From Candidatus Latescibacterota bacterium (GTDB lineage: Bacteria; Krumholzibacteriota; Krumholzibacteriia; WVZY01; JAKEHA01), in NCBI GenBank assembly GCA_963707635.1, contig OY970173.1, positions 2,603,663 through 2,667,662 of the forward strand: a stretch of 64,000 nt of DNA, in the 5' to 3' direction. Of this stretch, positions 1 through 64,000 are shown piece by piece (positions within the stretch are counted from its first letter, which is position 1; every line of letters begins with the position of its first letter). A program made the position numbers and the translations under genes. Below the pieces are notes generated by a model, which saw only the letters and a list, made by a program, of their open reading frames with translations, was not told the origin of the DNA and did not search any database.

Positions 1-308
1 GAACGCGACGGCGAACACCAGATCTCGACATTGAAGTTGGTCAGCCGAAGGCCTTCGGCGGCCAGAGCGTCGATGCGCGGCGTCGCCACCATGCGGGGGC
101 CGCCGTAGCAGGCGATTTCACCGTAGCCGAGGTTATCCGCGAGGAGGATGACGATGTCGGGCTTGCCCCGGATGGCGCCGACGTTCGCTGGTCGCGGTAC
201 CGCTTCGCCATCGCCCGTCACCGACGCCGCGGGAACCGGGGTACGCGCAGACCGTACCCACATGGCGACGAAGAAAATGACGAGTGCCGCCAGCGCGGCT
301 GGTAGCAT
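1..308 (-). CDS. sulfatase (arylsulfatase family), N-terminal portion; gene continues beyond window start
   Basis: Reverse-strand translation from ATG (comp. 306-308): MLPAALAALVIFFVAMWVRSARTP (signal peptide) ... PDIVILLADNLGYGEIACYGG...TPRIDALAAEGLRLTNFNVEIWCSPSR containing the sulfatase C-x-P-x-R formylglycine motif. Not in ORF track because no stop inside window. Confidence 0.8.
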   Translation of the reverse strand, partial: MLPAALAALVIFFVAMWVRSARTPVPAASVTGDGEAVPRPANVGAIRGKPDIVILLADNLGYGEIACYGGPRMVATPRIDALAAEGLRLTNFNVEIWCSPSR

Positions 309-693
309 CCAGCGGCGCCGGCCGCTTGCGCTCGCCGCGGGCGGCGACCGGCTAAGATCCTCGGGTGATTCGAGTGCGACGCGTGGGGGGCGGGAGGGCA
401 TGAAAAGTGACTCCGGCCAGGACGGTTACGGACTGCTATCCGCGCCGCCCATCGGCTGTTTCGCGCTCCTTCAGGTTGGGTGCGTGCAGGCCGGTCGTCG
501 GGAACCAGTGGAAGAACAGCCGACGGTGCAGGCGTTCGACCGGGGAAGCATAGCCGCGCGCGTGACGAATCGTCAACTGTCGGGTTACTTTGAGAATCTG
601 TTCACATCACCATTGGCTCCTGCCAGCACGTCGTGAGAGCATGTGCGCGACTGGCGTGCACCAAACGGAACAATGGAAAGAGGAAGGGAACCC

Positions 694-1693
694 ATGTGGC
701 CTGAAATGATCTGCCCCGAGGACGGTCAGCCGCTGACCCTTGCGCGCGAGGAATTGACATGCCCGCGGGGCCATGAATGGGGCGTGCACGCAGGAATCCC
801 GCGGATGATTCCCCGGAAGGAGAACTACGCCGACGCGTTCGGTCTGCAGTGGAAGGTCTATCGCAAGGTGCAGTTGGATTCGTTCACGGGGACCACGCTG
901 TCGCTGGATCGCGCGCGGCGCTGTCTGGGTGGCGCGGGTTGGGACCTGCTCCGCGCTGGCGCCCAGGTCCTCGAGGTCGGCTGCGGGGCCGGGCGGTTCA
1001 CGGAGGTCCTCCTCGGAGCCGGTGCTTCGGTCACATCGGTCGACTTGAGTTCCGCGGTGGAGGCCAACCAGGACAATTTTCCGCAGGATCGACGCCACCG
1101 GATTCTTCAGGCCGACGTGCTTCGCCTTCCCTTCGCCCCGCAGCAGTACGACGTCGTGTTCTGCCTCGGCGTGATCCAGCATACGCCGGATCCTGAAAAG
1201 ACGATCGAGAAACTATACCAACAGGTGAAACCCGGCGGCTGGGTCGTCAGTCGACCACTACACGTACCGGCTCTCGCATTTCACCAAGTCCGCGCCGCTG
1301 TTTCGACTGGTGCTTCGCCGCCTGCCGCCAGAGGAAGGGCTCAAGCACACGGAGCGTCTGGTGCGAACGTTCCTCCCTTGGCATCGCGCCGTGCGCAATA
1401 GCCGAAGCGCTCAGGCACTGGTGAGCCGGGTGTCGCCCGTGTTGTCCTACTACCATGCGCTTCCGCTCGACGACGAACTCCAGCGCCAGTGGGCGCTCCT
1501 CGACACACACGACTCGCTCACGGATTGGTACAAGCATTTCCGCACCCGGGGGCAGATCCGAACCACCCTCGAGAGGCTCGGCGCCAGAGAGATCTGGTGC
1601 GAATACGGTGGCAACGGCGTCGAAGCGCGCGGCCGCCGGCCAGGGGGTCATGACACCCACCGCATCTCACCCAATCTGTGCACTGCCGTTTAG
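694..1693 (+). CDS. class I SAM-dependent methyltransferase with N-terminal Trm112-like zinc ribbon; apparent +1 frameshift near 1245-1255 (pseudogene or sequencing error)
   Basis: Frame 1 (643/694..1401) gives CPEDGQPL...CPRGHEW zinc ribbon, LEVGCGAGRFT SAM motif I, ...KPGGWVV then nonsense tail; frame 2 (from 1229, track ORF 1310..1693) continues sensibly VDHYTYRLSHFTKSAPLFRLVLRRLPPE...IWCEYGGNG to stop 1693. RBS-like GAGGAAGGGAA precedes ATG 694. Confidence 0.55.
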
Positions 1694-1926
1694 AGTAGGA
1701 GAGCGGACGGATCGCCTGAGTCACCGGGGCCGGGCACTCGCAAATCGGGCCTCGGCCGCGTTCTGTGTTTGGCAGTCGTACATGAACGTGGTAAACTACC
1801 CCCAACTCGGACCACGTCGGCGGTGGAGACAGACTGGGACCGGGAGTGGAACGAGGTGCTGTTAGACCTCTACGCGTTTATCGGAGCAGTTTAAGGGCAT
1901 TGCCACGATTTGACCCGGAGGTCATC

Positions 1927-2844
1927 ATGAATTTTCGTTACCGTACGTTTGGAGCCATTGCACTGACTGTACTGATCGGGCTGTCGTCCCTCGTGCAGGC
2001 GGCCACCGACACACCGTCGCTTAGCCTGGGGATGAGCGGGCACGGCAAGCAAGCGCTTACCGTCACGGCCGGACCCAGCGGTCTGCCGGATGGCTTCACC
2101 CTGTGGTGGATGGACGCGGCGCAGTTCGCAGCGAGCGGGGGCGCGTGGCCCAGCGACGTCGTTCCGGAACAAGGCTTCGCAGCGTTTTCCGGCGCACCGA
2201 CGCTGAATACGTTCGGTGGGACCCAGACCACGTTCAAGCTGGGGCCGAACCAGAGTATCGTGATTGAAGTGGGCGACCTCACCGACGAAACCGGCGTGGC
2301 GGGCGAGCTGGGTGAACTCGACTACGGAATGACGTATCACTTCGTGGCCTTCGCTCGCGATGCAGACGGTAACGCGGCGAGCGGCTTGAGCGTGACCGTC
2401 ACCGACGCGACGACCTCCAGCACCAATTGCACGTACACGTGGGGATACTGGAGAAACCACGTGGAGATGTGGCCGGGTCTGCCGGGCGGGGTGCTCATGC
2501 TCGGGTCGGTGGCCTACACGCAGGCTCAGCTCCTGGCCATCTTCGATGAGCCGGTAGCCGGCAACGGTCTCATCAGTCTCGCGCACCAGTTGATCGCAGC
2601 GAAGCTCAATATCCTCGCCGGTGCAAATCCGGCCGCGGCGGCGGCGACGATCGCGGCGGCGGACGCTCAGATCGGCTCGCTGGTCATCCCGCCGGTCGGC
2701 GCGGGATACATCCACCCGAGCCTCACGAGTTCCAAGACGCAAAGCCTCGACGACTACAACAATGGTCTGACCGGACCCGGCCACTGCGCCACGATCCCGG
2801 TCAACCAGGCCACGTGGGGCACGGTCAAGGCCCTGTATCGGTAG
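1927..2844 (+). CDS. secreted hypothetical protein (signal peptide; FN3-like N-domain; conserved C-domain with TYTWGYWRNH...QLIAAKLN motif)
   Basis: In-frame ATG 1927 preceded by GGAGG; N-terminus MNFRYRTFGAIALTVLIGLSSLVQAA is a signal peptide; upstream part of track ORF (1846) is non-protein-like. Confidence 0.65.
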   Translation: MNFRYRTFGAIALTVLIGLSSLVQAATDTPSLSLGMSGHGKQALTVTAGPSGLPDGFTLWWMDAAQFAASGGAWPSDVVPEQGFAAFSGAPTLNTFGGTQTTFKLGPNQSIVIEVGDLTDETGVAGELGELDYGMTYHFVAFARDADGNAASGLSVTVTDATTSSTNCTYTWGYWRNHVEMWPGLPGGVLMLGSVAYTQAQLLAIFDEPVAGNGLISLAHQLIAAKLNILAGANPAAAAATIAAADAQIGSLVIPPVGAGYIHPSLTSSKTQSLDDYNNGLTGPGHCATIPVNQATWGTVKALYR

Positions 2845-2872
2845 GAATTGAGTCGCACGAGTCAGGTTGAAA

Positions 2873-2906
2873 GAGCCCGTCGCTGAAGCGGCGGGCTTTT
2901 TCTTTT
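2873..2906 (+). terminator. rho-independent terminator after 1927..2844
   Basis: GCCCGUCGC-UGAA-GCGGCGGGC hairpin (one G-U pair) followed by UUUUUCUUUU, 30 nt after TAG stop; lies inside the spurious 5' extension of track ORF 2867. Confidence 0.7.
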
Positions 2907-2911
2907 CCACT

Positions 2912-3859
2912 ATGGCACCAGCTTCGCGCACAGACACACGGCCGGACAGCCGGCGGCGATTGTCCCTGGGAATCTGGAAACTGATCGACCCCAAGATCTC
3001 CCTGGCATCCATTGCCTCGCTGGTGCTGGGAACGCTCGCCGCCGCTCGCGATGGGTCCCTCGCCTACGGCTGGCTCGCCGTCACGGTCGTTGCCATCCTC
3101 GCCATCGAAGCGGCGAAGAACGCATCGGGTGACATCATCGATTTCGATTCCGGGGTCGACGTGGACGTCCGGCCGGAGGAGCGCAGCCCGTTCTCGGGCG
3201 GCAAGCGGGTGATCGTCGACGGGCTGCTGACCCGGCGCGACACAACGATCGTGGCGGCCGACTGCTATGCGGCCGGAATCGCCGGCGGCGTCGCCATCGC
3301 GCTCCTGCGCGAGCCGCGCGTGTGGCTCCCGGGGCTCATCGGAGTCGCGTGCGCGTTCTTCTATCACGCTCCTCCGCTTCGGCTCTCGTACCGCGGCTTC
3401 GGTGAAGCGGCCGTGGCCGCGTGCTACGGGCCGCTGGTCGCGTGCGGCGCCTACCTCGTCCAGCGCGGGAGCGTGCACGGGCCGGTCGTTCCCCTGTCGA
3501 TTCTCCTGGGCGTGTTGATCGCGGCGTTTCTGTGGGTGAACGAGTTCCCCGACCGGCGCGCGGACGCCGCGGCGGGAAAGCGGACCCTGGTGGTGCGGCT
3601 GGGGGCCCGCCGGGCGGCGGTGGTGTTCACGTGGCTGGAGGCGTTGCCGTTCGTGGTGCTGGCCGCGCTTCCGTTCTTCGGTGCTCCGCCGGGCGTGCTC
3701 GCGGGGCTGGCCGGCGCGTGGCCCGCTCGCCGCGCGTCGCGCGCGCTCTCCCGCGCAGGGGACGACGTCGCGCGGATCGTTCCCGCGCAGGTGGATGCAC
3801 TTCGCGCCTTCGCTCTGTTCGCGCTCGGGGCAGGACTGGGACTCCTGCTCCTGCCGTAG
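2912..3859 (+). CDS. menA: UbiA-family prenyltransferase, MenA-like (1,4-dihydroxy-2-naphthoate polyprenyltransferase)
   Basis: Multi-TM protein with NASGDIIDFD (NxxxDxxxD) and WVNEFPDRRADAAAGKRTLVVRLG motifs typical of MenA/UbiA; start moved to ATG 2912 just after the terminator. Confidence 0.6.
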   Translation: MAPASRTDTRPDSRRRLSLGIWKLIDPKISLASIASLVLGTLAAARDGSLAYGWLAVTVVAILAIEAAKNASGDIIDFDSGVDVDVRPEERSPFSGGKRVIVDGLLTRRDTTIVAADCYAAGIAGGVAIALLREPRVWLPGLIGVACAFFYHAPPLRLSYRGFGEAAVAACYGPLVACGAYLVQRGSVHGPVVPLSILLGVLIAAFLWVNEFPDRRADAAAGKRTLVVRLGARRAAVVFTWLEALPFVVLAALPFFGAPPGVLAGLAGAWPARRASRALSRAGDDVARIVPAQVDALRAFALFALGAGLGLLLLP

Positions 3860-3862
3860 CGC

Positions 3863-4984
3863 TCACTTCAGCACGACCATCTTCCGCGACAACGAACGTT
3901 CGCCGGCGGTGAGCACGCAGAAGTACGTGCCCGACGCGACGCGTTCGCCGTTCTCCCCGGTGCCGTCCCAGGTCGCGAAGTGCCGCCCCTGCGAGAGATC
4001 GCCCTCGACCACCGTCGCCACGCGCGAGCCGCGCACGTCGTGGATGCGCACCACGACGCGCGCCGGCGCGGGGAGGGTGAACGGAATGGTCGTCGAGGGA
4101 TTGAACGGGTTCGGCGAATTCTGCCCGAGCGATAACACGGCCACGGGCGTGCTCACGGTGGCGGGCAACGAGGCTACCTCGTCGCCGCTCTCCTTGACCG
4201 CGGCGATCAGGTAGGTGTACCTCGTTCCCGCCCGGGTCGTGCGATCGACGTACGATGCCGCTTCCACCGGGAGCAAATCGACGAGTCGAATCGGCACCGC
4301 GTCGCCCTCGCCGCGGTAGACGCGCACCCCGCGCACGATTTCGTCCGTCTCGATTCGCCACGACAGCTCCACGCCGTCGTCGCGGACGCGCGCGTCGAAG
4401 GAGCTGATCAGCACCGACACCACCACGATCAGAACCGACCGTTCGCTCGAGTAGGCGCTCATCACGCCCAGGTGGTTGCGGGTGCGAACCGCGAAGTAGT
4501 ATGTGCCGGCCGCGAGCTGGCAGACGTCGTGCGTGCTCGCCGCGCCGGCGTCGACGGTGTACTCGTACTGCGCGGCCTGCCCGCCCGCCACCGAGAACCT
4601 CCCGTAGCTCACCGAATAGCCGACCACGGAGGGGTCGCCGCTCGGGAGCCAGGTCGCGCGCGCGCAACCCGGGGCCGGGCTCGCGAGCGCCGAGAACAAC
4701 GGTGGCGGGGGCGGCTGCAGATTCCCGGCCTCCGCAATCACCAGCACGTCGCCGGTGGTGAGGTCCGCGTCGAATACCGCCGACGCCGCGGAGGACGAAG
4801 CGGCGCTGGCAACCAACGTCCCGTTTCGCTGCACGTCGTACTGTTTCGCGGGTGTCAGGTTGAACAGGCGTACGGTGGTCGGACGGGCCAGCGCGCGCGA
4901 CGGGCCGATTGCGAGCAACGCGACGGTCAAAAGCGCCGCCGCGCGAGCGAATGACTTCGCTCCGTTGCCATCCAAACGATGCAT
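3863..4984 (-). CDS. secreted protein with FN3-like domain and C-terminal T9SS type-A/FlgD-Ig-like sorting domain
   Basis: ATG at comp. 4982-4984 with AAGGAG 8 nt upstream; signal peptide MHRLDGNGAKSFARAAALLTVALLAIGPSRALA; C-terminus ...SPNPFNPSTTIPFTLP...VRIHDVRGSRV...GTYFCVL...RKMVVLK. Confidence 0.75.
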   Translation of the reverse strand: MHRLDGNGAKSFARAAALLTVALLAIGPSRALARPTTVRLFNLTPAKQYDVQRNGTLVASAASSSAASAVFDADLTTGDVLVIAEAGNLQPPPPPLFSALASPAPGCARATWLPSGDPSVVGYSVSYGRFSVAGGQAAQYEYTVDAGAASTHDVCQLAAGTYYFAVRTRNHLGVMSAYSSERSVLIVVVSVLISSFDARVRDDGVELSWRIETDEIVRGVRVYRGEGDAVPIRLVDLLPVEAASYVDRTTRAGTRYTYLIAAVKESGDEVASLPATVSTPVAVLSLGQNSPNPFNPSTTIPFTLPAPARVVVRIHDVRGSRVATVVEGDLSQGRHFATWDGTGENGERVASGTYFCVLTAGERSLSRKMVVLK

Positions 4985-5234
4985 GAGCGTACTCCTTCGG
5001 TCCCGGCGCGCGCGGTCGCCGATGGGCGCGGCCCCGCGCTCGCACCGGAGGACATGCGAGCCATGGCGATGCAGATCGGGTTTTGTGGCGTCCTTATCAG
5101 CAATTTTCGTGTCGCCGGCGCGGGTGGGTTCGCGAGAGTGGCGCAGCGTGGCACAGACGGGCCGTCGAGCGCGAACGGTGGCGCGGGGGGAGCACGGCGC
5201 GCGGCGAACGCATGAGAACGTGTGTGCCGCCGGG

Positions 5235-5263
5235 TTGCGCGCGGGACCAATTGCGGCTATCAT
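5235..5263 (+). promoter_or_regulatory. candidate sigma70 promoter for 5274 gene (near-leaderless)
   Basis: TTGCGC-N17-TATCAT ending 10 nt before ATG 5274. Confidence 0.35.
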
Positions 5264-5273
5264 TCACCGCGAC

Positions 5274-6218
5274 ATGCCGACATGGACACGAATGCGAACG
5301 CGATCGACGCTCGTCGGCACGACTCGCTCGGTCGCGGCGCTCGCGGGTATCGCGACCTGCGCGTTTGCGATCGCGCAAATGGCATCGTCCCCCCGGTCCG
5401 CGGTCGCGCAGGTCCCCGGTGTCGCGTCGGCGCCCGAGCCGGTTCGCGCCGAGCTGGTGGCCGACGCGGCGTCCATCCAGCCCGGGAAGCAGTTCCGCCT
5501 CGCCGTTCGCCTCGTTATGAGCGACGGGTGGCACGTGAACTGGATCAATCCCGGCGACGCCGGGCTGGCGCCCTCGGTCGCGTGGCGGCTCCCGAAGGGT
5601 TTCCGGGTCGGGCTGATCGAGTGGCCGCTGCCTCGCCGGTTCGAGACCGGTTCGCTGGTGATCTTCGGGTACGGCGAGGACGTGCTGCTGTCGGTGGACG
5701 TCGACGCCCCCGCCACGCTCGAGACCGGTACGTCGGCCGAGCTGATCGCGGAGGTGTCGTGGCTCGCGTGCGCGGAGGCGTGTGTGCCCGGGACGGCAAC
5801 GGTGTCGCTGCAGCTGCCGGTGGAAGCGGCGTCGCGCCCGAGCCCGGAATGGAAATCGCGGATCGACGAGTCCCGCGAGCGGTGTCCGGTCCAGCCGGCG
5901 GATTGGAGCGTGGATGCGCGCGTCCGCGACGACGCCACGCTGCTCTTCGATCTGCAGACGGCGGCCGAGAAGACGCCCGCACTCGACGGCGTGTTCTTCT
6001 TTCCGTTCGATCAGGGTCTGATCGAGAACGCGTCGGCGCAGACTTTGGCCGCGATGCCGGGCCCCTACGGGCGCGTCGCGTACCAGCTGCGCATCGAGCG
6101 GGCGCGAATCGGCGTGGAACTTCCGAAGCGACTTACGGGTATTCTGGTGTGCGAAAGTGGCTGGACCGCCGGAGCCGGCCCGCAGGCCATCACGATCGAT
6201 GTGCCCCTCGGTTATTGA
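5274..6218 (+). CDS. DsbD N-terminal (alpha) domain-containing protein, thiol:disulfide interchange family
   Basis: Signal peptide MPTWTRMRTRSTLVGTTRSVAALAGIATCAFA; core ...GWHVNWINPGDAGLAPSVAWRLPKGF...IEWPLP...FGYGEDVLL... and LACAEACVPG cysteine pair resemble DsbD-alpha/DsbC-like domain (PF11412). 5' part of track ORF 4755 is arginine-rich noise. Confidence 0.6.
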   Translation: MPTWTRMRTRSTLVGTTRSVAALAGIATCAFAIAQMASSPRSAVAQVPGVASAPEPVRAELVADAASIQPGKQFRLAVRLVMSDGWHVNWINPGDAGLAPSVAWRLPKGFRVGLIEWPLPRRFETGSLVIFGYGEDVLLSVDVDAPATLETGTSAELIAEVSWLACAEACVPGTATVSLQLPVEAASRPSPEWKSRIDESRERCPVQPADWSVDARVRDDATLLFDLQTAAEKTPALDGVFFFPFDQGLIENASAQTLAAMPGPYGRVAYQLRIERARIGVELPKRLTGILVCESGWTAGAGPQAITIDVPLGY

Positions 6219-6277
6219 CAGCGCCCCGAACGTTCGATTCAGCAGACCATACCGAATTCAACCTGGGAGGATCCTCG

Positions 6278-6919
6278 ATGTTTCGTTCAATCACCCGCAT
6301 TGCACTGCTCGTCGCCGTCGCGGCGCTGGCGGCGGCTGCCGCTGCGGACACGACTACTGACCCGAAAGCCGCCACCGCCGCTCTGGACCAGAAGGCGCCG
6401 GATTTTTCCCTCGCCGGCATCGACGGCAAGACCTATCGGCTTTCGGACTGCAAGGGAAAGTACGTGGTGCTCGAGTGGAACAACCTCGACTGTCCGTTCG
6501 TGAAGAAGTTCTACGGTGCCGGCGCGATGCAGGCGCTCCAGAAGCAGTACGTCGAGAAGGGCGTCGTGTGGCTTACGATCTGCTCGTCGGCGCCCGGCAA
6601 GCAGGGGTTCTATGAACCCGACCAGCTCAAGACGATGGCCGCGGAGAGGAAGCTGGCGTCGACCGCGTATCTACGCGACGTGGACGGCGCCGTGGGCCAT
6701 GCGTACGGTGCCAAGACGACACCCCACATGTTCGTGATCAGTCCCGAGGGCGTGCTCATCTACGCCGGAGCAATCGACGACAAGCCGTCGACGAACCCGG
6801 ACGACCTCAAGGGTGCGACGAACTACGTCCAGGCCAGCCTGAACGAGGCCATCGCCGGCGAGAAGATCGCGGTGAAGTCGACCGCGTCCTACGGCTGCAG
6901 CGTCAAGTACGCCAACTGA
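6278..6919 (+). CDS. thioredoxin-fold redoxin family protein (secreted)
   Basis: ATG 6278 with GGGAGG 7 nt upstream; signal peptide MFRSITRIALLVAVAALAAAAAA; redoxin-like LEWNNLDCPFVKKFYG...; classic pairing with the preceding DsbD-alpha gene. Confidence 0.65.
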   Translation: MFRSITRIALLVAVAALAAAAAADTTTDPKAATAALDQKAPDFSLAGIDGKTYRLSDCKGKYVVLEWNNLDCPFVKKFYGAGAMQALQKQYVEKGVVWLTICSSAPGKQGFYEPDQLKTMAAERKLASTAYLRDVDGAVGHAYGAKTTPHMFVISPEGVLIYAGAIDDKPSTNPDDLKGATNYVQASLNEAIAGEKIAVKSTASYGCSVKYAN

Positions 6920-6933
6920 ACCGAGTTACTCAG

Positions 6934-6973
6934 GGCGGGCGCCGAAGGGCGCCCGCCGCCCGCACCGATTTCC
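6934..6973 (+). terminator. GC-rich hairpin, probable terminator after redoxin gene
   Basis: Perfect 10-bp stem GGCGGGCGCC-GAAG-GGCGCCCGCC 15 nt after stop; weak U-tract (GAUUUCC). Confidence 0.4.
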
Positions 6974-6992
6974 CCGGCCGCGGCCCAATGGG

Positions 6993-7022
6993 TTGACACA
7001 ACCCTTTGTAATCCCGTACAGT
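6993..7022 (+). promoter_or_regulatory. candidate sigma70 promoter for the 1571-aa peptidase gene
   Basis: Perfect -35 TTGACA, 18-nt spacer, -10 TACAGT, about 38 nt upstream of ATG 7061. Confidence 0.45.
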
Positions 7023-7060
7023 TACCGCTGCGGGCCGGCTCAGGAACCGGCCCCGATCCG

Positions 7061-10000
7061 ATGCGCAAGACCGTACTGACCCTGCTTCTCGTCTCGATCA
7101 TCGCGGTGCCGCTCTGGATCTCGGGGCACACGGCATCGGTTCGTATCGAGGTCGATGTCCCGACGAGCCCGGGAGACTTTTCCGTCACGGCCGCCGGAAG
7201 GTATACCTCCGTCTCGCCCGTCCCATCCGCCTCCGGATCATTTTTCACCGTTAACGACGTAGGCCGCCCCTCCATCCCGGCGCGCATCGTTTACGTCGCG
7301 TTACCCGACGGCAGGAGTTTCGCCAGCGTCATCGCATCGGCCGAGGGAACCAGCACGCTGGCTCGCGGCGTCGAACTCGCCGTGGCCGCGCCGCCGGCGC
7401 CGGCGCCCGACCTGCCCGCGCCCGGCGTCGCAGTCGCCCAGGATGCACTCGCGCCATACCTCGCGGGCGCGGAATTTCCGTCCGAGCTGGTTCGCTACCT
7501 GGGAAGCGGGACCTGGCACGGCTACACCGTCGCCAGCTTCGCGGTATTTCCGCTGCAAGTGGTGGAAGGCGATCTGGTGCTGCACGCCGACGTCCGGCTC
7601 TCGATCGACACGGAGCCCGCTGCCGGGCCCGGCGCCGAGCGGGCGCTGCGGATGAGCAGCGCGCGCGCGCGCGACATCGAAACGCGGCTGCGCGGTTTGA
7701 TCGCCAACGACGAGGCGCTCGCCACGTATCCTCCCATCCCTCACGACGAACACCGCGGGCCATTCGGCGCGTCGGTTGCGCCCTCGCTCGAAGGCAGCCC
7801 GGTCGACTGCATCATCGTCGCCCCCGCCGCGCTGGCCGCCCCGTTCGACGCGCTGGCGGACTGGAAGACGGCCAAGGGCGTTCCCACCGTCGTCCGCACG
7901 GTCGAGTGGATCGAAGCCAACTACCCTCGCGGGATCGATCGCGCGGAGACCATTCGCTTTTTTCTCCAGGACGCCTACACCAAGTGGGGTGTCCAGTGGG
8001 TGCTCCTGGTGGGTGACACACCCGAGATTCCCCCGCGCTACCTCTACACGGCCTATTACTACGGCGGCACGCTGGTCCCCGCGGACCTCTATTTTGCCTG
8101 CCTCGACGGTTCCTTCAACGCCGACGGTGACACGCGCTTCGGCGAGCAGCCGGCCGACCAGCCCGACCTGTACGCCGAATTGAGCGTGGGACGGCTGCCG
8201 GTGTCAACCCTGGCCGACGCGGCGAATGTGGTCTCGAAGATCATGAGCTACGAGACGCCGCTCGACACCGAGTACGTCGACAAGACGCTGTTCCTGGCGG
8301 AGGTGCTCTTCCCGGCGCCGTGGTCGCCGCCCGCGCCCATCCAACTCAACGGCGGCGACATGGCGGAGTTCGTGCGCATCCGGCACGTGCAGAGCCCCTC
8401 GCGCCGCGTCACCCGGCTCTACGAGACCCCGGCCCTGTTCGCCGGCTCGCTGCCGGAATCGCGCTCCATCGCGATCGATTCGCTCAACGCGGGCTACGAT
8501 TTCGTCTTTCACGTCGGCCACGGTTATCGCTTCAACATGCACTGCGCGGATGAAAACATCGCCATTCCCGACGCGGACGCGCTCTACCACCCGAACCGCT
8601 TCTTCAACCTCTACATGTCGAATTGCACCGCGGCGGCGTTCAATTTCGACTGTCTCGCCGAGCGCATGCTGCGCAATCCCAACGGCGGCGCGGTGTCGGT
8701 AATCGGCGCCGTAAGCAGCTCGTTCGCCGAGATATCGACCGACTACATGGAAGCCTACGCGGGCGCGGTGTTCGACGGCGCGGACCCGGTCCACATTGGG
8801 GACGCATTTGCCGCCTCGCGTGCGTCGCGCACCGCGCTCGCAATGCTCGACGACAATTCCGACCTCTGGACCCACTACGTGTACACGCTCCTGGGCGACC
8901 CCGAGATGACGCTGTGGACCGGCCCCGTGCGCACGCCGGTCGTGAGCCACCCGGCCAGCCTGGTGGCGGGAACCACCGTGGTCGCGGTGGGCGTGGACGT
9001 CGACGGGCTGCCGCAGGCGAACGCGACCGTCTGCCTCTCGAAAGACGGCGAAGACTATCAGGTCGGAACGACCAACGCGGCGGGACAGGCGTCGTTCGTG
9101 CTTTCGACCCGGACCACGGGACAGGTGCGCGTGGTGGTCACCGGTCGCAACCTCGCCCGCCACGAGAGCGCCATCGCGATCGAGTCGGCGGCAAGCGTGC
9201 TGCTCTCGATCGACGAGGTCCTGATCAACGACAATCGCTTCGAGTTTGGAACCTTCGTAATCGGGGACGGAGTCGTGGACGCGGGCGAGGCCGTCGAGTT
9301 GACGCCGACCGTGCGCAACACCGGCGGCGCGGCGTCCGCACCGGCGGTTGCCACCTTGACGACGACGGCCCCGTTCGTAACGATTGCAAACGCTACCGTC
9401 CCGGTGCGTGTGTTGGCCCCGGGCCAGAGCGTGCTCGCCGACGACTCGTGGCGCGTCCAATTCGCGGCCGACGCGCCCGATGGGGCCCTCGCCAGTTTTT
9501 CGGTCACGATCGCGGGGAATGCGACGTGGAGCGACACGTTCTCGGAGACCGTCCACGCCCCGGCGTTCGCGCTCACCTCCCTGCGCACGTCCGACGCGGC
9601 ACCCGTCGGCAACGGCGACGGCGTCATTTCCAGCGGCGAGCAGTTCTTGCTGTTCGTGACGCTCAAGAACCATGGAACCGGAACGGCAGCCGGGCTGGTC
9701 GCGACACTTTCCGCGCTCGACGCCGGAGCCACGGTATTTTCCGGCCTGGCGCAGGTCGGCGACATCGCCGCGCTGGCCGAGCGCGAGTCGGAGTCGGCGT
9801 TCCGTCTCCTCGAGGCCGACGCGACGGTCCAAAACCACCTGCGGCTGATCGTGACGGATACGTACGGGCACTCCCTCACGCACACGATCGAGCTGCGCAA
9901 ACCTGTCGCCCCGGCCATCCAATCGTTCGACGCGAGCCTCGGGGTCGACAAGATGCTCATCCGATGGAATGCAAGTCCCTCGAGCGACGTCGTCGGTTAC

Positions 10001-11776
10001 CGCGTGTACCGTTCGACGTCCGCGACCGGGCCGTTCACGCGCGCGACTCCCGACGTCGTGACGCACACCATGTTCACCGACGCCGGGCTGGCGCCGAACA
10101 CGCGCTACTACTTCGCCGTTACCGCCGTCGACGGGTCGTGGAACGAGAGCGCATTCTCCGCGGTCGGCTCCGCGTCGACCAACCCGCCCCAGCTCGCGGG
10201 CTGGCCGAATTCGCTCGCCGATCCCTCCTCGAATTCACCCGCGATCGGGGACATCGACGGCGACGGCGACCTCGAGGTCGTGATCGGAAACAACCTTCTC
10301 TACGCCTTCGGACACGACGGCGGCGAAGTCCGCGACGGGGACGGCCAGGCGTTGACCTGGGGCGTGTTCTCCGGCCTGGGCAGGGACTTCATCGGTCCGG
10401 CCGCGCTCGCGAAACTGGACGCGCGCACGGGGCTCGATATCGTGGCCGCGGCCGCCACCTCGCGGGAGGTCTACTGTTTCAACGGTGACGGCAGCGTGCT
10501 GCCCGGGTGGCCGCGGCCGACCATCGACGCGGTGCGCGCGGGCGTGGCAGTCGGCGACCTCGACGGCGACGACAGGCCGGAGATCGTCGCGATCGACCAG
10601 GACGCGAATCTGTACGCGTGGCATGCCGACGGATCCGAAGTCCGCGACGGCGACTCGAATCCCGCCACCGACGGCGTTTTCCGCCGTCTGCCGGATACGT
10701 CGCAGATGCAGTACCAGATGCCCGCGCTCGCCGACATCGACCAGGACGGGAAGGACGAAGTGATCATCCCGACCCAGGACAAGAAGCTATACGTGCTGAA
10801 CGAGTTCGCGGCGGACGAGCCGGGTTGGCCGCGCACGCTTCCCAACTACGCGGGCGGCGGAGTCGCGGTGGGCGACATCGACGCCAACGGCGATCTCGAG
10901 ATCGTGGTCACGGTACGGGGTTCCGGAGAGACATACGCGCTGCACCACGACAACACCCAGATGTGGATTCGCTGGCTGCAGCACAACAACTTCTTCAATC
11001 CGTCCCCCGCGCTCGCCGACATCACCGGTGACGGCAAGCTCGAGGTGCTGATCCCGGGCTCCAACGGAAGGCTGTACGCGATCACGCCCACCGGAGCGGA
11101 CGCGCCGGGATGGCCGGTGGTCTATTCGGCGACCACCTACACCGAGTCGTCGCCCATCGTCGCGGACGTGAACGGCGACGGGTCGCCCGACATCCTGCTG
11201 GGCGACGAGGGGGCCTTCATCAACGGCTGGAGATCCAGCGGCGCGCCGCTCGACGGCTTCCCGCTGGTGATGAAGGACTCGGTGCGCGGGACGCCGGCGA
11301 TCACCGACCTGGACGGGGACGGCAGCGTCGAGATCGTCGCGGTCGGGTACGACCGCTCGGTGTACGTGTGGGACATGCCGGGGGCATACAGCGAGGCGAC
11401 GGCGCCGTGGCCGATGTTCCACGCGAACCTCCATCGCAACGGGGTGTATGGCTTCGTCGTGCCGACGGGCGTCGGCGACTCGCCACGGGCGGCCGGGCTG
11501 ACGCTCGAACCGAACTACCCGAATCCCTTCAACCCCACGACGTCGATCGTGTTCGAGATTCCGGATGGTTCGGCGCAGAGAGTTTCGCTGGTCGTTTACG
11601 ACGTGACCGGTGCGCGCGTGCGCACGCTGCACGAGGGAGTGGTGCAACCGGGCCGCCACGTCGTCGCGTGGGACGGGCGCGGCGAATCGGGGGCCGCGGT
11701 GGGTTCCGGCGTCTACTTCTACCGGCTCGCCACCCCGCAGCAAGCGCTCACCCGCAAGATGGTGCTCTTGAAGTAA
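7061..11776 (+). CDS. giant secreted multidomain protein: peptidase C25 (gingipain-like) domain + FG-GAP/VCBS beta-propeller repeats + FN3-like region + C-terminal T9SS type-A/FlgD-Ig sorting domain
   Basis: Signal/TM N-terminus MRKTVLTLLLVSIIAVPLWI; C25-like block DCIIVAPAALAAPFDALADWKTAKGVPT...WVLLVGDTPEIPPRYLY...YFACLDGSFNADGD...LSVGRLPV; at least 7 repeats of x-GDIDGDGDLEVV / VGDLDGDDRPEIV / ADIDQDGKDEVI type (FG-GAP); C-terminus NYPNPFNPTTSIVFEIP...VYDVTGARVRTL...GVYFYRLA...TRKMVLLK. Confidence 0.8.
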   Translation: MRKTVLTLLLVSIIAVPLWISGHTASVRIEVDVPTSPGDFSVTAAGRYTSVSPVPSASGSFFTVNDVGRPSIPARIVYVALPDGRSFASVIASAEGTSTLARGVELAVAAPPAPAPDLPAPGVAVAQDALAPYLAGAEFPSELVRYLGSGTWHGYTVASFAVFPLQVVEGDLVLHADVRLSIDTEPAAGPGAERALRMSSARARDIETRLRGLIANDEALATYPPIPHDEHRGPFGASVAPSLEGSPVDCIIVAPAALAAPFDALADWKTAKGVPTVVRTVEWIEANYPRGIDRAETIRFFLQDAYTKWGVQWVLLVGDTPEIPPRYLYTAYYYGGTLVPADLYFACLDGSFNADGDTRFGEQPADQPDLYAELSVGRLPVSTLADAANVVSKIMSYETPLDTEYVDKTLFLAEVLFPAPWSPPAPIQLNGGDMAEFVRIRHVQSPSRRVTRLYETPALFAGSLPESRSIAIDSLNAGYDFVFHVGHGYRFNMHCADENIAIPDADALYHPNRFFNLYMSNCTAAAFNFDCLAERMLRNPNGGAVSVIGAVSSSFAEISTDYMEAYAGAVFDGADPVHIGDAFAASRASRTALAMLDDNSDLWTHYVYTLLGDPEMTLWTGPVRTPVVSHPASLVAGTTVVAVGVDVDGLPQANATVCLSKDGEDYQVGTTNAAGQASFVLSTRTTGQVRVVVTGRNLARHESAIAIESAASVLLSIDEVLINDNRFEFGTFVIGDGVVDAGEAVELTPTVRNTGGAASAPAVATLTTTAPFVTIANATVPVRVLAPGQSVLADDSWRVQFAADAPDGALASFSVTIAGNATWSDTFSETVHAPAFALTSLRTSDAAPVGNGDGVISSGEQFLLFVTLKNHGTGTAAGLVATLSALDAGATVFSGLAQVGDIAALAERESESAFRLLEADATVQNHLRLIVTDTYGHSLTHTIELRKPVAPAIQSFDASLGVDKMLIRWNASPSSDVVGYRVYRSTSATGPFTRATPDVVTHTMFTDAGLAPNTRYYFAVTAVDGSWNESAFSAVGSASTNPPQLAGWPNSLADPSSNSPAIGDIDGDGDLEVVIGNNLLYAFGHDGGEVRDGDGQALTWGVFSGLGRDFIGPAALAKLDARTGLDIVAAAATSREVYCFNGDGSVLPGWPRPTIDAVRAGVAVGDLDGDDRPEIVAIDQDANLYAWHADGSEVRDGDSNPATDGVFRRLPDTSQMQYQMPALADIDQDGKDEVIIPTQDKKLYVLNEFAADEPGWPRTLPNYAGGGVAVGDIDANGDLEIVVTVRGSGETYALHHDNTQMWIRWLQHNNFFNPSPALADITGDGKLEVLIPGSNGRLYAITPTGADAPGWPVVYSATTYTESSPIVADVNGDGSPDILLGDEGAFINGWRSSGAPLDGFPLVMKDSVRGTPAITDLDGDGSVEIVAVGYDRSVYVWDMPGAYSEATAPWPMFHANLHRNGVYGFVVPTGVGDSPRAAGLTLEPNYPNPFNPTTSIVFEIPDGSAQRVSLVVYDVTGARVRTLHEGVVQPGRHVVAWDGRGESGAAVGSGVYFYRLATPQQALTRKMVLLK

Positions 11777-11786
11777 CGCTTCCGCT

Positions 11787-13241
11787 CTAGACCGCGAGTT
11801 CCCGGACCGTCGCCTTGAGGTATTTCCAGAAGGTTTCCACCGACGCGATGTTGATGCGCTCGTTGGGCGAGTGCGGCGCCTCGATCCACGGGCCGATCGA
11901 GATCATGTCGATCCCGGGCAGCTTCTCGCCGATCACGCCACATTCCAGTCCCGCGTGCACCGCCTTGAGCTCCGGCGCGCGACCCAGCTCGCGCTCGTGC
12001 ACCCGGCGCGCGACATCCAGCACCTGCGAGTGCAGGTTCGGCTTCCACCCCGGGTAGGGGTCGTTGTCTTCGTACGACCCGCCCGCCGTCTCCGCGGCGA
12101 TGTGCACCCGGTCCCGCAGCGCCAGGAGGGCCGACTTGAGCGAGCTGCGAACCGAGACCAGCACGCGCACGGCGTCCAGCTCCGTGCTGACCGCGGCGAG
12201 GTTGCTCGACGTCTCCACCAGCCCGGGCACGTCGAGGCTCATCGCATCGACGCCGTGCGGAATCGTGAGCAGAGCGCCGATGATGCGCCGCTGCGACGCG
12301 GCGTCGGCCACGGAACCGATGGCGTCGCTGGCCGGCTGCAGCGCGACCTTGCACCCCGGATCCGCGCCCCCCAGCTCGGCGGCGATGGCGCGTCCCTCCG
12401 CCTCCACCGCGCGCGCAAACGCGTCCGCGCCGGCCGCGGGCACGGCGCACAGCGCGAAGGCTTCGCGCGGAATCGCGTTGTGCGCGTTGCCGCCTTCGAT
12501 GCGCGCGATGCGCGCGTCCACCGACGCCCCCGCGACCCGCAACACGCGCGCCAGCGCGCGTATCGCGTTGCCGCGCTGCAGGACGATGTCCATCCCCGAG
12601 TGCCCGCCCCGCAGCCCCGTCACCCGCACTTCCACGGCGCGCGCGCCCTTCGCCGCCGGCTCGCGCGAAAGCGGCAGCGTGAGGGTGGTGTTGCCGCCGC
12701 CGGAGCAGCCGATGTAGATGGCGCCGAGTTCCTCGGTGTCGAGATTGAGCAGCCGGCGCCCCTTGACCATCGACGCGTCCAGCTTGGCCGCCCCGGTGAG
12801 GCCGGTCTCCTCGTCGACGGTGACCAGGATCTCGAGCGGCCCGTGCACGACCTCGGGATCGTCGGCGAGGGCGAGCGCCGCGGCCAGGCCCACGCCGTTG
12901 TCGGCCCCCAGGGTGGTCCCGCGCGCCTTGAGCCAGTCGCCGTCGCGTTCGAGCTGGATCGGATCGCGTGAAAAATCGAACGTAACGTCCGCGTTCTTCT
13001 CGCACACCATGTCCATGTGCGCCTGCAGCACCAGCACACCGGCGCGCTCGTGCCCGCGCGTCGCCGGAACCTCGACGACGAGGTTGCCCGCCCGGTCCAC
13101 GCGCGTCTCGAACTTCCGTTCCCGCGCCCACGCCAGCAAGTGTTCGCGAATCCGCTCTTCGTGTTTCGACGGCCTCGGAATGGAGCGAATCCGGTCGAAA
13201 TGGCCCCACACATGGCGCGGCTCTAGTTTGTCGATATTCAT
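11787..13241 (-). CDS. pepD: aminoacyl-histidine (Xaa-His) dipeptidase, M20 family
   Basis: Full-length similarity pattern to PepD: ...LQAHMDMVCEKN...GADNGVGLAAALALA...LEILVTVDEETGLTGA...GGHSG...; AAGGA RBS before ATG. Confidence 0.8.
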   Translation of the reverse strand: MNIDKLEPRHVWGHFDRIRSIPRPSKHEERIREHLLAWARERKFETRVDRAGNLVVEVPATRGHERAGVLVLQAHMDMVCEKNADVTFDFSRDPIQLERDGDWLKARGTTLGADNGVGLAAALALADDPEVVHGPLEILVTVDEETGLTGAAKLDASMVKGRRLLNLDTEELGAIYIGCSGGGNTTLTLPLSREPAAKGARAVEVRVTGLRGGHSGMDIVLQRGNAIRALARVLRVAGASVDARIARIEGGNAHNAIPREAFALCAVPAAGADAFARAVEAEGRAIAAELGGADPGCKVALQPASDAIGSVADAASQRRIIGALLTIPHGVDAMSLDVPGLVETSSNLAAVSTELDAVRVLVSVRSSLKSALLALRDRVHIAAETAGGSYEDNDPYPGWKPNLHSQVLDVARRVHERELGRAPELKAVHAGLECGVIGEKLPGIDMISIGPWIEAPHSPNERINIASVETFWKYLKATVRELAV

Positions 13242-13302
13242 GGGAGATTCCTTCGGGTGACGACGCGCCCGGTCACGTGGACCGGGCGCGTCGCGTGCCG
13301 TA

Positions 13303-13914
13303 TCAGAACGGGTCGGGAACTTCGACTGTCTGCGGGATGATTATCTGGATGGCGAGCCACGCGCGCCAGTCGAACACCATCGGATCCCCCGGTGTCGGCG
13401 TGTTCGGCAGGATCGTCCCGTGCTGGACCTCGAAGGTCAGTACCGGGTTCTGGTTGTTGTTGATGAAGTCATTCAATGCGTCGTTGATCAGGTCCACGCC
13501 CAGCGGCTCGAGCGGGGCCGCTATCTTCTTGCCGAGAGCGGCCTGCACCGACTGACTCGTGTAATCCACGATCACCACCGCGGGGCCGCCGTCGCGCGCG
13601 ACCCGGATCTGACCGGTGAGGACCCAGTCGTGGGTCTGCGAGGAAGGAATCGATGTGACCCCGTAACTCACCGACGTCACGAACGCCGAGTCGAGGTCAC
13701 TGGTGGTGTAACCATTGTCCTCCAGGATGTCGCGGACCTCCTCGGCAACGTCGACCACCGCCGTTTCGGGGTTGTCGGCGCTGGTCTCGTTCTCATTGAA
13801 GTCGGCGTAGGTCTCGCCGGTCAGCACCAGCTGGAGCACCTTCTCGTCGAGGCAACTACCCAGAAGCGCGACGAGACCAAGCGTCAGGACCAAAATAAGC
13901 AACGTACGTGTCAT
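13303..13914 (-). CDS. lipoprotein, hypothetical
   Basis: ATG at comp. 13912-13914 with AGGAG 10 nt upstream; MTRTLLILVLTLGLVALLGSC lipobox-like signal; upstream part of track ORF is Arg-rich noise. Confidence 0.6.
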   Translation of the reverse strand: MTRTLLILVLTLGLVALLGSCLDEKVLQLVLTGETYADFNENETSADNPETAVVDVAEEVRDILEDNGYTTSDLDSAFVTSVSYGVTSIPSSQTHDWVLTGQIRVARDGGPAVVIVDYTSQSVQAALGKKIAAPLEPLGVDLINDALNDFINNNQNPVLTFEVQHGTILPNTPTPGDPMVFDWRAWLAIQIIIPQTVEVPDPF

Positions 13915-13931
13915 GTCTCTCACGCTCCTTT

Positions 13932-14864
13932 CTATGGCCGGCCGACGTTGCCGAGGGCGAGGCCGAATGAAAAACTGTTGACGCTGGCGAAACTGTAGTC
14001 CGCCCACACCTGCCCCGCCACGAAGTTGAGGCCCGCTCCCAGCGTGAAGCGGATGTCATTGGAGCCCTCGAGCGAGATGTTCTCGGGAACACCGTTGGGG
14101 CCGTCGTAGGAAACGTCCGCGTCGAGCTTCTCCCACCCGAACATGGTATAGGGCTCGAGGGTCATGAACCCGATCGGCATCCTCTTGCTCGCCTGGAGCT
14201 GAATGGCGAGCGCGTCGGTCGACACGAAATTGTCGCCCACGTCGAAGGTCTGCCACAGCACGCCCACCGCGAGGTCGACCGGCGGCGTCTCGCCCATGTA
14301 CTGCGAGAGGCTGTGGCGCCCGCCGATGCCGAAGAGGTCGATCTTGCCGACGTCGGCATCCCCGGACTCGAACGCGATCCAGCGTATGACCGCTTCCGTG
14401 CCCATGAGCGCCGAGATGCGAAACTGCGGCACCACCAGCCCGAAGGAGTTGAGGTCGAGGCCGCCCGGAAATGCGAAAGTCGCGCCGCCGGTCCCGCTGA
14501 CGATGACCGCTTCGCCGGGACCAACCACCGTCGGCACCGCGGTGGTGGTCGTCGGCTGGAAGCCCGACTCGGTCGTGGCCTCGAAAGACCGGTCGGCGTC
14601 TTCGAAGAACACGCCCATCACCGGAGCTTCGAGTGAAATATGGAAGCTGGACTTCGGAATGTAGGCGGTATAGCCGAATGAACTGTTGAGCGCGGCCGCG
14701 AACGCGTTGGCGAGCGGCTGCAAGTAGCCTACCGCGTTATCGCCCGTGTATACAGAGATCTGGTTCTGGACCGCGCCGTCCTCGGCGACGGCCGCCGTTG
14801 CAAGCAGGACCGACAGCGCGGCTGCGGAAGTCAAAGCCCCACCGGCTCGGATACGTGGGCGCAT
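13932..14864 (-). CDS. secreted/outer-membrane beta-rich hypothetical protein
   Basis: Signal peptide MRPRIRAGGALTSAAALSVLLATAAVA; Gly/aromatic-rich alternating pattern; forms a pair with the downstream lipoprotein gene. Confidence 0.55.
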   Translation of the reverse strand: MRPRIRAGGALTSAAALSVLLATAAVAEDGAVQNQISVYTGDNAVGYLQPLANAFAAALNSSFGYTAYIPKSSFHISLEAPVMGVFFEDADRSFEATTESGFQPTTTTAVPTVVGPGEAVIVSGTGGATFAFPGGLDLNSFGLVVPQFRISALMGTEAVIRWIAFESGDADVGKIDLFGIGGRHSLSQYMGETPPVDLAVGVLWQTFDVGDNFVSTDALAIQLQASKRMPIGFMTLEPYTMFGWEKLDADVSYDGPNGVPENISLEGSNDIRFTLGAGLNFVAGQVWADYSFASVNSFSFGLALGNVGRP

Positions 14865-14978
14865 TCGACTCCTCCTTTCGTTGGTTGGGGACGGGATACG
14901 AAAGAACGGCGGAAGCCTAGCACCTTCGCCCGGTCGATTTCAACGCCTTCGCCGGGCCCGCCGCGACCGTGCCCGAGG

Positions 14979-16313
14979 CTACCCGCGCACGCGGCTGCGC
15001 ATCACCATCGGCTGTCCGGTCGCCGCGACCACGCTCCGCCACAGGTAGCTCTCGGGATGGATGTGCTTGCGGCCGCGCACCGTCAGCGGGATCGGCACGT
15101 GGGTGTAGATGCCGTGCCAGAGCCCGATCACGACGTCGGTCTTTCCCGACATGCCCGCGTGGACCGCGTTGCGCGCGAGGTTGTCGCAGAAGATCGCGTC
15201 GCTGGCATTGGCCTTCACGCTTCTGATCATGTAGCTGGGATCGATGTACTTCATCGCGAACATGCGGCTATCCGCGCGCAGAAACTTCGCGATCTCCTCG
15301 CGCAGGAAGATCCCGATGTCGTGCGGCACCACGTTGCCGGAAGCGTCCTGTTCGCGCGGATAATTCCGGAAGAACTGCTGCCCCGCCCCTTCGGCGACGA
15401 CGATGACCGCGTGCCCGTGGCGCTGCAGCCGCTGGTCGAGGCAGTCGAAGAAGCCCCCTTCGCCGTGGAGGTCGAAGGGCACTTCGGGCACGAGACAGAA
15501 ATTGACCTGCATGCTGGCCAGGCTGCCGTACGCCGCGATGAACCCGGAGTCGCGCCCCATCACGCGCACCAGCCCCACCCCGTTGATGGTGCCGATCGCT
15601 TCGACGTGCGCGCCGTCGATCGCCTGCCGCACCACCTCGACCGCGGTGTCGAATCCGAAGGTCTTGTAGACGAAGGGAATGTCGTTGTCGATGGTCTTCG
15701 GGATGCCGACGATCGCGATCGGCGCCCCACGGCGCTCGACTTCCTGAAAGATGGCGTGCGCGCCGCGCAATGTCCCGTCGCCGCCGATGCAGAACAGGAT
15801 GTTGACCCCCATCGCGACCAGCTGATCCACGATCACGCTGGCCTCCTCGGCGCCGCGCGAGGTTCCCAGCACGGAACCGCCCTCGTTGTGAATCGTCCGC
15901 ACCAGTTCGTAGGTCAGCGGCACGGGCGCGTATCCGCGCGCGGGGTTGATGCCGCGAAAGCCGTAGCGAAAACCGACGATGTCCTCCACACCGTACTGGA
16001 AGCGCAGCTCGAGCACGAGCGAACGGATGACGTTGTTGACGCCGGGAGACAGGCCGCCGCAGGTGACGACCGCCACCCGGGTGGTGGCGGGGTTGAAGTG
16101 AATCACCTCGCGCGGACCCGCGCGCTCCATGAACAGGTCCAAGTCGAAGTCTTCTTCGCGCTCGCCGGACGCCTTGTACAGCACGCGCGTGCCTTCGGGC
16201 ACGTAGTGCGCGAGCCCGTCCCCCACGTGGGTGGAGAGCTTCAGCGGCGAAGGGACCCGGCTGGGCCCCAGCGTCTTGACGGCGAACTGCTCGGGTGTCA
16301 GACGATTCGACAT
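14979..16313 (-). CDS. pfk: 6-phosphofructokinase (long PFK/PFP family, ATP- or PPi-dependent)
   Basis: VAVVTCGGLSPGVNNVIRSLV, ILFCIGGDGTLRGA, GIPKTIDNDI, MGRDSGFIA motifs of the PFK family. Confidence 0.8.
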   Translation of the reverse strand: MSNRLTPEQFAVKTLGPSRVPSPLKLSTHVGDGLAHYVPEGTRVLYKASGEREEDFDLDLFMERAGPREVIHFNPATTRVAVVTCGGLSPGVNNVIRSLVLELRFQYGVEDIVGFRYGFRGINPARGYAPVPLTYELVRTIHNEGGSVLGTSRGAEEASVIVDQLVAMGVNILFCIGGDGTLRGAHAIFQEVERRGAPIAIVGIPKTIDNDIPFVYKTFGFDTAVEVVRQAIDGAHVEAIGTINGVGLVRVMGRDSGFIAAYGSLASMQVNFCLVPEVPFDLHGEGGFFDCLDQRLQRHGHAVIVVAEGAGQQFFRNYPREQDASGNVVPHDIGIFLREEIAKFLRADSRMFAMKYIDPSYMIRSVKANASDAIFCDNLARNAVHAGMSGKTDVVIGLWHGIYTHVPIPLTVRGRKHIHPESYLWRSVVAATGQPMVMRSRVRG

Positions 16314-16336
16314 ACGCGCTCGCTACGACCTCGCGC

Positions 16337-17698
<1,362 letters not shown>

Positions 17699-17899
17699 CG
17701 GGGCTCCTTTCGGCCGCGCCCGACTCGGTGACGTTCGGGACGAAGGAATCCGCTGCTCCGCGTGCGCGACATTGCGGGCGCGAGCTCTGATCGAGGCGGG
17801 CGGGCGAGGCCTTATCATCCGCGCCCGCGCGCGGGGTGTCAACGGACTTTCGACGCTTCTTGCGCGGCGGGGCGAAGTGGCGTCAGCGGTCGCCGGAAT

Positions 17900-18328
17900 T
17901 CACGGTTTCCCGGCGCGCACGAGCAGGATGGGAACGGTGGCCTTGTGCCTGACCTCGTTGATCGTGCTGCCGTAGATCAGGTCGCCGAGCAGCCGGTGTC
18001 CGTGCGTGGTCATGGCGATCAGGTCGCACTCCTCCCGCTCGGCGGTCTGGAGGATGCCGGTGGGAGGATCGCCCAGCGCCAGGTGCGCGGACACCTGCAG
18101 CCCCTCGGCGCGCAGCCGCTCGGCCGTGCTCTCGAGATACGCCCGGTCCGCCTTCATCTCGTCCGATTCGGTCAGCGCCAGCCGGTCGAAATTGCGCGCC
18201 ACCCAGCCGTCGGCCACGTGCACGAGCAGCAGGGTGGAGTGGAAGCGTTTGGCCAGTTCCGCCACGTGCGGCAGAAGGCTCTGGTCCGCGCGGCTGTTTT
18301 CGAGGGCGACGAGAATCTTGCGATACAT
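17900..18328 (-). CDS. universal stress protein (UspA family)
   Basis: MYRKILVALENSRADQSLLPHVAELAKRFHSTLLLVHV...ATVPILLVRAGKP typical Usp fold sequence. Confidence 0.75.
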   Translation of the reverse strand: MYRKILVALENSRADQSLLPHVAELAKRFHSTLLLVHVADGWVARNFDRLALTESDEMKADRAYLESTAERLRAEGLQVSAHLALGDPPTGILQTAEREECDLIAMTTHGHRLLGDLIYGSTINEVRHKATVPILLVRAGKP

Positions 18329-18334
18329 ACGAAC

Positions 18335-19705
18335 CTACTGAAAGAGGCGCGTGATCCACGCGGTAACGCCCGCGAAATCCAGCAGAAATTTCAGATTGAG
18401 CGACACGATCAGCCCGGACGTGATCCAGGCGAGAATCTTAATCCAGAGCGGGTTGACGAACTCACCCATTTTTTCGCGGTCGCTGGTGAACATCACCAGG
18501 GGGATGACCGCGAACGAGAGCTGCATGCTGAGAATCACCTGGCTGAACACCAGCAACTTGGCGGTTCCGCTCTCGCCGTAGAGCGCCGTGCAGATGACCG
18601 CCGGGACGATGGCGATCAGGCGCGTGATGAGCCGGCGCAGCCACGGCCGCAGCCGGATGTTCAGGAAGCCTTCCATGACGATCTGGCCCGCGAGCGTGCC
18701 GGTGAGCGTCGAATTCTGGCCCGACGCCAGCAAGGCAATGGCGAAGATCGCGCTGGCCGCCGACACGCCGAGCAGCGGGCTCAACAACTGATACGCGTCC
18801 TGGATTTCCGCGACCCCGTGCTCGCCGCGGGTGTGAAACGTCGCGGCGGACACGATCAGGATCGACGCGTTGATGAACAACGCGAACATCAGCGCCACGG
18901 TCGAGTCGATGGTGGCGAACTTGATCGCCTCCGCCTTGCCCGCGTGGTCCTGTTCGTACTTGCGCGTCTGTACGATGGACGAGTGCAGGTAGAGATTGTG
19001 CGGCATCACAGTCGCGCCGATGATGCCGATGGCCACGTAGAGCATCCCCGTGTTCTGGATGATTTCCAGCCGCGGGACGAAACCGCCCAGTACGCTGGCC
19101 ACGTCGGGCCGGGAAAAGATGACTTCCAGCAGGAAGCACCCGCCGATGGTCAGAATCAGCGTGATCACCAGCGCTTCGACGTAGCGAAATCCCTTGTTCT
19201 GGAGATACATCACCGCCAGAACGTCGAGTGCGGTGATACACACGCCCCAGACCAGGGGAAGCTTGAAGAGCAGATTGAGGGCGATGGCCGAGCCGATGAC
19301 CTCCGCGAGGTCGCACGCGCAGATGGCCACTTCGCACAGGAGCCAGAGCCCGACGGCCACCGGCGGCGAGTAGTGGTCGCGGCACGCCTGCGCCAGATCC
19401 CGTCCCGTCACGATCCCGAGCTTCGCGCACAGGGACTGGAGCAGAATCGCCATCAGGTTGGAGAGGAGAATGACGAACAGGAGCGTGTAGCCGAATGCGG
19501 AGCCGCCGGCGAGGTCGGTGGCCCAGTTGCCGGGATCCATGTAACCGACCGCCACCAGATACCCGGGGCCGGAAAACGCGAGCATCTTCTTCCAGAAGCT
19601 CAACCCTTTCGGCACCGGGATCGTCCGATAGACCTCGGAGAGGCTGGGCGTCACGCCGGAAAGACGCCACGCCTTGCCCATTTTCTCTGGCGGGTTCGTA
19701 TTCAT
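18335..19705 (-). CDS. mntH: Nramp-family divalent metal (Mn2+/Fe2+) transporter
   Basis: [24 protein letters not shown] and [10 protein letters not shown] motifs; 11-12 TM helices. Confidence 0.85.
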
Positions 19706-20391
19706 CAGCGCGTCACCTGGACGCTGGCCGCGGCGTCGCGCCCCAGCGCGAGTTCGCGGCCGTCCACCCGTGCGGTAATGGAACCTCCGAACGGCTCGAC
19801 GACGACGACTTCCAGACGGGTGCCGGGATAGAGGCCGCGTTCTCCCAGGTAGCGCAACAGGGCGGGATCGCGGTCGTCCACTTCGACCACCTCGACCCGT
19901 TCGCCCGCCGAGACGTCCGTGAGCGGACGGCCGGACACCCGCTTTACGGTGCCGTCGCGGCTCGGGATGGGGGCGCCGTGGGGATCCACGGTTGGAAACC
20001 CAAGCGCACCGTCGATCCGGTCTTCGAGATCTTCCGAGATGACGTGCTCCAGCTTCTCCGCCTCCTCATGCACCCGGTCCCACGGCACGCCTAGCGCCTC
20101 GGCGAGGTATTTCTCGATCAGCCGGTGGTGCCGAACGATCTCCACCGCGGCCATCTCCCCCACCGCGGTCAGGCGGACCCCCTGATAGGGCGCGTGGGTC
20201 ACCAGCCGTAACTCCGCCAGCTTCTTCACCATCGCCGTTACGGACGGCGGCGCAATCCCCATGCGCTCGGCGATCGAGGAGGTAGATGCGCGCTCCTCCC
20301 ACTCGAGGATCTCGAAGATCGCCTTCAGGTAGTTCTCCATCGACTGGGTCAAGGCGAGGGAGCGAGCATAGTCGGGATCGAATTTAGCCAT
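19705..20391 (-). CDS. mntR: DtxR/MntR-family metal-dependent transcriptional regulator with C-terminal FeoA/SH3-like domain
   Basis: ATG at comp. 20389-20391; [28 protein letters not shown]...[22 protein letters not shown]; stop overlaps mntH start (ATGA). Confidence 0.75.
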
Positions 20392-20398
20392 GGCTAAA
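20383..20398. promoter_or_regulatory. perfect 16-bp palindrome TTTAGCCATGGCTAAA spanning the mntR start codon; candidate DtxR/MntR operator
   Basis: Self-complementary; TTAGCC/GGCTAA arms resemble DtxR iron-box half-sites (TTAGGTTAGCCTAACCTAA); TTGACC-N17-TAGCTT promoter-like elements sit immediately upstream on the minus strand, implying a near-leaderless, autoregulated mntR-mntH transcript. Confidence 0.45.
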
Positions 20399-20580
20399 AC
20401 GCAAGCTAGTGCAAGTCTCATTCCCGGTCAAGGGGGGATTCGAGGCAGCGAATTTTTTCTTGGAACCAATCCGCCGGGGGTATCGTCTTACCTGCAACAC
20501 ACGGATCGAATCCCCACCCGTGCCTGGGTTTCCGGATTGCCCGCCGGGGCGAGTCGCGAGTCTCTGCGCAGGAGGAAGAC

Positions 20581-22920
20581 ATGGATCGCCAGTGGTTCAC
20601 GCGCGGCAACCGATCGAGCGCGCTTCTTTTTGCACTCTCCAGCCTGTTCTTCGGATCGGCGGCGTGGGGCGACAACACCCCGTCCGTCGACCCGGCGGAC
20701 ACGTCCTTCCACGGCAATACCTCACTCGCGTTCGCAGTCCCGCGTCTCCCCCAGTCCATCCAGGTCGACGGGAAGCTGGACGAACCCCTGTGGGCGACGG
20801 CGACCCGGCTCACCAACTTCGTCGAGATCGAGCCCGGCGACAACTGCCGTCCGCCGGTCGAGACCGAGGCGCTGGTCGGCTACGACGACGAGAACCTCTA
20901 CATCGGATTTCGCTGCTACGACGACAACACCGGCGCCATTCGCGCGTCGATTACCGACCGCGACCGCATGTTCGGCGACGACTTCGCGGGGGTCATGATC
21001 GACACTTTCCGCGACCAGACCAACGGCTACGAGTTCTTCGTCAACCCGCGGGGAATCCAGGGGGACCTGTACCGGTCGCGCAACAACGAGGATTCGAGCT
21101 ACGACACGGTGTGGCAGTCGGGCGGGCAGATCACCGACTTGGGGTGGACGGCGGAGATCGCGATTCCGTTCCGGAGCATCCGGTTTCCGGACAGCCCGTC
21201 GCAGAACTGGGGCGTGCACGTGTTTCGCAACCGGCCGCGCGAGAGCCGCGCGCAGTACTCGTGGGCGCCGATTTCGCGCGATGAGAACTGCTTCTTCTGC
21301 CAGGCGGGTGAGATGTCGGGCATCGAGGGGATCGACCAGGGGCGAAACCTGGAGGTGCTTCCCTACGTGATCGGCAACCAGTCCGGGAGCATGAGCGGAG
21401 ACGACGACGCGAGCTTCGACTGGAAAAACGAACACGCCTCCGGCGAGATGGGGATGGGCGTCAAGTACGGCCTCACCCCCAACCACACGCTCGATTTCAC
21501 CTACAACCCCGACTTCAGTCAGATCGAATCGGACGCGACGCAGATCGACGAGAACCAGACCTTCGCGCTCTTCTATCCGGAGAAACGGCCGTTCTTTCTG
21601 GAGGGCGCGGACCGCTTCAGTTCCATGATCGACGTGGTATACACGCGATCGATCAACGATCCCCTTTCCGCCGCCAAGTACACCGGCAAGTCCGGGCGCA
21701 ACACGATTTCGTTCATCACCGCCATGGACGAAACCTCGCCCTACATCGTCCCGTTCGAGGAGCAGAGCGGCGGCGCAGCCGGCCGCGACACCTACTCGAA
21801 CGTGCTGCGCTACAAGCGGGACGTCCTGAAGGAGTCGTTCGTCGGATTGATCGCCACCGATCGCCGCCAGCGCGACGGCAACGGGTCCAACACCACCGCG
21901 GGCGTCGACACGCGTCTGCGCCTGGACGATCATTTCACCGTGTGGGGGCAGGTCCAGGGCAGCCACACCCAGGAGCCGCACGACACCATCATGTCCGAGG
22001 GCTTCAACGACGTCGCCTTCGGCGACCAGGGTCAGTACACGGGGGCTTTCGACGGCGAGAGCTTCGCGGGCTACGCGGCCGAGATGGAGCTCGCCCGGAG
22101 CGGCCGGCACTACAACGCAGACCTGTGGTTCGAGGACTACTCGCCGACGTTTCGCGCCGAGAACGGCTTCGTCACCGCCAATGACTACCGGATGGTCGGC
22201 TTCTGGAATGGCTACCAGTTTCAGCTCGAGAAAAACCCGGTCTTCGAACGCATCGAGCCGCAGCTCGACGCGGGGCGGAAGTACAACTACCAGGGCGAGT
22301 TCAAGGACACCTGGCTCCAGCCGAACATCTGGCTCCGGTTCAAGAAACAGACCTACTTCTGGACCGGTTACCTGTGGAGCGAAGAGAGGTTCGCGGGCGT
22401 GCTGGTGCCCGGGATTCACCGCTGGGTGACCGAGATGGACAGCGAGTTCAGCAAGTACCTCTCGGTCGGATTCGACACCCGCATCGGTCATTCCGTGGTC
22501 CGCGACCGCGACGACCCGCGACTCGGCGACGAGTTCAGCTACGCGCTGTACGCGTACTTCAAGCCGATTTCTCAGGTGCGCTTCGACGTCGACTACAATT
22601 CATTCCGGCTCGACGAGCTCGACGGCAGCGCGAACATCTACGACACCTACGTGGTGCGCACGAAGCTCACCTACCAGTTCTCGAAGAGTCTGTTTCTGCG
22701 CGTGGTGGGCGAATACGTGGACGACCAGCGGTCGCTGGCGGTGGACCCGCTCTTGAGCTACAAGATCAACCCGTTCACGGTGTTTTTCCTGGGGTCGTCG
22801 CATTCCTTCAACGACTTTCAGGACGACCCGTCGACCGCGCCGGTCGAAGTAACCGACCCAGGCTACCGGCAGACCGAGCGGCTCTTCTTCGTGAAGTTCC
22901 AGTATCTGTTCAGGGTATAG
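20581..22920 (+). CDS. DUF5916/CBM9-like domain protein, probable outer-membrane beta-barrel
   Basis: Signal peptide; GGAGG RBS; N-terminal carbohydrate-binding-family-9-like block (VDGKLDEPLW...YIGFRCYD), long beta-rich body ending in aromatic FQYLFRV. Confidence 0.6.
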   Translation: MDRQWFTRGNRSSALLFALSSLFFGSAAWGDNTPSVDPADTSFHGNTSLAFAVPRLPQSIQVDGKLDEPLWATATRLTNFVEIEPGDNCRPPVETEALVGYDDENLYIGFRCYDDNTGAIRASITDRDRMFGDDFAGVMIDTFRDQTNGYEFFVNPRGIQGDLYRSRNNEDSSYDTVWQSGGQITDLGWTAEIAIPFRSIRFPDSPSQNWGVHVFRNRPRESRAQYSWAPISRDENCFFCQAGEMSGIEGIDQGRNLEVLPYVIGNQSGSMSGDDDASFDWKNEHASGEMGMGVKYGLTPNHTLDFTYNPDFSQIESDATQIDENQTFALFYPEKRPFFLEGADRFSSMIDVVYTRSINDPLSAAKYTGKSGRNTISFITAMDETSPYIVPFEEQSGGAAGRDTYSNVLRYKRDVLKESFVGLIATDRRQRDGNGSNTTAGVDTRLRLDDHFTVWGQVQGSHTQEPHDTIMSEGFNDVAFGDQGQYTGAFDGESFAGYAAEMELARSGRHYNADLWFEDYSPTFRAENGFVTANDYRMVGFWNGYQFQLEKNPVFERIEPQLDAGRKYNYQGEFKDTWLQPNIWLRFKKQTYFWTGYLWSEERFAGVLVPGIHRWVTEMDSEFSKYLSVGFDTRIGHSVVRDRDDPRLGDEFSYALYAYFKPISQVRFDVDYNSFRLDELDGSANIYDTYVVRTKLTYQFSKSLFLRVVGEYVDDQRSLAVDPLLSYKINPFTVFFLGSSHSFNDFQDDPSTAPVEVTDPGYRQTERLFFVKFQYLFRV

Positions 22921-22948
22921 TCAGGCACGATCACGGGTGCCACGGGAC

Positions 22949-23036
22949 GGTGTGTGCTCCCTCCGCCGCCGTCCTCCCGCGCACAATGGTTGAAATGCGC
23001 GACTGCGGATTGGCGTCAGAGGGAGCACACACCGCC
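22949..23036. repeat. palindromic intergenic repeat element, family 2 (copy A)
   Basis: 15-bp terminal inverted repeat GGTGTGTGCTCCCTC...GAGGGAGCACACACC; core CGCCGCCGTCCTCCCGCGCACAATGGTTGAAATGCGCGACTGCGGATTGGCGTC nearly identical to reverse complement of 40848-40937. Confidence 0.7.
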
Positions 23037-23043
23037 CAACGAG

Positions 23044-23145
23044 ACTCCGGGCGATATGTCGGGCGGAGTGCGATTTCGCGAGGCGCGCTATAGACCTGGC
23101 GCGCGAAGCGCATGAGCGCGGAGCCCGATATATCGCCCGGACTCC
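23044..23145. repeat. palindromic intergenic repeat element, family 1 (copy A)
   Basis: ACTCCGGGCGATATGTCG...CGATATATCGCCCGGACT termini; about 85% identical to reverse complement of 36572-36666; sits between convergent genes. Confidence 0.7.
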
Positions 23146-23161
23146 CCCATTGTGCAACGCG

Positions 23162-24610
23162 CTACCGCAGGCTGATCCAGACCGATTTCTTTTCCAGGTA
23201 CATGTCGAGGGCGTCGGCGCCGAGTTCGCGGCCGAACCCGCTTTCGCGGTAGCCGCCGAAGGGCGAGGCGGGGTGATAGACGTTGTAGGTGTTCACCCAC
23301 ACCGTCCCGGCTCGAAGCGCCGCCGCGACGCGGTGCGCGCGCGCGGCGTCCTGGGTCCACACCCCGGAGGCCAGACCGTAGCAGCTGTCGTTCGCCATCT
23401 TGACCGCGTCCGCTTCGGTGTCGAACGGAATCACACACAGCACCGGGCCGAAGATCTCATCGCGCGCCACCGTCATCTGGTTGGTCACGCCGGTCAGGAC
23501 GGTCGGCTCGAGGTAGTATCCGCGCCCGCCGACCGCGGCCGCGCGGCCGCCGGCGGCGAGTTTCGCGCCTTCGCGCACCCCGGCCTCGACGCAGGCCAGG
23601 ATTCCATCGCGGTGCGACTTCGACACCTGGGGTCCCAGGCGGGTCTTGTCGTCGAGCGGGTCACCGGGAGTGTAACGCGCCATCTTGGTCTTCACGAGCT
23701 CCACGAACTCGTCGTGGACGGCGCGTTCCACGAACAACCGCGAGCCCGCCGCGCAGACCTCACCCTTGTTGTAGAAGATGCCGCTGCACGCGCCCTGCGC
23801 CGCCGCGTCCAGTTTCGCGTCTGCGAAAACGATGTTCGGGGACTTGCCTCCCAGTTCCAGCGAGACGCGCTTGATCGTTCCGGCCGCGGAACGCATCACG
23901 GTGCGGCCGACCTCCGTCGACCCGGTGAAGGCGACCTTGTCCACGCCGCGCGCGTCGAGCAGCGCCTGGCCGGCGATCGAGCCGCGGCCGGGCACCACGT
24001 TCACCACGCCGGGCGGCACCCCGGCCTCAAGGCACAGCGCCCCGAGCTTGAGAGCCGTCAGCGGCGTGATCTCGGAAGGCTTGATGACCGCGACACACCC
24101 GGCCGCGAGCGCCGGGGCCAGCTTCCACACCGTGAGCAGCAGGGGGAAGTTCCAGGGCACGATCATGCCGACGACGCCGACCGGCTCGCGCAGCGTGTAG
24201 GTGAGGAAACCGGGGATGGTCGGGATGCTCTCGCCGGAAAGCTTGTCGGCCCAGCCCGCGTAGTAGCGCAGCAGGCTGACCACGAAAGGCCCCTCGATCT
24301 TTTCCGACTCGAAGATCGGCTTGCCTTGATTGAGCGTTTCCAGCCGCGCGACTTCCGCGGCGTCGCGCTCGAAGAGGTCGGCGAGCTTCCACAGGATCTT
24401 CGCGCGCGTGCCGCCGTCGAGCTTGCTCCACGCCCCGGAGTCGAAAGCGGCCCGCGCCGAGGCGACGGCGGCTTCGACGTCCTTCACGGTCGCGCAGGCG
24501 ACGTCGCACAGCTTCTCTTCGGTCGCGGGGTTGACGAGCGTGGACACGGCGCGGTCGCTCGCGTCCACCCACTCGCCATTGATCAGCAGCTTGGTGTGCT
24601 TGATGTCCAT
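23162..24610 (-). CDS. NAD(P)-dependent aldehyde dehydrogenase (position and context consistent with BoxD, 3,4-dehydroadipyl-CoA semialdehyde dehydrogenase)
   Basis: ALDH superfamily motifs ELGGKSP, catalytic Cys region GEVCAAGSRLFV, PWNFP; located directly downstream of boxC-boxB. Confidence 0.75.
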   Translation of the reverse strand: MDIKHTKLLINGEWVDASDRAVSTLVNPATEEKLCDVACATVKDVEAAVASARAAFDSGAWSKLDGGTRAKILWKLADLFERDAAEVARLETLNQGKPIFESEKIEGPFVVSLLRYYAGWADKLSGESIPTIPGFLTYTLREPVGVVGMIVPWNFPLLLTVWKLAPALAAGCVAVIKPSEITPLTALKLGALCLEAGVPPGVVNVVPGRGSIAGQALLDARGVDKVAFTGSTEVGRTVMRSAAGTIKRVSLELGGKSPNIVFADAKLDAAAQGACSGIFYNKGEVCAAGSRLFVERAVHDEFVELVKTKMARYTPGDPLDDKTRLGPQVSKSHRDGILACVEAGVREGAKLAAGGRAAAVGGRGYYLEPTVLTGVTNQMTVARDEIFGPVLCVIPFDTEADAVKMANDSCYGLASGVWTQDAARAHRVAAALRAGTVWVNTYNVYHPASPFGGYRESGFGRELGADALDMYLEKKSVWISLR

Positions 24611-24757
24611 TGGATTCCTTCTGTAGCGTTCTCGCGGTCAACCACGCGGGTCCTGTCGCCGACAGCCCGGTGCGGCTCGCTTCGTCCGCGCCTTCGCACT
24701 AGACTCGCTCGCCGCCCGGGCGCCCGTCGGCGCCACCCGCTCGTGCTCGATGAAGCA

Positions 24758-26176
24758 CTACAACCGCACGTACTCGAAGTCGAGCGGGCGGCCGTGAATA
24801 CCGTGCTGCGGGGGAGCGATCCAGTTCGCGAACTTGCCGCGCTCGGTGACCAGGAACTGCACGCTCTTCACATAGTCGCGGTCCGCGCGCGTGGGCAGGA
24901 ACTCGTCGCGGCGCGATTCGAACTCGTCTTTGGAGATCATGTTCCCGTGCGGGTCGAAGTGCGCCCTGCTGTAGGTCCCGACCAGGCGATGGAAGCGGAC
25001 AGACGGGAGCAGGATGCGCAGCCGGCTGTCCTCCTGCTCCAGGATCTTGTTCCAGCGCGCGACCGCCCGCTCGCAATCCTCGATGTAGGCATCGCGGAGC
25101 ACCGCGTTCATGGCGCGACGCATCGGTATTTCCACTTCGTGCAGCCGCCGTTGCTCCTCGTCGACACCCAGGTAGCCGTAGTTACCCTCGCGCCCGACTG
25201 GATCCGGATAGAGCTTTCGGTTCGCCTCGTTGAAGCGCCCCTTGAGGCCGTGCGCGAAGTAATTCGCCGCGTTGCTCGAATCCTCGTTGCCGAACAGATC
25301 GAGCGACACCGAAAACCAGTAGTTGATGTACTTCTGGATGATGTCGAGCGGAATGCCGCCGTAGGGCCGCACGTCTTCGCTCTCGTTCTCCCGCATCAGC
25401 TGGGCGGTGCGCCGGATGGTCCGCGCCAGGCCGGTTTCGCCCACGAAGAGGTGGTGCGCCTCCTCGGTGAGCATGAAGCGGGTGGTTCGCGAGAGCGGCG
25501 TGAAGGCGCTCTCGGCGAGCGAACCGAGCTGGTATTTTCCGTCGCGGTCGGTGTAGGTCGCGAAGCAGAAGAAGTCGAGCCAGTCGTCGATTGGGTCGTT
25601 GAAGGTGGACAGGAGCCGCGGCGAATCCGCGTCCCCCGACCGGCGTTCGAGCATCTCCTCGGCCTCGTCGCGACCGTCCTTGCCGAAATACGAATGGAGG
25701 AGGTAGACCATCGCCCACAGATGGCGGGCCTCTTCGACGTTCACCTGGAAGAGGTTGCGCATGTCGTATTGCGACGGGGCCGACAGCGCCAGCCGGCGCT
25801 GCTGCTCCACCGAACCGGGTTCGGTGTCGCCCTGCGTGACGATCAGCCGGCGCAGTTCATTTCTATGCTCGCCGGGCACGTCCTCCCAGCATTCCGCTCC
25901 GATGTAGTCGCCGAAGTGGATCTGGCGTTCGCCCTTGACCGGTGCCAGGAATATTCCCCAGCGGTACTCGGGCATACGCACGTAGTCGTACACCGCCCAG
26001 CCGGACGAATCGACGCTCACTGCGGTGCGCAGGTAGATCTCGTTCTCCTGGTGGACGACCGGCCCCTGGTCCCGCCACCATTCCATGAACTGCGGGTGCC
26101 AGCGCTCGAGCGCGCGCAGCAGCTTCTGGTTCTCCTTGAGATTGACGTTGTTGGGTATGAGTTCTTTGTAGTCCAT
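24758..26176 (-). CDS. boxB: benzoyl-CoA 2,3-epoxidase (benzoyl-CoA oxygenase) component B
   Basis: N-terminus MDYKELIPNNVNLKENQKLLRALERWHPQFMEWWRDQGP matches the characteristic BoxB start; di-iron EExH-type motif (EEAHHLF); about 472 aa. Confidence 0.75.
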   Translation of the reverse strand: MDYKELIPNNVNLKENQKLLRALERWHPQFMEWWRDQGPVVHQENEIYLRTAVSVDSSGWAVYDYVRMPEYRWGIFLAPVKGERQIHFGDYIGAECWEDVPGEHRNELRRLIVTQGDTEPGSVEQQRRLALSAPSQYDMRNLFQVNVEEARHLWAMVYLLHSYFGKDGRDEAEEMLERRSGDADSPRLLSTFNDPIDDWLDFFCFATYTDRDGKYQLGSLAESAFTPLSRTTRFMLTEEAHHLFVGETGLARTIRRTAQLMRENESEDVRPYGGIPLDIIQKYINYWFSVSLDLFGNEDSSNAANYFAHGLKGRFNEANRKLYPDPVGREGNYGYLGVDEEQRRLHEVEIPMRRAMNAVLRDAYIEDCERAVARWNKILEQEDSRLRILLPSVRFHRLVGTYSRAHFDPHGNMISKDEFESRRDEFLPTRADRDYVKSVQFLVTERGKFANWIAPPQHGIHGRPLDFEYVRL

Positions 26177-26177
26177 C

Positions 26178-27827
26178 CTAGATCCTGCTCCAGTCGAACT
26201 CCGGTGAGTGCGGCTTGCCGTACGATGTGAGCGCGCCGCGCTCCCCCACCGCGTTGGGCCGCGTGAATATCCAGTTCTGCCACGCGGAGAGCCGGGCGTA
26301 AATCCGGCTCTCCATCGACTCGGGACCCACGAAACGGAGGTTGGCTTCCATCCCGGTCAGCGCGTCCGGCGAGAGCGAGCGGCGCTCTTCGACCGCCATG
26401 CGGATCCCATCCTCCCAATCGATGTCGTCCAGTGCTTCGGTGACCAGACCCAGCTCCGCGGCCTCTGCGGGAGGGATCGGCTCGCCCCGCCGTTCGAGCG
26501 CGCGCGCCACCGATTGCGGCGAACCGTAAAACCGGTTCTCGAGCCGGGAGAGTCCGTGCGCCATCGGACAGCGCCCCGCGTTGTGCGAGCTGAGCGCGAT
26601 CGCGTTGTCGCTCTCCGCTTCGTCGAGCATGAACGATCGGTCGCACGCCAGCGCGATTTCGAAGAGGCTCCCGGCGAAACACGAACCGGGCACGATTATA
26701 GCGAAGAAGGTGCGGGCCGTCACGTCGATCATCTTGAGGGTTCGCGCCTGCTGCAGCAACACCTCGCGCACGAACCAGTGGTCCGCGCGCCCGGAGAGCG
26801 CTTCGTCCAGGGCGAGCACGTGCTCCCGCTTCCCGACCGTCTCGAAGGTGACCAGCCCGATCTGCGGATGGTTGAAGCGCAGCTCCAGTATCGCGTGGCG
26901 GAGCTCGCGCCACATGCGCAGCGCATACCACGACGCGCCGAGCCCCGCGGGGTCCGCCGGAATGCTCGCGTCGGCCGCCTCCGGGCCGCGGACGGTGATT
27001 TTCGCCGAGCGCTCCGCCGGCCGGATCTCGACGGTCACGAACCGGTAGCGGAGCGAATCACCGTCGGTCTCGGGTTCGACGGACTCGAGCGCCACGCCTT
27101 TGGCGTCGTTACCCTTGCCCGCCAGCTCGACCAGCCGCGAACGCATCGCCTCCGCGTAGACCGACTTCGGGTGCACGAAGTCCACCAGCCCCCATTCCAG
27201 CGCCTTCTTCGCCTTCGCGCCCTCGGCGATGGTGCAGAACGCGTCGGCCCGGTCGCGCCGGACCCGGCGCTTGTCGACCAGACGGGTAAGCCCGCCGGTT
27301 CCGGGCAGCACGCCCAGCAGCGGAACTTCGGGCAGGCTGACCGCGGAGCTGCGGTCGTCGACGAGATGGATCTCGTCGCACGCGAGCGCCAGCTCGTAAC
27401 CGCCGCCCGCCGCGGCGCCGTTCAAGGAGGCCACGTACTTCTGCCGGCTCTTCGCGGTCGCTTCCTCCATGTTGATGCGGGTCTCGTTGGTAAATTTGCA
27501 GAAATTCACTTTGTGGGTGTGCGTCGAGGTCCCGAGCATGAAGATATTCGCGCCGGCGCAGAAGATCTTCTCGTTCATGCTTTCGATGCACACGACCGAG
27601 ACTTCGGGGTGCTCGAAGCGCAGGCGTGTGACCGCGTCGTCGAGCTCGATGTCCACGGCGAGGTCGTACGAGTTCATCTTGAGCTTGTAGCCGGGGCGCA
27701 GCCCCTCGTCTTCCTGGACGTTCATCTTGAGCCACGCGATGGGCCCCTCGACGACGAGTTTCCAGTGCTTGTAGGTGTCGGGATGCGCGGCGAAGCGAAT
27801 CCGTTCCATGCGCGTGTTGGTTTCCAT
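26178..27827 (-). CDS. boxC: 2,3-epoxybenzoyl-CoA dihydrolase (benzoyl-CoA-dihydrodiol lyase), crotonase family
   Basis: HPDTYKHWKLVVEGPIAWLKMNVQEDEGLRPGYKLKMNSYDLAVDIELDDAVTRLRFEHPEV matches BoxC N-terminal region; about 549 aa two-domain enoyl-CoA hydratase-like; start overlaps boxB region (1-nt gap). Confidence 0.75.
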   Translation of the reverse strand: METNTRMERIRFAAHPDTYKHWKLVVEGPIAWLKMNVQEDEGLRPGYKLKMNSYDLAVDIELDDAVTRLRFEHPEVSVVCIESMNEKIFCAGANIFMLGTSTHTHKVNFCKFTNETRINMEEATAKSRQKYVASLNGAAAGGGYELALACDEIHLVDDRSSAVSLPEVPLLGVLPGTGGLTRLVDKRRVRRDRADAFCTIAEGAKAKKALEWGLVDFVHPKSVYAEAMRSRLVELAGKGNDAKGVALESVEPETDGDSLRYRFVTVEIRPAERSAKITVRGPEAADASIPADPAGLGASWYALRMWRELRHAILELRFNHPQIGLVTFETVGKREHVLALDEALSGRADHWFVREVLLQQARTLKMIDVTARTFFAIIVPGSCFAGSLFEIALACDRSFMLDEAESDNAIALSSHNAGRCPMAHGLSRLENRFYGSPQSVARALERRGEPIPPAEAAELGLVTEALDDIDWEDGIRMAVEERRSLSPDALTGMEANLRFVGPESMESRIYARLSAWQNWIFTRPNAVGERGALTSYGKPHSPEFDWSRI

Positions 27828-27955
27828 TTCTTGTTCTCCCGTTCAATCGTCGTCGCACCTGCGCGGGTCCTGTCGCTGACCCACCCCGCGGCATCCGCCG
27901 CGGGGGCCCCGTGTCAGCGCCACCCGCTGGTGCCTGACCGACGCGCGGCTGACTG

Positions 27956-28987
27956 CTACTTCACCTTGATCACGATCTTGCCCAGCGCGCGGCGTGCTTC
28001 CATCGCGCGGTGCGCCTCGGCCGTGTCCTTCAACTCGTACACCGCTCCCACCACGGCTTTCATCCTGCCCGCAAGTATCAGTTTCAGCACCGCCATGAGC
28101 TCGCTGCGCGAGCCCATGGTCGAGCCGATCACCTCGAGCTGGCGGTAGAAGATTTGACGGAGGTCCTCTTCGGGATTATACCCGGTGGTGGCGCCGCACG
28201 TCACCAGCCGCCCGCCGCGCGAGAGGCTTTGCAGGCTCTTGACCCACGTGTCCTTCCCCACGTAGTCGACCACCATGTCGACCCCGCGGCGATTCGTCTC
28301 CTGGCGGATCCGCTTCACGACATCCTCGCGCGAGTAGTCGATGAGCACGTCGGCGCCGAGGCCGCGGCACAGCGCCAGCTTCTCCGGGCTGCTCGCTGCC
28401 GCGAACACGCGCGCGCCGGCCACTTTCGCGATCTGGATGCACGCGATCCCGACCCCGGCGGAGGCGCCGAGCACCAGGACGTCTTCGCCGGCGCGCAGCC
28501 TGCCGCGCGTGATCAGCATCCTCCACGCCGTGACGAACACGAGCGGGATCGACGCCGCGTCCTCGAACGACATCGACCCGGGAATCGGAATCGCGTTCGC
28601 GGCCGGGATCACGATCCGTTCGCAGCAGGTGCCGCTGCGCGTCTCGCCGATCAGTTGGTACGACACGCACAAGGTTCCGTCGCCGCGCTGGCAGAACTCG
28701 CACGCCCCGCACGAGATCGACGGGTTGATCAGCACGCGGTCGCCGACTTTGACCGCATCCACGCCGTCCCCGACCTCGTGCACCACCCCGGCCGCGTCGC
28801 AACCGGGGATATGCGGCAGCACGGTCTTGACCCCGGGCAGTCCGCGTCGCAAGAAAAGGTCGATGTGGTTGAGCGATGCCGCGTGGACGTCGATCTTCAC
28901 CGTGCCGGGGAGCGTGTCCGGTTCGGGCCTCGTCCCCAGGGTGAGAACCTCGGGGCCGCCGTGCTTCTCGTAGTAGATCGCTTTCAC
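27956..28987 (-). CDS. zinc-binding alcohol dehydrogenase / quinone oxidoreductase family (MDR)
   Basis: Start set at GTG comp. 28985-28987 (MKAIYYEKHGGPEVLTL...); GHEAAG-like PGCDAAGVV, GxGxxG nucleotide motif VLGASAGVG; 5' extension in track ORF is Arg-rich noise. Start codon choice uncertain. Confidence 0.65.
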   Translation of the reverse strand: MKAIYYEKHGGPEVLTLGTRPEPDTLPGTVKIDVHAASLNHIDLFLRRGLPGVKTVLPHIPGCDAAGVVHEVGDGVDAVKVGDRVLINPSISCGACEFCQRGDGTLCVSYQLIGETRSGTCCERIVIPAANAIPIPGSMSFEDAASIPLVFVTAWRMLITRGRLRAGEDVLVLGASAGVGIACIQIAKVAGARVFAAASSPEKLALCRGLGADVLIDYSREDVVKRIRQETNRRGVDMVVDYVGKDTWVKSLQSLSRGGRLVTCGATTGYNPEEDLRQIFYRQLEVIGSTMGSRSELMAVLKLILAGRMKAVVGAVYELKDTAEAHRAMEARRALGKIVIKVK

Positions 28988-29004
28988 GCTTGGCGTCGTG
29001 CGCG

Positions 29005-29421
29005 TCAGGGTGCGTCGCGGAACGCTTCGAAGCGCCGGCGCCACGCCGGCGGGATGGGCACGGGCGCGAAGTTGTCGTCGATGGCGACCGTCTTGATGGT
29101 GGCACGCGCGCTGGTCGCCCCGTCGGGCAGGCGTACGGCGGTGTAGCGCAGGGTCAGCGAGGTGCGGCCGATCTCGGCCACTTCCAGCTCGACGCGAACG
29201 CGCTCGCCGTAGCGCAGCGGCTTGAGGAACTCGGTCTCGATCCGCACGCTGGGAAAGCCGATGCGGTCGCCGTTCACCAGCTCGGGGTACGAAACCCCGA
29301 GCGCCTGGGCGAACCACTCCTCGAATGCCTGGTGGAAATAGTGAAAGAACCGCGGGTAGTACACGACGTGCGCGTGGTCGATTTCACCGAAGCGCACCGG
29401 GAGCTCGGTCGCGAACTTCAT
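29005..29421 (-). CDS. acyl-CoA thioesterase, 4HBT/YbgC-like hotdog fold
   Basis: MKFATELPVRFGEIDHAHVVYYPRFFHYFHQAFEEWF... hotdog thioesterase signature; ATG overlaps PCD stop (ATGA). Confidence 0.7.
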   Translation of the reverse strand: MKFATELPVRFGEIDHAHVVYYPRFFHYFHQAFEEWFAQALGVSYPELVNGDRIGFPSVRIETEFLKPLRYGERVRVELEVAEIGRTSLTLRYTAVRLPDGATSARATIKTVAIDDNFAPVPIPPAWRRRFEAFRDAP

Positions 29422-29753
29422 CGACCGAAGGCCCCGTCCGCCCGCGCGGCCAGAATGAAGTCGCTCTCGGTGAGGCCGTCGATCTTGTGGGTCCAGATCG
29501 TGAGCGTCACGCGGCCCCACCCGAGATGCACGTCCGGGTGGTGCCCTTCGGCCTCCGCGATCTCACCCACGCGGTTGGTGAAGTCCAGCGCCTGCCGGAA
29601 ATCGTCAAAGGCGTACGACTTCTCCAGGTGGTGTTCGTCGACCACCTTCCAGTCGCCGCCGAGTTTGGCCGCCACGGCGCGCAGCGCCTCGCCCTTCAGC
29701 GGCGGGACATCCCCCCGGCACGGAACGCAATGCTTCTTCGCGAGCTCCGACAT
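29418..29753 (-). CDS. pterin-4a-carbinolamine dehydratase
   Basis: ...EGHHPDVHLGWGRVTLTIWTHKIDGLTESDFILAA... PCD signature [EDKH]-x-H-[HN]-P. Confidence 0.75.
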   Translation of the reverse strand: MSELAKKHCVPCRGDVPPLKGEALRAVAAKLGGDWKVVDEHHLEKSYAFDDFRQALDFTNRVGEIAEAEGHHPDVHLGWGRVTLTIWTHKIDGLTESDFILAARADGAFGR

Positions 29754-29772
29754 GGCATGACCGCAAGGCGGT

Positions 29773-30384
29773 CTACTTCGCCGCCTTCAGCCGGCGCGCG
29801 ACTTCGTCCCAGTTGATCACGTTCCAGAAGGCGGTGACGTAATCCGGCCGGCGATTCTGGTACTTGAGATAGTAGGCGTGCTCCCAGACGTCGAGACCCA
29901 GGATCGGCGTCAGCCCCTCGGAGAGCGGCGAGTCCTGATTGGCGGTCGACGTCACCACGAGCGCGCCGTCCTTCTTCACCGAGAGCCAGGCCCAGCCGCT
30001 GCCGAAGCGCGTTTTCGCGGCGGTCTCGAACTGGGTCTTGAACGCGTCGAAGGCGCCGAACGCCTTCTCCATCGCACTGGCGAGGTCCCCCGCGGGCTTG
30101 CCGCCGCCACCTGGCTTCATGACGGTCCAGAACAGTTCGTGGTTCGCGTGACCCCCGCCGTGGTTTCGAATCACGGTGCGGATGTCTTCCGGGATCGAGG
30201 ACAGCTCGCGGAGCAAGTCGCCCACCGATTTCGTGGCCAGCTCCGGGTGTTTCTCGAGCGCGGCGTTTGCGTTGTCGATATAGGTCTGATGGTGCTTGGT
30301 GTAATGGATCTCCATCGTGCGCGCGTCGATGTGCGGCTCCAACGCGTCGTATGCGTACGGGAGTGCGGGTAGCTTGAACGCCAT
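29773..30384 (-). CDS. sodA: Fe/Mn superoxide dismutase
   Basis: [23 protein letters not shown]...[20 protein letters not shown] metal-ligand motifs; AAGGAG RBS. Confidence 0.85.
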
Positions 30385-30533
30385 GACGACTCCTTCGTTC
30401 GTTCGTGTGATCGGTGCTTCCGAAGCCGGCCGGGAGCCGGCGGGTGCCAGCAGGTCGCGCTCGCGTCGCCGGGCATGTTCCCAACGGCGGTTCGCACGGG
30501 GTCGGTGGAATGATACGCACGGGCACTCGGCCC

Positions 30534-30576
30534 GTCAAAGCCAAACCAGAAGCGCCGGTTCCAGGTCACCGGCGCT
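30534..30576 (-). terminator. rho-independent terminator after erpA (minus strand)
   Basis: On minus strand AGCGCCGG-UGACCUGGAA-CCGGCGCU followed by UCUGGUUUGGCUUUG, about 30 nt after erpA stop. Confidence 0.6.
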
Positions 30577-30604
30577 TTCGCAGGCCAACGAACCGATCGT
30601 TTCG

Positions 30605-30943
30605 CTAGACGGTGAACGACTCGCCGCAGCCGCAGGTGGCCTTGGCATTCGGGTTGGAGAAGACGAACCCCTTGCCGTTCAAGCCCGTGGTGTAGTCGAG
30701 GACGAGCCCGTGGAGGAAGAGCTTGCTCTTCTTGTCGACAACGATGCGCACGTCGCCATTCTGGATGATCATGTCCGATTCCGCGGCCGTCTCATCGATC
30801 ACCAGGTTATACATCAATCCCGAGCATCCCCCACCCTTCACCGAGACGCGCAAAAACGCATTCGCCGGGGTCTTGCTCTCCGCGGCGATACAATCCCGGA
30901 TCGCCTGTACGGCGCGTTCCGTCACGGTAATCATTCGATCCAA
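30605..30943 (-). CDS. erpA: A-type iron-sulfur cluster carrier (ErpA/IscA, HesB family)
   Basis: ...LRVSVKGGGCSGLMYNL... and C-terminal CGCGESF cysteine motif. Confidence 0.8.
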   Translation of the reverse strand: MDRMITVTERAVQAIRDCIAAESKTPANAFLRVSVKGGGCSGLMYNLVIDETAAESDMIIQNGDVRIVVDKKSKLFLHGLVLDYTTGLNGKGFVFSNPNAKATCGCGESFTV

Positions 30944-31046
30944 TCCTTCCTGTGCAGGCCCAGGGCGTTGCCGGCGCTGCGGTTACGCAGCAAATCCCGG
31001 GCCGGCCACGATCTCCCCGGTGATCCAAGTATAATGAACGGACCAA

Positions 31047-31910
31047 ATGGCCGTCAAACCCTTCACACTGGCCGCCCTCCTTCTCGCGTTCGCGGGAGCG
31101 GCATGGGCCGGGCCCTGGACCCGGGCGCGGGGAACCAGTTATTCCAAATTCACGGCCTCCTATCTCTATACCACAAGCGAGTACGACGCGAACGGCGAGC
31201 AGGTGCCGATTCTCACCAGCAACCCCCTCGTGCAATCGGCGGCCTATCGAGACGTCTCCTTGTCGAGCTACGTCGAGTACGGGATCCGCGACCAGCTCAC
31301 CCTGGTGGCTTCACTCCCCTTTAGGATCCTCACGTCGCGACGGACGGAACTCTCGAGCGACGCGACCATCGAGCGCGAGGTCGACGTCACCAACGCCGGG
31401 CTGGCCGACCTCTGGGTGGGACTGCGGCGCGCGCTCCGGCGCGGGCGCTATCCGGTCGCGATCGACGCCGGGATCAAAGCCCCGCTGGGTTACGACCGCA
31501 CCCCGGACAACGGCGGGCCGGCGCTCGGGACCGGATACGCGGACGCGGAGTTCGCGCTGTCCGCCGGCTACGGGGCTCGCCATGCGTACGGGGTCATCCG
31601 CGCGGGGTATCGCGTGTACGGCGGTGATCTCGACAACGCCGCGGGGCTGGCGGCCGAAATGGGCGCTCATCGCGACCCCGTATTCGTCAAGCTCGAGCTC
31701 GACGCGTGGCGTTCCTCCGGCGAGATCCTCCCCCTGGACGTGAGTTCTACCACCGTCGTCCCCAACCAGGACGTGACCACGCTGGTAGCGGCGCTCGGCA
31801 TGCGGGCGAGCGAGCAGGTCTCTCTGGCTCTCGAGACCTATTACGTGCTGGCCGGGAAGAACGTCGCGACTGGAACTACCGTCGCGCTGACGTTGATCCT
31901 GGCCCGGTGA
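31047..31910 (+). CDS. secreted hypothetical protein, probable outer-membrane beta-barrel
   Basis: Signal peptide MAVKPFTLAALLLAFAGAAWA; alternating beta-strand pattern; perfect -10 TATAAT at 31030-31035 just upstream. Confidence 0.55.
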   Translation: MAVKPFTLAALLLAFAGAAWAGPWTRARGTSYSKFTASYLYTTSEYDANGEQVPILTSNPLVQSAAYRDVSLSSYVEYGIRDQLTLVASLPFRILTSRRTELSSDATIEREVDVTNAGLADLWVGLRRALRRGRYPVAIDAGIKAPLGYDRTPDNGGPALGTGYADAEFALSAGYGARHAYGVIRAGYRVYGGDLDNAAGLAAEMGAHRDPVFVKLELDAWRSSGEILPLDVSSTTVVPNQDVTTLVAALGMRASEQVSLALETYYVLAGKNVATGTTVALTLILAR

Positions 31911-31994
31911 ATTCCACCAAATACCGGGCGAACATGCGCCGGCGTGCGGTATAATGGGGCCATCCCCAACCGGTACGTCAAAGGGAGTACAACC

Positions 31995-32951
31995 ATGATC
32001 CGTTGGCTGACAGTGGCCGTGGCCGTCGGGCTGTTCGGGGCTCCCGCCCTGGCAAGTCCGCGCCTGCTGGTGGTTTCCAAAAAGAGCCACTCGCTGCAGG
32101 CGTTTGACGCCGTTTCGTATGCGAAGCAGTTCGAGATCGACGTTTCCGGCGAACCCCACGTGGTCGTCACCTCGGCGGACGGGAAGTTCGCATACGTGGC
32201 GGACTTTGGCGGAACCACCAACCTTCTATCGATCATCGATCTCGATCAGAAGCTCGTCACCGGCACGGTCAGCTTCAAGCCCTCCCTCAGAGCCCACGGC
32301 CTGGCGGTTACGCGCGATGGTTCGCGGCTGTTCGCTACGTGCGAGGCCTCGCGTGCGGTGGCCGAGGTGGACCTGCCGGGGCGCAAGGTGGCCCGCAAGT
32401 TCAAACTCAACTTCGACAACTGCCACCTACTCGCGCTCTCGCCCGACGAAACCACCCTGTTCGTGACGAGCGCCTTCGACGGCAACGTGACGATGTTCAA
32501 CACCACGACGGGAGAAGTGACCTACGCGCTCAAGACGGGAAAGGGCGCCGAGGGGGTGGACGTGTCGCCCGACGGGCGTCAGCTTTGGGTGGTGAACCGG
32601 ACCTACCAGAACATCAGTGTGATCGACATCCCGACCCACCATGTCGTGGAAAACGTGCTTTGCGAGGGCAGCCCGATGCGCGTCGAGCTTTCTCCGGACG
32701 GGAAGACGGCGGCCGTCACGTGCTCGTCGTCCGGCGACCTCGTTTTCATCGATACCGCGACACGCAAGGAGGCCGCGCGCATCCCGGCCGGGATCTACCC
32801 CTCCGAGATCGTCTTCGATCAGGACGGCTCGCGCTGTTTCGTCACCGACGCGCGCACCGCGGAAGTCATCGTGGTCGACCGGGCCGCCCGCAAGGTCTTG
32901 CAGCGATTCTCTGTCGGCCCCGACCCGGAGGGCATCGCCTTCGTCCCCTGA
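31995..32951 (+). CDS. YVTN-family beta-propeller repeat protein (secreted)
   Basis: ATG 31995 with AAGGGAG RBS; signal peptide MIRWLTVAVAVGLFGAPALA; repeated ...YVADFGGTTNLLSIIDL / LFVTSAFDGNVTMFN / LWVVNRTYQNISVIDI blades. Perfect TATAAT at 31950-31955. Confidence 0.7.
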   Translation: MIRWLTVAVAVGLFGAPALASPRLLVVSKKSHSLQAFDAVSYAKQFEIDVSGEPHVVVTSADGKFAYVADFGGTTNLLSIIDLDQKLVTGTVSFKPSLRAHGLAVTRDGSRLFATCEASRAVAEVDLPGRKVARKFKLNFDNCHLLALSPDETTLFVTSAFDGNVTMFNTTTGEVTYALKTGKGAEGVDVSPDGRQLWVVNRTYQNISVIDIPTHHVVENVLCEGSPMRVELSPDGKTAAVTCSSSGDLVFIDTATRKEAARIPAGIYPSEIVFDQDGSRCFVTDARTAEVIVVDRAARKVLQRFSVGPDPEGIAFVP

Positions 32952-32956
32952 CCCGG

Positions 32957-33703
32957 TTACCGCTTCTCGAACGACGCGTGCTCGTCCGCGGACGAGACGC
33001 GGATTCCGGTCACATCCACCTTCCCGCGCCCCGTCGCCAGTTTGACGGCACCGAACGAGGTCCAGTTCGTCCACGGGAGTGTGAAGCGCGGAGCCGGGTC
33101 GGAGGCGAGCTTGTAGTAGCACCATTGGCTCACCAGCCCGCTCTCACGGTCCACGAACACGTCGTACTTGTTGTCGGGCGTGTCACCGACGCCCTTGAAG
33201 GTCAGCACCAGCATGTCGGCGGCGCGGCCGTCCTCGGTCGCCTTTTCGCCCGCGTAGCGCAGCGTGACGCCCGAATCCTTGAGCTTGTACGGCATCAACA
33301 GCCAGTACGAATCGTTGATCCAGATCGAGGTCGCGTCCTTGAGGATCGCCGCCAGCGCCCCGGGGTTCGTCACCTCGCTTCCCTTGCTCCACGCGCGACC
33401 GACGCCCGTGGTCACGTTCATGACGACGGTGAGCGTGTCGGCGTCCAGCCGGTACTCGCCAGTCCACTTGTTCCACAGGTGTGTCCGCCCGAAGATGGTC
33501 CACCCGATCGTCTGCACCGCGTCCCAGTTCGCGCGCCCGCCCATCATTTCCATGGTGTGATCGGCGATCTGCATCGCCCGCTGATCCGAGCCGGCCTCGT
33601 CGAACCCCTGTGCCGGGGGATTCGACCCGGCGAACGCCGTCGCGGCGATCGCCCACACCAAGAGCGCTGCGGCGCCGTCCGTTCGCACTCTGATACGCTT
33701 CAT
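32957..33703 (-). CDS. secreted hypothetical protein
   Basis: Signal peptide MKRIRVRTDGAAALLVWAIAATAFAGS; no recognisable motif. Confidence 0.5.
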   Translation of the reverse strand: MKRIRVRTDGAAALLVWAIAATAFAGSNPPAQGFDEAGSDQRAMQIADHTMEMMGGRANWDAVQTIGWTIFGRTHLWNKWTGEYRLDADTLTVVMNVTTGVGRAWSKGSEVTNPGALAAILKDATSIWINDSYWLLMPYKLKDSGVTLRYAGEKATEDGRAADMLVLTFKGVGDTPDNKYDVFVDRESGLVSQWCYYKLASDPAPRFTLPWTNWTSFGAVKLATGRGKVDVTGIRVSSADEHASFEKR

Positions 33704-33707
33704 GTCG

Positions 33708-34469
33708 TTACTCCTTCCGGGTCACCGTTCCGTCGTCCGCCACCTCGAAACGCGAGAGCGGCTCCGTGAGCGCCACCGCGTTGGGCCAGGTTTCGACCTC
33801 GCGCACGACCTGCTCTCGCTCCACGGTGCGGATGTGCACCGCGAAACTCACCCGCGGCCGAAATCCGCGCTCGGCCAGCCGCTTTCCGAACGGGTAGGTG
33901 AGAAACCAGAACGGAACCACCCCAACGTCGATTGCGGCGTCGATCACGCCCGCGGATCGCAGCGACTTCTCGGCGATGATGCCGTCTCCCAGGTGCAGCA
34001 CCGTTCGGCCGTCGAGCGTCACCAGTAGCCCCAGGTGCTCGACGTCGCCGTAGTTCACTTTGCCGTGACTCAATCCAAAGCCGTCGACGCGGATACCCCC
34101 CACGTCCACACCGCCGACCACGCCCTCGGTCGCGGGCAGCGTGTGCATCCGCCCCGCGAAGGCGCCGCCGGTGGCCGCGCGCAATGCGGCCGCCGCCTGC
34201 GAGGTCGACACGAACACGGCGCGCGGGTTCGCACCCAGATGCGTCGCCACTGCACCCGCGTCGAAATGGTCCGCGTGGTGGTGCGTCGCCAGAATCGCGT
34301 CGACCGCGTCGAACGGCGGTCGGGCCCGGCGCAGCGCGTCGAGCGCGACCGCATCCGGCATTCCAAACGGCGTCGCCTCGTCCGAGTACAGCCCGTCGAT
34401 CAGGACGCTTCCCGCGCGGGAGCGCACCAGCACGCCTTCGCAGCCGAGGTAGGTGAGCTCCAGCGGCAT
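33708..34469 (-). CDS. MBL-fold metallo-hydrolase
   Basis: HHHADH (HxHxDH) motif and downstream His/Asp ligands. Confidence 0.7.
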   Translation of the reverse strand: MPLELTYLGCEGVLVRSRAGSVLIDGLYSDEATPFGMPDAVALDALRRARPPFDAVDAILATHHHADHFDAGAVATHLGANPRAVFVSTSQAAAALRAATGGAFAGRMHTLPATEGVVGGVDVGGIRVDGFGLSHGKVNYGDVEHLGLLVTLDGRTVLHLGDGIIAEKSLRSAGVIDAAIDVGVVPFWFLTYPFGKRLAERGFRPRVSFAVHIRTVEREQVVREVETWPNAVALTEPLSRFEVADDGTVTRKE

Positions 34470-34589
34470 TGCCGAATCCTAGCACAAACGACCGGGACGG
34501 ATGGGCGTGGCACTGCCCGTCGTAACCCGGGACCGAACCTGATGCTCCGCGCGCCCGATTGGGTTGCACCCCACCTCCTACGGCAGTAA

Positions 34590-36554
<1,965 letters not shown>

Positions 36555-36571
36555 CGTTGCCGCTCGGCCGG

Positions 36572-36666
36572 GCAGTCGATATATCGGACTCCGCGCTCAT
36601 GCGCTCGCGCGCACATGTGGGAATGCGCGACTCGCGAAATCGCGCTTCGCCCGATATATCGACTGC
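36572..36666. repeat. palindromic intergenic repeat element, family 1 (copy B)
   Basis: Perfect 15-bp terminal inverted repeats GCAGTCGATATATCG...CGATATATCGACTGC; internal imperfect palindrome; between convergent thiC and TPR/HEAT gene. Confidence 0.7.
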
Positions 36667-36685
36667 CTACGATGGGGGTCCTATA

Positions 36686-38287
36686 CTACTTCCCTAGCAG
36701 CTCGCGCAGCGCCTTCTTCGCCGCGGGAGTTCCGATCTCGCCCAGCGCCTGCACCGCGGCCCGGCGCGTGTCGCGGTTCGAATCGGTGCGCGCCACGTCC
36801 GAGAGAGTGGGGACGGCGTCGTCGCTTTCCGACTCACCCAGGGCCCACACGATCGTGCGGCGCGCGTCCGGGTCCTTCGTCCCCTTGAGCATCTCGACCA
36901 GCGACGCCACCGACTCCTCCCCGCCATTGTCGAGCGTCGCAAACAGCGCCGCCTTGCGCACCTCTTCGAAGGGCGACTTGCGGTACACCTCGAGAAAGAA
37001 CGAGGCGTCGTCGTCGTCCAGCACCTCCATCAGGCCGTAGACGGCGGCCTTCGCCAGTTCCTCGTTCTTCTGATCGAGCGCGGCGGCCTTCATCGACTCG
37101 ATCGCCGCCGGTCCGCCGTGTTCGGCCAGCGCGTAGAACGCGGCCTTCTTGACCTCGGGGTCGTCCGAACTCTTCACGATTTCGTTGAGCACGGGCACCA
37201 CCGAGGGGTCGTCGACCTCGGCGAGCGCGTATACCGCGGCGCGGCGCAGCTCCTCTGCGTCATCGCCGGGTTCCTTGCCCAGCGCGATCTGCTTCAGGGT
37301 CGGCACGATGTTTTCGTTGTCCCGCTCGACCAGCGCGTACAGGGCCGCCTTCCTGACCTCGATCGACTTCGTCGTCTGGAGCACGTGTTGCAGCGCCTTG
37401 GTCGCCGCGGGGTCGTCGACCTCCGAGAGCGCGTAGGTGGCCGCCTTCTGCATCTCCTCGTCGGTGTCGGTCATGGCCACGTCGACCAGGATCTTGGTCA
37501 CGTCCGGGCGGTCGACTTCAGCGATGGCGTAGAGAATGTGCCGGCGAATGTCGGGGTCCTTCTCCGTCTTCATGATGGCGACCATGGTGTCGATCACCCG
37601 CTCGTCGTCGGGGTACTCGGAGATGGCGTAGATCGCATGGCGGCGCACGTCGGGATCCGGATCCGTCCGGGCGGCGTCGATCATTATGTCCAGCACCCGC
37701 GGGTCGTCCACGTCCGAGAGCATGTAGACGGCGTGCTTGCGCACGTCGGCGTTCTTCGAGTTCTTGAGCAATGAGGAAACCGTGTCGAGAATCTGGTCGT
37801 TGTCTTCGCTGTCCATCAACGCGTACAGCACTGCCATGGTGAACTCGGGATCCTCGTCGTCCCCCGCCGGCACCTTGAACGACTCGAGCGCGGCTTTCCC
37901 GCGCGGGTCGCCGGCATCCGCCATGCGCTTCGCCAGCTTGACGTACTCGTTGCGCGCGTCGTCCGACCACTTGCCGTCCGGATACCTCTTCAGAAAACTC
38001 GCATAACAGTCGAACGATTCCGCGTAGTCGCGCGTCGAACGCTCGAGCGCATAGCACTTCCAGAAGTCCGCGGCCTCGACCCACTTGCTCTTCGGGTAGG
38101 ACTTCAGGAACTGCTGCGCGGCCTCGTACGCCTGCTGATAGCGCTCGTCGTAGATGAGGTCCTGCAGATCCTCGTACGCCTGCTCGGTGTGGTCCTTCTT
38201 CTCCTCCGCGCGCGCCACGGGCGCCAGAAGATGAATCGCCAGGACCACCGCCGCAGTCGCCAGAATGCCAGTTGCACGTCGCTTCAT
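36686..38287 (-). CDS. TPR (YbgF/BamD-like) + HEAT/PBS-lyase repeat protein, secreted
   Basis: ATG comp. 38285-38287 with AGGAGGAAGAGGA RBS; signal peptide MKRRATGILATAAVVLAIHLLAPVARA; N-terminal ...YPKSKW...YPDGKW... TPR-like; about 10 repeats of D-x-x-VR-x-x-A-x-YAL HEAT-like units. 5' half of track ORF is noise. Confidence 0.65.
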   Translation of the reverse strand: MKRRATGILATAAVVLAIHLLAPVARAEEKKDHTEQAYEDLQDLIYDERYQQAYEAAQQFLKSYPKSKWVEAADFWKCYALERSTRDYAESFDCYASFLKRYPDGKWSDDARNEYVKLAKRMADAGDPRGKAALESFKVPAGDDEDPEFTMAVLYALMDSEDNDQILDTVSSLLKNSKNADVRKHAVYMLSDVDDPRVLDIMIDAARTDPDPDVRRHAIYAISEYPDDERVIDTMVAIMKTEKDPDIRRHILYAIAEVDRPDVTKILVDVAMTDTDEEMQKAATYALSEVDDPAATKALQHVLQTTKSIEVRKAALYALVERDNENIVPTLKQIALGKEPGDDAEELRRAAVYALAEVDDPSVVPVLNEIVKSSDDPEVKKAAFYALAEHGGPAAIESMKAAALDQKNEELAKAAVYGLMEVLDDDDASFFLEVYRKSPFEEVRKAALFATLDNGGEESVASLVEMLKGTKDPDARRTIVWALGESESDDAVPTLSDVARTDSNRDTRRAAVQALGEIGTPAAKKALRELLGK

Positions 38288-38298
38288 TCCTCTTCCTC

Positions 38299-39240
38299 CT
38301 AGTCGATGACGTCCGCCGTGGACGCCCGGGAGCCGGCGCTGCCGGACTCCCGCATCTGTTCCAGATTGATGCGCAGCAAGACGCCTTCCCGTTCGAGCCG
38401 GCCGCGAATCACATCCACGGACTCGAGGTCCGCGTCCGCTTCCAGGTGCGCGATCTCGCGGAGAATCAGTTCGAGCTGGTCGACCAATTCGAGCAGCCGG
38501 CGGTCGTCGCGCGAGAGCGTCTTGCGCACCTCCCGCCCCTCGACGAGGAGCGCCCCCGCACGCGTGCGGCCGCTTCCCACCTCGGCGGCGTAGTTCTCGC
38601 CCGGGTCCGCGTTCAACAGCGCCAGCAGCACCACCTGCGAACGCTCGATGTACCGCAGCGCCGCGTCGTTGTTCGACGCGGCCACCACCGGGGCCGGCGC
38701 GGTGCCCCCCGGGTTGGTCTGTTCCCCGGCGGGAGCGTCGATCGCGGGCAGTGTTTCGCCGGTTGCGCGGACCGCGGGCGTGGTGTCGGCGCGATCGTGG
38801 ACACCGGCGTCGGCGGGTGCGCGCGACCCGTCCGCGAGATCCCCCGTGGTCGATTTTCCCGCGGGCGGCGACGGGCTCGGCGCCAGCGCCGAACGTCCGA
38901 TCCACACCCCCGCGGCGAGAATGAGAACGGCGGCAGCCACACGGAATCCCCACGACCCGAAAAGCTGCCGCCGTTCCGGCCTGGACGCGTCCCGGGCGCC
39001 CGAGTCCGCGCCCGCCAGGCGCCGCTCGAGCCGTTCCCAGTACGTGTCCCAGTAGTCCGCGCCCGGATCCGGGCGCCGGCGCGCGCTCATCGCGTCGAGC
39101 GTCACGCGCATCTCTTCGACGAGTTTCGCGCAGGCGGCGCATTCGCGCACGTGCGCGTCAAAGGCAAGCTGGCGCTCGCCGTCCAGCTCCCCGTAGAGTG
39201 ATTCCACCATCCAGTCTCGATAGCGATTGCACGCGCTCAT
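38299..39240 (-). CDS. anti-sigma factor (zf-HC2 zinc-finger, single TM)
   Basis: HVRECAACAKL zinc-finger motif, central TM helix FRVAAAVLILAAGVWIG, ATG overlaps sigma stop (ATGA). Confidence 0.7.
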   Translation of the reverse strand: MSACNRYRDWMVESLYGELDGERQLAFDAHVRECAACAKLVEEMRVTLDAMSARRRPDPGADYWDTYWERLERRLAGADSGARDASRPERRQLFGSWGFRVAAAVLILAAGVWIGRSALAPSPSPPAGKSTTGDLADGSRAPADAGVHDRADTTPAVRATGETLPAIDAPAGEQTNPGGTAPAPVVAASNNDAALRYIERSQVVLLALLNADPGENYAAEVGSGRTRAGALLVEGREVRKTLSRDDRRLLELVDQLELILREIAHLEADADLESVDVIRGRLEREGVLLRINLEQMRESGSAGSRASTADVID

Positions 39241-39815
39241 GCCAGATCACCCACTTCATCGCGGTAGTGCGCGAGGCGGTCGCGCAGCTTGCGGATCGAG
39301 CGAAACAGCAGACTCTTCACGGTGCCCTCCGCGATCGCGAGCGACGATGAAATCTCCCGGATCGGCATGTCGTGGTAGTGGCGCAGAACGAACACGCTGC
39401 GCTCCTGCGCCGAGAGCACGTCCATCGCGCGCTCGACGTCGGCCTTGAACCGCGCCCGCCCCGCGAGCCGGTCGGGGTGCGGCATGGCGCCGTCCACGAG
39501 CTCGCGCGGGGCCTCCTCGCCGCCGTCCTCGCTCGACGGAGCGAAGTCGATGCTCACGAGTGTGACCGGCTTCCTGCGTTTTGAATCGATGTGTGCATTC
39601 ATGGTGATCCGGTACAGCCAGCTGGCCAGTTTGGCGTCGGCGCGAAAACTCCCGATCGCGCGATACGCCTTGATGAAAACTTCCTGCGACAGATCCTCCG
39701 CGTCGTGGTGGTTTCCCGACAGGTCGTAGGCCAGCGCGTAGACGTCGCGCTTGTGACCCTCGACCATCTCCCGGAACGCCGCCGCGTCTCCGCGCTGCAG
39801 GCGCTCCACCAGCAT
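39237..39815 (-). CDS. RNA polymerase ECF-type sigma-70 factor
   Basis: Region 2 (DLSQEVFIKAYRAIGSF) and region 4 (LSAQERSVFVLRHYHDMPIREISSSLAIAEGTVKSLL) motifs; start placed at ATG comp. 39813-39815 (MLVERLQRGD...) after upstream gene stop; GTG at 39866 is an alternative. Confidence 0.7.
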   Translation of the reverse strand: MLVERLQRGDAAAFREMVEGHKRDVYALAYDLSGNHHDAEDLSQEVFIKAYRAIGSFRADAKLASWLYRITMNAHIDSKRRKPVTLVSIDFAPSSEDGGEEAPRELVDGAMPHPDRLAGRARFKADVERAMDVLSAQERSVFVLRHYHDMPIREISSSLAIAEGTVKSLLFRSIRKLRDRLAHYRDEVGDLA

Positions 39816-39846
39816 CCGCTCGTCCAGCACCGGGAACAGCGGCGAG

Positions 39847-40674
39847 CTAGCGCTCCCCGTCCTCACCGCGTATCCGAATGGTGCCGTTGACCGCGTCGAC
39901 GTTGATGCTCGCGCCGCCGTCTCCGATGGTTCCCCGCAGCGACGCGCCGACGATGTCGTGCTTGGACACGGTGAGCCCCAGGTCGTTCACGATGGAGCCG
40001 TTGACCGTGCTGGCCCGCACGCGTGCGCCCCCCTTCTTCGGAAGGGTCACGTCGACGGTGCCGTTGACCGTCTGCAGCTTGATCGACGCCGATGCATCCA
40101 GCTGCTCGAACGCCACCTCGAGGGTTCCGTTTACGGTCGAGAGATCGACGTCTCCGGAAAGCTCCGACGCGGTCAGTGCGCCGTTGACGCACGACGCCTG
40201 CACGCGGCCGGAAAGTCCGTCGACGTCGAGGTCGCCGTTTACGAGCGAGACCTCGTCGATGCGGATGGTGCGCGGCACCTTGATCTCGAAGTCGACGGTG
40301 GCGCCTTCGCCGTCGTAGTCGTGGTGCCAATTCGTCTCCCTCGTGAACTCGGCGCGGATGCTGACGTGATCGCCCTCGGCTTCCATCTGGACCTCGAGGT
40401 CGTCCAGCCTGGACTGCGACGTGGCACGCTTCGTCGCCTCGATGCTCACCTCGTTGCGCTCCCAGGTGCTGATGCGGACATCGCCGTTGATGTTCTCGAG
40501 GCTCAGGCGGCCCTCCGACTTGAGCGGAAAGGTGTCGCTCAGCTTCTCGGTGTACGCGTATGAGTTCTTGTACTCCTTGCCGGATTGCTTCCGGTCCTTT
40601 CCCTGCAACGGGGCGGCGACCAGGACGACGGCCACCACCACCAGCGACAGCATGATTGTTCGCGCGCGAAGCAT
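39847..40674 (-). CDS. DUF4097 family beta-strand repeat protein (YvlB-like putative adhesin), signal-anchored
   Basis: ATG comp. 40672-40674 with GAGGAGGAA RBS; MLRARTIMLSLVVVAVVLVAAPLQG; repeated VNGxL/I-xV motifs; 5' part of track ORF is noise. Confidence 0.65.
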   Translation of the reverse strand: MLRARTIMLSLVVVAVVLVAAPLQGKDRKQSGKEYKNSYAYTEKLSDTFPLKSEGRLSLENINGDVRISTWERNEVSIEATKRATSQSRLDDLEVQMEAEGDHVSIRAEFTRETNWHHDYDGEGATVDFEIKVPRTIRIDEVSLVNGDLDVDGLSGRVQASCVNGALTASELSGDVDLSTVNGTLEVAFEQLDASASIKLQTVNGTVDVTLPKKGGARVRASTVNGSIVNDLGLTVSKHDIVGASLRGTIGDGGASINVDAVNGTIRIRGEDGER

Positions 40675-40723
40675 GTCGTTCCTCCTCGTCGGTTGGGGAA
40701 TCAGTTCAATGCGTATAGGTGTG

Positions 40724-40752
40724 AGACGGATTCGGGCGGCGTAAAGTTTACA
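40724..40752 (-). promoter_or_regulatory. candidate ECF-sigma-type promoter for DUF4097-sigma-antisigma operon
   Basis: On minus strand TGTAAAC-N16-CCGTCT (cf. ECF AAC...CGT consensus) about 49 nt upstream of ATG. Confidence 0.3.
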
Positions 40753-40847
40753 CCCGGGCCGGGAAAGGCGCCGAAGTTCTCGGCCGGCCAGCGGTTTGAC
40801 AGGGAGGCACCCGTCGGCTAGTCTCCGCGACAACCTGCGCGCCCTGT

Positions 40848-40937
40848 TGGCGGGATGCACTCCCTCAAGACGCCAATCCGCAGTCGCGCATATCAACGTG
40901 CGCGCGGGAGGACGGCGGCGGAGGGAGTGCATCCCGC
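40848..40937. repeat. palindromic intergenic repeat element, family 2 (copy B, inverted relative to copy A)
   Basis: Perfect 18-bp inverted repeat GGCGGGATGCACTCCCTC...GAGGGAGTGCATCCCGCC flanking a core that is the reverse complement of the 22949-23036 core. Confidence 0.7.
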
Positions 40938-41007
40938 CTCAGACGACACCTAACCAGTTTGCATACAACGAGTTTCCCCGTACTCCTCATCCAAAGCGAG
41001 ACTGTCC

Positions 41008-43821
41008 ATGCGATCACTGCTGCTGGTTCTCCTGCTGACAGGCTTCTCCGCCGACGCCCGGGCCGCAGGAGTCGATCTCCAGGCCATGCGAACCGAACCG
41101 GCCCCGGGCCTGGGCGACTATGACGCCCCGTTCTGGCCGGACGGCGCCTACCGGACGGACGTCCAGTCTCCCTCGGACTTTCTCGGCTACCGGGTCGGCT
41201 CGAAGCCAGCCCCGCACGCCGACATCGTCCGTTACTACCAGTACCTGGACCAGTTTCCGACCGCGGAACTTCGCTCCTACGGCGAGACCTACGAGGGGCG
41301 ACCCCTCATCTATCTGATCGTCGCCTCCGAGACGAATGCGCCCCGTCTGGAGGAGATACGCAAGGCATGCCTCGAGCTCGCCGACCCGCGCCAGACCGGG
41401 AAGGTTCGCGAATTGATCGCGCGTACGCCGGCGGTCGCCTGGATGGCGTACGGCATCCATGGCGACGAGCTTTCGAGCGACGACGCCGCCCTCGAGCTGG
41501 CCTACCAGTTGGTGGCGGGCACCGACGCGACCACCCGGAAGATCCTCGACAACTGCGTAGTCATCATCGACCCGGCGGAGAATCCGGACGGCCGGTCACG
41601 GTGGCTCACCCAGCTCGAGCAGTGGAATGGCGTCATTCCGAGCTACGACGTACAGAGTATCTCCCACACCGGCGTATGGCCGTACGGGAGAACCAACCAC
41701 TACCTGTTCGACTTGAACCGCGACTGGTTCGCGCTCGTCCACCCCGAAACGCAGGGGAAGACGAAGGCGATCCTCGAGTGGATGCCGCACTACGTGCTCG
41801 ACTGCCACGAAATGGGGCCGCTCGACACCTACCTGTTCTCGCCGCCGCGGGAGCCGTTCAACCCGTACATGACCGGATACATCCACAAGTGGTGGGACCG
41901 CGTCGCGAAGAAGCACGCGGAGTACTTCGACCGTTTCGGCTGGAGCTACTACACCCGGGAGTGGAACGAGGAACTCTATCCGGGCTACGGCAGTTCGTGG
42001 AGCATCTACCTCGGCGCGGTGGGCATGCTGTTCGAGCAGGCCGGCGTCGACGGCTCTGTGGTCAAGCGTCCCGAGGGCAGTGTAATGAGCTACCGTGAAA
42101 CCGTGCACCACCAGTTCGTGGGCTCGATGGCGAACCTGCTCGCCGTCGCGGAGGGCCGGGAGGAACTGCTCACCGACTATCGCCGCCAGAAGGAGGAGAA
42201 TCTGCGCGCCCGCCCCGCCGCGTTCGTGTTCGCGGCGGGCGCGAACCGCACCCGCCTCGACCGGCTGGTGGAGAAACTCGAGCACCAGAAGATCGAGGTC
42301 GAGCGCGCCACCAAGCCGTTCAAGCTCTCGCGCGCCCGCGCGTGGGACGGGACCGAGGCGCGCAACCTCGAGATTCCGGCCGGCAGCGCCATCGTGCGCA
42401 CGAACCAGCCGCTCAAGCAACTCGTCGAGGCGATTCTCAGCTTCGACATCCGCATCCCGACGTCGTTTCTGGAGAGCGAGAAGAAAGAGATTCTCGCGCG
42501 CGACGACTCCCGTCTCTACGACGCCACCGGGTGGTCGCTTTCGCTGGCGTACGGACTCGAGGCCTACCAGGTGGACGGAGGGACCGGCGCCTCCACCGAG
42601 CCATACACGATCGTGCCCCGCACGGGCGGACTCTCGGGCGAAAACGCGAAGGTCGGGTTCGCCTTCGACGGTCGCGACGACCGCGCGTTCGAGCTCCTGG
42701 CGCGTCTCTTCGAGCACGACGTGAAGGTGTGGTGCGCCCGCAAACCGTTCGCCTCGGGCGGGGTCGTTTTTCCGCGGGGGAGCTTCCTCATCCGCCGCGC
42801 CGGCAATCCTTCGCTCGACGTGGCCGCGCTGCGCGCCCTCGCTGAGTCGGCCGGCGTGGACCTGGTCGGCGTGGACTTCGGGCTCGGCGCCGGTGACAAC
42901 GCCGACGCAGGCGGAAACGAGTTCGTGCTGCTGGCGCCGCCGCGGATCGCACTCGTCGCGGGCACCGGCATCAACTATTACGACTATGGCGCGATCTGGC
43001 ACCTGCTCGACAGCCGCCTGCGCATGCGTTCCACAACGCTCGATGTGTCGCGGGTCGGCGGGAGCGATCTCTCGAAGTACAACGTCATCGTCCTGCCGGA
43101 CGCCTGGGATGGGGTGGACGGTTACAAGGGGCGTCTCGGCGAGGGTGGGCTGGCGAAGCTAAAGTCGTGGGTCAACGCGGGCGGAACGCTCATCGGCGAG
43201 GACGCCGGCGCCGCGTTGCTCGCGGACACGTCGGTCGCCCTGTCTTCCGCGCGCCTGCGCGACCAGGTGCTCAAGGATCTGCCCAGGTACGTCGCGTCGC
43301 TCGCCGCATCACGGGATGCGATGGCACCCAAAGTCGACAGCCTGGCATTGTGGGAAAACCGCGCAGCCATAGCGAAGAAGGATGAGAAAGCGGCCGCGGA
43401 AAAAAAGGACGACGATCTCGACGCCCGCAAGCGAACCGACGAGATCGCCCGCAAGCTCGCGCCGCGCGGCGCCATCGTGGCGGTGGACGTGGACGTCGAA
43501 CACTGGCTCGGCTTCGGGTGCGGACCGGTGGTGCCGGCATTGCTCAACACCGATCGCGCGTTCGTGACCGAAACCACCCGGGTGCCGGGGCGATTCGCCC
43601 CACCCACCCGCCTGCGACTGTCCGGTCTCATGTGGGAAGAAGCGCGCGCGCGGTGGGGAGAGACCGTGTATGCGGCGCGTGACGGCTCGGGCAGCGGCCA
43701 GGTCATCCTGTTCGCGTCGCTCCCCAACTTCCGGGGCTACTACTACGGCGCGGAGCGCATGCTGCTCAACGCCCTCTTCCTCGGACCGGGGATGGGAACG
43801 GCGACGCGCGTGGAATGGTAG
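41008..43821 (+). CDS. secreted M14-family zinc carboxypeptidase-like protein (large, multidomain)
   Basis: Signal peptide MRSLLLVLLLTGFSADARA; ...AYGIHGDELSSDDAALELAYQL...IIDPAENPDG... M14 zinc-binding/core motif. Confidence 0.7.
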   Translation: MRSLLLVLLLTGFSADARAAGVDLQAMRTEPAPGLGDYDAPFWPDGAYRTDVQSPSDFLGYRVGSKPAPHADIVRYYQYLDQFPTAELRSYGETYEGRPLIYLIVASETNAPRLEEIRKACLELADPRQTGKVRELIARTPAVAWMAYGIHGDELSSDDAALELAYQLVAGTDATTRKILDNCVVIIDPAENPDGRSRWLTQLEQWNGVIPSYDVQSISHTGVWPYGRTNHYLFDLNRDWFALVHPETQGKTKAILEWMPHYVLDCHEMGPLDTYLFSPPREPFNPYMTGYIHKWWDRVAKKHAEYFDRFGWSYYTREWNEELYPGYGSSWSIYLGAVGMLFEQAGVDGSVVKRPEGSVMSYRETVHHQFVGSMANLLAVAEGREELLTDYRRQKEENLRARPAAFVFAAGANRTRLDRLVEKLEHQKIEVERATKPFKLSRARAWDGTEARNLEIPAGSAIVRTNQPLKQLVEAILSFDIRIPTSFLESEKKEILARDDSRLYDATGWSLSLAYGLEAYQVDGGTGASTEPYTIVPRTGGLSGENAKVGFAFDGRDDRAFELLARLFEHDVKVWCARKPFASGGVVFPRGSFLIRRAGNPSLDVAALRALAESAGVDLVGVDFGLGAGDNADAGGNEFVLLAPPRIALVAGTGINYYDYGAIWHLLDSRLRMRSTTLDVSRVGGSDLSKYNVIVLPDAWDGVDGYKGRLGEGGLAKLKSWVNAGGTLIGEDAGAALLADTSVALSSARLRDQVLKDLPRYVASLAASRDAMAPKVDSLALWENRAAIAKKDEKAAAEKKDDDLDARKRTDEIARKLAPRGAIVAVDVDVEHWLGFGCGPVVPALLNTDRAFVTETTRVPGRFAPPTRLRLSGLMWEEARARWGETVYAARDGSGSGQVILFASLPNFRGYYYGAERMLLNALFLGPGMGTATRVEW

Positions 43822-43910
43822 GCCCGGCGCTTCGCGTCTTCATCGTGTATACTTGTTGACCACGTGCCCAGGCTCCGGTGCCGGGCGCGTCGATCACCGC
43901 CCCGTAGTCC

Positions 43911-44534
43911 ATGCATTCGACCATGACGTCACTCCATGCTTTCCTGGCGGCTCTCGCATTCGCTGCGCCTGTCGCAGCCCAGACCCAGCCACCGGCGGCC
44001 GCGGCTCCCGAAGCCAGGTCGTCTGAAATACAGAAGTTGCAGAGCTTTCAGGGCATCGCGGGTCTCATGAATCTCGCGCGCGGATGCGTGCGCATCGTGG
44101 CGGTCGTCTCGCCCTCCGCCCCCGGAGCCGATGCGCAATTCGACACGATTCTCTCCGTCGTGCGAACGAATCCCAGCAAGCGGTTGCGCGCGTATGTCAT
44201 CCTGACTCCGGGGTCGGACACCGACACGCCGCTGCAGGCGACCCTCTTCGCCTCGAGGCATCCCGGCGAGCGGGTGGTCTATCTGTGGGATCCGACTGCG
44301 GGTGTCGCGAACCTCTGGAAGGAGTCGGTCGGCATCAAGGCTGCCGACATCCAACCGAGCTTCTATCTCTACGACACCGCCGCGAGCTTCACGCTGGCTC
44401 CGCCCACACCCGACGCGTGGGTCCACGGTAGCGGGGAGGCGCGGTTCGACGCCCGCGCATTCACCGATCGCGCGAGCGAACTGGTTCGCCGGGTCGAGTC
44501 CAAGGTCGCGGGGGCGTCGACCCGTACCCCATGA
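43911..44534 (+). CDS. secreted hypothetical protein
   Basis: Signal peptide ...MTSLHAFLAALAFAAPVAAQ; no recognisable motif; start could be ATG 43923. Confidence 0.5.
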   Translation: MHSTMTSLHAFLAALAFAAPVAAQTQPPAAAAPEARSSEIQKLQSFQGIAGLMNLARGCVRIVAVVSPSAPGADAQFDTILSVVRTNPSKRLRAYVILTPGSDTDTPLQATLFASRHPGERVVYLWDPTAGVANLWKESVGIKAADIQPSFYLYDTAASFTLAPPTPDAWVHGSGEARFDARAFTDRASELVRRVESKVAGASTRTP

Positions 44535-44558
44535 TCCTCCTTAATTCCTTGTGATTTC

Positions 44559-44588
44559 TTGACTTGAGATTTGTGATGCGGGTACAAT
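44559..44588 (+). promoter_or_regulatory. strong candidate sigma70 promoter for first LVIVD gene
   Basis: TTGACT-N18-TACAAT in a locally AT-richer stretch; GGAG RBS before ATG 44649. Confidence 0.5.
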
Positions 44589-44648
44589 CGGTGTACTTGC
44601 CGGCATGGTCCAGCCCCGCCCCGGGCCCCGACTCCAGGAGAACGTCTG

Positions 44649-46007
44649 ATGGCTTCGCGCATCGTCCCCTATCTGGCTCTCGCCGTTGCCCTGCTGACCG
44701 GCGCCACCCAGGCCGCGGCCGCAACGGGAGACATCACGCTCGTAGGCCACCTTAGCCTGCCCACGGCCGTCCGCATTACCAACGTCTGGGGCTACTACGA
44801 CTACGACACCGGCAAGGAGTACGCGCTGGTCGGTGACTGGTATACCGGGGTCTATGTCATCGACGTCAGCATTCCCGCCAACCCTATCGAAGTCACGAAG
44901 GTGCTCGGGGTACCCGGCTTCGATCTGAAGCCCTTCGGCCACTACCTGTACACCTGCAACGGCAACAACATCGGAAACACCTCGCGGATCATTGACTTGT
45001 CGAACCCGGCCTTCCCGGTGGTGCTGCCGAACACGTTTCATTCGTGCCACACCATATCGATTTCCACGCGCGGGGTGATGTACACGAACTATGTCGGGGT
45101 GCGCATCTATGATCTCGTCAACGATCCCACGCACCCGGACTCGCTCTTCTATATCCAGACCAACGCGGGGCACGATACCACGCCGCGCGGCGACCGCCTG
45201 TACGACTTCGCTGGCGCCATGATGAACATTTGGAACGTGTCCGACCCGTCGGCGCCAACGCTGATCGGGTCGGACGACAACCCCCTGGTCCAGTACTACC
45301 ATGGCGGGGACGAGTCGAAGGACCACGACTATCTCTACATGTGCGACGAATTCGCGGTGTCGCCGACGCCCGACATCGTGGTCTACGACATCTCGGACCC
45401 TTCGATTCCCACCCGGATCGGAAGCATCAACGACACGAGCTCGCGCGTTCACCAACTCTACGTGGTCGGCGACCTGATGTTCGTCGGGTACTATACGGCG
45501 GGGTTCAAGGTGTTCGACATCTCCAACCCGGGCAATCCCGTCCTGGCGGACGAGTTCGACACGTCGCCGTATCAGACCGAAACCAGCCCCGACGTCTACA
45601 GCGGCGCCTACAACGCGTACCCGTTTGCGCCGTCGGGAATCGTGTATGTGGCCGATCACCCGACCGGGCTCTATCTGTTTTCCGTCGAAGGCCACACCGG
45701 CCAGGTGACGGCGGCCCGGGAATCGCCGTCGACGGCGACGCTGTCCCAGAACTTCCCCAACCCGTTCAATCCCTCGACGACGATCGCATTCGAGCTCGTG
45801 CGCCGGGAGCACGTGATGCTGCGCGTCTACGACGTCCGCGGCGGCCTGGTACAGACGCTGGTCGACGAGACGCTCGCCGCAGGAGCGCACACCGCGCCGT
45901 GGTCCGGCCTCGATGCGTCCGGGCAGGCAGTTGCGTCTGGCGTCTACTACTACCAGCTCAACGCGGGACCCACCTCGCTGACCCGGCGCATGGTGCTCCT
46001 CAAGTAG
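44649..46007 (+). CDS. LVIVD-repeat beta-propeller protein (choice-of-anchor-B-like) with C-terminal T9SS type-A/FlgD-Ig sorting domain
   Basis: Signal peptide MASRIVPYLALAVALLTGATQAAA; LVIVD-like repeats (YVIDVS, IYDLV, VVYDIS, KVFDIS); C-terminus NFPNPFNPSTTIAFEL...VYDVRGG...GVYYYQL...TRRMVLLK. Confidence 0.75.
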   Translation: MASRIVPYLALAVALLTGATQAAAATGDITLVGHLSLPTAVRITNVWGYYDYDTGKEYALVGDWYTGVYVIDVSIPANPIEVTKVLGVPGFDLKPFGHYLYTCNGNNIGNTSRIIDLSNPAFPVVLPNTFHSCHTISISTRGVMYTNYVGVRIYDLVNDPTHPDSLFYIQTNAGHDTTPRGDRLYDFAGAMMNIWNVSDPSAPTLIGSDDNPLVQYYHGGDESKDHDYLYMCDEFAVSPTPDIVVYDISDPSIPTRIGSINDTSSRVHQLYVVGDLMFVGYYTAGFKVFDISNPGNPVLADEFDTSPYQTETSPDVYSGAYNAYPFAPSGIVYVADHPTGLYLFSVEGHTGQVTAARESPSTATLSQNFPNPFNPSTTIAFELVRREHVMLRVYDVRGGLVQTLVDETLAAGAHTAPWSGLDASGQAVASGVYYYQLNAGPTSLTRRMVLLK

Positions 46008-46049
46008 ACACGAAGGCCCGATGCGCGCGTGACCGCCGGGCGGACGGGG

Positions 46050-46078
46050 TTGCCCGATCGGCCCGGTTCGCGTAGAGT
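46050..46078 (+). promoter_or_regulatory. candidate sigma70 promoter for second LVIVD gene (near-leaderless)
   Basis: TTGCCC-N17-TAGAGT ending 9 nt before ATG 46088. Confidence 0.35.
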
Positions 46079-46087
46079 CGTGGCTAG

Positions 46088-47425
46088 ATGCCGAAAAAAG
46101 CCGCCGGATCCATCCCATTGATCGCCGCCTGCTGGCTCGCCGCGCTGGCGGGGACGCCGCGCGCCAGCGTGGACATCACCCTCGTCGGCCGCATGCACCT
46201 GCCGAACAGCCTTTTTGTGACCAACGTCGTCGGCTACGTAGATTCCGGGACGATGCGCGAGTACGCGATCCTGGGAGACGACCACGACCGGGTTTACATC
46301 GTGGACGTCACCGACCCGACCGCCCCACGGCTGGCGTCGCAGGTCTCCGGGGTGCCGGGGTTCGACGTCAAGACCTGGGATCACTACCTGTACACGTGCG
46401 ACGGCAACACCAGCGGCTTCGACAGCCGCATCGTCGACCTCGCCGACCCGGCAAATCCGCAGATTCTCCCCGACGGCTTTGCGTCGGCGCACACGCTGCA
46501 GGTCGCCGCGAACGGGATCCTCTTCGCCGAGTACCCGGGGCTTCGCCTCTACGACCTCGCGGCCCCCACGGCGCCGGTGCTTCTCTACCAAACCGGCGGG
46601 GAAGGCCACGACTCGACCCCGCGCGGCACGCGGCTGTACGACTTTCACGGCCGCGACGGAACCGTGATCTGGGATGTCAGCAACCCCTCGAACCCGGATA
46701 CGCTCGGGGTCGTCGACGACCCGGCGATTGTTTTCCACCACAGCGGTGACGTCACCCCCGACGAGCGCTTTCTCTATATCTGCGACGAGCTCATGACCGG
46801 CCCGGGCGCCGACATCTCGATCTGGGACATCGTGAGCGCGGCGGCGCCGGTTCGCGTGGGACAGATCGCGGACGCGAACTCCAGCGTGCACAACATCTAC
46901 ATCGTGGGCACCCTCGCCTACGTCGCCTACTACGCCGCCGGTTTCCGCGTGTACGACCTGACGGATCCCGTGCACCCGGTGCTCGCCGGCGCCTACGACA
47001 CCTCGAAGCGCTCCGGCGAGGGCTTCATCGGCGCCATCGGCGCCTACGCGTATTCGCCGAGCGGTAACATCTTCGTGTGCGACATCGAGAACGGGCTTTT
47101 CATTTTCTCGGTGACGCCCACCACCGCTTCGCCGGCCACGGGAGACGCGGGCTTCGTGCTCGAACAGAACGCGCCCAACCCGTTCAACCCGTCGACGCGG
47201 ATTCCGTTCGAGCTCACCAGCGGCGGGCGCGTCACGCTCGACGTCTACGACGTCCAGGGGCGCCGCGTGCGCCAGGTGCTGGACCGCGTTCTCCCGGCGG
47301 GCGCGCACGAAGCGGAATGGGACGGGCGCGACGACGCCGGCACGTCGGTGGCCTCCGGCGTCTACTTCTACCGCATGGCCTCGCTCACGCGGGTCGAGAC
47401 ACGACGCATGGTGTTGCTGAAGTAA
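46088..47425 (+). CDS. LVIVD-repeat beta-propeller protein, tandem paralog, with T9SS type-A/FlgD-Ig sorting domain
   Basis: About 45% identical to 44649..46007 over full length; C-terminus NAPNPFNPSTRIPFEL...VYDVQGRRV...GVYFYRM...TRRMVLLK. Confidence 0.75.
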   Translation: MPKKAAGSIPLIAACWLAALAGTPRASVDITLVGRMHLPNSLFVTNVVGYVDSGTMREYAILGDDHDRVYIVDVTDPTAPRLASQVSGVPGFDVKTWDHYLYTCDGNTSGFDSRIVDLADPANPQILPDGFASAHTLQVAANGILFAEYPGLRLYDLAAPTAPVLLYQTGGEGHDSTPRGTRLYDFHGRDGTVIWDVSNPSNPDTLGVVDDPAIVFHHSGDVTPDERFLYICDELMTGPGADISIWDIVSAAAPVRVGQIADANSSVHNIYIVGTLAYVAYYAAGFRVYDLTDPVHPVLAGAYDTSKRSGEGFIGAIGAYAYSPSGNIFVCDIENGLFIFSVTPTTASPATGDAGFVLEQNAPNPFNPSTRIPFELTSGGRVTLDVYDVQGRRVRQVLDRVLPAGAHEAEWDGRDDAGTSVASGVYFYRMASLTRVETRRMVLLK

Positions 47426-47441
47426 GAGCCCAATCGTGGCT

Positions 47442-47475
47442 GGGGAAGACGCGTCTTCCCCGGCAGCCGTTGTGA
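47442..47475 (+). terminator. rho-independent terminator after LVIVD paralog 2
   Basis: Perfect palindrome GGGGAAGACGCGTCTTCCCC followed by GCAGCCGUUGUGAUUG. Confidence 0.55.
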
Positions 47476-47512
47476 TTGCGCCCGCTCGCGCCTCCTGCTA
47501 TTCTCTCGCCCC

Positions 47513-48286
47513 GTGATCGAAGTACAGGACGTCTTCAAAACCTTCAAGCTCTCGCGCCAGCAGAAGCGGGAGATGGGGCACGCGTTTCAGGGCAGCACGG
47601 TTGACGCTGTCGCCGGCGTCTCCTTCACCTGCCGACCCGGGCGCATCTTCAGCCTGCTCGGCCCCAACGGGGCGGGCAAGACCACGACGCTGCGCATGAT
47701 CGCCACCATGATCCGGCCCACCGCGGGAACGATCCGCGTCGCCGGACACGAGGCGGCGCACCACCCCGAGAAGGTGCGCGCATCGCTCGGGTTCATGACC
47801 AATTCGACGCAGCTCTACGACCGCCTGACCCCGAACGAACTGGTGCGCTACTACGCGACCCTCCACGGCGTGCACGCCGACGACTTCCGGAAACGGCGCG
47901 ACGAGATCTTCGCGGCGCTCGACATGGGGGGCTTTGCGGACCGGCGCATCGGCAAGCTTTCCACCGGCATGAAGCAGAAGGTGTCGATCGCCCGGACCAT
48001 GATCCACGACCCCAGCGTGCTCGTGCTGGATGAAGCGACGGCCGGCCTCGACGTGCTGGCCTCCCGCGCCATCGTCGACCTGATCCGCCACGCGCGCGAT
48101 CGCGGCAAGACGGTCCTGTTCTCGACCCACCGCATGGGCGAGGTCGGGCAGCTGTCCGACGACGTCGCGCTCATCCACCGCGGCCACCTCCTGTTCAACG
48201 GCACCCACGATCAATTCACGGCGGAAATGCAGGCGCCCTCGGTGGAGGACGAATTCATCCGGCGGATCGAGGCGGCAGACAAATGA
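47513..48286 (+). CDS. ABC transporter ATP-binding protein (ABC-2/NatA-like exporter)
   Basis: Walker A GPNGAGKTT, signature LSTGMKQKVSIA, Walker B VLVLDEATAGLD; GTG start. Confidence 0.85.
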   Translation: MIEVQDVFKTFKLSRQQKREMGHAFQGSTVDAVAGVSFTCRPGRIFSLLGPNGAGKTTTLRMIATMIRPTAGTIRVAGHEAAHHPEKVRASLGFMTNSTQLYDRLTPNELVRYYATLHGVHADDFRKRRDEIFAALDMGGFADRRIGKLSTGMKQKVSIARTMIHDPSVLVLDEATAGLDVLASRAIVDLIRHARDRGKTVLFSTHRMGEVGQLSDDVALIHRGHLLFNGTHDQFTAEMQAPSVEDEFIRRIEAADK

Positions 48287-49473
48287 GAACCGTCGTTACC
48301 GTATTTCGCAAGGAGATGGTCGACACCCTGCGCGACCGGCGCACGCTCATGTTCATGATCGTGATCCCACTGCTCGTGTTTCCCACGTTGTTCCGCGTCA
48401 TGTTCGCGGTGCAGCGCAACCAGGCCGAGAAGGCGCAGTCGAAGAACCTGCGCGTCGTGTGCATCGACGGCACCGCGGGCCGCTTCGTGCGGATGCTGGA
48501 GGAGCGCGACGACATCACGCTGGTGCCGGGCGTGCCCGGCGACAGCGTGGCCGCCATGATCCGCGCCGACAGCCTGGACGGGGCGTTCGTGTTCTCGGCC
48601 ACCTTCGCCGACGACGTGGCCGAGATGAAGCCGGCGCGCGTCGACTTCTACTACAAGTCGGCCGACGACTCGCCGATCATTCGCGACCGGCTGCGCGCCA
48701 TCGCCGACCAGTTCGAAGAGCAGCTCCTCGACGAACGGTTCCAGCGCCTGGAGTTCGACCGGTCGATCGTCGACGCGGTGGATCTGGAGACCCACAACGT
48801 GGCCAGCATGCAGGAACAGGTCGGCCGGACCATCGGCGGGATGCTCCCCTACATGTTCATCATCTTCTGTTTCATCGGGGCGATGTATCCGGCCATCGAC
48901 CTCGGCGCGGGTGAAAAAGAGCGCGGCACGATGGAGACCCTGCTCACCGCGCCGGTGAATCGCTTTCACATCCTGCTGGGAAAATTCGGCGTGGTGGTGC
49001 TCTCCGGCCTGCTCTCCGCGGCGGTGTCGATGATCGGTCTGTTCGTCGCCTTCAAGCAGTCGAAGGAGATCCCGCCCGAATTCCTGGCCGTGATCGTGAA
49101 GATCCTCGGCTGGGATACGATCGTGCTGGTGTTGAGCCTGTTGATTCCGCTCACCATCTTCTTCGCGGGAGTGCTGCTCTCGGTATCGCTCGCTGCGCGA
49201 TCGTTCAAGGAAGCCCAGAGCATGATCTCGCCGCTCAACATCGCGGTGATCCTGCCGGCGGCGATCGGGATGATTCCCGGCGTCAACATGACCTATGCCA
49301 CCGCGGTGATTCCGATCCTGAACGTGTCGCTCGCGACCAAGGAGATCATCGCCGGCACCATCCGCACCCCGCACCTCGTGCTGGTGTACGTGTCGCTGAT
49401 CACGCTGGCTATCGCGAGCCTGTGGGGTTCGGCGTGGTGGTTCCGGCGCGAGTCCACGATCTTTCGGTCGTGA
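48283..49473 (+). CDS. ABC-2 type transporter permease (NatB-like)
   Basis: Start overlaps ATPase stop (ATGA); N-terminal TM, large extracytoplasmic loop, 5 C-terminal TM helices. Confidence 0.75.
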   Translation: MRTVVTVFRKEMVDTLRDRRTLMFMIVIPLLVFPTLFRVMFAVQRNQAEKAQSKNLRVVCIDGTAGRFVRMLEERDDITLVPGVPGDSVAAMIRADSLDGAFVFSATFADDVAEMKPARVDFYYKSADDSPIIRDRLRAIADQFEEQLLDERFQRLEFDRSIVDAVDLETHNVASMQEQVGRTIGGMLPYMFIIFCFIGAMYPAIDLGAGEKERGTMETLLTAPVNRFHILLGKFGVVVLSGLLSAAVSMIGLFVAFKQSKEIPPEFLAVIVKILGWDTIVLVLSLLIPLTIFFAGVLLSVSLAARSFKEAQSMISPLNIAVILPAAIGMIPGVNMTYATAVIPILNVSLATKEIIAGTIRTPHLVLVYVSLITLAIASLWGSAWWFRRESTIFRS

Positions 49474-50143
49474 CCGCGGGTCGCAGCATGAAGCTGGTCG
49501 CAGGGTACGCGCCCCGCCACTGTGCCCACGATTGCACTGCGGACGGCCGCTCGGACAGCGTCGCCTGGAAGAGGCGTCCGGAGATGCAGGTGAGCCTCGT
49601 CTCGCCGGCGAGTCGGTACCAGAGGCTCTCGGTCTCGTAGTCGAAGAGCACCGACTGGTCGTCGTAGACCCATCCGCTCGCCGATAGCGTGAGCACCGTG
49701 CCGGCAACGACGCGCGAATGGATCGACGGAGCGCCCAGGAGCGGGCGGTGGACGACGGCGATCGCTTCTCCGCCCACCACGTCGTCGACCAGTTCGGCGC
49801 CGAGGAGGTCGTCGAGGCGATAGGCGCGCGCTTCTCCGGAGAACGTCCCTCCGATCACCGGGAAGGCGTCGTCGGATGCCGGGTAGCCCGAATCGGACGG
49901 CGTCGCGACCGGCGGCGTCAGGAACGGGACCACCGCGAAGGCGCCCAGGCCGTATGCGAATCGCGCCGGGTCGAACCCGTAGCGGGACACCGCCTGGGTG
50001 ATGTCCCAGTGCCTGCCGTCGAGGTCGATGATGGCGACGCGTTCGACCGGGGTTTCACGCACAGTGGTGTCCGACAGCTCGCACGCCGTCGCCGCGAACA
50101 CGCAGGACAGGAACACCCACCATGCCGGTTGCTTCACTCGCAT
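49409..50143 (-). CDS. DUF3179-like lipoprotein/secreted protein
   Basis: MRVKQPAWWVFLSCVFAATAC signal/lipobox-like; 3' end overlaps permease by 65 nt (C-terminal extent uncertain). Confidence 0.5.
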   Translation of the reverse strand: MRVKQPAWWVFLSCVFAATACELSDTTVRETPVERVAIIDLDGRHWDITQAVSRYGFDPARFAYGLGAFAVVPFLTPPVATPSDSGYPASDDAFPVIGGTFSGEARAYRLDDLLGAELVDDVVGGEAIAVVHRPLLGAPSIHSRVVAGTVLTLSASGWVYDDQSVLFDYETESLWYRLAGETRLTCISGRLFQATLSERPSAVQSWAQWRGAYPATSFMLRPAVTTERSWTRAGTTTPNPTGSR

Positions 50144-51258
50144 CGCGCAAACCTCGTGACCAGAGGATAACGAAAAACCTGCTCCGCTGGTACGCCGGTT
50201 CGCAGCGCGACCTGCCGTGGCGTCGCTCGCGCGACGCGTATCGCGTCTGGGTATCCGAGGTCATGCTGCAGCAGACGCAGGTCGCGACCGTCATCCCTTA
50301 CTACCGTCGCTTCGTGGAGCGCTTCCCCGACGTGGCCGCGCTGGCCGCCGCTCCCATCGACGACGTGCTCAAACAGTGGGAGGGGCTCGGCTACTACGCG
50401 CGCGCTCGCAATCTCCACGCCGCCGCGCGCGAATTGCTCCGCACGCACGGCGGCCGCATCCCGGGCGACCCGGGCGCATTTCGAAAACTCCCCGGCGTGG
50501 GCGACTATATCGCCGCCGCCGTGATGAGCATCGCGTTCGGACAGCCGCTGGCGGTGGCGGACGGCAATGTGAAGCGAGTCGTCGCCCGCCTCGACGCCCT
50601 CGGTGAGAACATGGACCGCCCGGCCGGCGCTCGGGTGGTGCTGGAGCGGGCGCAGCACCTGCTCCACCAGAACGACCCGGGCGCCTTCAACCAGGCGATG
50701 ATGGAACTCGGCGCGCTCGTGTGCCGTCCGCTGAATCCGGATTGCGGCGCGTGCCCGGTTCGCAACCAGTGCGCGGCACGGCGCGAAGGCGACCCGTCCC
50801 GCTACCCGGTACGCTCGCCGCGGCGGGAGATCCCCGCCGCGCGCATCGCGGTCGGCATCGTCAGCCGGAGGGGGCGCGTGCTGATCACACGGCGCCCCGA
50901 ATCCGGCTTGCTGGGTGGATTGTGGGAGTTCCCCGGGGGCAAGGTGGCGAAGGGCGAATCGCCGGCGCGCGCGTGCGCGCGCGAGATCCGCGAGGAAGTC
51001 AGCCTGGAGGTGGAAGTCGGCGAGCGCATCGCGCGCGTGCAACACGCCTACTCGCACCTGAAGGTGGAGATCGAGGTGTTCGCCTGTCGCTATCGCGCCG
51101 GCGACGTCGTGCTCGACGGGCCGGTCGACTACCGATGGATTCGCCCGGACGAAACCGACGAGTACGCATTCCCGCGCGCGAATCACAAGTTCATGGCGGA
51201 AGTGAAAAAAGCGCTCGCGCCGCGGCGGCGCAGAGAGAAGCCGCGGCGGCCGGCTTGA
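50122..51258 (+). CDS. mutY: A/G-specific adenine DNA glycosylase with C-terminal NUDIX-like domain
   Basis: HhH-GPD (LPGVGDYIAAAVMSIAFG), [4Fe-4S] CRPLNPDCGACPVRNQC motif, NUDIX-like GLWEFPGGKV. Confidence 0.85.
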   Translation: MPVASLASRKPRDQRITKNLLRWYAGSQRDLPWRRSRDAYRVWVSEVMLQQTQVATVIPYYRRFVERFPDVAALAAAPIDDVLKQWEGLGYYARARNLHAAARELLRTHGGRIPGDPGAFRKLPGVGDYIAAAVMSIAFGQPLAVADGNVKRVVARLDALGENMDRPAGARVVLERAQHLLHQNDPGAFNQAMMELGALVCRPLNPDCGACPVRNQCAARREGDPSRYPVRSPRREIPAARIAVGIVSRRGRVLITRRPESGLLGGLWEFPGGKVAKGESPARACAREIREEVSLEVEVGERIARVQHAYSHLKVEIEVFACRYRAGDVVLDGPVDYRWIRPDETDEYAFPRANHKFMAEVKKALAPRRRREKPRRPA

Positions 51259-51331
51259 CTTCCCTTGATGCGGTGGTTACCTTCGAATCATCGCTCTCCA
51301 ATCCATCCCCACTCAACCGGAGGTCATCCTG

Positions 51332-51931
51332 ATGAAGTTTAGACGCACCGCGGCGATCCTGCTCGCCGCCCTCGCGCTCACGGCCGCTGCAGCCGGCGCG
51401 CAGACCGATACCTACACGTTCGACCCGGCCCACACGTCCGTGGGCTTCAAGGTCCGACACATGATGATCAACGATGTCAGGGGGACGTTCGACAAGGTCG
51501 ACGGCACGATCGTTTACGACGCAAAGAACATGGCGAACTCGTCGGTCAGCGTCACCATCGAGACCGCCAGCGTGAATACGCGCACCGAGAACCGGGACAA
51601 CGATCTGCGCAGCGACCACTTCTTCGACGCTGCCAATCACCCGACCATCACATTCAAGAGTAAGAAGATCGTGAAGAAGGGCGAGCAGTGGGTCGCCGTC
51701 GGCGACCTGACCATGCGGGGCGTGACCAAGGAGATCGAACTCCCCTTCACCCTGAGCGGACCCGTCAACAACCCGTGGGGCAAGGCCGTGATCGCGGTGT
51801 CCGCGTCGACCGAAATCAACCGGCAGGACTACGGCGTGTCGTGGAACAAGACGCTGGACTCGGGCGGCGTGCTGGTGGGCGACACGGTGAAGATCGAAAT
51901 CGAGGCCGAGGCGCAGAAGCAAGAGCCCTAG
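51332..51931 (+). CDS. yceI: YceI-family periplasmic protein
   Basis: Signal peptide; YTFDPAHTSVGFKVRHMMINDVRGTF...TITFKS... YceI signature; GGAGG RBS. Confidence 0.75.
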   Translation: MKFRRTAAILLAALALTAAAAGAQTDTYTFDPAHTSVGFKVRHMMINDVRGTFDKVDGTIVYDAKNMANSSVSVTIETASVNTRTENRDNDLRSDHFFDAANHPTITFKSKKIVKKGEQWVAVGDLTMRGVTKEIELPFTLSGPVNNPWGKAVIAVSASTEINRQDYGVSWNKTLDSGGVLVGDTVKIEIEAEAQKQEP

Positions 51932-52099
51932 CGGCTCCCGCGCCCGGAAAAGAACGCCTACACGCGCGCCGCGTCCGCTCCACGGGCGCGGCGCGGTCGC
52001 GTTCGGGCGGACCGGAGCGGTCCCGCGAGCGGACGAAAACCGGTGTGGGCCGGTCGAGGGTGGTATAGTTGCTGCAGTACTTGCGTCGAGTGAATCATC

Positions 52100-53200
52100 A
52101 TGCGTGAAATTCTTTCCGCCATCGTCGGGATTCTGAACGAGTCGTCGGCCTACCTGCTGCTGGGGTTTGCGCTCGCGGGTGTGATTCATGTCGTGCTGGG
52201 GCGCCTGCCGCGCCTGACCGCGCAGCTCACCGGGTCCGGGCGGCGGCCGGTGCTGTGGGCGGCGCTCATCGGCGCCCCTATGCCACTGTGCTCGTGCAGC
52301 GTTCTTCCGGCCGCCATGGCGCTGCGGCACCGCGGCGCGAGCAAGGGTGCCACGGCGTCGTTCCTGGTCTCGGTGCCGGAAACCGATATCGTCTCGATCC
52401 TGGTGACGCTGGCATTGCTGGGCCCCTTCATCGCGCTGTATCGCCCACTCGCCGCGATTGCGAGCGCGCTCGCCGTCGGGTTCGTCGTGCGCTGGCTGGA
52501 GAATCGCGAGGTGCGCGCCGCTTCGACCTCCCATGCTGCTTCCGCTTCCGGGCTCGACGCCGCGTGCTGCGACCCGAAGCAGCCCGCCGTGGAGCATGCG
52601 CGCGCGCAGGCAGGGCCGTGGTGGGTGAGGGCATTTCGCTACGGCTTCGTCGAGATGTTCGACGACATCGTTCCGCAATTGCTGCTCGGCATCGTGCTCG
52701 CCGGCATCATCGGGACGTGGCTGCCGGAGATCGACCCCGGCCAGTTCCGAGGCGGGACGTTCATGTCGTACCTCGTCATGGTCGCCATCGGCGTGCCGTT
52801 GTACGTGTGCGCGGCCGCGTCGACGCCGATCGCCGCAGGGCTGATCGCGGGCGGCGTGAGCCCGGGCGCCGCGATGGTCTTCCTGCTGGCCGGACCCGCC
52901 ACCAACATCGCCAGCCTGATCGTGGTCCGCGGCGAGTTTGGAAACCGGATCTTCGCCGGGTACCTGGGCGCGCTCGTGCTGGCCAGCGTCGGCGCCGGCG
53001 CGCTGCTGGACTGGGTGCTGGGGAGCGCGAGCATCCCCGCGGCCGCGCCGGCCCATGTGCACGCAACGGGCTCGCGGGCGGCGATCGCGTTCACGATCGT
53101 GTTTCTCCTGTGGTCGGTCGTCAGCGCCTATCGTTCCCGGCTGCTCCCGCGCACCTGGGTCACGATCACGCGCGCGGCCGGGAGGCTCTCGCCGCGGTGA
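52100..53200 (+). CDS. DUF318/SO_0444-family permease (putative metal transporter)
   Basis: Two-fold repeated TM architecture with PMPLCSCSVLP motif characteristic of this permease family. Confidence 0.65.
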   Translation: MREILSAIVGILNESSAYLLLGFALAGVIHVVLGRLPRLTAQLTGSGRRPVLWAALIGAPMPLCSCSVLPAAMALRHRGASKGATASFLVSVPETDIVSILVTLALLGPFIALYRPLAAIASALAVGFVVRWLENREVRAASTSHAASASGLDAACCDPKQPAVEHARAQAGPWWVRAFRYGFVEMFDDIVPQLLLGIVLAGIIGTWLPEIDPGQFRGGTFMSYLVMVAIGVPLYVCAAASTPIAAGLIAGGVSPGAAMVFLLAGPATNIASLIVVRGEFGNRIFAGYLGALVLASVGAGALLDWVLGSASIPAAAPAHVHATGSRAAIAFTIVFLLWSVVSAYRSRLLPRTWVTITRAAGRLSPR

Positions 53201-53232
53201 GGTATCACTTGACACCCGGAATTGAAACCAAG

Positions 53233-53547
53233 ATGCTTCACCTCGTGACTCACGGGCGGACCCATATTCGCCTGCTGACGGCGATCGCCGCCGTGCTCGT
53301 GCTGGCGGTCGCGCCGGCACTCCACGCCGCCCATGGACACGACGCGTCCGTCGCGGGCCACGTGCATGCGCCGTGCGCGGCTTGTCAGATTCATGCGCCC
53401 GTGGCCACACCGCCGCAAGCCGCTTGCGGGTTGCTGGCGGTCTCGTTCTCCAACCACGTTCTCCCGACGCCCGACGTTACCTTGCCCGCATCGATGCGAC
53501 CCGCCCCCAACGCGTGTCGCGCTCCTCCTGTTTTCGTCGCTATCTGA
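53233..53547 (+). CDS. small His-rich membrane-anchored/secreted protein (candidate metal-binding)
   Basis: In-frame ATG inside long noise ORF 52255..53547; MLHLVTHGRTHIRLLTAIAAVLVLAVAPALHAAHGHDASVAGHVHAPCAACQIHAP...; protein-like only from this ATG. Confidence 0.4.
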   Translation: MLHLVTHGRTHIRLLTAIAAVLVLAVAPALHAAHGHDASVAGHVHAPCAACQIHAPVATPPQAACGLLAVSFSNHVLPTPDVTLPASMRPAPNACRAPPVFVAI

Positions 53548-53663
53548 CTCATCGTTGCCGCTTCCGGCATCGCGCCGGACGGTGGTTTGGTCATTCGCGC
53601 CGCGACGCATTCACGCGTATCGCGTGCGGGAAGGTTCCATGAGTTCAAGGAGGCAACGTCCTC

Positions 53664-54797
53664 ATGATGCGACGATTCTCATTCCTGATGCTTTTGATAG
53701 CGACGGCCGGCACGCCGTCTTTCGCCGGGGTTGTGAACCCCAACATTTCGGTGATCGGACAACCGTTCATTCATTGGACGGATGACTCGTCGGACCCGTC
53801 CCACGACCGGGCGGTGCTGGATCCCGGCGAAGTCGAGCTCATGTTCGACGCCTATCTGAATCCGTACGCCAGCGGCACGTTCGTGATGGCGCTCGGCGAA
53901 GAGGGGATGGAACTGGAGGAGGGCTACTTCCAGCTCTTCCGCGGACTCCCGGGGGGGCTCGCGCTCAAGGGCGGGCAGTACCGGCTGGGATTCGGCAAGT
54001 TGAACCCGGTGCATCCCCACGCCTACCCGTTTGCCGATCGCTTCCGCGTGCTCGCGAATTACCTCCCGGGCGAAGAGTCGTTCGACGAGCCAGCTTTGCA
54101 GCTTTCGGAACGAATTCCCGCTCCGGGCGAATTCTCGCTCATCGCATCGGCCGACTGGCTGCAGGGCGATTCCTTCCGGATCGAGCGGGAGCCGAGCGGG
54201 GCGGGCAACGATCCTCTGGTCTCCAGCGACGGGGACGACTTCGACGCAACACGCGCCGCCGTTCTCGGTCGCCTGTCCGGATTCGCAGGCATCGGTGACC
54301 GCTCCGGTCTCGAGGTCGGCGCCTCGGGGACGCAGGGTACCAACAACGTGGCCGCCGGCACCCACACCACGGTGTTCGGCGCCGACGCCAAGGCCAAGTT
54401 GTGGACCGCGCCGTCCGCCTATCTCGTCCTGCAGGGAGAATTCCTGCACCAGGAGTTGGAAGTCGCCGGCTGGGACTCGACCGCCGCTTCATACACAACC
54501 GACAAGGTCGCGTCCAACGGCGGCTACCTGTACGCAGACTACAATTTCAAGACACGCTACAACCTGGGCGGCGGCTACGAGCGTTACCAGGAGCCGATCG
54601 CAGATGGTCCATGGGACCAGGCCTTCAAGGCGTGGGTCGGCTTTGCCCTGCTCGAAGAGACCACCGCTTTTCGGCTGGACTGGGATCATTTTTCGCCCGG
54701 CACACCGACTGGTGCGACCGAGTCGCCCGAAGCCATCAACACGGTCACGCTGCGCGTGATCTTTTCCATGGGGCCGCACAAGGCCCACCAGTTCTAA
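53664..54797 (+). CDS. outer-membrane porin-like beta-barrel protein
   Basis: AAGGAGG RBS; signal peptide MMRRFSFLMLLIATAGTPSFA; beta-rich; C-terminal ...GPHKAHQF (terminal Phe). Confidence 0.6.
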   Translation: MMRRFSFLMLLIATAGTPSFAGVVNPNISVIGQPFIHWTDDSSDPSHDRAVLDPGEVELMFDAYLNPYASGTFVMALGEEGMELEEGYFQLFRGLPGGLALKGGQYRLGFGKLNPVHPHAYPFADRFRVLANYLPGEESFDEPALQLSERIPAPGEFSLIASADWLQGDSFRIEREPSGAGNDPLVSSDGDDFDATRAAVLGRLSGFAGIGDRSGLEVGASGTQGTNNVAAGTHTTVFGADAKAKLWTAPSAYLVLQGEFLHQELEVAGWDSTAASYTTDKVASNGGYLYADYNFKTRYNLGGGYERYQEPIADGPWDQAFKAWVGFALLEETTAFRLDWDHFSPGTPTGATESPEAINTVTLRVIFSMGPHKAHQF

Positions 54798-54810
54798 CAG
54801 GAGGCACATC

Positions 54811-55704
54811 GTGTTCAGTCGATCTCTCATAATCTGCACGCTCCTGGTCGGGCTCGCCCTTCCGGGCACAGCTTCGGCCAAGATCAAAGTGGCCGCCTCC
54901 ATCAACGACCTCGCTTCGATTGCGAGCAGCGTCGGCGGCGACAACATCGAATGTTTTGCGATCTCAAAGCCGAACTCAGACGTCCATCGCGTGGACGTCC
55001 TGCCTTCGTACATGGTCAAGGTGTCGCGGGCGCAGGTCTATCTCAAGGTCGGCCTAGGCCTGGACCAGTGGGCGGACGGCATCATCGACGGTTCCCGCAA
55101 CGAACACCTGGCCGTCGTCGATTGCGCAGAAAACGTGCCCGTGCTCGAAAAGCCCACCGGCGCGGTGACCGCCCTGATGGGGGACGTTCACCCGTTCGGC
55201 AACCCGCACTACTGGCTCGACCCGCGCAACGGCGGAATCATTGCGCGCAACATCGCCGAGGGACTGGCCAAGGTCGATCCGGATCACGCCGACGTCTATC
55301 GCGCGAACGCCGAAGCGTTCGCGAAGCAGGCGGAGGACGCGTACGCCCGCGACAAAGCCATCGCCGACGGCCTGCCCAACAAGGCCATGATCACGTACCA
55401 CCGTTCGTGGTCATATCTCGGCAATGCGTTCGGAATTGAGATCGTCGGCGAAGCGGAACCGGTCCCCGGCATCCCGCCGACCGGCAAGCACCTCGCGGAG
55501 CTCGTCGGAATCGTGAAGGCACAGAAGGTTCCGCTGTTTCTACAAGAGCCGTATTTTTCCAACGACGCGGGTGAGTTCCTGACCCGCGAGGGCGGCCTCC
55601 GCGTGGTGGTCATGTCCCCGTCCTGCGACTCACCCGCGGCGGGGAGTTACCTCGCGCATTTTGAACAGGTGATAAACGCACTCGCGAACACGAAGAAAGG
55701 GTAA
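54811..55704 (+). CDS. metal ABC transporter substrate-binding protein (ZnuA/TroA cluster-9 family)
   Basis: GTG start after AGGAGG; signal peptide; ...VHPFGNPHYWLDP...ITYHRSWSYL... cluster-9 SBP pattern. Confidence 0.75.
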   Translation: MFSRSLIICTLLVGLALPGTASAKIKVAASINDLASIASSVGGDNIECFAISKPNSDVHRVDVLPSYMVKVSRAQVYLKVGLGLDQWADGIIDGSRNEHLAVVDCAENVPVLEKPTGAVTALMGDVHPFGNPHYWLDPRNGGIIARNIAEGLAKVDPDHADVYRANAEAFAKQAEDAYARDKAIADGLPNKAMITYHRSWSYLGNAFGIEIVGEAEPVPGIPPTGKHLAELVGIVKAQKVPLFLQEPYFSNDAGEFLTREGGLRVVVMSPSCDSPAAGSYLAHFEQVINALANTKKG

Positions 55705-55713
55705 TGAACACTC

Positions 55714-56562
55714 ATGACCGAAGCCTTCGCGCTGCCATTCTTTCGAACCGCGGTGATCGTCGCCCTCGTGCTGGCGGGCATTCACGCGTATCTGGGTTTT
55801 CACATCGTCCGCCGCGGGGTTCTGTTCGTAGACCTCGCCCTTGCTCAAATGGCGGCGCTCGGGGTGGCCGTATCCGTCGCGCTTCACCTCGAACACAACG
55901 GGGCGGCTTCGTACCTGTTGGCCCTCGGGATGACGTTCGTCGGCGCGGCTGCCTTTGCCTGGCTGCGCGGGCGGTCGCGAAACATTCCGCTGGAGGCCTT
56001 CATTGGCATCGTGTTCGCCACGGCGCAGGCGATGGTGTTTCTGGTGCTGGAGAAGAGCCCCTCCGGCCCGGAGCACCTCAAGGAGACGCTCGTCGGGTCC
56101 ATCTTCACCGTCGATCCGAAGCACGTCGCTCGCGTCGCGATGCTCTACGCTGCGATCGGACTCGTGCACATCCTTCTGCGAAAGCCGTTCTTCGAGATTA
56201 CGAACGATCCCGTCGTCGCCGAGGCCCGCGGACGCCGCCTGTTCGTGTGGGACCTGCTGTTCTACGCGACCTTCGGGTTCGTGGTGACGTCGTCCGTGCA
56301 GATGGCTGGCGTGTTGCTGGTATTCGGGTTCCTCGTGATACCGGCGGTGGCCGGGCTGATCGCGACGTCGCGAACAGGCCCGGCGTTGGCCGTCGGATGG
56401 ATCTTCGGCTTCGTCGCGAGCGTGGCGGGATTGATCGGCTCGGTGGCTCTTGACCTCCCCGCCGCACCGAGCATTCTCGTCACGCTCACGGGACTGTTGT
56501 GCATCATGGGGCTTGCTATCGCCTTGTTTCGGAGGCTGCGATCAGGGAGGGTCGGCAGCTGA
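55714..56562 (+). CDS. metal ABC transporter permease (ZnuB/TroC family)
   Basis: 8-TM permease with conserved GxxLxxALxxPAA-like region; no cognate ATPase adjacent. Confidence 0.75.
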   Translation: MTEAFALPFFRTAVIVALVLAGIHAYLGFHIVRRGVLFVDLALAQMAALGVAVSVALHLEHNGAASYLLALGMTFVGAAAFAWLRGRSRNIPLEAFIGIVFATAQAMVFLVLEKSPSGPEHLKETLVGSIFTVDPKHVARVAMLYAAIGLVHILLRKPFFEITNDPVVAEARGRRLFVWDLLFYATFGFVVTSSVQMAGVLLVFGFLVIPAVAGLIATSRTGPALAVGWIFGFVASVAGLIGSVALDLPAAPSILVTLTGLLCIMGLAIALFRRLRSGRVGS

Positions 56563-56592
56563 CCGTGGAACAGCGGTCGATTCGCCCGGTTA

Positions 56593-58251
56593 TTACTGGC
56601 GCGTCAAAATACCGTACTTCCGGATCTTCAGGTGGAGCTGCTGGCGGCTGATGTCGAGGGCCTTGGCGGTGGCGGTGACGTTGTTCTGATTCTCGGCGAG
56701 CACCCGCCGGATGACGCGCTCTTCGAACCCGTCGACCTGAGCCTCCAGCGCGGCGGCCGATGGCTCGTCGGCCTGCGACTCACGCTGGCCTCCGCCGAAA
56801 AACCGCTCCAGGTCCCGGCTGTGGATGACACGGTCGTCGCCCCGGAACGCATACGCCGATTCCATCGCGTTCTTGAGCTCGCGCACGTTTCCGGGCCATC
56901 GCGCGTCGCGGATCATCGCGGCCGCATCGCGCGACAATCTGGGGTGGGGCTGTCCCTCTTCCTCCGCGAAGCGGCCCAGAAAGTATTCCGCCAGCGGAAT
57001 GATGTCTTCGCGCCGTTCGCGAAGCGGGGGTAACGTGACGCGAACGACGTTCAGTCGGTGGTACAGATCCTCCCGGAACCGCCCCTTCTCCATCGCGCCC
57101 TTCAAGCCCTGGTTGGTGGCCGCGACAATGCGAACGTCGACTTTGCGCACGCGCCCCTCTTCACCCAGGCGCGTTATCTCGCCGTTTTCCAACACGCGTA
57201 GGAGCTTTGCCTGGATATCGAGCGGCATGTCGCCGATCTCGTCCAGGAAGAGCGTGCCTCCGTCGGCGATCTCGAACACACCCGGTTTGTCGTAGTCGGC
57301 GCCGGTGAAAGCCCCCTTGCGATGCCCAAAAAGCAGACTCTCGACGAGCGTCGCCGGCATGTTGGCGCAATTCTGGGCCGCGAACGGACCGCCGCTGCGC
57401 GTGCTCCTATCGTGGATCGCACGAGCGAGCACATCCTTGCCAGTACCAGTCTCCCCCTCTATCAAGACCGTGCTGTCGCGCGGTGCGATCGTCACCACGG
57501 TCTCAAAGACCTCGAGCATGCGCTTGTTCTTGCTGATCATGCCCGACATCGCAAACTGCCGGGAGAGCTGTTCGCGCAGCATCAGGTTCTGCCCCTCGAG
57601 CTGGTCGCGCTGGCTCCTGATCTCCCCGTGGCGGCGTGCATTCTCGACCGCCTGAGCGGCCTGGGCGCTGAATGCACGCAGCATCTTCCGATCCGTCTCT
57701 ACAAACTTCGGGACGATACGCCCGCTGTCCGCGTAAATGACGCCGATCAGTTCGTTCTTGTAGACGAGCGGAAGGCACACGGCGGCAAGGATCCTCTGTT
57801 CGTGGATACTGCCGGTGGTGACGTGCTCGAGGTCGGTCTCGATGTACGGCTCGCGCGTATCGACGACCCCGTCGCGAATCGAGCGGCTGGTCGCCCGGGC
57901 GCTCTCTTCGTCCCAGTCCTGGTTGTCGCGCCGTCGACCCGTGAAGGTCGAAAAGGACCCGTCCGACTCGCGCAGCATGACGAATCCGCGTTCGCAACGG
58001 GTCACGCGGATGATCCCGTCCACGATGTGGTCGAGGATGTCCTTGAGGTCGAGTGTGGAAGCCAGCGAAACCGCCACGTCCAGAAGATCGTCGTAGCGGC
58101 GCTGGGGCTCGATCCCAGCCGTCGTGACGGGCGCCGGGATCGGCTCCGCGGGGCGCTTGGCCGTCCGCAACGCACTCTCCAAGACACGAAATTCGGCGAG
58201 CGGGTCCCGGGCGGGCGGGGCCTTCTTCGGCTTCCTGGGAGAAGAGGCCAT
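56593..58251 (-). CDS. sigma54-dependent Fis-family transcriptional activator with N-terminal GAF domain
   Basis: ATG comp. 58249-58251; GAF-like N-domain; AAA+ sigma54-interaction motifs GETGTGKD, GAFTGA, ESLLFGH-like, C-terminal Fis HTH; track ORF 5' extension is noise. Extended -10 TGCTAGAAT 7 nt upstream (leaderless). Confidence 0.8.
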   Translation of the reverse strand: MASSPRKPKKAPPARDPLAEFRVLESALRTAKRPAEPIPAPVTTAGIEPQRRYDDLLDVAVSLASTLDLKDILDHIVDGIIRVTRCERGFVMLRESDGSFSTFTGRRRDNQDWDEESARATSRSIRDGVVDTREPYIETDLEHVTTGSIHEQRILAAVCLPLVYKNELIGVIYADSGRIVPKFVETDRKMLRAFSAQAAQAVENARRHGEIRSQRDQLEGQNLMLREQLSRQFAMSGMISKNKRMLEVFETVVTIAPRDSTVLIEGETGTGKDVLARAIHDRSTRSGGPFAAQNCANMPATLVESLLFGHRKGAFTGADYDKPGVFEIADGGTLFLDEIGDMPLDIQAKLLRVLENGEITRLGEEGRVRKVDVRIVAATNQGLKGAMEKGRFREDLYHRLNVVRVTLPPLRERREDIIPLAEYFLGRFAEEEGQPHPRLSRDAAAMIRDARWPGNVRELKNAMESAYAFRGDDRVIHSRDLERFFGGGQRESQADEPSAAALEAQVDGFEERVIRRVLAENQNNVTATAKALDISRQQLHLKIRKYGILTRQ

Positions 58252-58300
58252 CGCGTCGATTCTAGCACACCCGGAGAACGATGCGTCCGTGGCGTTCGGC

Positions 58301-58334
58301 GACAAAAAGAAGAGCCCGCGTTCTGCGGGCTCTT
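58301..58334 (-). terminator. rho-independent terminator after small peptide gene (minus strand)
   Basis: On minus strand AAGAGCCCGC-AGAAC-GCGGGCUCUU followed by CUUUUUGUC. Confidence 0.65.
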
Positions 58335-58481
58335 CTCCGCGTGAGTCTCCCCGGCATCTTACAGCCGTCGCCTCACGCGGGCTGCGAGCCACTCGAGTTC
58401 TGGTAACTTGGGCGCCGTCCGTTGCGGCAACCGCCAGGATTCGCTATCCTACGCGCTCCCGGCGGTGGCTCGGTCTCGGGA

Positions 58482-58601
58482 CTACTTGCCCCAGGTGCTG
58501 TTGCCCCAGGTGCTGTTGCCCATGACACCCCAGATGCTCTTGCCAAACAGGGCCAGGACACCGAGGATCAGCGAGAAGTTCGAAAGAATAGTGAATCGCA
58601 T
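58482..58601 (-). CDS. small (39 aa) membrane peptide with tandem GNSTW repeat
   Basis: ATG comp. 58599-58601 with GGGAGG 8 nt upstream; MRFTILSNFSLILGVLALFGKSIWGVMGNSTWGNSTWGK; C-terminus encoded by perfect 15-bp tandem duplication (58488-58517); own sigma54 promoter and terminator. Confidence 0.45.
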   Translation of the reverse strand: MRFTILSNFSLILGVLALFGKSIWGVMGNSTWGNSTWGK

Positions 58602-58694
58602 GGCGTTGCCTCCCGTTAGTTTTCTCTCGTCGATTCGATCGGCTGGGGGATCGTTTCGCTTCGCTCCCGCTTTCGCCGCTTGGTTCCCTGTAAT

Positions 58695-58710
58695 GGCAAC
58701 CGGTGTACCA
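58695..58710 (-). promoter_or_regulatory. sigma54 (-24/-12) promoter candidate
   Basis: On minus strand TGGTAC-ACCGG-TTGCC (consensus TGGCAC-N5-TTGCW; GG and GC correctly spaced) about 85 nt upstream of the peptide ATG. Confidence 0.5.
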
Positions 58711-58905
58711 TACGGGCGGATAATTCCGATCAATCTCCTAACGTGTTCGTTCACAGCGTGTTATTCCCGGTGGTGTGCGGAAGTCCCTCGTAGTTCCGCC
58801 CACGGACCTGGGGGAGATTGTAAGGATTTGCTGACAGGTAGATCTCGATGGTTCATCGGCATATCCTCGTAACAAGAAGTAACTAATAGCAATACGGAGT
58901 GTAAA

Positions 58906-60285
58906 ATGAGCCTTACACCGGTATGTCGGGATTTCGGAACGGTTCCCACCCGTTGGGTCAGGTGCACCCTCGCCGCGGGGGTGCTTCTTCTCGGCCTGGT
59001 GGGAAACTCCGAAGCCCGGGAGATCTTCCCCTTCCCGATGACCTCGCGCGTGCTCGACAACGGCCTGACCCTGGTCATGGTGCCGTTCGACAGCCCGGGC
59101 ATCGTCGCCTACTACACGATCGTGCGGGCAGGTTCCCGCAACGAGGTGGAGCCCGGCAAGTCGGGCTTCGCGCATTTCTTCGAACACATGATGTTCCGCG
59201 GCACCGATCGGTACTCGGGCCCCGAGTTCGGCGCCCTGTTCCGCCGGCTCGGCAGCGATCCCAACGCCTACACGTCCGACGACGTCACCGTCTACCACGC
59301 GCTGATCGGGCGCGACGGTATCGAGTCGGTGATCGACGCGGAATCGGATCGATTCATGAACCTCAAGTATTCCGAGTCCGACTTCAGGCAGGAGTCGAAG
59401 GCGGTGCTCGGCGAGTACAACAAGAACTACTCGGACCCGGAGAACAAGTTGTACGAGAAGGTGCGCGACACGGCCTACACGACCCACACCTACCGGCACA
59501 CGACCATGGGATTCCTCGACGATATCCAGGCCATGCCGGACCAGTATGCGTACAGCCTCGAGTTCTTCCGGCACTTCTACACCCCGTCGAACTGCGTGGT
59601 GCTGGTGGTCGGTGACATCGATCCGGAGCGCACCTTTCAGCTCGTGAAGAAGTACTACGGGGCGTGGGCGGTGCCCCCGTTCCAACCCGACATCCCGGTG
59701 GAGCCGGCGCAGACGGAACCGAGGTCCGCGCACATCGACTGGCAGAACGCGACGCTCCCGTATGTCGCGGTCGCGTTCAAGATTCCCGCCTTCAGCGCCA
59801 GGACCCGAGATTCCGCCGCGCTCGACGTGCTCGCCGCTTTACTCTTTGACGAAACCAGCCCCCTCTACCAGGCGCTGGTCATCCAGGAGCAGAAGGTGGA
59901 CGAGTTGAGCGTGTACGCGCCGTTTCGCCGGGACCCCGGGCTCTTCCTGGTGCTGGCGCGGGTCAAGGACGCGGCGGACGTCGCGATGGTCCGTGACCGC
60001 ATCTACCAGACGGCCGACGAGGCGTCGCGGTCGACGGTCGACGCCGCGAAGCTGGCAGCGGTAAAGTCGAACATCCGGTATTCGTTCGCGATGAGTCTCG
60101 ACACCGCCCGCTCGGTGGCGGGGCACCTGACCCGCTTCATCGGGCTCACCGGGGACCCGTCGAGCATCAACGAGATGTATCAGAGCTACGATGAGGTCAC
60201 GCCCGACGATCTCAAGCGCGTCGCGGCCGCGTACCTCACCCGCCCCCGGAGCACCGAGGTCACCCTGTCGGGAGGTGCCCAGTGA
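58906..60285 (+). CDS. M16-family zinc peptidase (insulinase/pitrilysin-like), active subunit
   Basis: GGAG RBS; HFFEHMMFRGT inverted zinc-binding HxxEH motif. Confidence 0.8.
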   Translation: MSLTPVCRDFGTVPTRWVRCTLAAGVLLLGLVGNSEAREIFPFPMTSRVLDNGLTLVMVPFDSPGIVAYYTIVRAGSRNEVEPGKSGFAHFFEHMMFRGTDRYSGPEFGALFRRLGSDPNAYTSDDVTVYHALIGRDGIESVIDAESDRFMNLKYSESDFRQESKAVLGEYNKNYSDPENKLYEKVRDTAYTTHTYRHTTMGFLDDIQAMPDQYAYSLEFFRHFYTPSNCVVLVVGDIDPERTFQLVKKYYGAWAVPPFQPDIPVEPAQTEPRSAHIDWQNATLPYVAVAFKIPAFSARTRDSAALDVLAALLFDETSPLYQALVIQEQKVDELSVYAPFRRDPGLFLVLARVKDAADVAMVRDRIYQTADEASRSTVDAAKLAAVKSNIRYSFAMSLDTARSVAGHLTRFIGLTGDPSSINEMYQSYDEVTPDDLKRVAAAYLTRPRSTEVTLSGGAQ

Positions 60286-61814
60286 AGCACCCGAGACTCC
60301 GGTGGCCCGCGAGGAAGCCACATTCCATGAAGGCCCTTTCCGCCCTGACCGTTTGGCTGGCGATCGCGTCCTCCCCTGCCGCGGCCACGATACCCACCGT
60401 GCTGCTCCCCGTTCCGTCGTCCCCTCTGGTCACGTTCCGCGTCCAGTTCGGCACGGGGGCCGTCGACGATCCGGCGGGCCAGCGTGGGCTCACCCGGCTC
60501 ACGGCGTCGATGCTCTCGCAGGGCGGGACTCGAGCGTACTCGTACGAGGAAATCGTCCAGCGACTCTATCCAATGGCCTCGTCGGTGACGGCCTACGTCG
60601 ACAAGGAGGTGACGACGTTCGTCGGGACCACGCACGTCGACAACCTCGAGGCCTACCTCGAGCTGCTCGTGCAGATCATCGTCGAGCCGCGTTTCGACCC
60701 GAGAGACTTCGAACGCATCCGCACCAGTCAGGTCAACTACCTCGCCAATTCGCTGCGCGGGTCGAACGACGAGGAACTGGGCAAACAGTCGCTCGGCGTC
60801 CTCCTGTACGGAGGACACCCGTACGGGGCGCCGAACGAGGGGCTCGTCTCAAACCTGGAGGCGGTCACGCTCGACGACGTGAAAGCCCAGTACGCCCGAT
60901 GCTTCACGCGCGACAACGTGACGGTGGGACTCTCCGGCGGCTACCCGCCGTCGCTGGTGGAGCGCGTAACCCGCGCGCTCGAGAAACTGCCGGCCGGGCG
61001 GCCGGCCCGGAGCACACTCCCCGCGCCGAGTCCGATTGTCGACGTCGAGGTCCTCGCGGTCGAAAAGGACTGCATGGCGACCGCCATTTCGATCGGGTAC
61101 CCGATCGACGTGACGCGTTCGGATCCGGACTTCTGCGCGTTGCTGGTGGCGAATTCCCACCTGGGCGAGCACCGCACGTTCAACGGGCGGCTGATGACCC
61201 GGATGCGCGAAGTCCGCGGCCTGAACTACGGGGACTACTCCTACATCGAGCACTTCGTGCAGGACGGCGGCTCCACCTACCCGCTGACGAACCTGACGCG
61301 CAGCCAGCAGTACTTCTCCATCTGGATCCGCCCCGTCCAGCACCAGCACCGTCACTTCGCCCTGCGCCTGGCGATCTGGGAGCTGGACCGGCTGGTGCGC
61401 GAGGGGATGACGCAGGAGGATCTCGACGAGACCCGCACGTTTCTCAAGAACTACAGCCGGCTGTGGGCGCAGGACCAGAGCCGGCGCCTCGGCTACCTGA
61501 TGGATTCACGCTTCTACGGCACGAACGACTACCTGGCGACGCTACCCGCGAAGCTCGACGCGCTCACGCTCGAACAAGTGAATGCCGCGATCAAGCGGCA
61601 CCTGCAATTCAGTCGGCTGCGGGTGGCGATCGTGACCCGGGGGGCGGACGAGTTCCTGAACGCGCTGATCACCAACCAGGCGTCGCCGATGACGTACGAC
61701 GCGGAAGGGATTCCGGCGGACGTGATCGCCGAGGACAAGGCGATCGCGGTCTACAAATTGAATGTGAATCGCGCGGCGTCGAAGATCGTCGACGTCGAGG
61801 AGATGTTCAAGTAA
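60282..61814 (+). CDS. M16-family peptidase, probable non-catalytic partner subunit
   Basis: Start overlaps upstream stop (GTGA) or ATG 60327 (MKALSALTVWLAIASSPAAA signal); M16 fold without HxxEH. Confidence 0.7.
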   Translation: MKHPRLRWPARKPHSMKALSALTVWLAIASSPAAATIPTVLLPVPSSPLVTFRVQFGTGAVDDPAGQRGLTRLTASMLSQGGTRAYSYEEIVQRLYPMASSVTAYVDKEVTTFVGTTHVDNLEAYLELLVQIIVEPRFDPRDFERIRTSQVNYLANSLRGSNDEELGKQSLGVLLYGGHPYGAPNEGLVSNLEAVTLDDVKAQYARCFTRDNVTVGLSGGYPPSLVERVTRALEKLPAGRPARSTLPAPSPIVDVEVLAVEKDCMATAISIGYPIDVTRSDPDFCALLVANSHLGEHRTFNGRLMTRMREVRGLNYGDYSYIEHFVQDGGSTYPLTNLTRSQQYFSIWIRPVQHQHRHFALRLAIWELDRLVREGMTQEDLDETRTFLKNYSRLWAQDQSRRLGYLMDSRFYGTNDYLATLPAKLDALTLEQVNAAIKRHLQFSRLRVAIVTRGADEFLNALITNQASPMTYDAEGIPADVIAEDKAIAVYKLNVNRAASKIVDVEEMFK

Positions 61815-61817
61815 TCG

Positions 61818-61854
61818 GGCAGGCGACATGTCGGAGTCCGATATGTCGCCTGCC
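61818..61854. repeat. 37-bp near-perfect palindrome, short member of repeat family 1
   Basis: GGCAGGCGACAT-GTCGGAGTCCGAT-ATGTCGCCTGCC; shares GATATGTCGG / GGAGTCCGATAT core with family-1 elements; between convergent genes. Confidence 0.55.
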
Positions 61855-61873
61855 GCTTTCGTCCCCGCAACAG

Positions 61874-62425
61874 TCACTTCCCTCGGTATTGAATCCGCTC
61901 CAGCACGTCGCGGGCAACGTCGCCGCCGACCAGATACTTCACCACCGCCGCCGCGAATTCGATCGACGTGCCCGCCCCGCGGCTCGTGATCACGTTGCCG
62001 TCTTCGACCACCGCGGACTCCTCGTAGCGACAGCGCTTCATTTCGCCCGCGTGCGCCGGATGGCTGGTGGCCCGCCGCCCTTCGAGGATGCCGCACGATT
62101 CGAGGACGGTCGGCGCCGCGCACACCGCCGCCACCAGTTTCCCCGCGCCGGACACGGCGGACAACGCGCGGCGGACTTCGGCGCTCTCGCGCAGCCGCAG
62201 CGTTCCCGGCATTCCGCCCGGGAGCACAATCGCGTGCGCGGCGGCAAAGTCACAATCCTCGATCCGCGCGTCGCAGCGAAGCGTGATCGCGTGCGCGCCG
62301 GTGACCGTCGTCCCGCCGACCCCCGCGACCACGACCTCCAGCCCCGCGCGGCGCAGGATGTCGATCACGACCACCGCCTCGATCTCCTCGAAGCCGTCGG
62401 CCACCGGGACCACGACCCGTTTCAC
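61874..62425 (-). CDS. DJ-1/PfpI family protein
   Basis: ...AHAIVLPGGMPG...AAVCAAPTVL... nucleophile-elbow Cys pattern of DJ-1/ThiJ. Confidence 0.75.
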   Translation of the reverse strand: MKRVVVPVADGFEEIEAVVVIDILRRAGLEVVVAGVGGTTVTGAHAITLRCDARIEDCDFAAAHAIVLPGGMPGTLRLRESAEVRRALSAVSGAGKLVAAVCAAPTVLESCGILEGRRATSHPAHAGEMKRCRYEESAVVEDGNVITSRGAGTSIEFAAAVVKYLVGGDVARDVLERIQYRGK

Positions 62426-62563
62426 GCCGTCCTCCGCGGTTGCTTTTCCCCGATGCGGGTGTTATCGTGCGACATGCGCCTGGACGTACGACGCGCTCCC
62501 CACTGCACCGTCCAGGCATTCCGCCCCACCGATGGCCCGTCTACTCCGATCAAGGATTCGTGA

Positions 62564-63934
62564 ATGTTCACAACCATTTCCAGCGTATCGCGTCCGCGCG
62601 CCGCGGCGCTCGTTCTGACGGTCGCGGTCGCGCTCGCCGGCGTTGCGTGCGACGACTCCACCACTCCGCCTCCGGCGCCGACCGGAATCGACATCGTCTC
62701 CGGCGACGCCCAGTATAGCAAGAAGGGAACGGAACTGGAGGAGCCGGTGACCGTGCAGGTGTCACTGCCCGACGGCGAGCCGGCGGCCGGCTACGACGTC
62801 CAGTTTCAGGTGATAGAAGGCGGGGGCAGCCTGTCCGCCGGGGCGGCGACGACCTCGGCCGATGGAATTGCGTCGGTACGCTGGACGATGGGGCCCGCCG
62901 TGGGTCTGAACCGCCTGCGCATTTCGCTCGCCGATAATTCGTCGCTGACAGCGGTGGCTTCCGCCACCTCGGGCGAGTTCTACTGTCCGGAAGAAGATCC
63001 CACCTTCGCGAGGAAATTCTCCACCGCGCACAATCTCTTCCTGCTCTCGCGGGATGCCGGCGCGCTGGAATCGGCCGGTGAGCCCGCGGCGGGCGTGGTC
63101 TACGTCGAACTCGATCTCGGCAACCTGCTCTTCGAGGCCACCGCATTCGAGCGCTTCGACGAGACCGTGTCCCACCAGGTGGTGGTACGCGACTGCGCGT
63201 TTGCGGCGAGCGGCGATTTCTATGCGACGCGCAACTCGGTGGGCAACGACGTGGTCAAGTTCGCGTCCAACGGTACGCCCTCTCACTTCGCCATGCAGGA
63301 GTCGAACTTCGGCTCCGAGATCGACGCCACGCCGGCGGGAATCCTGGTGGGGTGCGACGCCTTCGGGCCCTTCGTCGTCACCTGCCGGGACACGCTCACC
63401 CGCTGGACCGCCACGACCTACAGCGGCGTCTACCCGGACGCCGCCAACAACGACGCGGTGGCAACCAATCCGGTCGACGACGACCTGTATTTCATCTATC
63501 TAGGCGATCGCGCGCTGTGGCGGGTGCCGCTCGACGGCCTCACACCCACGGGCCCGCCCGAGAAAGTAGTCACGCTCGAACGCGACGAGGCGGACGGGGC
63601 GAGCGGGATGGTGGTCAACGACAGCGACGGCTCCATCTACATTCTGGTGGAATCAAGCGCAGTCAAAGCGATACTCAAGGTGACGCCGGCCGGGACCAAG
63701 ACCGTCGAGTTCGATTTCTTCACACGGGGCGCGGGAGATGCGGCGGGCCAGCAGAGCGACCTGGCGATCGATCGCACGTACGACTTCCTCTATACGCTCG
63801 ACACCCGGAACAACGTGATCCTGATCTACCAGCTGGCTACCGGACAGATGTCCGAACTGGTTTCGGTTGGCGATCCCAACGCGGCGTCAAACGCGTCGGC
63901 GGGCGAACGCGTCGGCTTGTCGGTGCTTCCGTAG
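62564..63934 (+). CDS. lipoprotein with N-terminal Ig-like (Big_2-like) domain and beta-propeller-like C-terminal region
   Basis: AAGGA RBS; signal MFTTISSVSRPRAAALVLTVAVALAGVAC (lipobox-like); ...VTVQVSLPDGEPAAGYDVQFQV... Ig-like block. Confidence 0.55.
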   Translation: MFTTISSVSRPRAAALVLTVAVALAGVACDDSTTPPPAPTGIDIVSGDAQYSKKGTELEEPVTVQVSLPDGEPAAGYDVQFQVIEGGGSLSAGAATTSADGIASVRWTMGPAVGLNRLRISLADNSSLTAVASATSGEFYCPEEDPTFARKFSTAHNLFLLSRDAGALESAGEPAAGVVYVELDLGNLLFEATAFERFDETVSHQVVVRDCAFAASGDFYATRNSVGNDVVKFASNGTPSHFAMQESNFGSEIDATPAGILVGCDAFGPFVVTCRDTLTRWTATTYSGVYPDAANNDAVATNPVDDDLYFIYLGDRALWRVPLDGLTPTGPPEKVVTLERDEADGASGMVVNDSDGSIYILVESSAVKAILKVTPAGTKTVEFDFFTRGAGDAAGQQSDLAIDRTYDFLYTLDTRNNVILIYQLATGQMSELVSVGDPNAASNASAGERVGLSVLP

Positions 63935-64000
63935 CCGGGTCTCCCCGGCGCGCCCGTCAAACCAGCGTCACGCCCTGGCCGGGAACGATCTCACCCACGC

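Follow-up and report, generated by a model that had tools for sequence, protein, structure and literature searches.

The intergenic gap between the convergent genes for a DUF5916/CBM9 protein and an aldehyde dehydrogenase (ALDH), located in a stretch of 64 kb that was analysed in full (hereafter the window), is filled by two adjoining long imperfect palindromes, which represent two repeat families and were designated copy A of family 2 and copy A of family 1 (Table 1). The named homologues of the DUF5916 protein, and of the ThiC protein encoded elsewhere in the window, belong to Candidatus Krumholzibacteria or Krumholzibacteriota, with identities of about 70–85%.

Table 1. Positions of the genes, repeat units and other features discussed in the text (window coordinates unless a contig of a relative is named)
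Feature	Position	Strand	Remarks
Secreted large protein	3863-5263
Secreted large protein	6920-11776
Inverted repeat, unrelated	13261-13293		intergenic
DUF5916/CBM9 protein gene	20581-22920	+	stop codon 24 nt 5' of the array
Compound locus	22945-23146		both units
Family-2 unit, copy A	22945-23037	+	inverted repeat, fold z-scores -6.4 and -10.1, HMM match, alignment
Family-2 central hairpin module	22978-23004	+	CGCGCAC-loop-ATGCGCGACT; consensus comparison, cross-family HMM
Family-2/family-1 junction	23038-23042	.	0-10 nt, variable across doublets
Family-1 unit, copy A	23043-23146 (end 23144/6)	+	inverted repeat, fold, alignment
Family-1 central hairpin module	23082-23106	-	inverted with respect to the family-2 module
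Aldehyde dehydrogenase gene	23162-24610	-	stop codon 15 nt past the array
Inverted repeat, unrelated	26991-27065		intergenic
ThiC gene	34659-36554
Family-1 copy B, solo unit	36571-36667	-	between convergent ThiC and HEAT-repeat genes
Promoter-like motif	40796-40824		TTGACA-N17-TAGTCT
Family-2 copy B, solo unit	40849-40938	-	upstream of M14 peptidase gene (start codon 41008)
Secreted large protein	44577-47425
Core-less family-1 hairpin	61818-61854	.	37 nt, GGCAGGCGACATGTCGGA g TCCGATATGTCGCCTGCC; 3 nt past M16 peptidase stop codon
Third-family copies	L112:7343-7517; L082:5933-6082; L113:13925-14062; L085:1915-2063		contigs of relatives
Additional right-arm copy	L114:12415-12455		CCGACATGTCGTGCCGGCC

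Anatomy of the compound locus

The inverted-repeat search revealed 26-nt arms in the family-2 unit (88% complementary, spacing 41 nt) and 46-nt arms in the family-1 unit (72% complementary, spacing 10 nt). The outer stem of the former consists of GG(A)CGGTGTGTGCTCCCTC / GAGGGAGCACACACCGCC and encloses an asymmetric, conserved core, and that of the latter includes CGATATGTCG / CGATATATCG. An initial annotation, made from the letters of this DNA alone, had placed two palindromes at 22949-23036 and 23044-23145; both are present, with limits that agree within 4 nt. The folding that it had proposed as a check came out in favour of the two units, with z-scores from -5.3 to -10.1 over both strands and none of 200 dinucleotide shuffles folding as well on either strand. 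Two short open reading frames (22921-23157 and 22931-23113), taken there for artefacts of the repeats, do exist and lie wholly within them. Since a close relative carries no unit at this site and the junction between the units varies from 0 to 10 nt with no conserved frame, these reading frames are indeed considered artefacts.

Scanning of positions 22700-23400 for terminators gave no site, and no promoter consensus was found within the compound locus. Rfam 15 gave no match in the whole window at gathering thresholds; below them appeared plant microRNA hairpin models, all far sub-threshold.

Further copies in the window and in related genomes

BLAST and profile searches located one further copy of each family in the window; with one hairpin that has family-1 arms and no core, the total comes to 2+2+1 copies. 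Pairwise alignments of these copies showed long invariant cores and outer stems that differ from copy to copy yet remain self-complementary. The family-2 termini described in the initial annotation, GGTGTGTGCTCCCTC and GGCGGGATGCACTCCCTC, are each self-complementary, the 18-nt arms of GGCGGGATGCACTCCCTC being 100% complementary. Copy B of family 2 is inserted between a promoter-like motif and the start codon of the gene for the M14 peptidase; the motif lies about 24 nt upstream of the unit. As this motif is kept in position in two distant relatives, L115 (TTGACA-N17-GTATTC) and L116, the copy probably lies within the 5' UTR of the gene.

A scan of metagenomes with a 20-mer of the family-1 core matched 36 loci, 19 of them genuine (the contigs or loci of relatives carry the numbers L082-L116); the other 17 were chance matches inside unrelated coding sequence. 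Comparison of the flanks resolved about 19 distinct genomic sites, and the non-redundant collection comprised 21 family-1 and 15 family-2 units. The repeat assignment of the initial annotation hinged on further copies of this kind, which exist both in the window and at the sites on related metagenome contigs. Cores of 55–60 nt are 85–97% identical across unrelated sites, and the genes beside the arrays are housekeeping genes with no relation to one another (NusA, EPSP synthase, GcpE, NUDIX, sigma-54 activators, MsrA). Among 185,579 species-representative genomes no true copy of the family-2 core 18-mer CGCGACTGCGGATTGGCG was found, the 75 matching loci being due to chance, with similarity that stops at the ends of the 18-mer; the families are therefore narrowly distributed. 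Viral contigs gave 0 matches to either core pattern.

The arrays typically start 3–24 nt past a stop codon and in many cases take up the space between two convergent genes, with a minority placed in 5' regions; the orientation of the units with respect to the adjacent transcription units is mixed. This placement would suit strong bidirectional terminators, or stabilisers of RNA 3' ends, that arose in place between convergent genes, and the orthologous site that is empty in one close relative (L113) does hold a small GC-rich hairpin at the same position. Such an origin is nevertheless very unlikely. No T/U tract follows the stems of any copy, which together with the empty terminator scan also led to the rejection of an intrinsic terminator, and cores of such identity at unrelated sites cannot arise independently. 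Moreover, copies are found in 5' regions as well, including the probable 5' UTR mentioned above, and the corresponding sites in outgroups are empty.

Two short-read contigs of relatives end inside, or at most 10 nt from, an array. One of them, the Logan ERR12036786 contig (6448 nt), has its start some 100 nt ahead of the M14 gene; the other, JGI 3300043331 (5601 nt), stops 10 nt past the stop codon of DUF5916. Short-read assemblies of the lineage thus seem to break at the repeats, which is of practical concern, as are the spurious reading frame calls that they spawn.

A recurrent doublet with an inverted module

Family 2 lies directly 5' of family 1 in 14 of the 21 family-1 units, in the order and orientation seen in the window. 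The compound locus is one instance of a recurrent doublet, family 2 then family 1, and the side-by-side placement is no coincidence. The junctions measure 0–10 nt and are variable in sequence. A closer comparison of the two consensus sequences showed a central module of 41 nt common to family 2 and the reverse complement of family 1 (32/41 positions identical), with a score reached by none of 2000 shuffles, and a cross-family HMM match was obtained (E=0.005). On account of this inverted homology, the doublet can be described as one REP-sized hairpin module present twice, in opposite orientations and each time embedded in a long stem specific to the family. The initial annotation had pointed instead to a core motif shared by both families, AATGCGCGACT, which is present in family-2 copy A and family-1 copy B and absent from family-1 copy A; its three matches at ≤1 mismatch, against 1.9 expected, do not go beyond chance. 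Judged by the consensus alignment, the real family resemblance is the inverted 41-nt module, whose length that 11-mer understates.

In the minimum-energy fold each 41-nt module pairs inside its own unit of 90–100 nt and not with the module of the partner. The fold predicted for the window doublet as single-stranded DNA is that of two adjacent hairpins, the family-1 hairpin being clover-like.

Many arrays are mosaics that extend beyond the doublet, with fragments at their ends. In 6 of 13 doublets family 2 is preceded by an inverted right end of family 1, and the left end of family 2 is found inverted downstream of family 1 in L095, L096 and L111. As a result, L095 and L096 hold four-part composites, partial inverted fragments included, for which long-range pairing of the family-2 pieces is a predicted alternative fold. 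In L089 a family-1 unit is nested inside arms of family-2 type.

A third palindromic intergenic repeat family (about 150–165 nt), unrelated to the other two and with no copy in the window, occurs in the relatives (Table 1). Its members adjoin family-1 units in L112 and L085, and in L085 the copy has apparently taken the place of most of a family-2 unit. In L114 an additional copy of the right arm lies just past the family-1 unit orthologous to that of the compound locus, as a partial arm duplication.

Gain, loss and flipping at orthologous sites

A comparison of occupied with empty sites in relatives, another check that had been proposed in the initial annotation, revealed both states. In L113 (89% protein identity) no unit occupies the compound site, and its 98 nt hold nothing beyond the small GC hairpin. 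In L112 (92%) it holds a family-1 unit in the opposite orientation and a different palindrome of about 165 nt, and in L114 (72%) a diverged family-1 unit in the same orientation. The core variant GAGGCGCGCTATAGAC of family-1 copy A is specific to the DUF5916/ALDH site and also occurs in these L112 and L114 orthologues. In L096 the site of family-1 copy B is occupied by a four-part array, and that of family-2 copy B by a unit with an identical outer stem and a flipped core. Neither copy-B site is occupied in L115 and L116, two more distant relatives in whose 44 kb no copy of family 1, 2 or 3 is present; the two window copies are therefore derived insertions.

Five of the seven orthologous comparisons are flipped, with identities of 0.86–0.97 to the reverse complement and 0.62–0.70 on the same strand. 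In one of the five the whole doublet is turned, and such whole-doublet flips take 8 nt of flank along. The units at orthologous sites are more alike than their own flanks.

The core-less hairpin of the window is the sole hairpin of family-1 arms without a core within 303 kb. At its orthologous site, L095 and L111 carry full family-1 units and pieces of family 2. The junction shows a CCG microhomology and the loop retains a core-derived ACT, so that the hairpin is most likely a family-1 unit from which a core of 58 nt was deleted between CCG microhomologies. It could also be read the other way round, as one of the short pre-existing hairpins into whose loops independently mobile cores insert in either direction, with no inversion needed. 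The existence of this hairpin, the change of orientation between unchanged arms and the greater similarity of units than of flanks would all agree with this. We consider it quite improbable, given that a single core-less hairpin was met in 303 kb, that the core is present in 2 of the 3 orthologues of its site and that the ACT in the loop favours deletion; whole doublets, with 8 nt of flank, flip too, and the outgroup sites are wholly empty, with no bare hairpins.

Between the window and L114 the family-1 units of the DUF5916/ALDH site have 79% identity, and both carry the site-specific core variant. Over the same distance the four-fold degenerate sites of both flanking genes are saturated (identity 0.47–0.49, against 0.43 by chance). 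Persistence past saturation would imply either constraint or a repeated renewal or homogenisation of the copies. A purely selfish repeat in decay would account for it less well than constraint at the host level or repeated replacement.

Covariation of the outer stems

Covariation was scored on RNAalifold consensus structures of the 21 family-1 and 15 family-2 units, with 500 shuffles and slid alignments as controls. The paired cells amount to 96.7% in both families. Double-sided changes were found at 7 pairs in family 1 (22 cells, 7.2 in shuffles) and at 6 pairs in family 2 (13 cells, 4.3 in shuffles); none of the 500 shuffles reached the covariation score, and pairing dropped to 19–56% in the slid controls. 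The palindromic structure is hence conserved between copies, a point on which the initial annotation would have failed otherwise, with stem complementarity that persists through changes on both sides. These changes are confined to the outer stems; the inner helices are invariant and therefore mute on their own structure. In both families the outermost 5–8 bp are the most variable columns and the centre is nearly invariant. The family-2 arms are largely dimorphic (GA/TC or TG/CA), with few hybrids. Two G-U pairs are fixed on one strand, 22/84 of family 1 (16 of 21 units) and 28/68 of family 2 (15 of 15), and in the doublet both fall, as G-T pairs, on one and the same strand. The strand bias of G-U over A-C is otherwise weak (about 23 against 11 cells in family 1, 8 against 7 in family 2) and is no guide to the choice between RNA and DNA.

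In the initial annotation the compensatory change in the termini was taken as a sign of selection on hairpin formation. The complementarity of the stems stands, and it does not by itself prove selection on an RNA hairpin. Since the units occur and flip in both orientations with respect to transcription, homogenisation of the arms at the DNA level would be an equally good or better cause.

The same data bear on a structured RNA family, of cis-acting elements in 3' or 5' UTRs or of small RNAs, which would be repeated because of its function and not by mobility. Significant covariation of the outer stems, near-invariant cores with G-U pairs fixed on one strand, very stable folds and an orthologous family-1 copy conserved past synonymous saturation are what selection on RNA structure would leave. 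Against this, the units lie in both orientations to transcription and flip at orthologous sites, their presence differs among close relatives while the neighbouring genes are unchanged, and those neighbours share no functional theme. Truncated and nested mosaic fragments are common, the inner helices do not covary and Rfam has no match. Taken together, a structured RNA family appears an improbable explanation.

Comparison with known systems

No transposase, RAYT (Y1_Tnp), integrase or invertase/recombinase gene was found among the approximately 49 genes of the window, nor any mobilising gene among 20 array-flanking genes in relatives, all of them housekeeping. The 303 kb examined showed no full-length insertion sequence related to the units, no direct repeats that would represent target-site duplications were detected in the 70-nt flanks of any of 23 arrays, and the consensus sequences of both families are free of GTAG and CTAC.

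These results weigh on the label of REP/MITE-like elements given in the initial annotation, of which the REP-like part can be retained. Classical MITEs, internally deleted derivatives of insertion sequences with DDE transposases that are moved through their terminal inverted repeats, would likewise be short, non-coding, repeated and palindromic, with presence/absence polymorphism. In the present units, however, variation is greatest in the outermost stem, which would have to serve as terminal inverted repeat, and the centre is conserved; together with the lack of target-site duplications at any copy and of a full-length relative in 303 kb, this makes a MITE origin highly improbable.

Several other identities were rejected. 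The attC sites of integrons are imperfect palindromes bounded by R''/R' core sites (RYYYAAC ... GTTRRRY) and lie in arrays of same-direction cassettes near intI; here GTTRRRY is found at neither end, housekeeping genes in convergent orientation flank the units and no integrase is encoded in the window. The absence of spacer-repeat periodicity and, again, the convergent housekeeping neighbours speak against a CRISPR array, the lack of an adjacent reverse transcriptase against a retron, and the anatomy of the units and the same neighbours against a riboswitch. As for invertons, the likeness resides in a short segment bounded by inverted repeats that is found in both orientations among close genomes. 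Unlike them, the flipped segment measures only about 55 nt and occurs at many loci, with no internal promoter motif, no invertase gene nearby and no recombinase gene in the window, and the flips were seen between genomes.

REPs are extragenic imperfect palindromes that recur many times within one genome; a REP unit measures about 20–40 nt, and two inverted REPs pair into one REPIN hairpin. The gene of the RAYT, a Y1 HUH transposase, is single-copy and flanked by its cognate REPs; a conserved tetranucleotide of GTAG type, at the base of the hairpin, is said, after Ton-Hoang and Messing in 2012, to be its recognition and cleavage site. In Pseudomonas fluorescens SBW25, REPINs are hairpin-forming REP doublets mobilised by RAYT transposases (PMC3116915, PMC3337134). 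The present repeats resemble them in being extragenic, repeated and hairpin-forming over about 90–100 nt with two inverted REP-sized modules, in keeping complementarity despite variation in sequence, in the coexistence of several families per genome and in the formation of higher-order clusters. A mostly vertical persistence and the possibility of a clover-like fold as single-stranded DNA are also common to both, as is excision of the centre to give a palindromic singlet. The core deletion at the window hairpin would be the analogue of the 'symmetric excision' of REPINs, in which loss of the centre leaves long palindromic singlets (PMC3337134). The differences are equally clear. In the predicted fold each module lies inside its own long stem and the two do not pair together; the centre is conserved and the ends vary, whereas REPINs have conserved ends and a variable spacer; and the halves of the doublet come from different families. 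The units are three times the length of classical REPs, they lack a GTAG-like motif, and no RAYT was found in the window or in the array flanks. The host, too, belongs to a candidate phylum of the FCB group and not to the Proteobacteria.

The BIMEs of Enterobacteria, which Gilson, Bachellier and colleagues are said to have described as mosaic clusters of palindromic unit types in alternating orientation, share further traits. They contain conserved linker motifs and are bound by IHF, gyrase or Pol I. Like them, the present arrays are mosaic clusters of at least two unit types whose key modules alternate in orientation, and they are found after genes and between convergent genes, with variable numbers of partial units. 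Unlike BIMEs, the units are much longer and have no conserved linker, the junctions being of 0–10 nt and variable. With ERIC/IRU and Correia/NEMIS elements (imperfect palindromes of 100–150 nt) they have in common the size, the intergenic position and the presence/absence polymorphism between strains. Repeats of those types are often co-transcribed, and in Correia elements the terminal inverted repeats are conserved and a TA duplication is present. Two-family doublets set the present repeats apart from ERIC, and we know of no description of frequent core flipping for ERIC or Correia elements.

Proposed origin and significance

From these comparisons, the repeats are new families of the known REP/REPIN/BIME type and not a new kind of system. 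The locus is best explained, with a probability that we put at roughly 0.6, as a composite non-autonomous mobile REP/REPIN/BIME-like palindrome doublet of an uncultured member of Candidatus Krumholzibacteriota. The approximately 19 independent sites, the recurrence of the doublet, the inverted module common to both families, the covariation, the predicted fold, the turnover, derived insertions and flipping and the placement were counted for a mobile repeat, and so were the core-less hairpin, the mosaics, the nested unit and the contigs that break at arrays. Counted against a REP-like assignment were the lack of a transposase or RAYT in the window or beside the arrays, the missing GTAG, the length of the units, the conserved centre, the persistence past saturation and the narrow distribution.

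The mechanism that we propose starts from a doublet of two related units of about 90–100 nt, family 2 then family 1, each with a nearly invariant asymmetric core that contains the hairpin module of about 41 nt and is closed by an outer stem of 18–20 bp. The units would fold in single-stranded DNA as hairpins or clover-like structures and be copied or moved by a trans-acting enzyme encoded elsewhere in the genome, the most obvious candidate being an HUH transposase of the RAYT/IS200-like kind. The strand that this enzyme recognises may be marked by the invariant bulges and by the fixed G-T pairs (22/84 and 28/68). Landing would take place mainly in the few bases past stop codons. Once inserted, the near-perfect arms of 18–20 bp would give rise to frequent inversion of the core or of the doublet, to partial inverted duplications and to core deletions. 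Recombination or template switching during replication would homogenise the arms, maintaining complementarity while the sequence drifts, and in this way 'compensatory' changes could arise with no selection at the RNA level. If the host draws any use from the units, for example through an RNA hairpin at the 3' end by which convergent transcripts are stabilised or insulated, that use would have been co-opted secondarily.

A variant of this scheme, which we regard as unlikely, is that the doublet is a host-retained module able to work in either orientation: the asymmetric hairpin of about 41 nt, enclosed by long stems, would be recognised by a protein, retained at particular gene ends past synonymous saturation, actively inverted and served by an enzyme other than a classical RAYT, as a REPIN-like symbiosis that evolved independently in a candidate phylum. 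If so, core flipping would be part of the biology of such a module.

For a mobile palindrome doublet of REP/REPIN/BIME type, the notable features are the recurrent combination of two families, flips that are unusually frequent between orthologous sites and a persistence past neutral expectation. To our knowledge, repeats of this type have been studied almost solely in Proteobacteria; two related families and a third are documented here in Candidatus Krumholzibacteriota, a phylum known from metagenomes alone. The orthologous series, with empty, solo, doublet, four-part mosaic, core-deleted and flipped states, may serve the study of how palindromes are inserted, inverted and trimmed. Should the persistence reflect constraint by the host, the units would be candidates for co-opted RNA 3'-end signals or signals of DNA architecture in a little-explored phylum.

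Other features of the window

ThiC genes are commonly preceded by a TPP riboswitch; at positions 34000-34660, upstream of the ThiC gene of the window, none was found at Rfam gathering thresholds. Two unrelated intergenic inverted repeats (13261-13293 and 26991-27065) may be ordinary terminator-like hairpins, one of them having perfect arms of 14 nt (CGACGCGCCCGGTC/GACCGGGCGCGTCG) and the other arms of 17 nt with a spacing of 41 nt. The large secreted proteins listed in Table 1 carry C-terminal domains of FlgD_ig or Por_Secre_tail type and include a C25 peptidase and LVIVD-repeat proteins. From their domain content, they are consistent with the cargo repertoire of type IX secretion in a bacterium of the FCB group.

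Follow-up and report, generated by a model that had tools for sequence, protein, structure and literature searches.

A probably young, lineage-specific palindromic repeat at two junctions of a compact box operon

Paired blocks and the hairpin they form

Why does the same pair of sequence blocks, with a compensatory base change between them, stand before two genes of one catabolic pathway? The question is raised by the 64-kb stretch of DNA analysed here, to which we refer as the window. It contains an operon that consists of a zinc-type alcohol dehydrogenase/quinone oxidoreductase family gene (27956..28987, 343 aa, GTG at 28987), boxC for 2,3-epoxybenzoyl-CoA dihydrolase (26178..27827; TIGR03222, 767.9 bits), boxB for benzoyl-CoA 2,3-epoxidase subunit B (24758..26176; TIGR03225, 689.4 bits) and, as the last gene, an NAD-dependent aldehyde dehydrogenase (ALDH) gene (23162..24610). 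The scores of both box genes are above the curated cut-off. All genes here are carried on the minus strand, as are all features of the window described below, and on this strand the blocks read AGCGGGTGGCGCYGAC and GTCRGCGACAGGACCCGCG.

Each block is present exactly twice in the window. Before boxC, the 16-mer lies at 27913-27928 and the 19-mer at 27862-27880; before the ALDH gene, they lie at 24726-24741 and 24645-24663, respectively. An earlier note had read the pair as either a conserved RNA stem or an operator, and its description of the exact blocks, of gaps of 128 and 147 nt, of arms separated by 32 nt in the boxC copy and 62 nt in the ALDH copy, and of a T/A versus C/G change in both arms holds in all respects; the distance to the start codon, given there as about 33 nt, is 34 nt from the end of the 3' block to both ATGs.

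The pairing reaches further than was described there. The blocks are the arms of one hairpin, with a 6-bp outer stem P1 (GCGGGU/ACCCGC), a fixed asymmetric internal loop (GG versus ACAGG), a 7-bp inner stem P2 (CGCYGAC/GUCRGCG) that holds the compensatory change and, above it, an apical hairpin that varies. As terminal inverted repeats, the arms of 16 and 19 nt form 13 pairs around the fixed internal loop. Each motif pair would then be the conserved base of one copy of a small intergenic palindrome that is repeated, the short-type element S, with a core of 65-97 nt.

Copy 1 is located between the oxidoreductase gene and boxC (27862..27928; 80.8 bits with the covariance model). On its 5' side P1 occupies 27922-27927, GG 27920-27921, P2 27913-27919 and the 32-nt apical hairpin 27881-27912, and on its 3' side P2 occupies 27874-27880, ACAGG 27869-27873 and P1 27863-27868. 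Copy 2 is located between boxB and the ALDH gene (24645..24741; 24.4 bits, E = 0.014), with P1 at 24735-24740, GG at 24733-24734, P2 at 24726-24732 and a 62-nt apical domain, unrelated to the apex of copy 1, at 24664-24725, followed on the 3' side by P2 at 24657-24663, ACAGG at 24652-24656 and P1 at 24646-24651.

The two whole intergenic sequences are predicted to fold at -65.3 (z = -3.2) and -78.2 kcal/mol (z = -4.0), and 0/200 shuffles fold as well; the element cores reach -45.7 kcal/mol (copy 1) and -66.8 kcal/mol (copy 2), with 24-35 predicted pairs per hairpin and the duplex interrupted by the GG/ACAGG loop. Across five copies, 6 of the 7 pairs in P2 change on both sides and 98.5% of the cells are paired, a signal that 0/500 shuffles matched; the compensatory change of the single variable pair thus belongs to a real covariation. 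P1 and the loop show no variation next to the covarying P2, and the same fold was recovered by RNAalifold. A search against Rfam 15 gave no match over either element at E <= 10 and none on the copies in the related loci L165 and L184 or the phage contig L171. No sigma-70 promoter was called inside the elements. An intrinsic terminator was rejected, with no terminator-like site called at either element and no T-rich tract after P1. By eye, the ACAGGA loop does not read as a K-turn, having no tandem G-A pairs, or as a CsrA site (A(N)GGA), its GGA being outside the apical loop.

Presence, absence and turnover among relatives

The gene order is the same but the element absent in L082, L001, L083, L085 and L084, which have BoxC identities of 75-83%, and in P0003, at 90%. 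The oxidoreductase-boxC gaps are here ~0-21 nt and the boxB-ALDH gaps 2-9 nt, and the covariance model finds nothing in these insert-free box loci. Conservation of the motif upstream of box genes in relatives, on which the earlier note had let its own interpretation stand or fall, is thus missing. Its proposed RNA stem survives as a structure, being one hairpin with real covariation, but not as a conserved 5' leader of box genes, since most relatives lack it. The suggestion of two co-regulated transcription units also fails, because the ALDH gene adjoins boxB in the relatives, with gaps of 0-9 nt, and was not ancestrally separate.

Inserts are limited to a shallow Krumholzibacteria-like clade. 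In L166 (BoxC identity 87%) the upstream insert is present, with a boxB-ALDH gap of 0 nt, and in the BoxC tree P0003, which has no insert, falls between L166 and the crown clade, so that the pattern at one site takes no fewer than two events to explain. Orthologous sites are polymorphic for presence and absence, and even among genomes with ~94% identical BoxC proteins the inserts differ in type, length and presence: one and the same junction may hold a short element, a long hairpin, a long element nested in a short base, a truncated copy or a 26-nt remnant. The two copies in L184 are 92.8% identical to each other, versus 83.8% between L184 and the window for the copy upstream of boxC, and the insert before boxC in L161 agrees at 87% with the boxB-ALDH insert of L165. 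Judged by these identities, copies within a genome are more alike than same-site copies of sister genomes. A rearrangement beside the element in L165 removed the oxidoreductase gene.

The inserted segments include non-palindromic flanks that differ between genomes, and a comparison of filled and empty junctions revealed no direct repeat that would indicate a target-site duplication. The 5' flank of copy 1 (27929..27955) contains a segment at 27934-27947 (CGCGCGTCGGTCAG) that matches L165 3702-3715, the 3' end of the long hairpin element Lg, at 14/14 nt. This suggests that the flank is a mostly deleted Lg next to S in tandem, an arrangement also present 3' of ALDH in L165. On the other side, a 34-nt unstructured spacer with the boxC ribosome-binding region (GGGAG; 27828..27861) belongs to the inserted segment and is missing in relatives without the insert, and the 34-nt spacer with the ALDH ribosome-binding region (AAGGAA; 24611..24644) likewise lies within inserted sequence.

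Copies are also found at other kinds of sites, and the element is thus not restricted to box promoters and leaders. L165 and L184 have copies downstream of the ALDH stop codon with no gene after them, and L171 has a single copy ~13 nt before the gene for the major tail protein. Three bipartite patterns gave 17 matches on viral contigs, of which only the one in L171 is real: its P2 is 8 bp long and unrelated in sequence, a pairing not demanded by the search pattern, while the 16 others have <=3 such pairs, and a covariance model built without L171 gives this copy 44.3 bits (E = 4e-6). The 3' block alone gave >120 chance matches on the viral contigs, among them a collagen-like repeat gene (L251) and an ordinary ORF (L258), and no match came from the short-type apex or the long-hairpin core.

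The number of copies, judged from the sequence scanned, looks low and local. There are 2-4 copies per locus; a filter-free covariance-model scan of the window returned the two operon copies only, and ~2 Mb of further sequence added only operon copies and L171. All intact copies share one orientation, sense relative to the neighbouring genes, and eight copies end 13-46 nt before a start codon, leaving the ribosome-binding site free. No transposase or recombinase was identified among the window ORFs, including RAYT and tyrosine recombinases, and a profile of the open frame in the long element returned only the known ORF from 5.8 billion proteins.

We consider it probable that the motif is a young, lineage-specific palindromic repeat inserted into an already compact box operon. 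The structure, its covariation, the patchy and restricted distribution and the occupation of other kinds of sites are direct observations in favor of this interpretation, which is further supported by two more dispersed palindromic families in the window, H2 and H3, the second copy of each being located 13-18 kb off. Against it stand the low copy number, the lack of a transposase in the window and of a target-site duplication, and the one shared orientation, which a purely selfish palindrome need not have.

Signals, recombination sites and operators

Another explanation is that the hairpin is a dedicated cis-acting RNA element, either a protein-binding leader or an intercistronic processing or stabilizing signal, which was recently recruited and is kept by selection. 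Such an element would tune the expression of boxCB and ALDH, and the phage tail gene would use the same host factor. The sense orientation of all intact copies is consistent with this, as are the invariance of P1 and the loop next to a covarying P2, the free ribosome-binding site at eight start codons, the same placement of the phage copy, and the G-U pairs of the short subtype, 8 on the sense strand versus 2 on the antisense strand. In T7, RNase III sites consist of a lower stem, an asymmetric internal loop and an upper stem, an organization that S appears to share. They are also intercistronic, orientation-specific hairpins repeated in one transcription unit, as S would be, with one copy here in a phage late-gene region, whereas the sequences are unrelated and cleavage is in our case only conceivable. 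The predicted fold does provide the duplex of ~20 bp or more with an internal loop that characterizes RNase III hairpins, and the operon context would place it in a transcript. However, most relatives have the same operon without the element, copies lie 3' of ALDH with no gene after them, some copies are truncated or reduced to remnants, and the apex is rapidly swapped. Moreover, the overall strand asymmetry (G-U versus C-A, 28 versus 20), with the long type leaning the opposite way, does not separate selection on RNA from selection on DNA, Rfam offers no match, and the orientation could have been inherited by local copying. We therefore regard selection for a dedicated RNA function as rather unlikely.

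Under the preferred repeat interpretation, an invariant P1 combined with an asymmetric loop, while P2 and the apex are free to vary, suggests that some protein recognizes the hairpin base. A more far-reaching idea, which we put forward with considerable doubt, is that this base, P1 and the loop with any paired P2 and any apex, is the site of a dedicated protein common to the lineage and the phage, either for mobilization or as a processing or antitermination signal. If true, this would represent a new hairpin-guided mobilization system or a new intercistronic signal for RNA processing or antitermination; in the latter case, the phage would use it for its late genes and the host to uncouple the expression of boxCB and ALDH.

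We also considered the possibility of folded-strand recombination sites like the attC sites of integrons, flanking the boxCB and ALDH modules in direct orientation and allowing their excision or exchange. In attC sites, the outer stem is conserved, an asymmetric spacer stays unpaired, the inner stem covaries and the terminal structure differs greatly in length. The architecture of S seems to run parallel to this, since it too is defined by structure and shows each of these four parts; its copies follow successive gene units in one direct orientation, and the rearrangement in L165 deleted a gene beside the element. Nevertheless, this explanation is very unlikely. The arms GCGGGTGG...ACAGGACCCGC do not fit the RYYYAAC/GTTRRRY consensus of the R''/R' core sites, the window has no integrase of the tyrosine recombinase type, and the phage has one copy only. 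Element-free relatives keep an identical gene order, which indicates that the genes did not come as mobile cassettes. On consensus and context, integron attC sites were rejected.

Even less probable is the bipartite operator of the earlier note, for a benzoyl-CoA-responsive regulator of the BoxR/BzdR or another type that would serve two transcription units. Identical inverted-repeat half-sites before two genes of one pathway are indeed what such an operator would provide, and inverted repeats near benzoyl-CoA pathway genes are also a property of the BoxR/BzdR system. However, the half-site spacing of 32, 62 and up to ~150 nt among the copies makes a bipartite operator implausible. The known operators are repeated TGCA boxes, mainly in the form of the palindrome ATGCACTATAGTGCAT, at promoters beside boxR (PMC6449761). 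No TGCA-N6-TGCA site is present in the window and no TGCA pair in either intergenic sequence, no BoxR-type regulator (XRE HTH with a shikimate-kinase-like domain) was found among the window ORFs scanned, and the called genes of L161, L184 and L166 include no boxR or bzdR. Furthermore, relatives with the same genes do not have the element, the box and ALDH genes form one operon in the relatives, and copies occupy sites outside the box genes, 3' of ALDH and in a phage, on which grounds a conserved site for a pathway regulator was rejected.

Chance resemblance between two GC-rich intergenic regions can be dismissed: although the 16-mer with 3 mismatches occurs in the window at the frequency expected by chance, both exact blocks are present twice with order and orientation kept, the observed count of the 19-mer with <=3 mismatches was reached in 0/100 dinucleotide shuffles, and homologous copies occur in five other genomes and a phage contig.

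Relation to known repeats and potential consequences

Under the preferred interpretation as an inserted repeat, S may belong broadly with the REP, MITE and Correia-type elements, and be one among several families of hairpin repeats in the Krumholzibacteria-like lineage. REPs, the repetitive extragenic palindromes of enterobacteria and pseudomonads, are ~20-40 nt long, number hundreds in a genome and are associated with RAYT transposases. Like REPs and BIMEs, S is a GC-rich imperfect palindrome found only between genes, also within operons, with tandem or composite arrangements and variation that preserves the structure. Unlike them, it has a core of 65-97 nt and a hypervariable apex, few copies per locus with none elsewhere in the 64 kb, and no RAYT gene in the window. 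With the Correia repeat enclosed elements (CREE/NEMIS) of Neisseria and similar MITEs (ERIC, RUP, bcr1), it shares a size of ~70-160 bp, inverted-repeat ends, presence or absence in close strains, a frequent position 5' of genes, probable entry into mRNA and a copy in prophage or phage. In addition, CREE end in defined terminal repeats, duplicate a TA target, carry promoter and IHF sites and exceed 100 copies per genome, whereas S is unrelated in sequence and the analysis revealed neither a duplicated target nor a promoter nor a high number of copies.

Transcribed repeats with compensatory changes have precedents, with bcr1 showing such changes at the RNA level, and REPs are transcribed together with their genes and can influence mRNA stability (PMC3184786). 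Correia elements are polymorphic among strains, are located 5' of genes and in a prophage region, and serve as RNase III substrates, with the CREE hairpin changing expression (PMC2649163).

The copies of S are probably recent additions to the junctions of a pre-existing tight operon of the oxidoreductase gene, boxC, boxB and the ALDH gene, and gain, loss, swapping and nesting of copies seem to be still going on. Their spread could be mediated by a hairpin-recognizing transposase encoded elsewhere or by gene conversion between copies. Because the copies are placed inside the operon in sense orientation, they would be co-transcribed with it and, as RNA, form hairpins of very high stability. Such hairpins would part cistrons that formerly abutted each other, bring a new ribosome-binding spacer, and potentially serve as processing sites, for example for RNase III, as exonuclease barriers or as partial terminators. 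The relative expression of the three gene blocks could thereby shift.

Our findings call for caution, since a compensatory change of textbook appearance before two genes of a pathway here probably stems from a repeat family and not from a pathway regulator. They also document families of hairpin repeats in an uncultured phylum, with a turnover far faster than that of the flanking genes; the repeats nest in one another, adjoin a deletion and are also present on a phage contig. Should the hairpins undergo processing or stop exonucleases, the operon would provide a natural case of repeats that rewire the stoichiometry of expression within a catabolic operon.

A hairpin shared by two junctions of the box operon

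The minus strand of the window encodes, in this order, a pterin dehydratase, a 4HBT thioesterase, a zinc-type oxidoreductase (28987-27956), boxC (27827-26178), boxB (26176-24758) and an aldehyde dehydrogenase (ALDH; 24610-23162). No boxA, CoA ligase (benzoate-CoA ligase) or regulator gene was found in the neighborhood of this cluster. The segment 23162-30384, which also includes a superoxide dismutase, is a minimal and atypical box cluster, and the layout without boxA, ligase and regulator is kept across Krumholzibacteria-like relatives.

Read on the coding strand, AGCGGGTGGCGCYGAC followed by GTCRGCGACAGGACCCGCG occurs in both of the gaps that precede boxC (128 nt) and ALDH (147 nt), and each block is found exactly twice in the window. 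The two blocks are opposite sides of one hairpin, here called S (27862-27928 before boxC and 24645-24741 before ALDH). Its base consists of an outer stem of 6 bp (P1, GCGGGU/ACCCGC), a fixed asymmetric internal loop with GG on the 5' side and ACAGG on the 3' side, and an inner stem of 7 bp (P2, CGCYGAC/GUCRGCG) that is the site of compensatory change. The apical hairpin on top measures 32 nt before boxC and 62 nt before ALDH, and these two apices are unrelated. Folded in full, the gap before boxC reaches -65.3 kcal/mol (z = -3.2) and that before ALDH -78.2 kcal/mol (z = -4.0). The shared blocks, inverted repeat and compensatory change described in the earlier note were all confirmed, and more bases pair than was described there. 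The shared block-to-start distance of 34 nt at the two window sites is a chance feature of this genome; across copies, the 3' block lies 13 to 46 nt from the next start codon. Neither a sigma-70-like promoter nor an intrinsic terminator was called inside the S elements, and the elements had no match in Rfam.

In an alignment of the arms of five intact copies, a small set collected by homology, P1 and both loop strands are invariant while six of the seven P2 pairs are changed on both sides, the 5' arms reading CGCUGAC, CGCCGAC, CGCCGAG, CACCAGG and CGGCAUG, each with a matching partner. The share of paired cells was 98.5%, the observed values were reached by none of 500 shuffles, and pairing fell to about 30% when the partner columns were slid. 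RNAalifold recovered P1, the loop, P2 and the apical stem unaided from the full-length copies. The stem with compensatory change is real, but covariation alone is no proof of RNA function, because DNA-level processes can preserve the symmetry of palindromic DNA repeats. A strand test comparing G-U with C-A gave 28 G-U pairs in the sense and 20 in the antisense direction, with the subtypes leaning oppositely: the short type had 8 sense versus 2 antisense pairs, whereas the long type leaned the other way.

Distribution and turnover among relatives

BoxC homologs place the window in a Krumholzibacteria-like lineage. The comparison set comprised 160 loci from genome and metagenome collections, plus the closest relatives retrieved by exact protein look-up. 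In five loci with 75-83% BoxC identity (L082, L001, L083, L085 and L084) the gene order is unchanged, with about 0-17 nt from the oxidoreductase stop to the boxC start and 5-9 nt between boxB and ALDH, and a covariance model built from five copies had no match in the 67-83% relatives. The motif is not conserved upstream of box genes in relatives. The 90% relative P0003 has gaps of 21 nt before boxC and 2 nt before ALDH, and the 87% relative L166 carries a 129-nt insert before boxC and a 0-nt gap before ALDH. Only the crown clade of about 94% BoxC identity (the window and the loci L161-164, L165 and L184) has inserts at both junctions. In a BoxC neighbor-joining tree, P0003, which lacks inserts, splits off between L166 and the crown clade, and at least two gain or loss events must therefore have occurred at one site.

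The inserts are a family with rapid turnover. Besides the two window copies, S elements were found before boxC in L166, before boxC and after ALDH in L184, and before boxC (degenerate) and after ALDH in L165. A separate long hairpin element of about 150 nt, Lg, stands alone in the boxB-ALDH gap of L184, is nested within the S base before boxC in L161 and between boxB and ALDH in L165, and lies in tandem with S after ALDH in L165. Its copies are located at 7816-7971 and 12675-12818 in L161, 3566-3735 and 5240-5390 in L165, 9826-9975 in L184 and 1541-1683 in the related locus L185, and 14 nt of its 3' end remain in the 5' flank of the window copy before boxC (27934-27947). The Lg core, GATCCTCGCTCGCTCCTGCGCGAAGGGCCTCC, is highly conserved and had no match on viral contigs; Lg had none in Rfam, and a protein-level search for spurious ORFs across it returned the known ORF only.

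Losses are seen as well. The boxB-ALDH copy of L161 is truncated, and the same gap in L185 (45-75) holds only a remnant of about 26 nt, TCAGCG-CCCGCG, which reads TCTCAGCGCCCGCGCAGG and resembles a 3' arm that has collapsed, as if it were the footprint of a deletion. Similarity is higher between copies of one genome than between sister genomes at the same junction: in L184 the two copies share 92.8% identity, versus 83.8% between the pre-boxC copies of L184 and the window. The pre-boxC insert of L161 and the boxB-ALDH insert of L165 match at about 87%. These similarities point to copying within genomes, putatively by transposition or gene conversion.

In L165, a 94% relative, the oxidoreductase was deleted beside the element and a 35-nt fragment is left. 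Its place (1-480) is taken by other upstream DNA in which a gene starts divergently, and the junction carries degenerate duplicated 5' arms of the element, which suggests a repeat-associated rearrangement. The sole oxidoreductase piece kept (about 285-320, some 170 nt upstream of boxC) is a sigma-70-like match. In the window, matches to GTGACG-N17/18-TATAAT occur on the minus strand at 28175-28204 and 26695-26723, within the oxidoreductase and boxC coding sequences, and the former, which sits in a conserved peptide-coding stretch and is the one retained in L165, might therefore be an internal promoter.

A phage-borne copy and the nature of the element

Viral contigs were scanned for the P1 5' arm plus GG, a gap, and ACAGG plus the P1 3' arm at three spacings. 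The 17 matches are roughly at chance level, and 16 of them have at most three contiguous P2 pairs. The remaining match, on the phage contig L171, combines a perfectly paired P2 of 8 bp, unrelated in sequence (CGGCAUGU/ACAUGCCG), with a long apical hairpin. This copy is intergenic and lies about 13 nt ahead of the start codon of a major tail protein gene, within a head-and-tail gene block. It scored 44.3 bits (E = 4e-6) with a covariance model built without it; its apex is weakly similar to that of the window boxB-ALDH copy, a score reached by 65 of 2000 shuffles. The family is therefore not specific to box genes. The short-type apex had no match on viral contigs; searching them with the 3' block alone gave more than 120 matches, all due to chance. 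When about 2 Mb of other sequence was scanned with structure taken into account, no copies appeared beyond those in the box operons and L171.

With moderate confidence, we favor reading S as a palindromic repeat specific to this lineage and of the same kind as REP, MITE and Correia elements. It has colonized the gene junctions of an operon that was ancestrally compact, and its copying, replacement and deletion continue. The copies are almost certainly transcribed, because they lie inside the operon in sense orientation. Being very stable and having a fixed asymmetric loop, such hairpins could uncouple the translation of neighboring cistrons or serve as processing or stabilizing sites, T7 RNase III sites being among the precedents for processing hairpins. 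RNA effects of transcribed repeats are known for REP elements (PMC3184786), and Correia elements, which have also been found in a prophage region, are cleaved or bound by RNase III (PMC2649163). The family is of modest interest for its hairpin base, which resembles a protein-recognition site, its nesting with a second hairpin family, its very fast turnover and its phage-borne copy.

The main rival, in which selection maintains the hairpin base as an RNA signal, is unlikely, although the shared orientation of the copies, their unvarying loop and their position ahead of start codons, in the phage copy too, speak for it. Against it stand the remnants, the lack of the element in most relatives and the copies after ALDH, which have no downstream gene on that strand. 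We consider an attC-like site very improbable. Among those ORFs of the window that were scanned, no transposase or recombinase was identified.

The bipartite BoxR/BzdR-type operator proposed in the earlier note is hardly credible. Published operators of this type are TGCA repeats, typically the palindrome ATGCACTATAGTGCAT, beside a boxR gene (PMC6449761), whereas the window has no TGCA-N6-TGCA site and no XRE/shikimate-kinase-type regulator among the ORFs scanned. The half-sites also lie from 32 to about 150 nt apart, a range incompatible with a simple dimeric operator. The same note took lack of conservation upstream of box genes in relatives as a refutation; by this criterion the regulatory interpretation is refuted, and neither a conserved box-pathway regulatory element nor co-regulated transcription units are supported. 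The longer shared block was not reproduced by shuffles, and chance resemblance is practically negligible.

Other palindromic repeats in the window

For the source genome, copy number could be assessed within the 64-kb window of a 3.2-Mb contig, where a filter-free covariance-model scan found the two operon copies only. The next match (50630-50681, plus strand; 21.3 bits, E = 0.06) is inside the linker of a MutY-like ORF and is probably due to chance; this hairpin folds at -43 kcal/mol (z = -3.8) and ends in CGGGUGG...GACCCGGGCG.

Two other palindromic families, H2 and H3, have dispersed copies in the window, and the source genome therefore carries REP-like repeats. H2, with arms of about 46 nt, is located just downstream of ALDH (23043-23144) and in the gap where thiC and a HEAT-repeat gene converge (about 36577-36661; z = -7.5). 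An H2-related copy is also found downstream of ALDH in L082, an 83% relative. The first H2 copy matches L161 (12831-12921) and L185 (1697-1787) on the opposite strand, and the segment between the long inverted arms therefore appears to be flipped between close relatives. H3, with 26-nt arms, is located at 22945-23037 and, at a distance of about 18 kb, close to two divergent genes (about 40849-40927; z = -6.2).

Four coding segments (3903-4130, 11482-11724, 45747-45967 and 47135-47373) share about 68-70% DNA identity and likely represent a common C-terminal module; two or more of them match the position of FlgD_ig-like domains at the C terminus of large secreted or peptidase proteins. Self-comparison also revealed short, nearly perfect palindromes at 13261-13293, in an intergenic gap, and at 61818-61854.

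Follow-up and report, generated by a model that had tools for sequence, protein, structure and literature searches.

The 654 bp intergenic gap between a sigma-54 activator gene and a divergent pair of M16 peptidase genes raises the question of whether the short open reading frame (ORF) it contains is a genuine gene and, if so, by what it is controlled and what its product does. Compared to a GC content of 66% for the window, the 64 kb stretch of DNA analysed here, the gap has a GC content of 57.8% overall and of 50% in the part containing the promoter and upstream activator sites (UAS). A 39-codon small-protein gene is located at 58482..58601 on the minus strand, with its translated product (MRFTILSNFSLILGVLALFGKSIWGVMGNSTWGNSTWGK) comprising one helix followed by G-x-S-x-W pentapeptide repeats. 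A perfect 15-bp tandem repeat of 2.4 copies, identified with TRF (58486..58521, minus strand), encodes GNSTW-GNSTW, and a GGGAGG Shine-Dalgarno sequence (58609..58614, minus strand) is followed 7 nt downstream by the ATG; ORF, duplication and ribosome binding site (RBS) were all found as reported in a preliminary description of this DNA. The comparison set consists of metagenomic loci, with all relatives derived from uncultured bacteria. The ORF is retained in 24 of these related loci, with a pN/pS of 0.20 (24 distinct CDSs) and variable sites predominating in the third codon position (14/7/25 for the three positions). The number of G-x-S-x-W units ranges from 2 to 7 in the relatives, with length changes always in frame and multiples of 15 bp, and no frame-breaking variation of the repeat was seen. 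Furthermore, the GNSTW units are kept through synonymous codon differences, including AGC<->TCC exchanges. The GGGAGG sequence shows no variation across a nine-locus alignment, a GGAGG-type Shine-Dalgarno (variants including GGAGG and CAGGAGG) is present in all loci of a 22-locus alignment, and GGAGG occurs in the distant family members. Retention of the ORF, in-frame repeat changes, synonymous differences and an invariant promoter show, on comparative grounds, that the coding gene is real and evolves under purifying selection, and support its interpretation as a genuine, translated and monocistronic gene with a sigma-54-type promoter and its own terminator.

The predicted promoter, TGGTAC-ACCGG-TTGCC (TGGTACACCGGTTGCC; GG-N10-GC), was located by motif match at 58695..58710 on the minus strand, where it had been described before. 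Three one-mismatch matches occur in the window where 1.5 are expected, which is not significant alone, and as such the evidence for the promoter derives from its conservation. The sequence TGGTACRCNGGTTGCC is found without change in 23/23 related loci, 85-100 nt from the ATG, while TGGTAC/TGGCCC/TGGAAC-N5-TTGCC is present at the equivalent place upstream of the peptide gene in distant lineages; both the ORF and its -24/-12 element are thus conserved in close relatives. A conserved GGAATT(AT) box (58722..58727, minus strand), forming an invariant block in the nine-locus alignment, has the -24 element 11 nt downstream in the window and about 9-15 nt downstream in relatives, and is also present in L030 and L034. 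Transcription is predicted to start near 58685, giving a purine-rich 5′UTR of about 85 nt for which no conserved structure was found (alifold energy 0, 22-locus alignment).

At the other end, the strong intrinsic terminator described previously was located at 58304..58337 on the minus strand (GAGAAGAGCCCGC-AGAAC-GCGGGCUCUUCUC followed by U5), with a G+C stem of 12-13 bp. A simple terminator scanner made no call at this position; RNAfold predicted a matching G+C hairpin of 9-13 bp with a downstream U run in the window and 13 related loci, and GCCCGC..GCGGGCTC is unvarying in the alignment. Directly upstream is a 3′UTR hairpin specific to the window's clade (58338..58380, minus strand) which carries the motif GAUGCCGGGGAGA (58358..58346). 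This motif is unchanged in 17/18 aligned loci, L016 having CUAGCCGGGGAGA, and its core GCCGGGGAGA is present in 18/18. The fold is identical in 14/14 loci, its outer stem covaries (GUGAG/CUCAC, GUGGA/UCCAC, GUGGUCUC/GAGACCAC and GUGGCCUC/GAGGCCAC), and its G.U pairs in L013 and L015 are compatible with a minus-strand RNA only. The first long 3′UTR hairpin (ACCGCCGGGA...UCCUGGCGGU; 58430..58466, minus strand) was delimited by RNAfold and alignment blocks and contains the conserved loop motif AUAGCGAAU, with its covariation judged by eye only.

The gene downstream of the peptide gene (56593..58251, minus strand) encodes a 552 aa GAF-AAA+-HTH sigma-54 enhancer-binding protein (bEBP), a domain structure proposed earlier and borne out by Pfam matches to GAF/GAF_2/GAF_3, Sigma54_activat (E 1e-66), AAA_lid_14 and HTH_8. 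The GAFTGA, Walker A (GETGTGKD), Walker B (LFLDEIGD) and Fis-type HTH motifs are all intact and the recognition helix SRQQLHxKI is conserved, while comparison against NCBIfam returned generic bEBP models only, every one below cut-off. An extended -10 element, TGCTAGAAT (58259..58267, minus strand), was confirmed 7 nt from the activator ATG (58251). Of 15 orthologous loci, 14 have TGnTAnnAT ahead of the activator start, at 6-9 nt in six, 12-13 nt in three and 20-24 nt in five. The activator mRNA is likely leaderless in the window's clade; the earlier designation of the gene as leaderless is right for the window and for part of the clade around it, but does not extend to all relatives.

Wherever a locus includes sequence downstream of the peptide gene, an activator ortholog comes next (activator identities 41-93%), and in all contexts examined one or two copies of the peptide gene are located ahead of a GAF sigma-54 activator. 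This pairing persists despite local DJ-1 and M16 insertions and duplications, and across the loci compared it is shown to be obligate. A wider gene order, ArgS-PfkB-x-HD-GYP-AIRS-x-..., is common to all loci, so part of the adjacency reflects shared inheritance and not independent maintenance. The regulator of the peptide gene is most probably the adjacent GAF activator, as had been suggested, with the adjacency holding down to about 41% activator identity.

Two palindromes likely represent the activator sites, rather than the CGTGTT direct repeat put forward previously, which is conserved in the closest relatives only, the conserved palindromes being located further upstream. The 18 bp proximal candidate (58819..58836; TGTCAGCAAATCCTTACA as minus strand) lies 126 nt upstream of the promoter TGG, and the distal candidate (58900..58917; TGTAAGGCTCATTTTACA as minus strand), 207 nt upstream, overlaps the Shine-Dalgarno-ATG region of the opposite-strand M16 gene. 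TGTMA-N8-TKACA has two matches in the 64 kb, both at the peptide locus, where 0.05 are expected. The proximal site is positioned at -125 to -127 in the window's clade and about -125 in distant lineages, and the distal site at -205 to -207, with a third site at -230 or -231 in some loci; lineages lacking the M16 pair carry equivalent distal palindromes. Among the arms, TGTAA tends to pair with TTACA and TGTCA with TGACA, although mixed sites exist, including the proximal one. A scan of 281 kb from related loci placed palindromes and promoters solely upstream of peptide genes or their paralogues, with two exceptions that both adjoin an activator gene, and the paralogues in L037 and L040 have palindromes and a promoter of their own. 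This distribution is consistent with binding by the adjacent activator.

The peptide has no match in Pfam, NCBIfam or PDB and belongs to a previously undescribed family, the wider membership of which comprises about 125 clusters of 29-31 aa with the consensus MRYxIxSNLGLILSxLAxLGKSVWGKSVW. The N-terminal helix has an M-R-Y/F start, an invariant Asn8 and a small/polar stripe (S7-G10-S14-A17-G20), and the near-invariant positions N8, G10, S/T14, A17, G20 and K21 show i, i+3/4 spacing (122 family members); this small-residue face and the invariant Asn suggest oligomerisation. G20-K21-S22 is strictly conserved, and the most conserved part is the C-terminal decapeptide, with 67/130 clusters ending exactly in ...GKSVWGKSVW. 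For most of the family the C-terminal part is KSVWGKSVW, whereas in the window's clade it reads KSIWGVMG(N/Q)STW(GNSTW)n. The hydrophobic segment spans only 17-18 residues, ends in A-V/L-L/F-G|K and has positive charges on either side. An AF2 model of low to moderate confidence (mean pLDDT 58) places a helix at residues 3-27, followed by a disordered tail. We consider a small inner-membrane protein with a single membrane pass to be the most likely product.

We suggest that the locus probably constitutes a self-contained sigma-54 module, the main and possibly only local output of which is this small membrane peptide. The activator would be expressed from its own extended -10, sigma-70-type promoter, on a leaderless mRNA in the window's clade, and its conserved Fis-type HTH would bind the proximal and distal palindromes (126 and 207 nt ahead of the -24 element). 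A signal perceived at the GAF domain would trigger ATP-driven opening, by the activator, of the Esigma54 complex at TGGTAC-N5-TTGCC, yielding a monocistronic mRNA of about 390 nt that would stop at the strong intrinsic terminator. Translation from the strong RBS would produce a 39-aa protein with an N-terminal helix and interfacial G-[KNQ]-S-x-W pentapeptide repeats, which may work through helix-helix association, as a self-oligomer or with a membrane partner, and may be an inducible envelope/membrane effector or a feedback regulator. If true, this would represent a dedicated one-regulator, one-small-effector sigma-54 unit with a product from an undescribed family.

The exported M16 peptidase pair on the plus strand (58906..61814) bears on a different reading, which we consider unlikely, namely export of the peptide as a precursor. 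In this reading, a Sec-type signal or leader would be formed by residues 1-20, release of the Trp-rich C-terminus would take place outside the cytoplasm, for example as a secreted/periplasmic signal or membrane-active peptide, and in the window's clade trimming or cleavage of the repeat array would fall to the adjoining M16 pair, with KSIWGVMGNSTWGNSTWGK as candidate substrate sequence. M16B heterodimers of the PqqF/G and AlbE/F type process peptide precursors, and in the window's clade the pair resembles these in combining an HxxEH subunit and an inactive partner beside a small peptide gene; the Peptidase_M16 and M16_C domains of both proteins were confirmed with Pfam, with HFFEH in the first (459 aa) and no HxxEH in the second (510 aa). 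Signal-peptide-like N-termini on both proteins, the overlap of the distal UAS with the M16 gene start, the one or two peptide gene copies per locus, and the conservation of G20-K21-S22 and the C-terminal decapeptide are in keeping with such processing, as is the n/h/c-like layout of the peptide (MR, 14-15 hydrophobic residues and A-V-L-G|K), the short hydrophobic segment also fitting a cleavable Sec signal peptide. The pair furthermore co-occurs perfectly with the repeat-expanded peptide form, being present in every window-clade locus with enough upstream contig (19/24; the other five contigs end earlier). However, its insertion between DJ-1 and the peptide gene is specific to this clade; L027, L030-L041 and the P0021 contig lack the pair, and it is missing from all five more distant lineages (gene content listed) that keep the peptide-activator unit, so that the co-occurrence amounts to a single phylogenetic event. 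Judged by gene content, the M16 pair is a lineage-specific insertion that neighbours the module without being conserved as part of it, which argues against the dedicated peptide processor envisaged in the preliminary description; of the synteny it had anticipated, the peptide-activator part is kept everywhere assessable and the M16 part in the window's clade only. Unlike the PqqF/G and AlbE/F type, the pair is exported, lacks maturation enzymes, is unlinked to the peptide outside this clade and matches generic NCBIfam models only, below cut-offs including those of the PqqF and YfmH/F models. The locus has no linked modifying enzyme, ABC exporter or peptide importer, and the invariant Asn8 and small-residue heptad stripe are atypical for a plain signal peptide.

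The 3′UTR of the window's clade, about 180 nt long and strongly structured (-80 to -100 kcal/mol), with its covarying stem around a near-invariant motif directly 5′ of the terminator, could instead point to a transcript that acts mainly or additionally as a sigma-54-dependent small RNA, the ORF being secondary and the GAUGCCGGGGAGA loop a seed or protein-binding site. A short terminated transcript with several palindromic UAS adjacent to a bEBP gene is the layout of known sigma-54 sRNA modules; precedents for such an RNA are GlmY/GlrR, Qrr/LuxO and the Desulfovibrio vulgaris ncRNAs. This is nevertheless improbable, as the ORF is under clear protein-level selection with a strong conserved RBS, distant members keep the peptide and not the RNA element (stop-to-terminator distance about 20-40 nt), and the 3′UTR hairpin has no Rfam match; the invariant motif moreover resembles the Shine-Dalgarno/start of the second tandem gene copy of L030 and could be a retained relic. 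A product of 29-39 aa whose only hydrophobic helix has a packing face of small residues and an invariant Asn also recalls toxin- or holin-like pore formers (compare the type I toxins TisB and Hok), which, induced by the activator, would depolarise the membrane under specific stress. Sigma-54 promoters have essentially no basal activity, and such tight gating, together with the long 5′UTR, would suit a pore former. Type I toxins typically have translationally locked leaders, however, unlike the strong Shine-Dalgarno and unstructured 5′UTR observed here, and duplicated copies that are passed on vertically and stably at one chromosomal position better fit a housekeeping effector, rendering a pore-forming role very improbable.

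The earlier statement that no described system matches this arrangement stands for the peptide family; the regulatory architecture, with UAS palindromes, a sigma-54 promoter and a terminated transcript beside a bEBP gene, is by contrast of a known kind. By analogy, the cis-architecture of the proposed module resembles GlrR-glmY and its output PspF-pspG. A TGTC-N10-GACA-type palindrome is listed for GlrR at glmY/glmZ, and the GlrR (QseF/YfhA)-glmY/glmZ and LuxO-Qrr systems share with the peptide locus several such palindromes, about 100-200 bp from a -24/-12 promoter, and a short terminator-ended transcript adjoining the bEBP gene (PMC4987338). They differ in that the transcript at the peptide locus encodes a conserved peptide under purifying selection, and GlrR and LuxO have a phosphorylated receiver domain, whereas the activator described here has a GAF domain and forms a one-component system. 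Likewise, pspG and zraP are sigma-54-dependent genes encoding small envelope proteins (PMC4987338), and PspF-pspG and ZraR-zraP have in common with the peptide locus a dedicated bEBP and a monocistronic gene whose product, predicted in our case, is a small envelope protein. The peptide, however, shows no similarity to PspG or ZraP, is only 29-64 aa in length with Trp pentapeptide repeats, and has no PspA-like partner at the locus; in contrast to the GAF-containing activator, PspF has no sensor domain, and ZraR belongs to the response regulators. In Desulfovibrio vulgaris, the adjacent short transcript is the sole predicted target of the bEBPs DVU0653 and DVU0679, a comparable pairing of one regulator with one sigma-54-dependent transcript, although DVU0653 and DVU0679 are response regulators and their targets carry non-coding RNA annotations (PMC4641369). 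Zn/Cu transport genes are also found in the neighbourhood of the peptide locus, a context that can be likened to the ZraR-zraP setting.

The gap between the start codons of the activator gene (58251) and the first M16 peptidase gene (58906) spans 654 bp, with a G+C content of 57.8% as compared to 66% for the window, and every feature that the preliminary description had placed on its minus strand could be located there. A 39-codon ORF (58601..58482, minus strand), with the translated product MRFTILSNFSLILGVLALFGKSIWGVMGNSTWGNSTWGK, is preceded by a GGGAGG ribosome-binding site (58614..58609, minus strand) 7 nt 5′ of its ATG, and incorporates a perfect tandem repeat of a 15 bp unit (58486-58521; 2.4 copies). 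Eleven close homologues were identified using a padded query and a further sixteen loci by means of a metagenome scan, while the set restricted to one clade, including the window, comprises 25 loci. The peptide ORF is intact in all 25, and its first 37 codons show a pN/pS of 0.20 within this clade, with 14/7/25 variable sites at codon positions 1/2/3. The repeat was likewise found to be in frame in every locus, with two to seven G-(N/Q)-S-(T/M)-W units each. In loci with many units, these are distinguished by synonymous codons (GGC/GGT/GGA, AAC/AAT, ACC/ACG/ACT and, for Ser, even AGC versus TCC), while the encoded GNSTW is retained, indicating that selection acts on the amino acid sequence and that the pattern does not arise from DNA slippage alone. 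Between the window and the related metagenomic locus L013, the peptide shares ~86% identity, the M16 protein 76% and the activator 55%. The aberrant C-terminus of one family match (P0011) was discarded as a frameshift artefact of the long-read contig L006. The M16 and activator genes on this contig (ena contig_67823; 6300-10100) are also fragmented, reflecting a frameshift-rich assembly rather than biology.

Exhaustive profile searching, complemented by a second indexed search, yielded ~125 clusters of 29-31 amino acid peptides (family span given as 29-64 amino acids), with the consensus MRYxIxSNLGLILSxLAxLGKSVWGKSVW, in which GKSVWGKSVW forms the exact C-terminal end in 67/130. The peptide of the window thus represents a derived, repeat-expanded member of a wider family. 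Searches against Pfam, NCBIfam and PDB were empty or returned chance-level matches only, and family members, one distant example of which derives from a Candidatus Krumholzibacteriota MAG, carry the source annotation 'hypothetical protein'. Two profile-search matches, P0014 and P0017, were excluded from the family, as they instead contain long GESVW/GESTF low-complexity repeats. Across 122 members, no or almost no variation is seen at M1, Y3, N8 (121/122), L9, G10, A17, G20, K21, S22, W24 and G25, while at positions 2 (R/K) and 14 (S/T) only the residue type is kept. One face of a helix is marked by the i, i+3/4 spacing of the small or polar residues S7-G10-S14-A17-G20. The hydrophobic helix comprises 18 residues with a conserved packing face, and an AF2 model built from the family alignment predicts, at modest confidence, a helix at residues 3-27 (pLDDT 55-78) and a disordered tail.

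A sigma-54 promoter of the -24/-12 type, TGGTACACCGGTTGCC (58710..58695, minus strand), with the GG-N10-GC spacing and resembling TGGCAC-N5-TTGCW, lies upstream of the peptide ORF. The promoter is retained as TGGTACRCNGGTTGCC without exception in the 23/23 clade loci for which sufficient upstream sequence is available, at 85-100 nt from the peptide ATG, which upholds the element proposed in the preliminary description. Measured from the promoter TGG, palindromes of the form TGTMA-N8-TKACA occur at -125 to -127 and -205 to -207, and some clade loci have one more at -230 or -231; TGTAA arms tend to pair with TTACA and TGTCA arms with TGACA, while mixed sites also exist. Two occurrences are found in the window (58819-58836 and 58900-58917), against an expectation of 0.05, and across 281 kb of fetched loci the palindromes and sigma-54-type promoters are restricted to the regions 5′ of peptide genes, with the exception of two beside the activator gene. 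The same layout is observed in the distant lineages, where TGGTAC/TGGCCC/TGGAAC-N5-TTGCC promoters are accompanied by palindromes at ~-125 and ~-215. Repeated upstream of the promoter, with both position and sequence conserved, these palindromes fit the layout expected of upstream activator sites (UAS; ~80-200 bp upstream), and we infer that they are bound by the adjacent activator. A palindrome of the same type (TGTC-N10-GACA) is listed for GlrR at glmY/glmZ (PMC4987338). The CGTGTT-N9/10-CGTGTT direct repeat, previously suggested as the binding site, was rejected because it is conserved in the closest relatives only. No convincing match to the IHF consensus was discerned by eye between the UAS and the promoter. 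Two further one-mismatch sigma-54 consensus matches occur in the window (13898-13913, minus strand; 43529-43544, plus strand), a number in keeping with chance, and neither is flanked by a palindrome. A GGAATT(AT) box (58722-58727, minus strand), ~10-15 nt 5′ of the -24 element, is retained in the window's clade and in the distant loci L030 and L034, and could be an UP-like or bending site.

The activator gene encodes GAF, Sigma54_activat (Pfam E 1e-66), AAA-lid and HTH_8 domains, and its GAFTGA, Walker A (GETGTGKD) and Walker B (LFLDEIGD) motifs, together with the C-terminal Fis-type HTH, identify the product as a bacterial enhancer-binding protein (bEBP). It could not be assigned to a named bEBP equivalog such as NorR, NifA, FhlA or PspF, since all NCBIfam scores fall far below the cut-off (e.g., NorR: 350 versus 476). 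An exact look-up of the protein returned no record, a scan of genome contigs with the activator recovered two distant bEBPs only, and a word-indexed search with the N-terminal/GAF part gave three fragments only. Orthologs retain GAFTGA-type loops and the recognition helix SRQQL(H/Y)xK(I/L), the conservation of which fits that of the palindrome half-sites. An extended -10 element, TGCTAGAAT (58267..58259, minus strand), is located 7 nt 5′ of the activator ATG, and the pattern TGnTAnnAT is present 5′ of the activator gene in 14/15 loci. The preliminary description had considered the activator mRNA to be leaderless; this holds for the window and five other loci, where the element lies 6-9 nt from the ATG, while in the remainder it is located farther upstream. 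In some clade members (L019, ~640-700; L022, 5′ of the activator start), the extended -10, TGTTAAGAT, falls inside a UAS-like palindrome, TGTTAAGATGGGTTGACA, with an additional exact palindrome just 5′ of it in L019, a hint that the activator promoter is autoregulated. In the distant locus L027 (6308-6540), a second palindrome and promoter set directly 5′ of the activator gene suggests positive autoregulation.

An intrinsic terminator with a G+C-rich hairpin and U5 tract (~58337..58304, minus strand) was identified by folding. A simple promoter and terminator scanner missed it and gave no sigma-70 promoter, and folding and conservation were therefore used instead. The 5′ UTR contains no conserved structure by RNAalifold, while the 3′ UTR, ~180 nt long in the window's clade, is highly structured; per-sequence folds were used for the latter, as alignment problems hampered RNAalifold over its full length. 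A hairpin directly 5′ of the terminator (58380..58338, minus strand) has a covarying stem, with G.U pairs indicating that the structure belongs to the RNA of the peptide strand. Its apical part contains a 13 nt motif, GAUGCCGGGGAGA (58346-58358), identical in 17/18 aligned loci, and this near-invariance suggests a function. The hairpin, for which Rfam gave no match, could be a 3′ UTR-derived sRNA or a protein-binding element. Distant members lack the motif, and the element is thus specific to the window's clade. As the motif resembles the SD and start region of the second tandem peptide copy in L030 (CCGAUGCCAGGAGG...AUG), it may represent a remnant of a copy since lost. Pairing of the motif with the start of the activator mRNA was discarded, as it amounts to 6 + 2 bp in the window and has no conserved target in relatives. 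A 31-codon ORF (58357..58262) beginning at the AUG within the motif was also rejected, as it crosses the terminator hairpin and lacks a ribosome-binding site.

The gene order in the window's clade is always M16B and M16A, divergent from the peptide gene followed by the activator gene. Both plus-strand neighbors (58906..61814) encode M16 peptidases with signal peptide-like N-termini, with HxxEH present in the first only. In the distant lineages (L027, L030-33, L034-36, L037-41 and the P0021 contig), a GAF sigma-54 activator, 41-55% identical to that of the window, is located immediately 3′ of the peptide gene or genes, while the M16 pair is absent from the locus, the upstream neighbor being DJ-1 or a conserved 420-467 amino acid protein without an assigned role. 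This distribution indicates that insertion of the M16 pair beside the module took place in a single clade. All lineages have a broader gene order, ArgS-PfkB-x-HD-GYP-AIRS-x, in common, so that the adjacency of peptide and activator is in part inherited; insertions and duplications at the locus have, however, never separated the two. A second peptide copy with its own ribosome-binding site is found in tandem in L030-L033 (L030, 7001-7251), while L037/L040 encode a second paralogue (VKYLIVANLGLILMLVAWFGKSVWMS) with its own palindromes and promoter (L037, 7001-7093 and ~7638-7718). The distal palindrome of the window (58900-58917) overlaps the SD-ATG region of the divergent M16 gene (start 58906-58908), and in this clade binding of the activator could thus influence expression of the M16 gene as well.

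The GAF activator, made constitutively, would bind the palindromes and, on a signal, activate Eσ54 at the peptide promoter, two steps suggested by the observed conservation and adjacency, with the output being a monocistronic, strongly terminated mRNA that would encode the small protein. The single-target bEBP modules GlrR-glmY, LuxO-qrr and the ncRNA targets of D. vulgaris share this cis-architecture, while the type of output recalls pspG and zraP. A non-coding product of the GlmY/Qrr type is contradicted by the purifying selection on the ORF and the in-frame variation of its repeats, and no Rfam family was matched at the gathering score, the only hits being at chance level (E>0.2). As a separate alternative, the transcript could act at the RNA level or have a dual function. 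For the peptide itself, the near-invariant Asn and the small-residue stripe lead us to favor a single-pass membrane protein acting via helix packing, a toxin-like pore being another candidate.

Alternatively, the peptide may be exported, with processing by the M16 pair in the window's clade only. The hydrophobic segment is short and a possible SPase site occurs at its end, before the nearly invariant G-K-S. The M16 pair had been put forward as a possible processing protease; its lack of co-inheritance with the peptide across lineages speaks against a dedicated role, and no RiPP modifying enzymes or exporter are linked to the locus among its neighbors, which include DJ-1, a 456 amino acid protein, Zn ABC transport components and a Cu/Zn efflux permease. 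A more elaborate version appears very improbable: the peptide would be exported and cleaved, in this clade by the M16 enzymes into Trp-containing units, and the GAF domain of the activator would detect the released peptide, with or without prior re-import, the activator in turn driving the peptide gene. If true, this would constitute a quorum sensing-like peptide autoinduction loop with a bEBP at its core, in diderm bacteria of an uncultured lineage.

The regulatory logic of the module is classical, while the peptide family, its pairing with a GAF-type regulator and the repeat dynamics are new, and no described equivalent of the module was found in the literature searched. Annotation systematically overlooks small membrane proteins, and a dedicated regulator is known for very few of them. 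Here, a small-protein family for which the computational support is unusually strong, until now annotated only as 'hypothetical', is joined to a cleanly bounded cognate regulatory unit of activator, predicted binding sites, promoter and terminator. The in-frame expansion from two to seven pentapeptides, maintained at the amino acid level, furthermore shows selection acting on the repeat content of a micro-protein, for which clear cases are rare. The classical logic and the uncultured state of the organisms limit this significance. The module of ~2.6 kb is compact enough for reconstitution in E. coli, which would open tests of sensing by GAF-type bEBPs and of the role of the Trp-repeat micro-protein.

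Additional genes can be observed on either side of the module. Past the 3′ end of the activator gene, the opposite strand (52100-53200 and 54811-56562, plus strand) encodes a Cu/Zn efflux permease of the SO_0444 family, with an NCBIfam score exceeding the cut-off, as well as a Zn/Mn-type ABC substrate-binding protein and permease. The efflux permease family (Pfam ArsP_1) also adjoins the activator in L030 and L034 (tblastn; 54% identity), and the proximity of these metal transporters may hint at metal or envelope stress as a trigger of the module. The 456 amino acid protein (62564-63934, plus strand) matches no Pfam or NCBIfam family, with a weak Big_1-like stretch alone, and is retained beside the locus in all lineages (38-88% identity) and forms the divergent neighbor of the peptide gene in those lacking the M16 pair.
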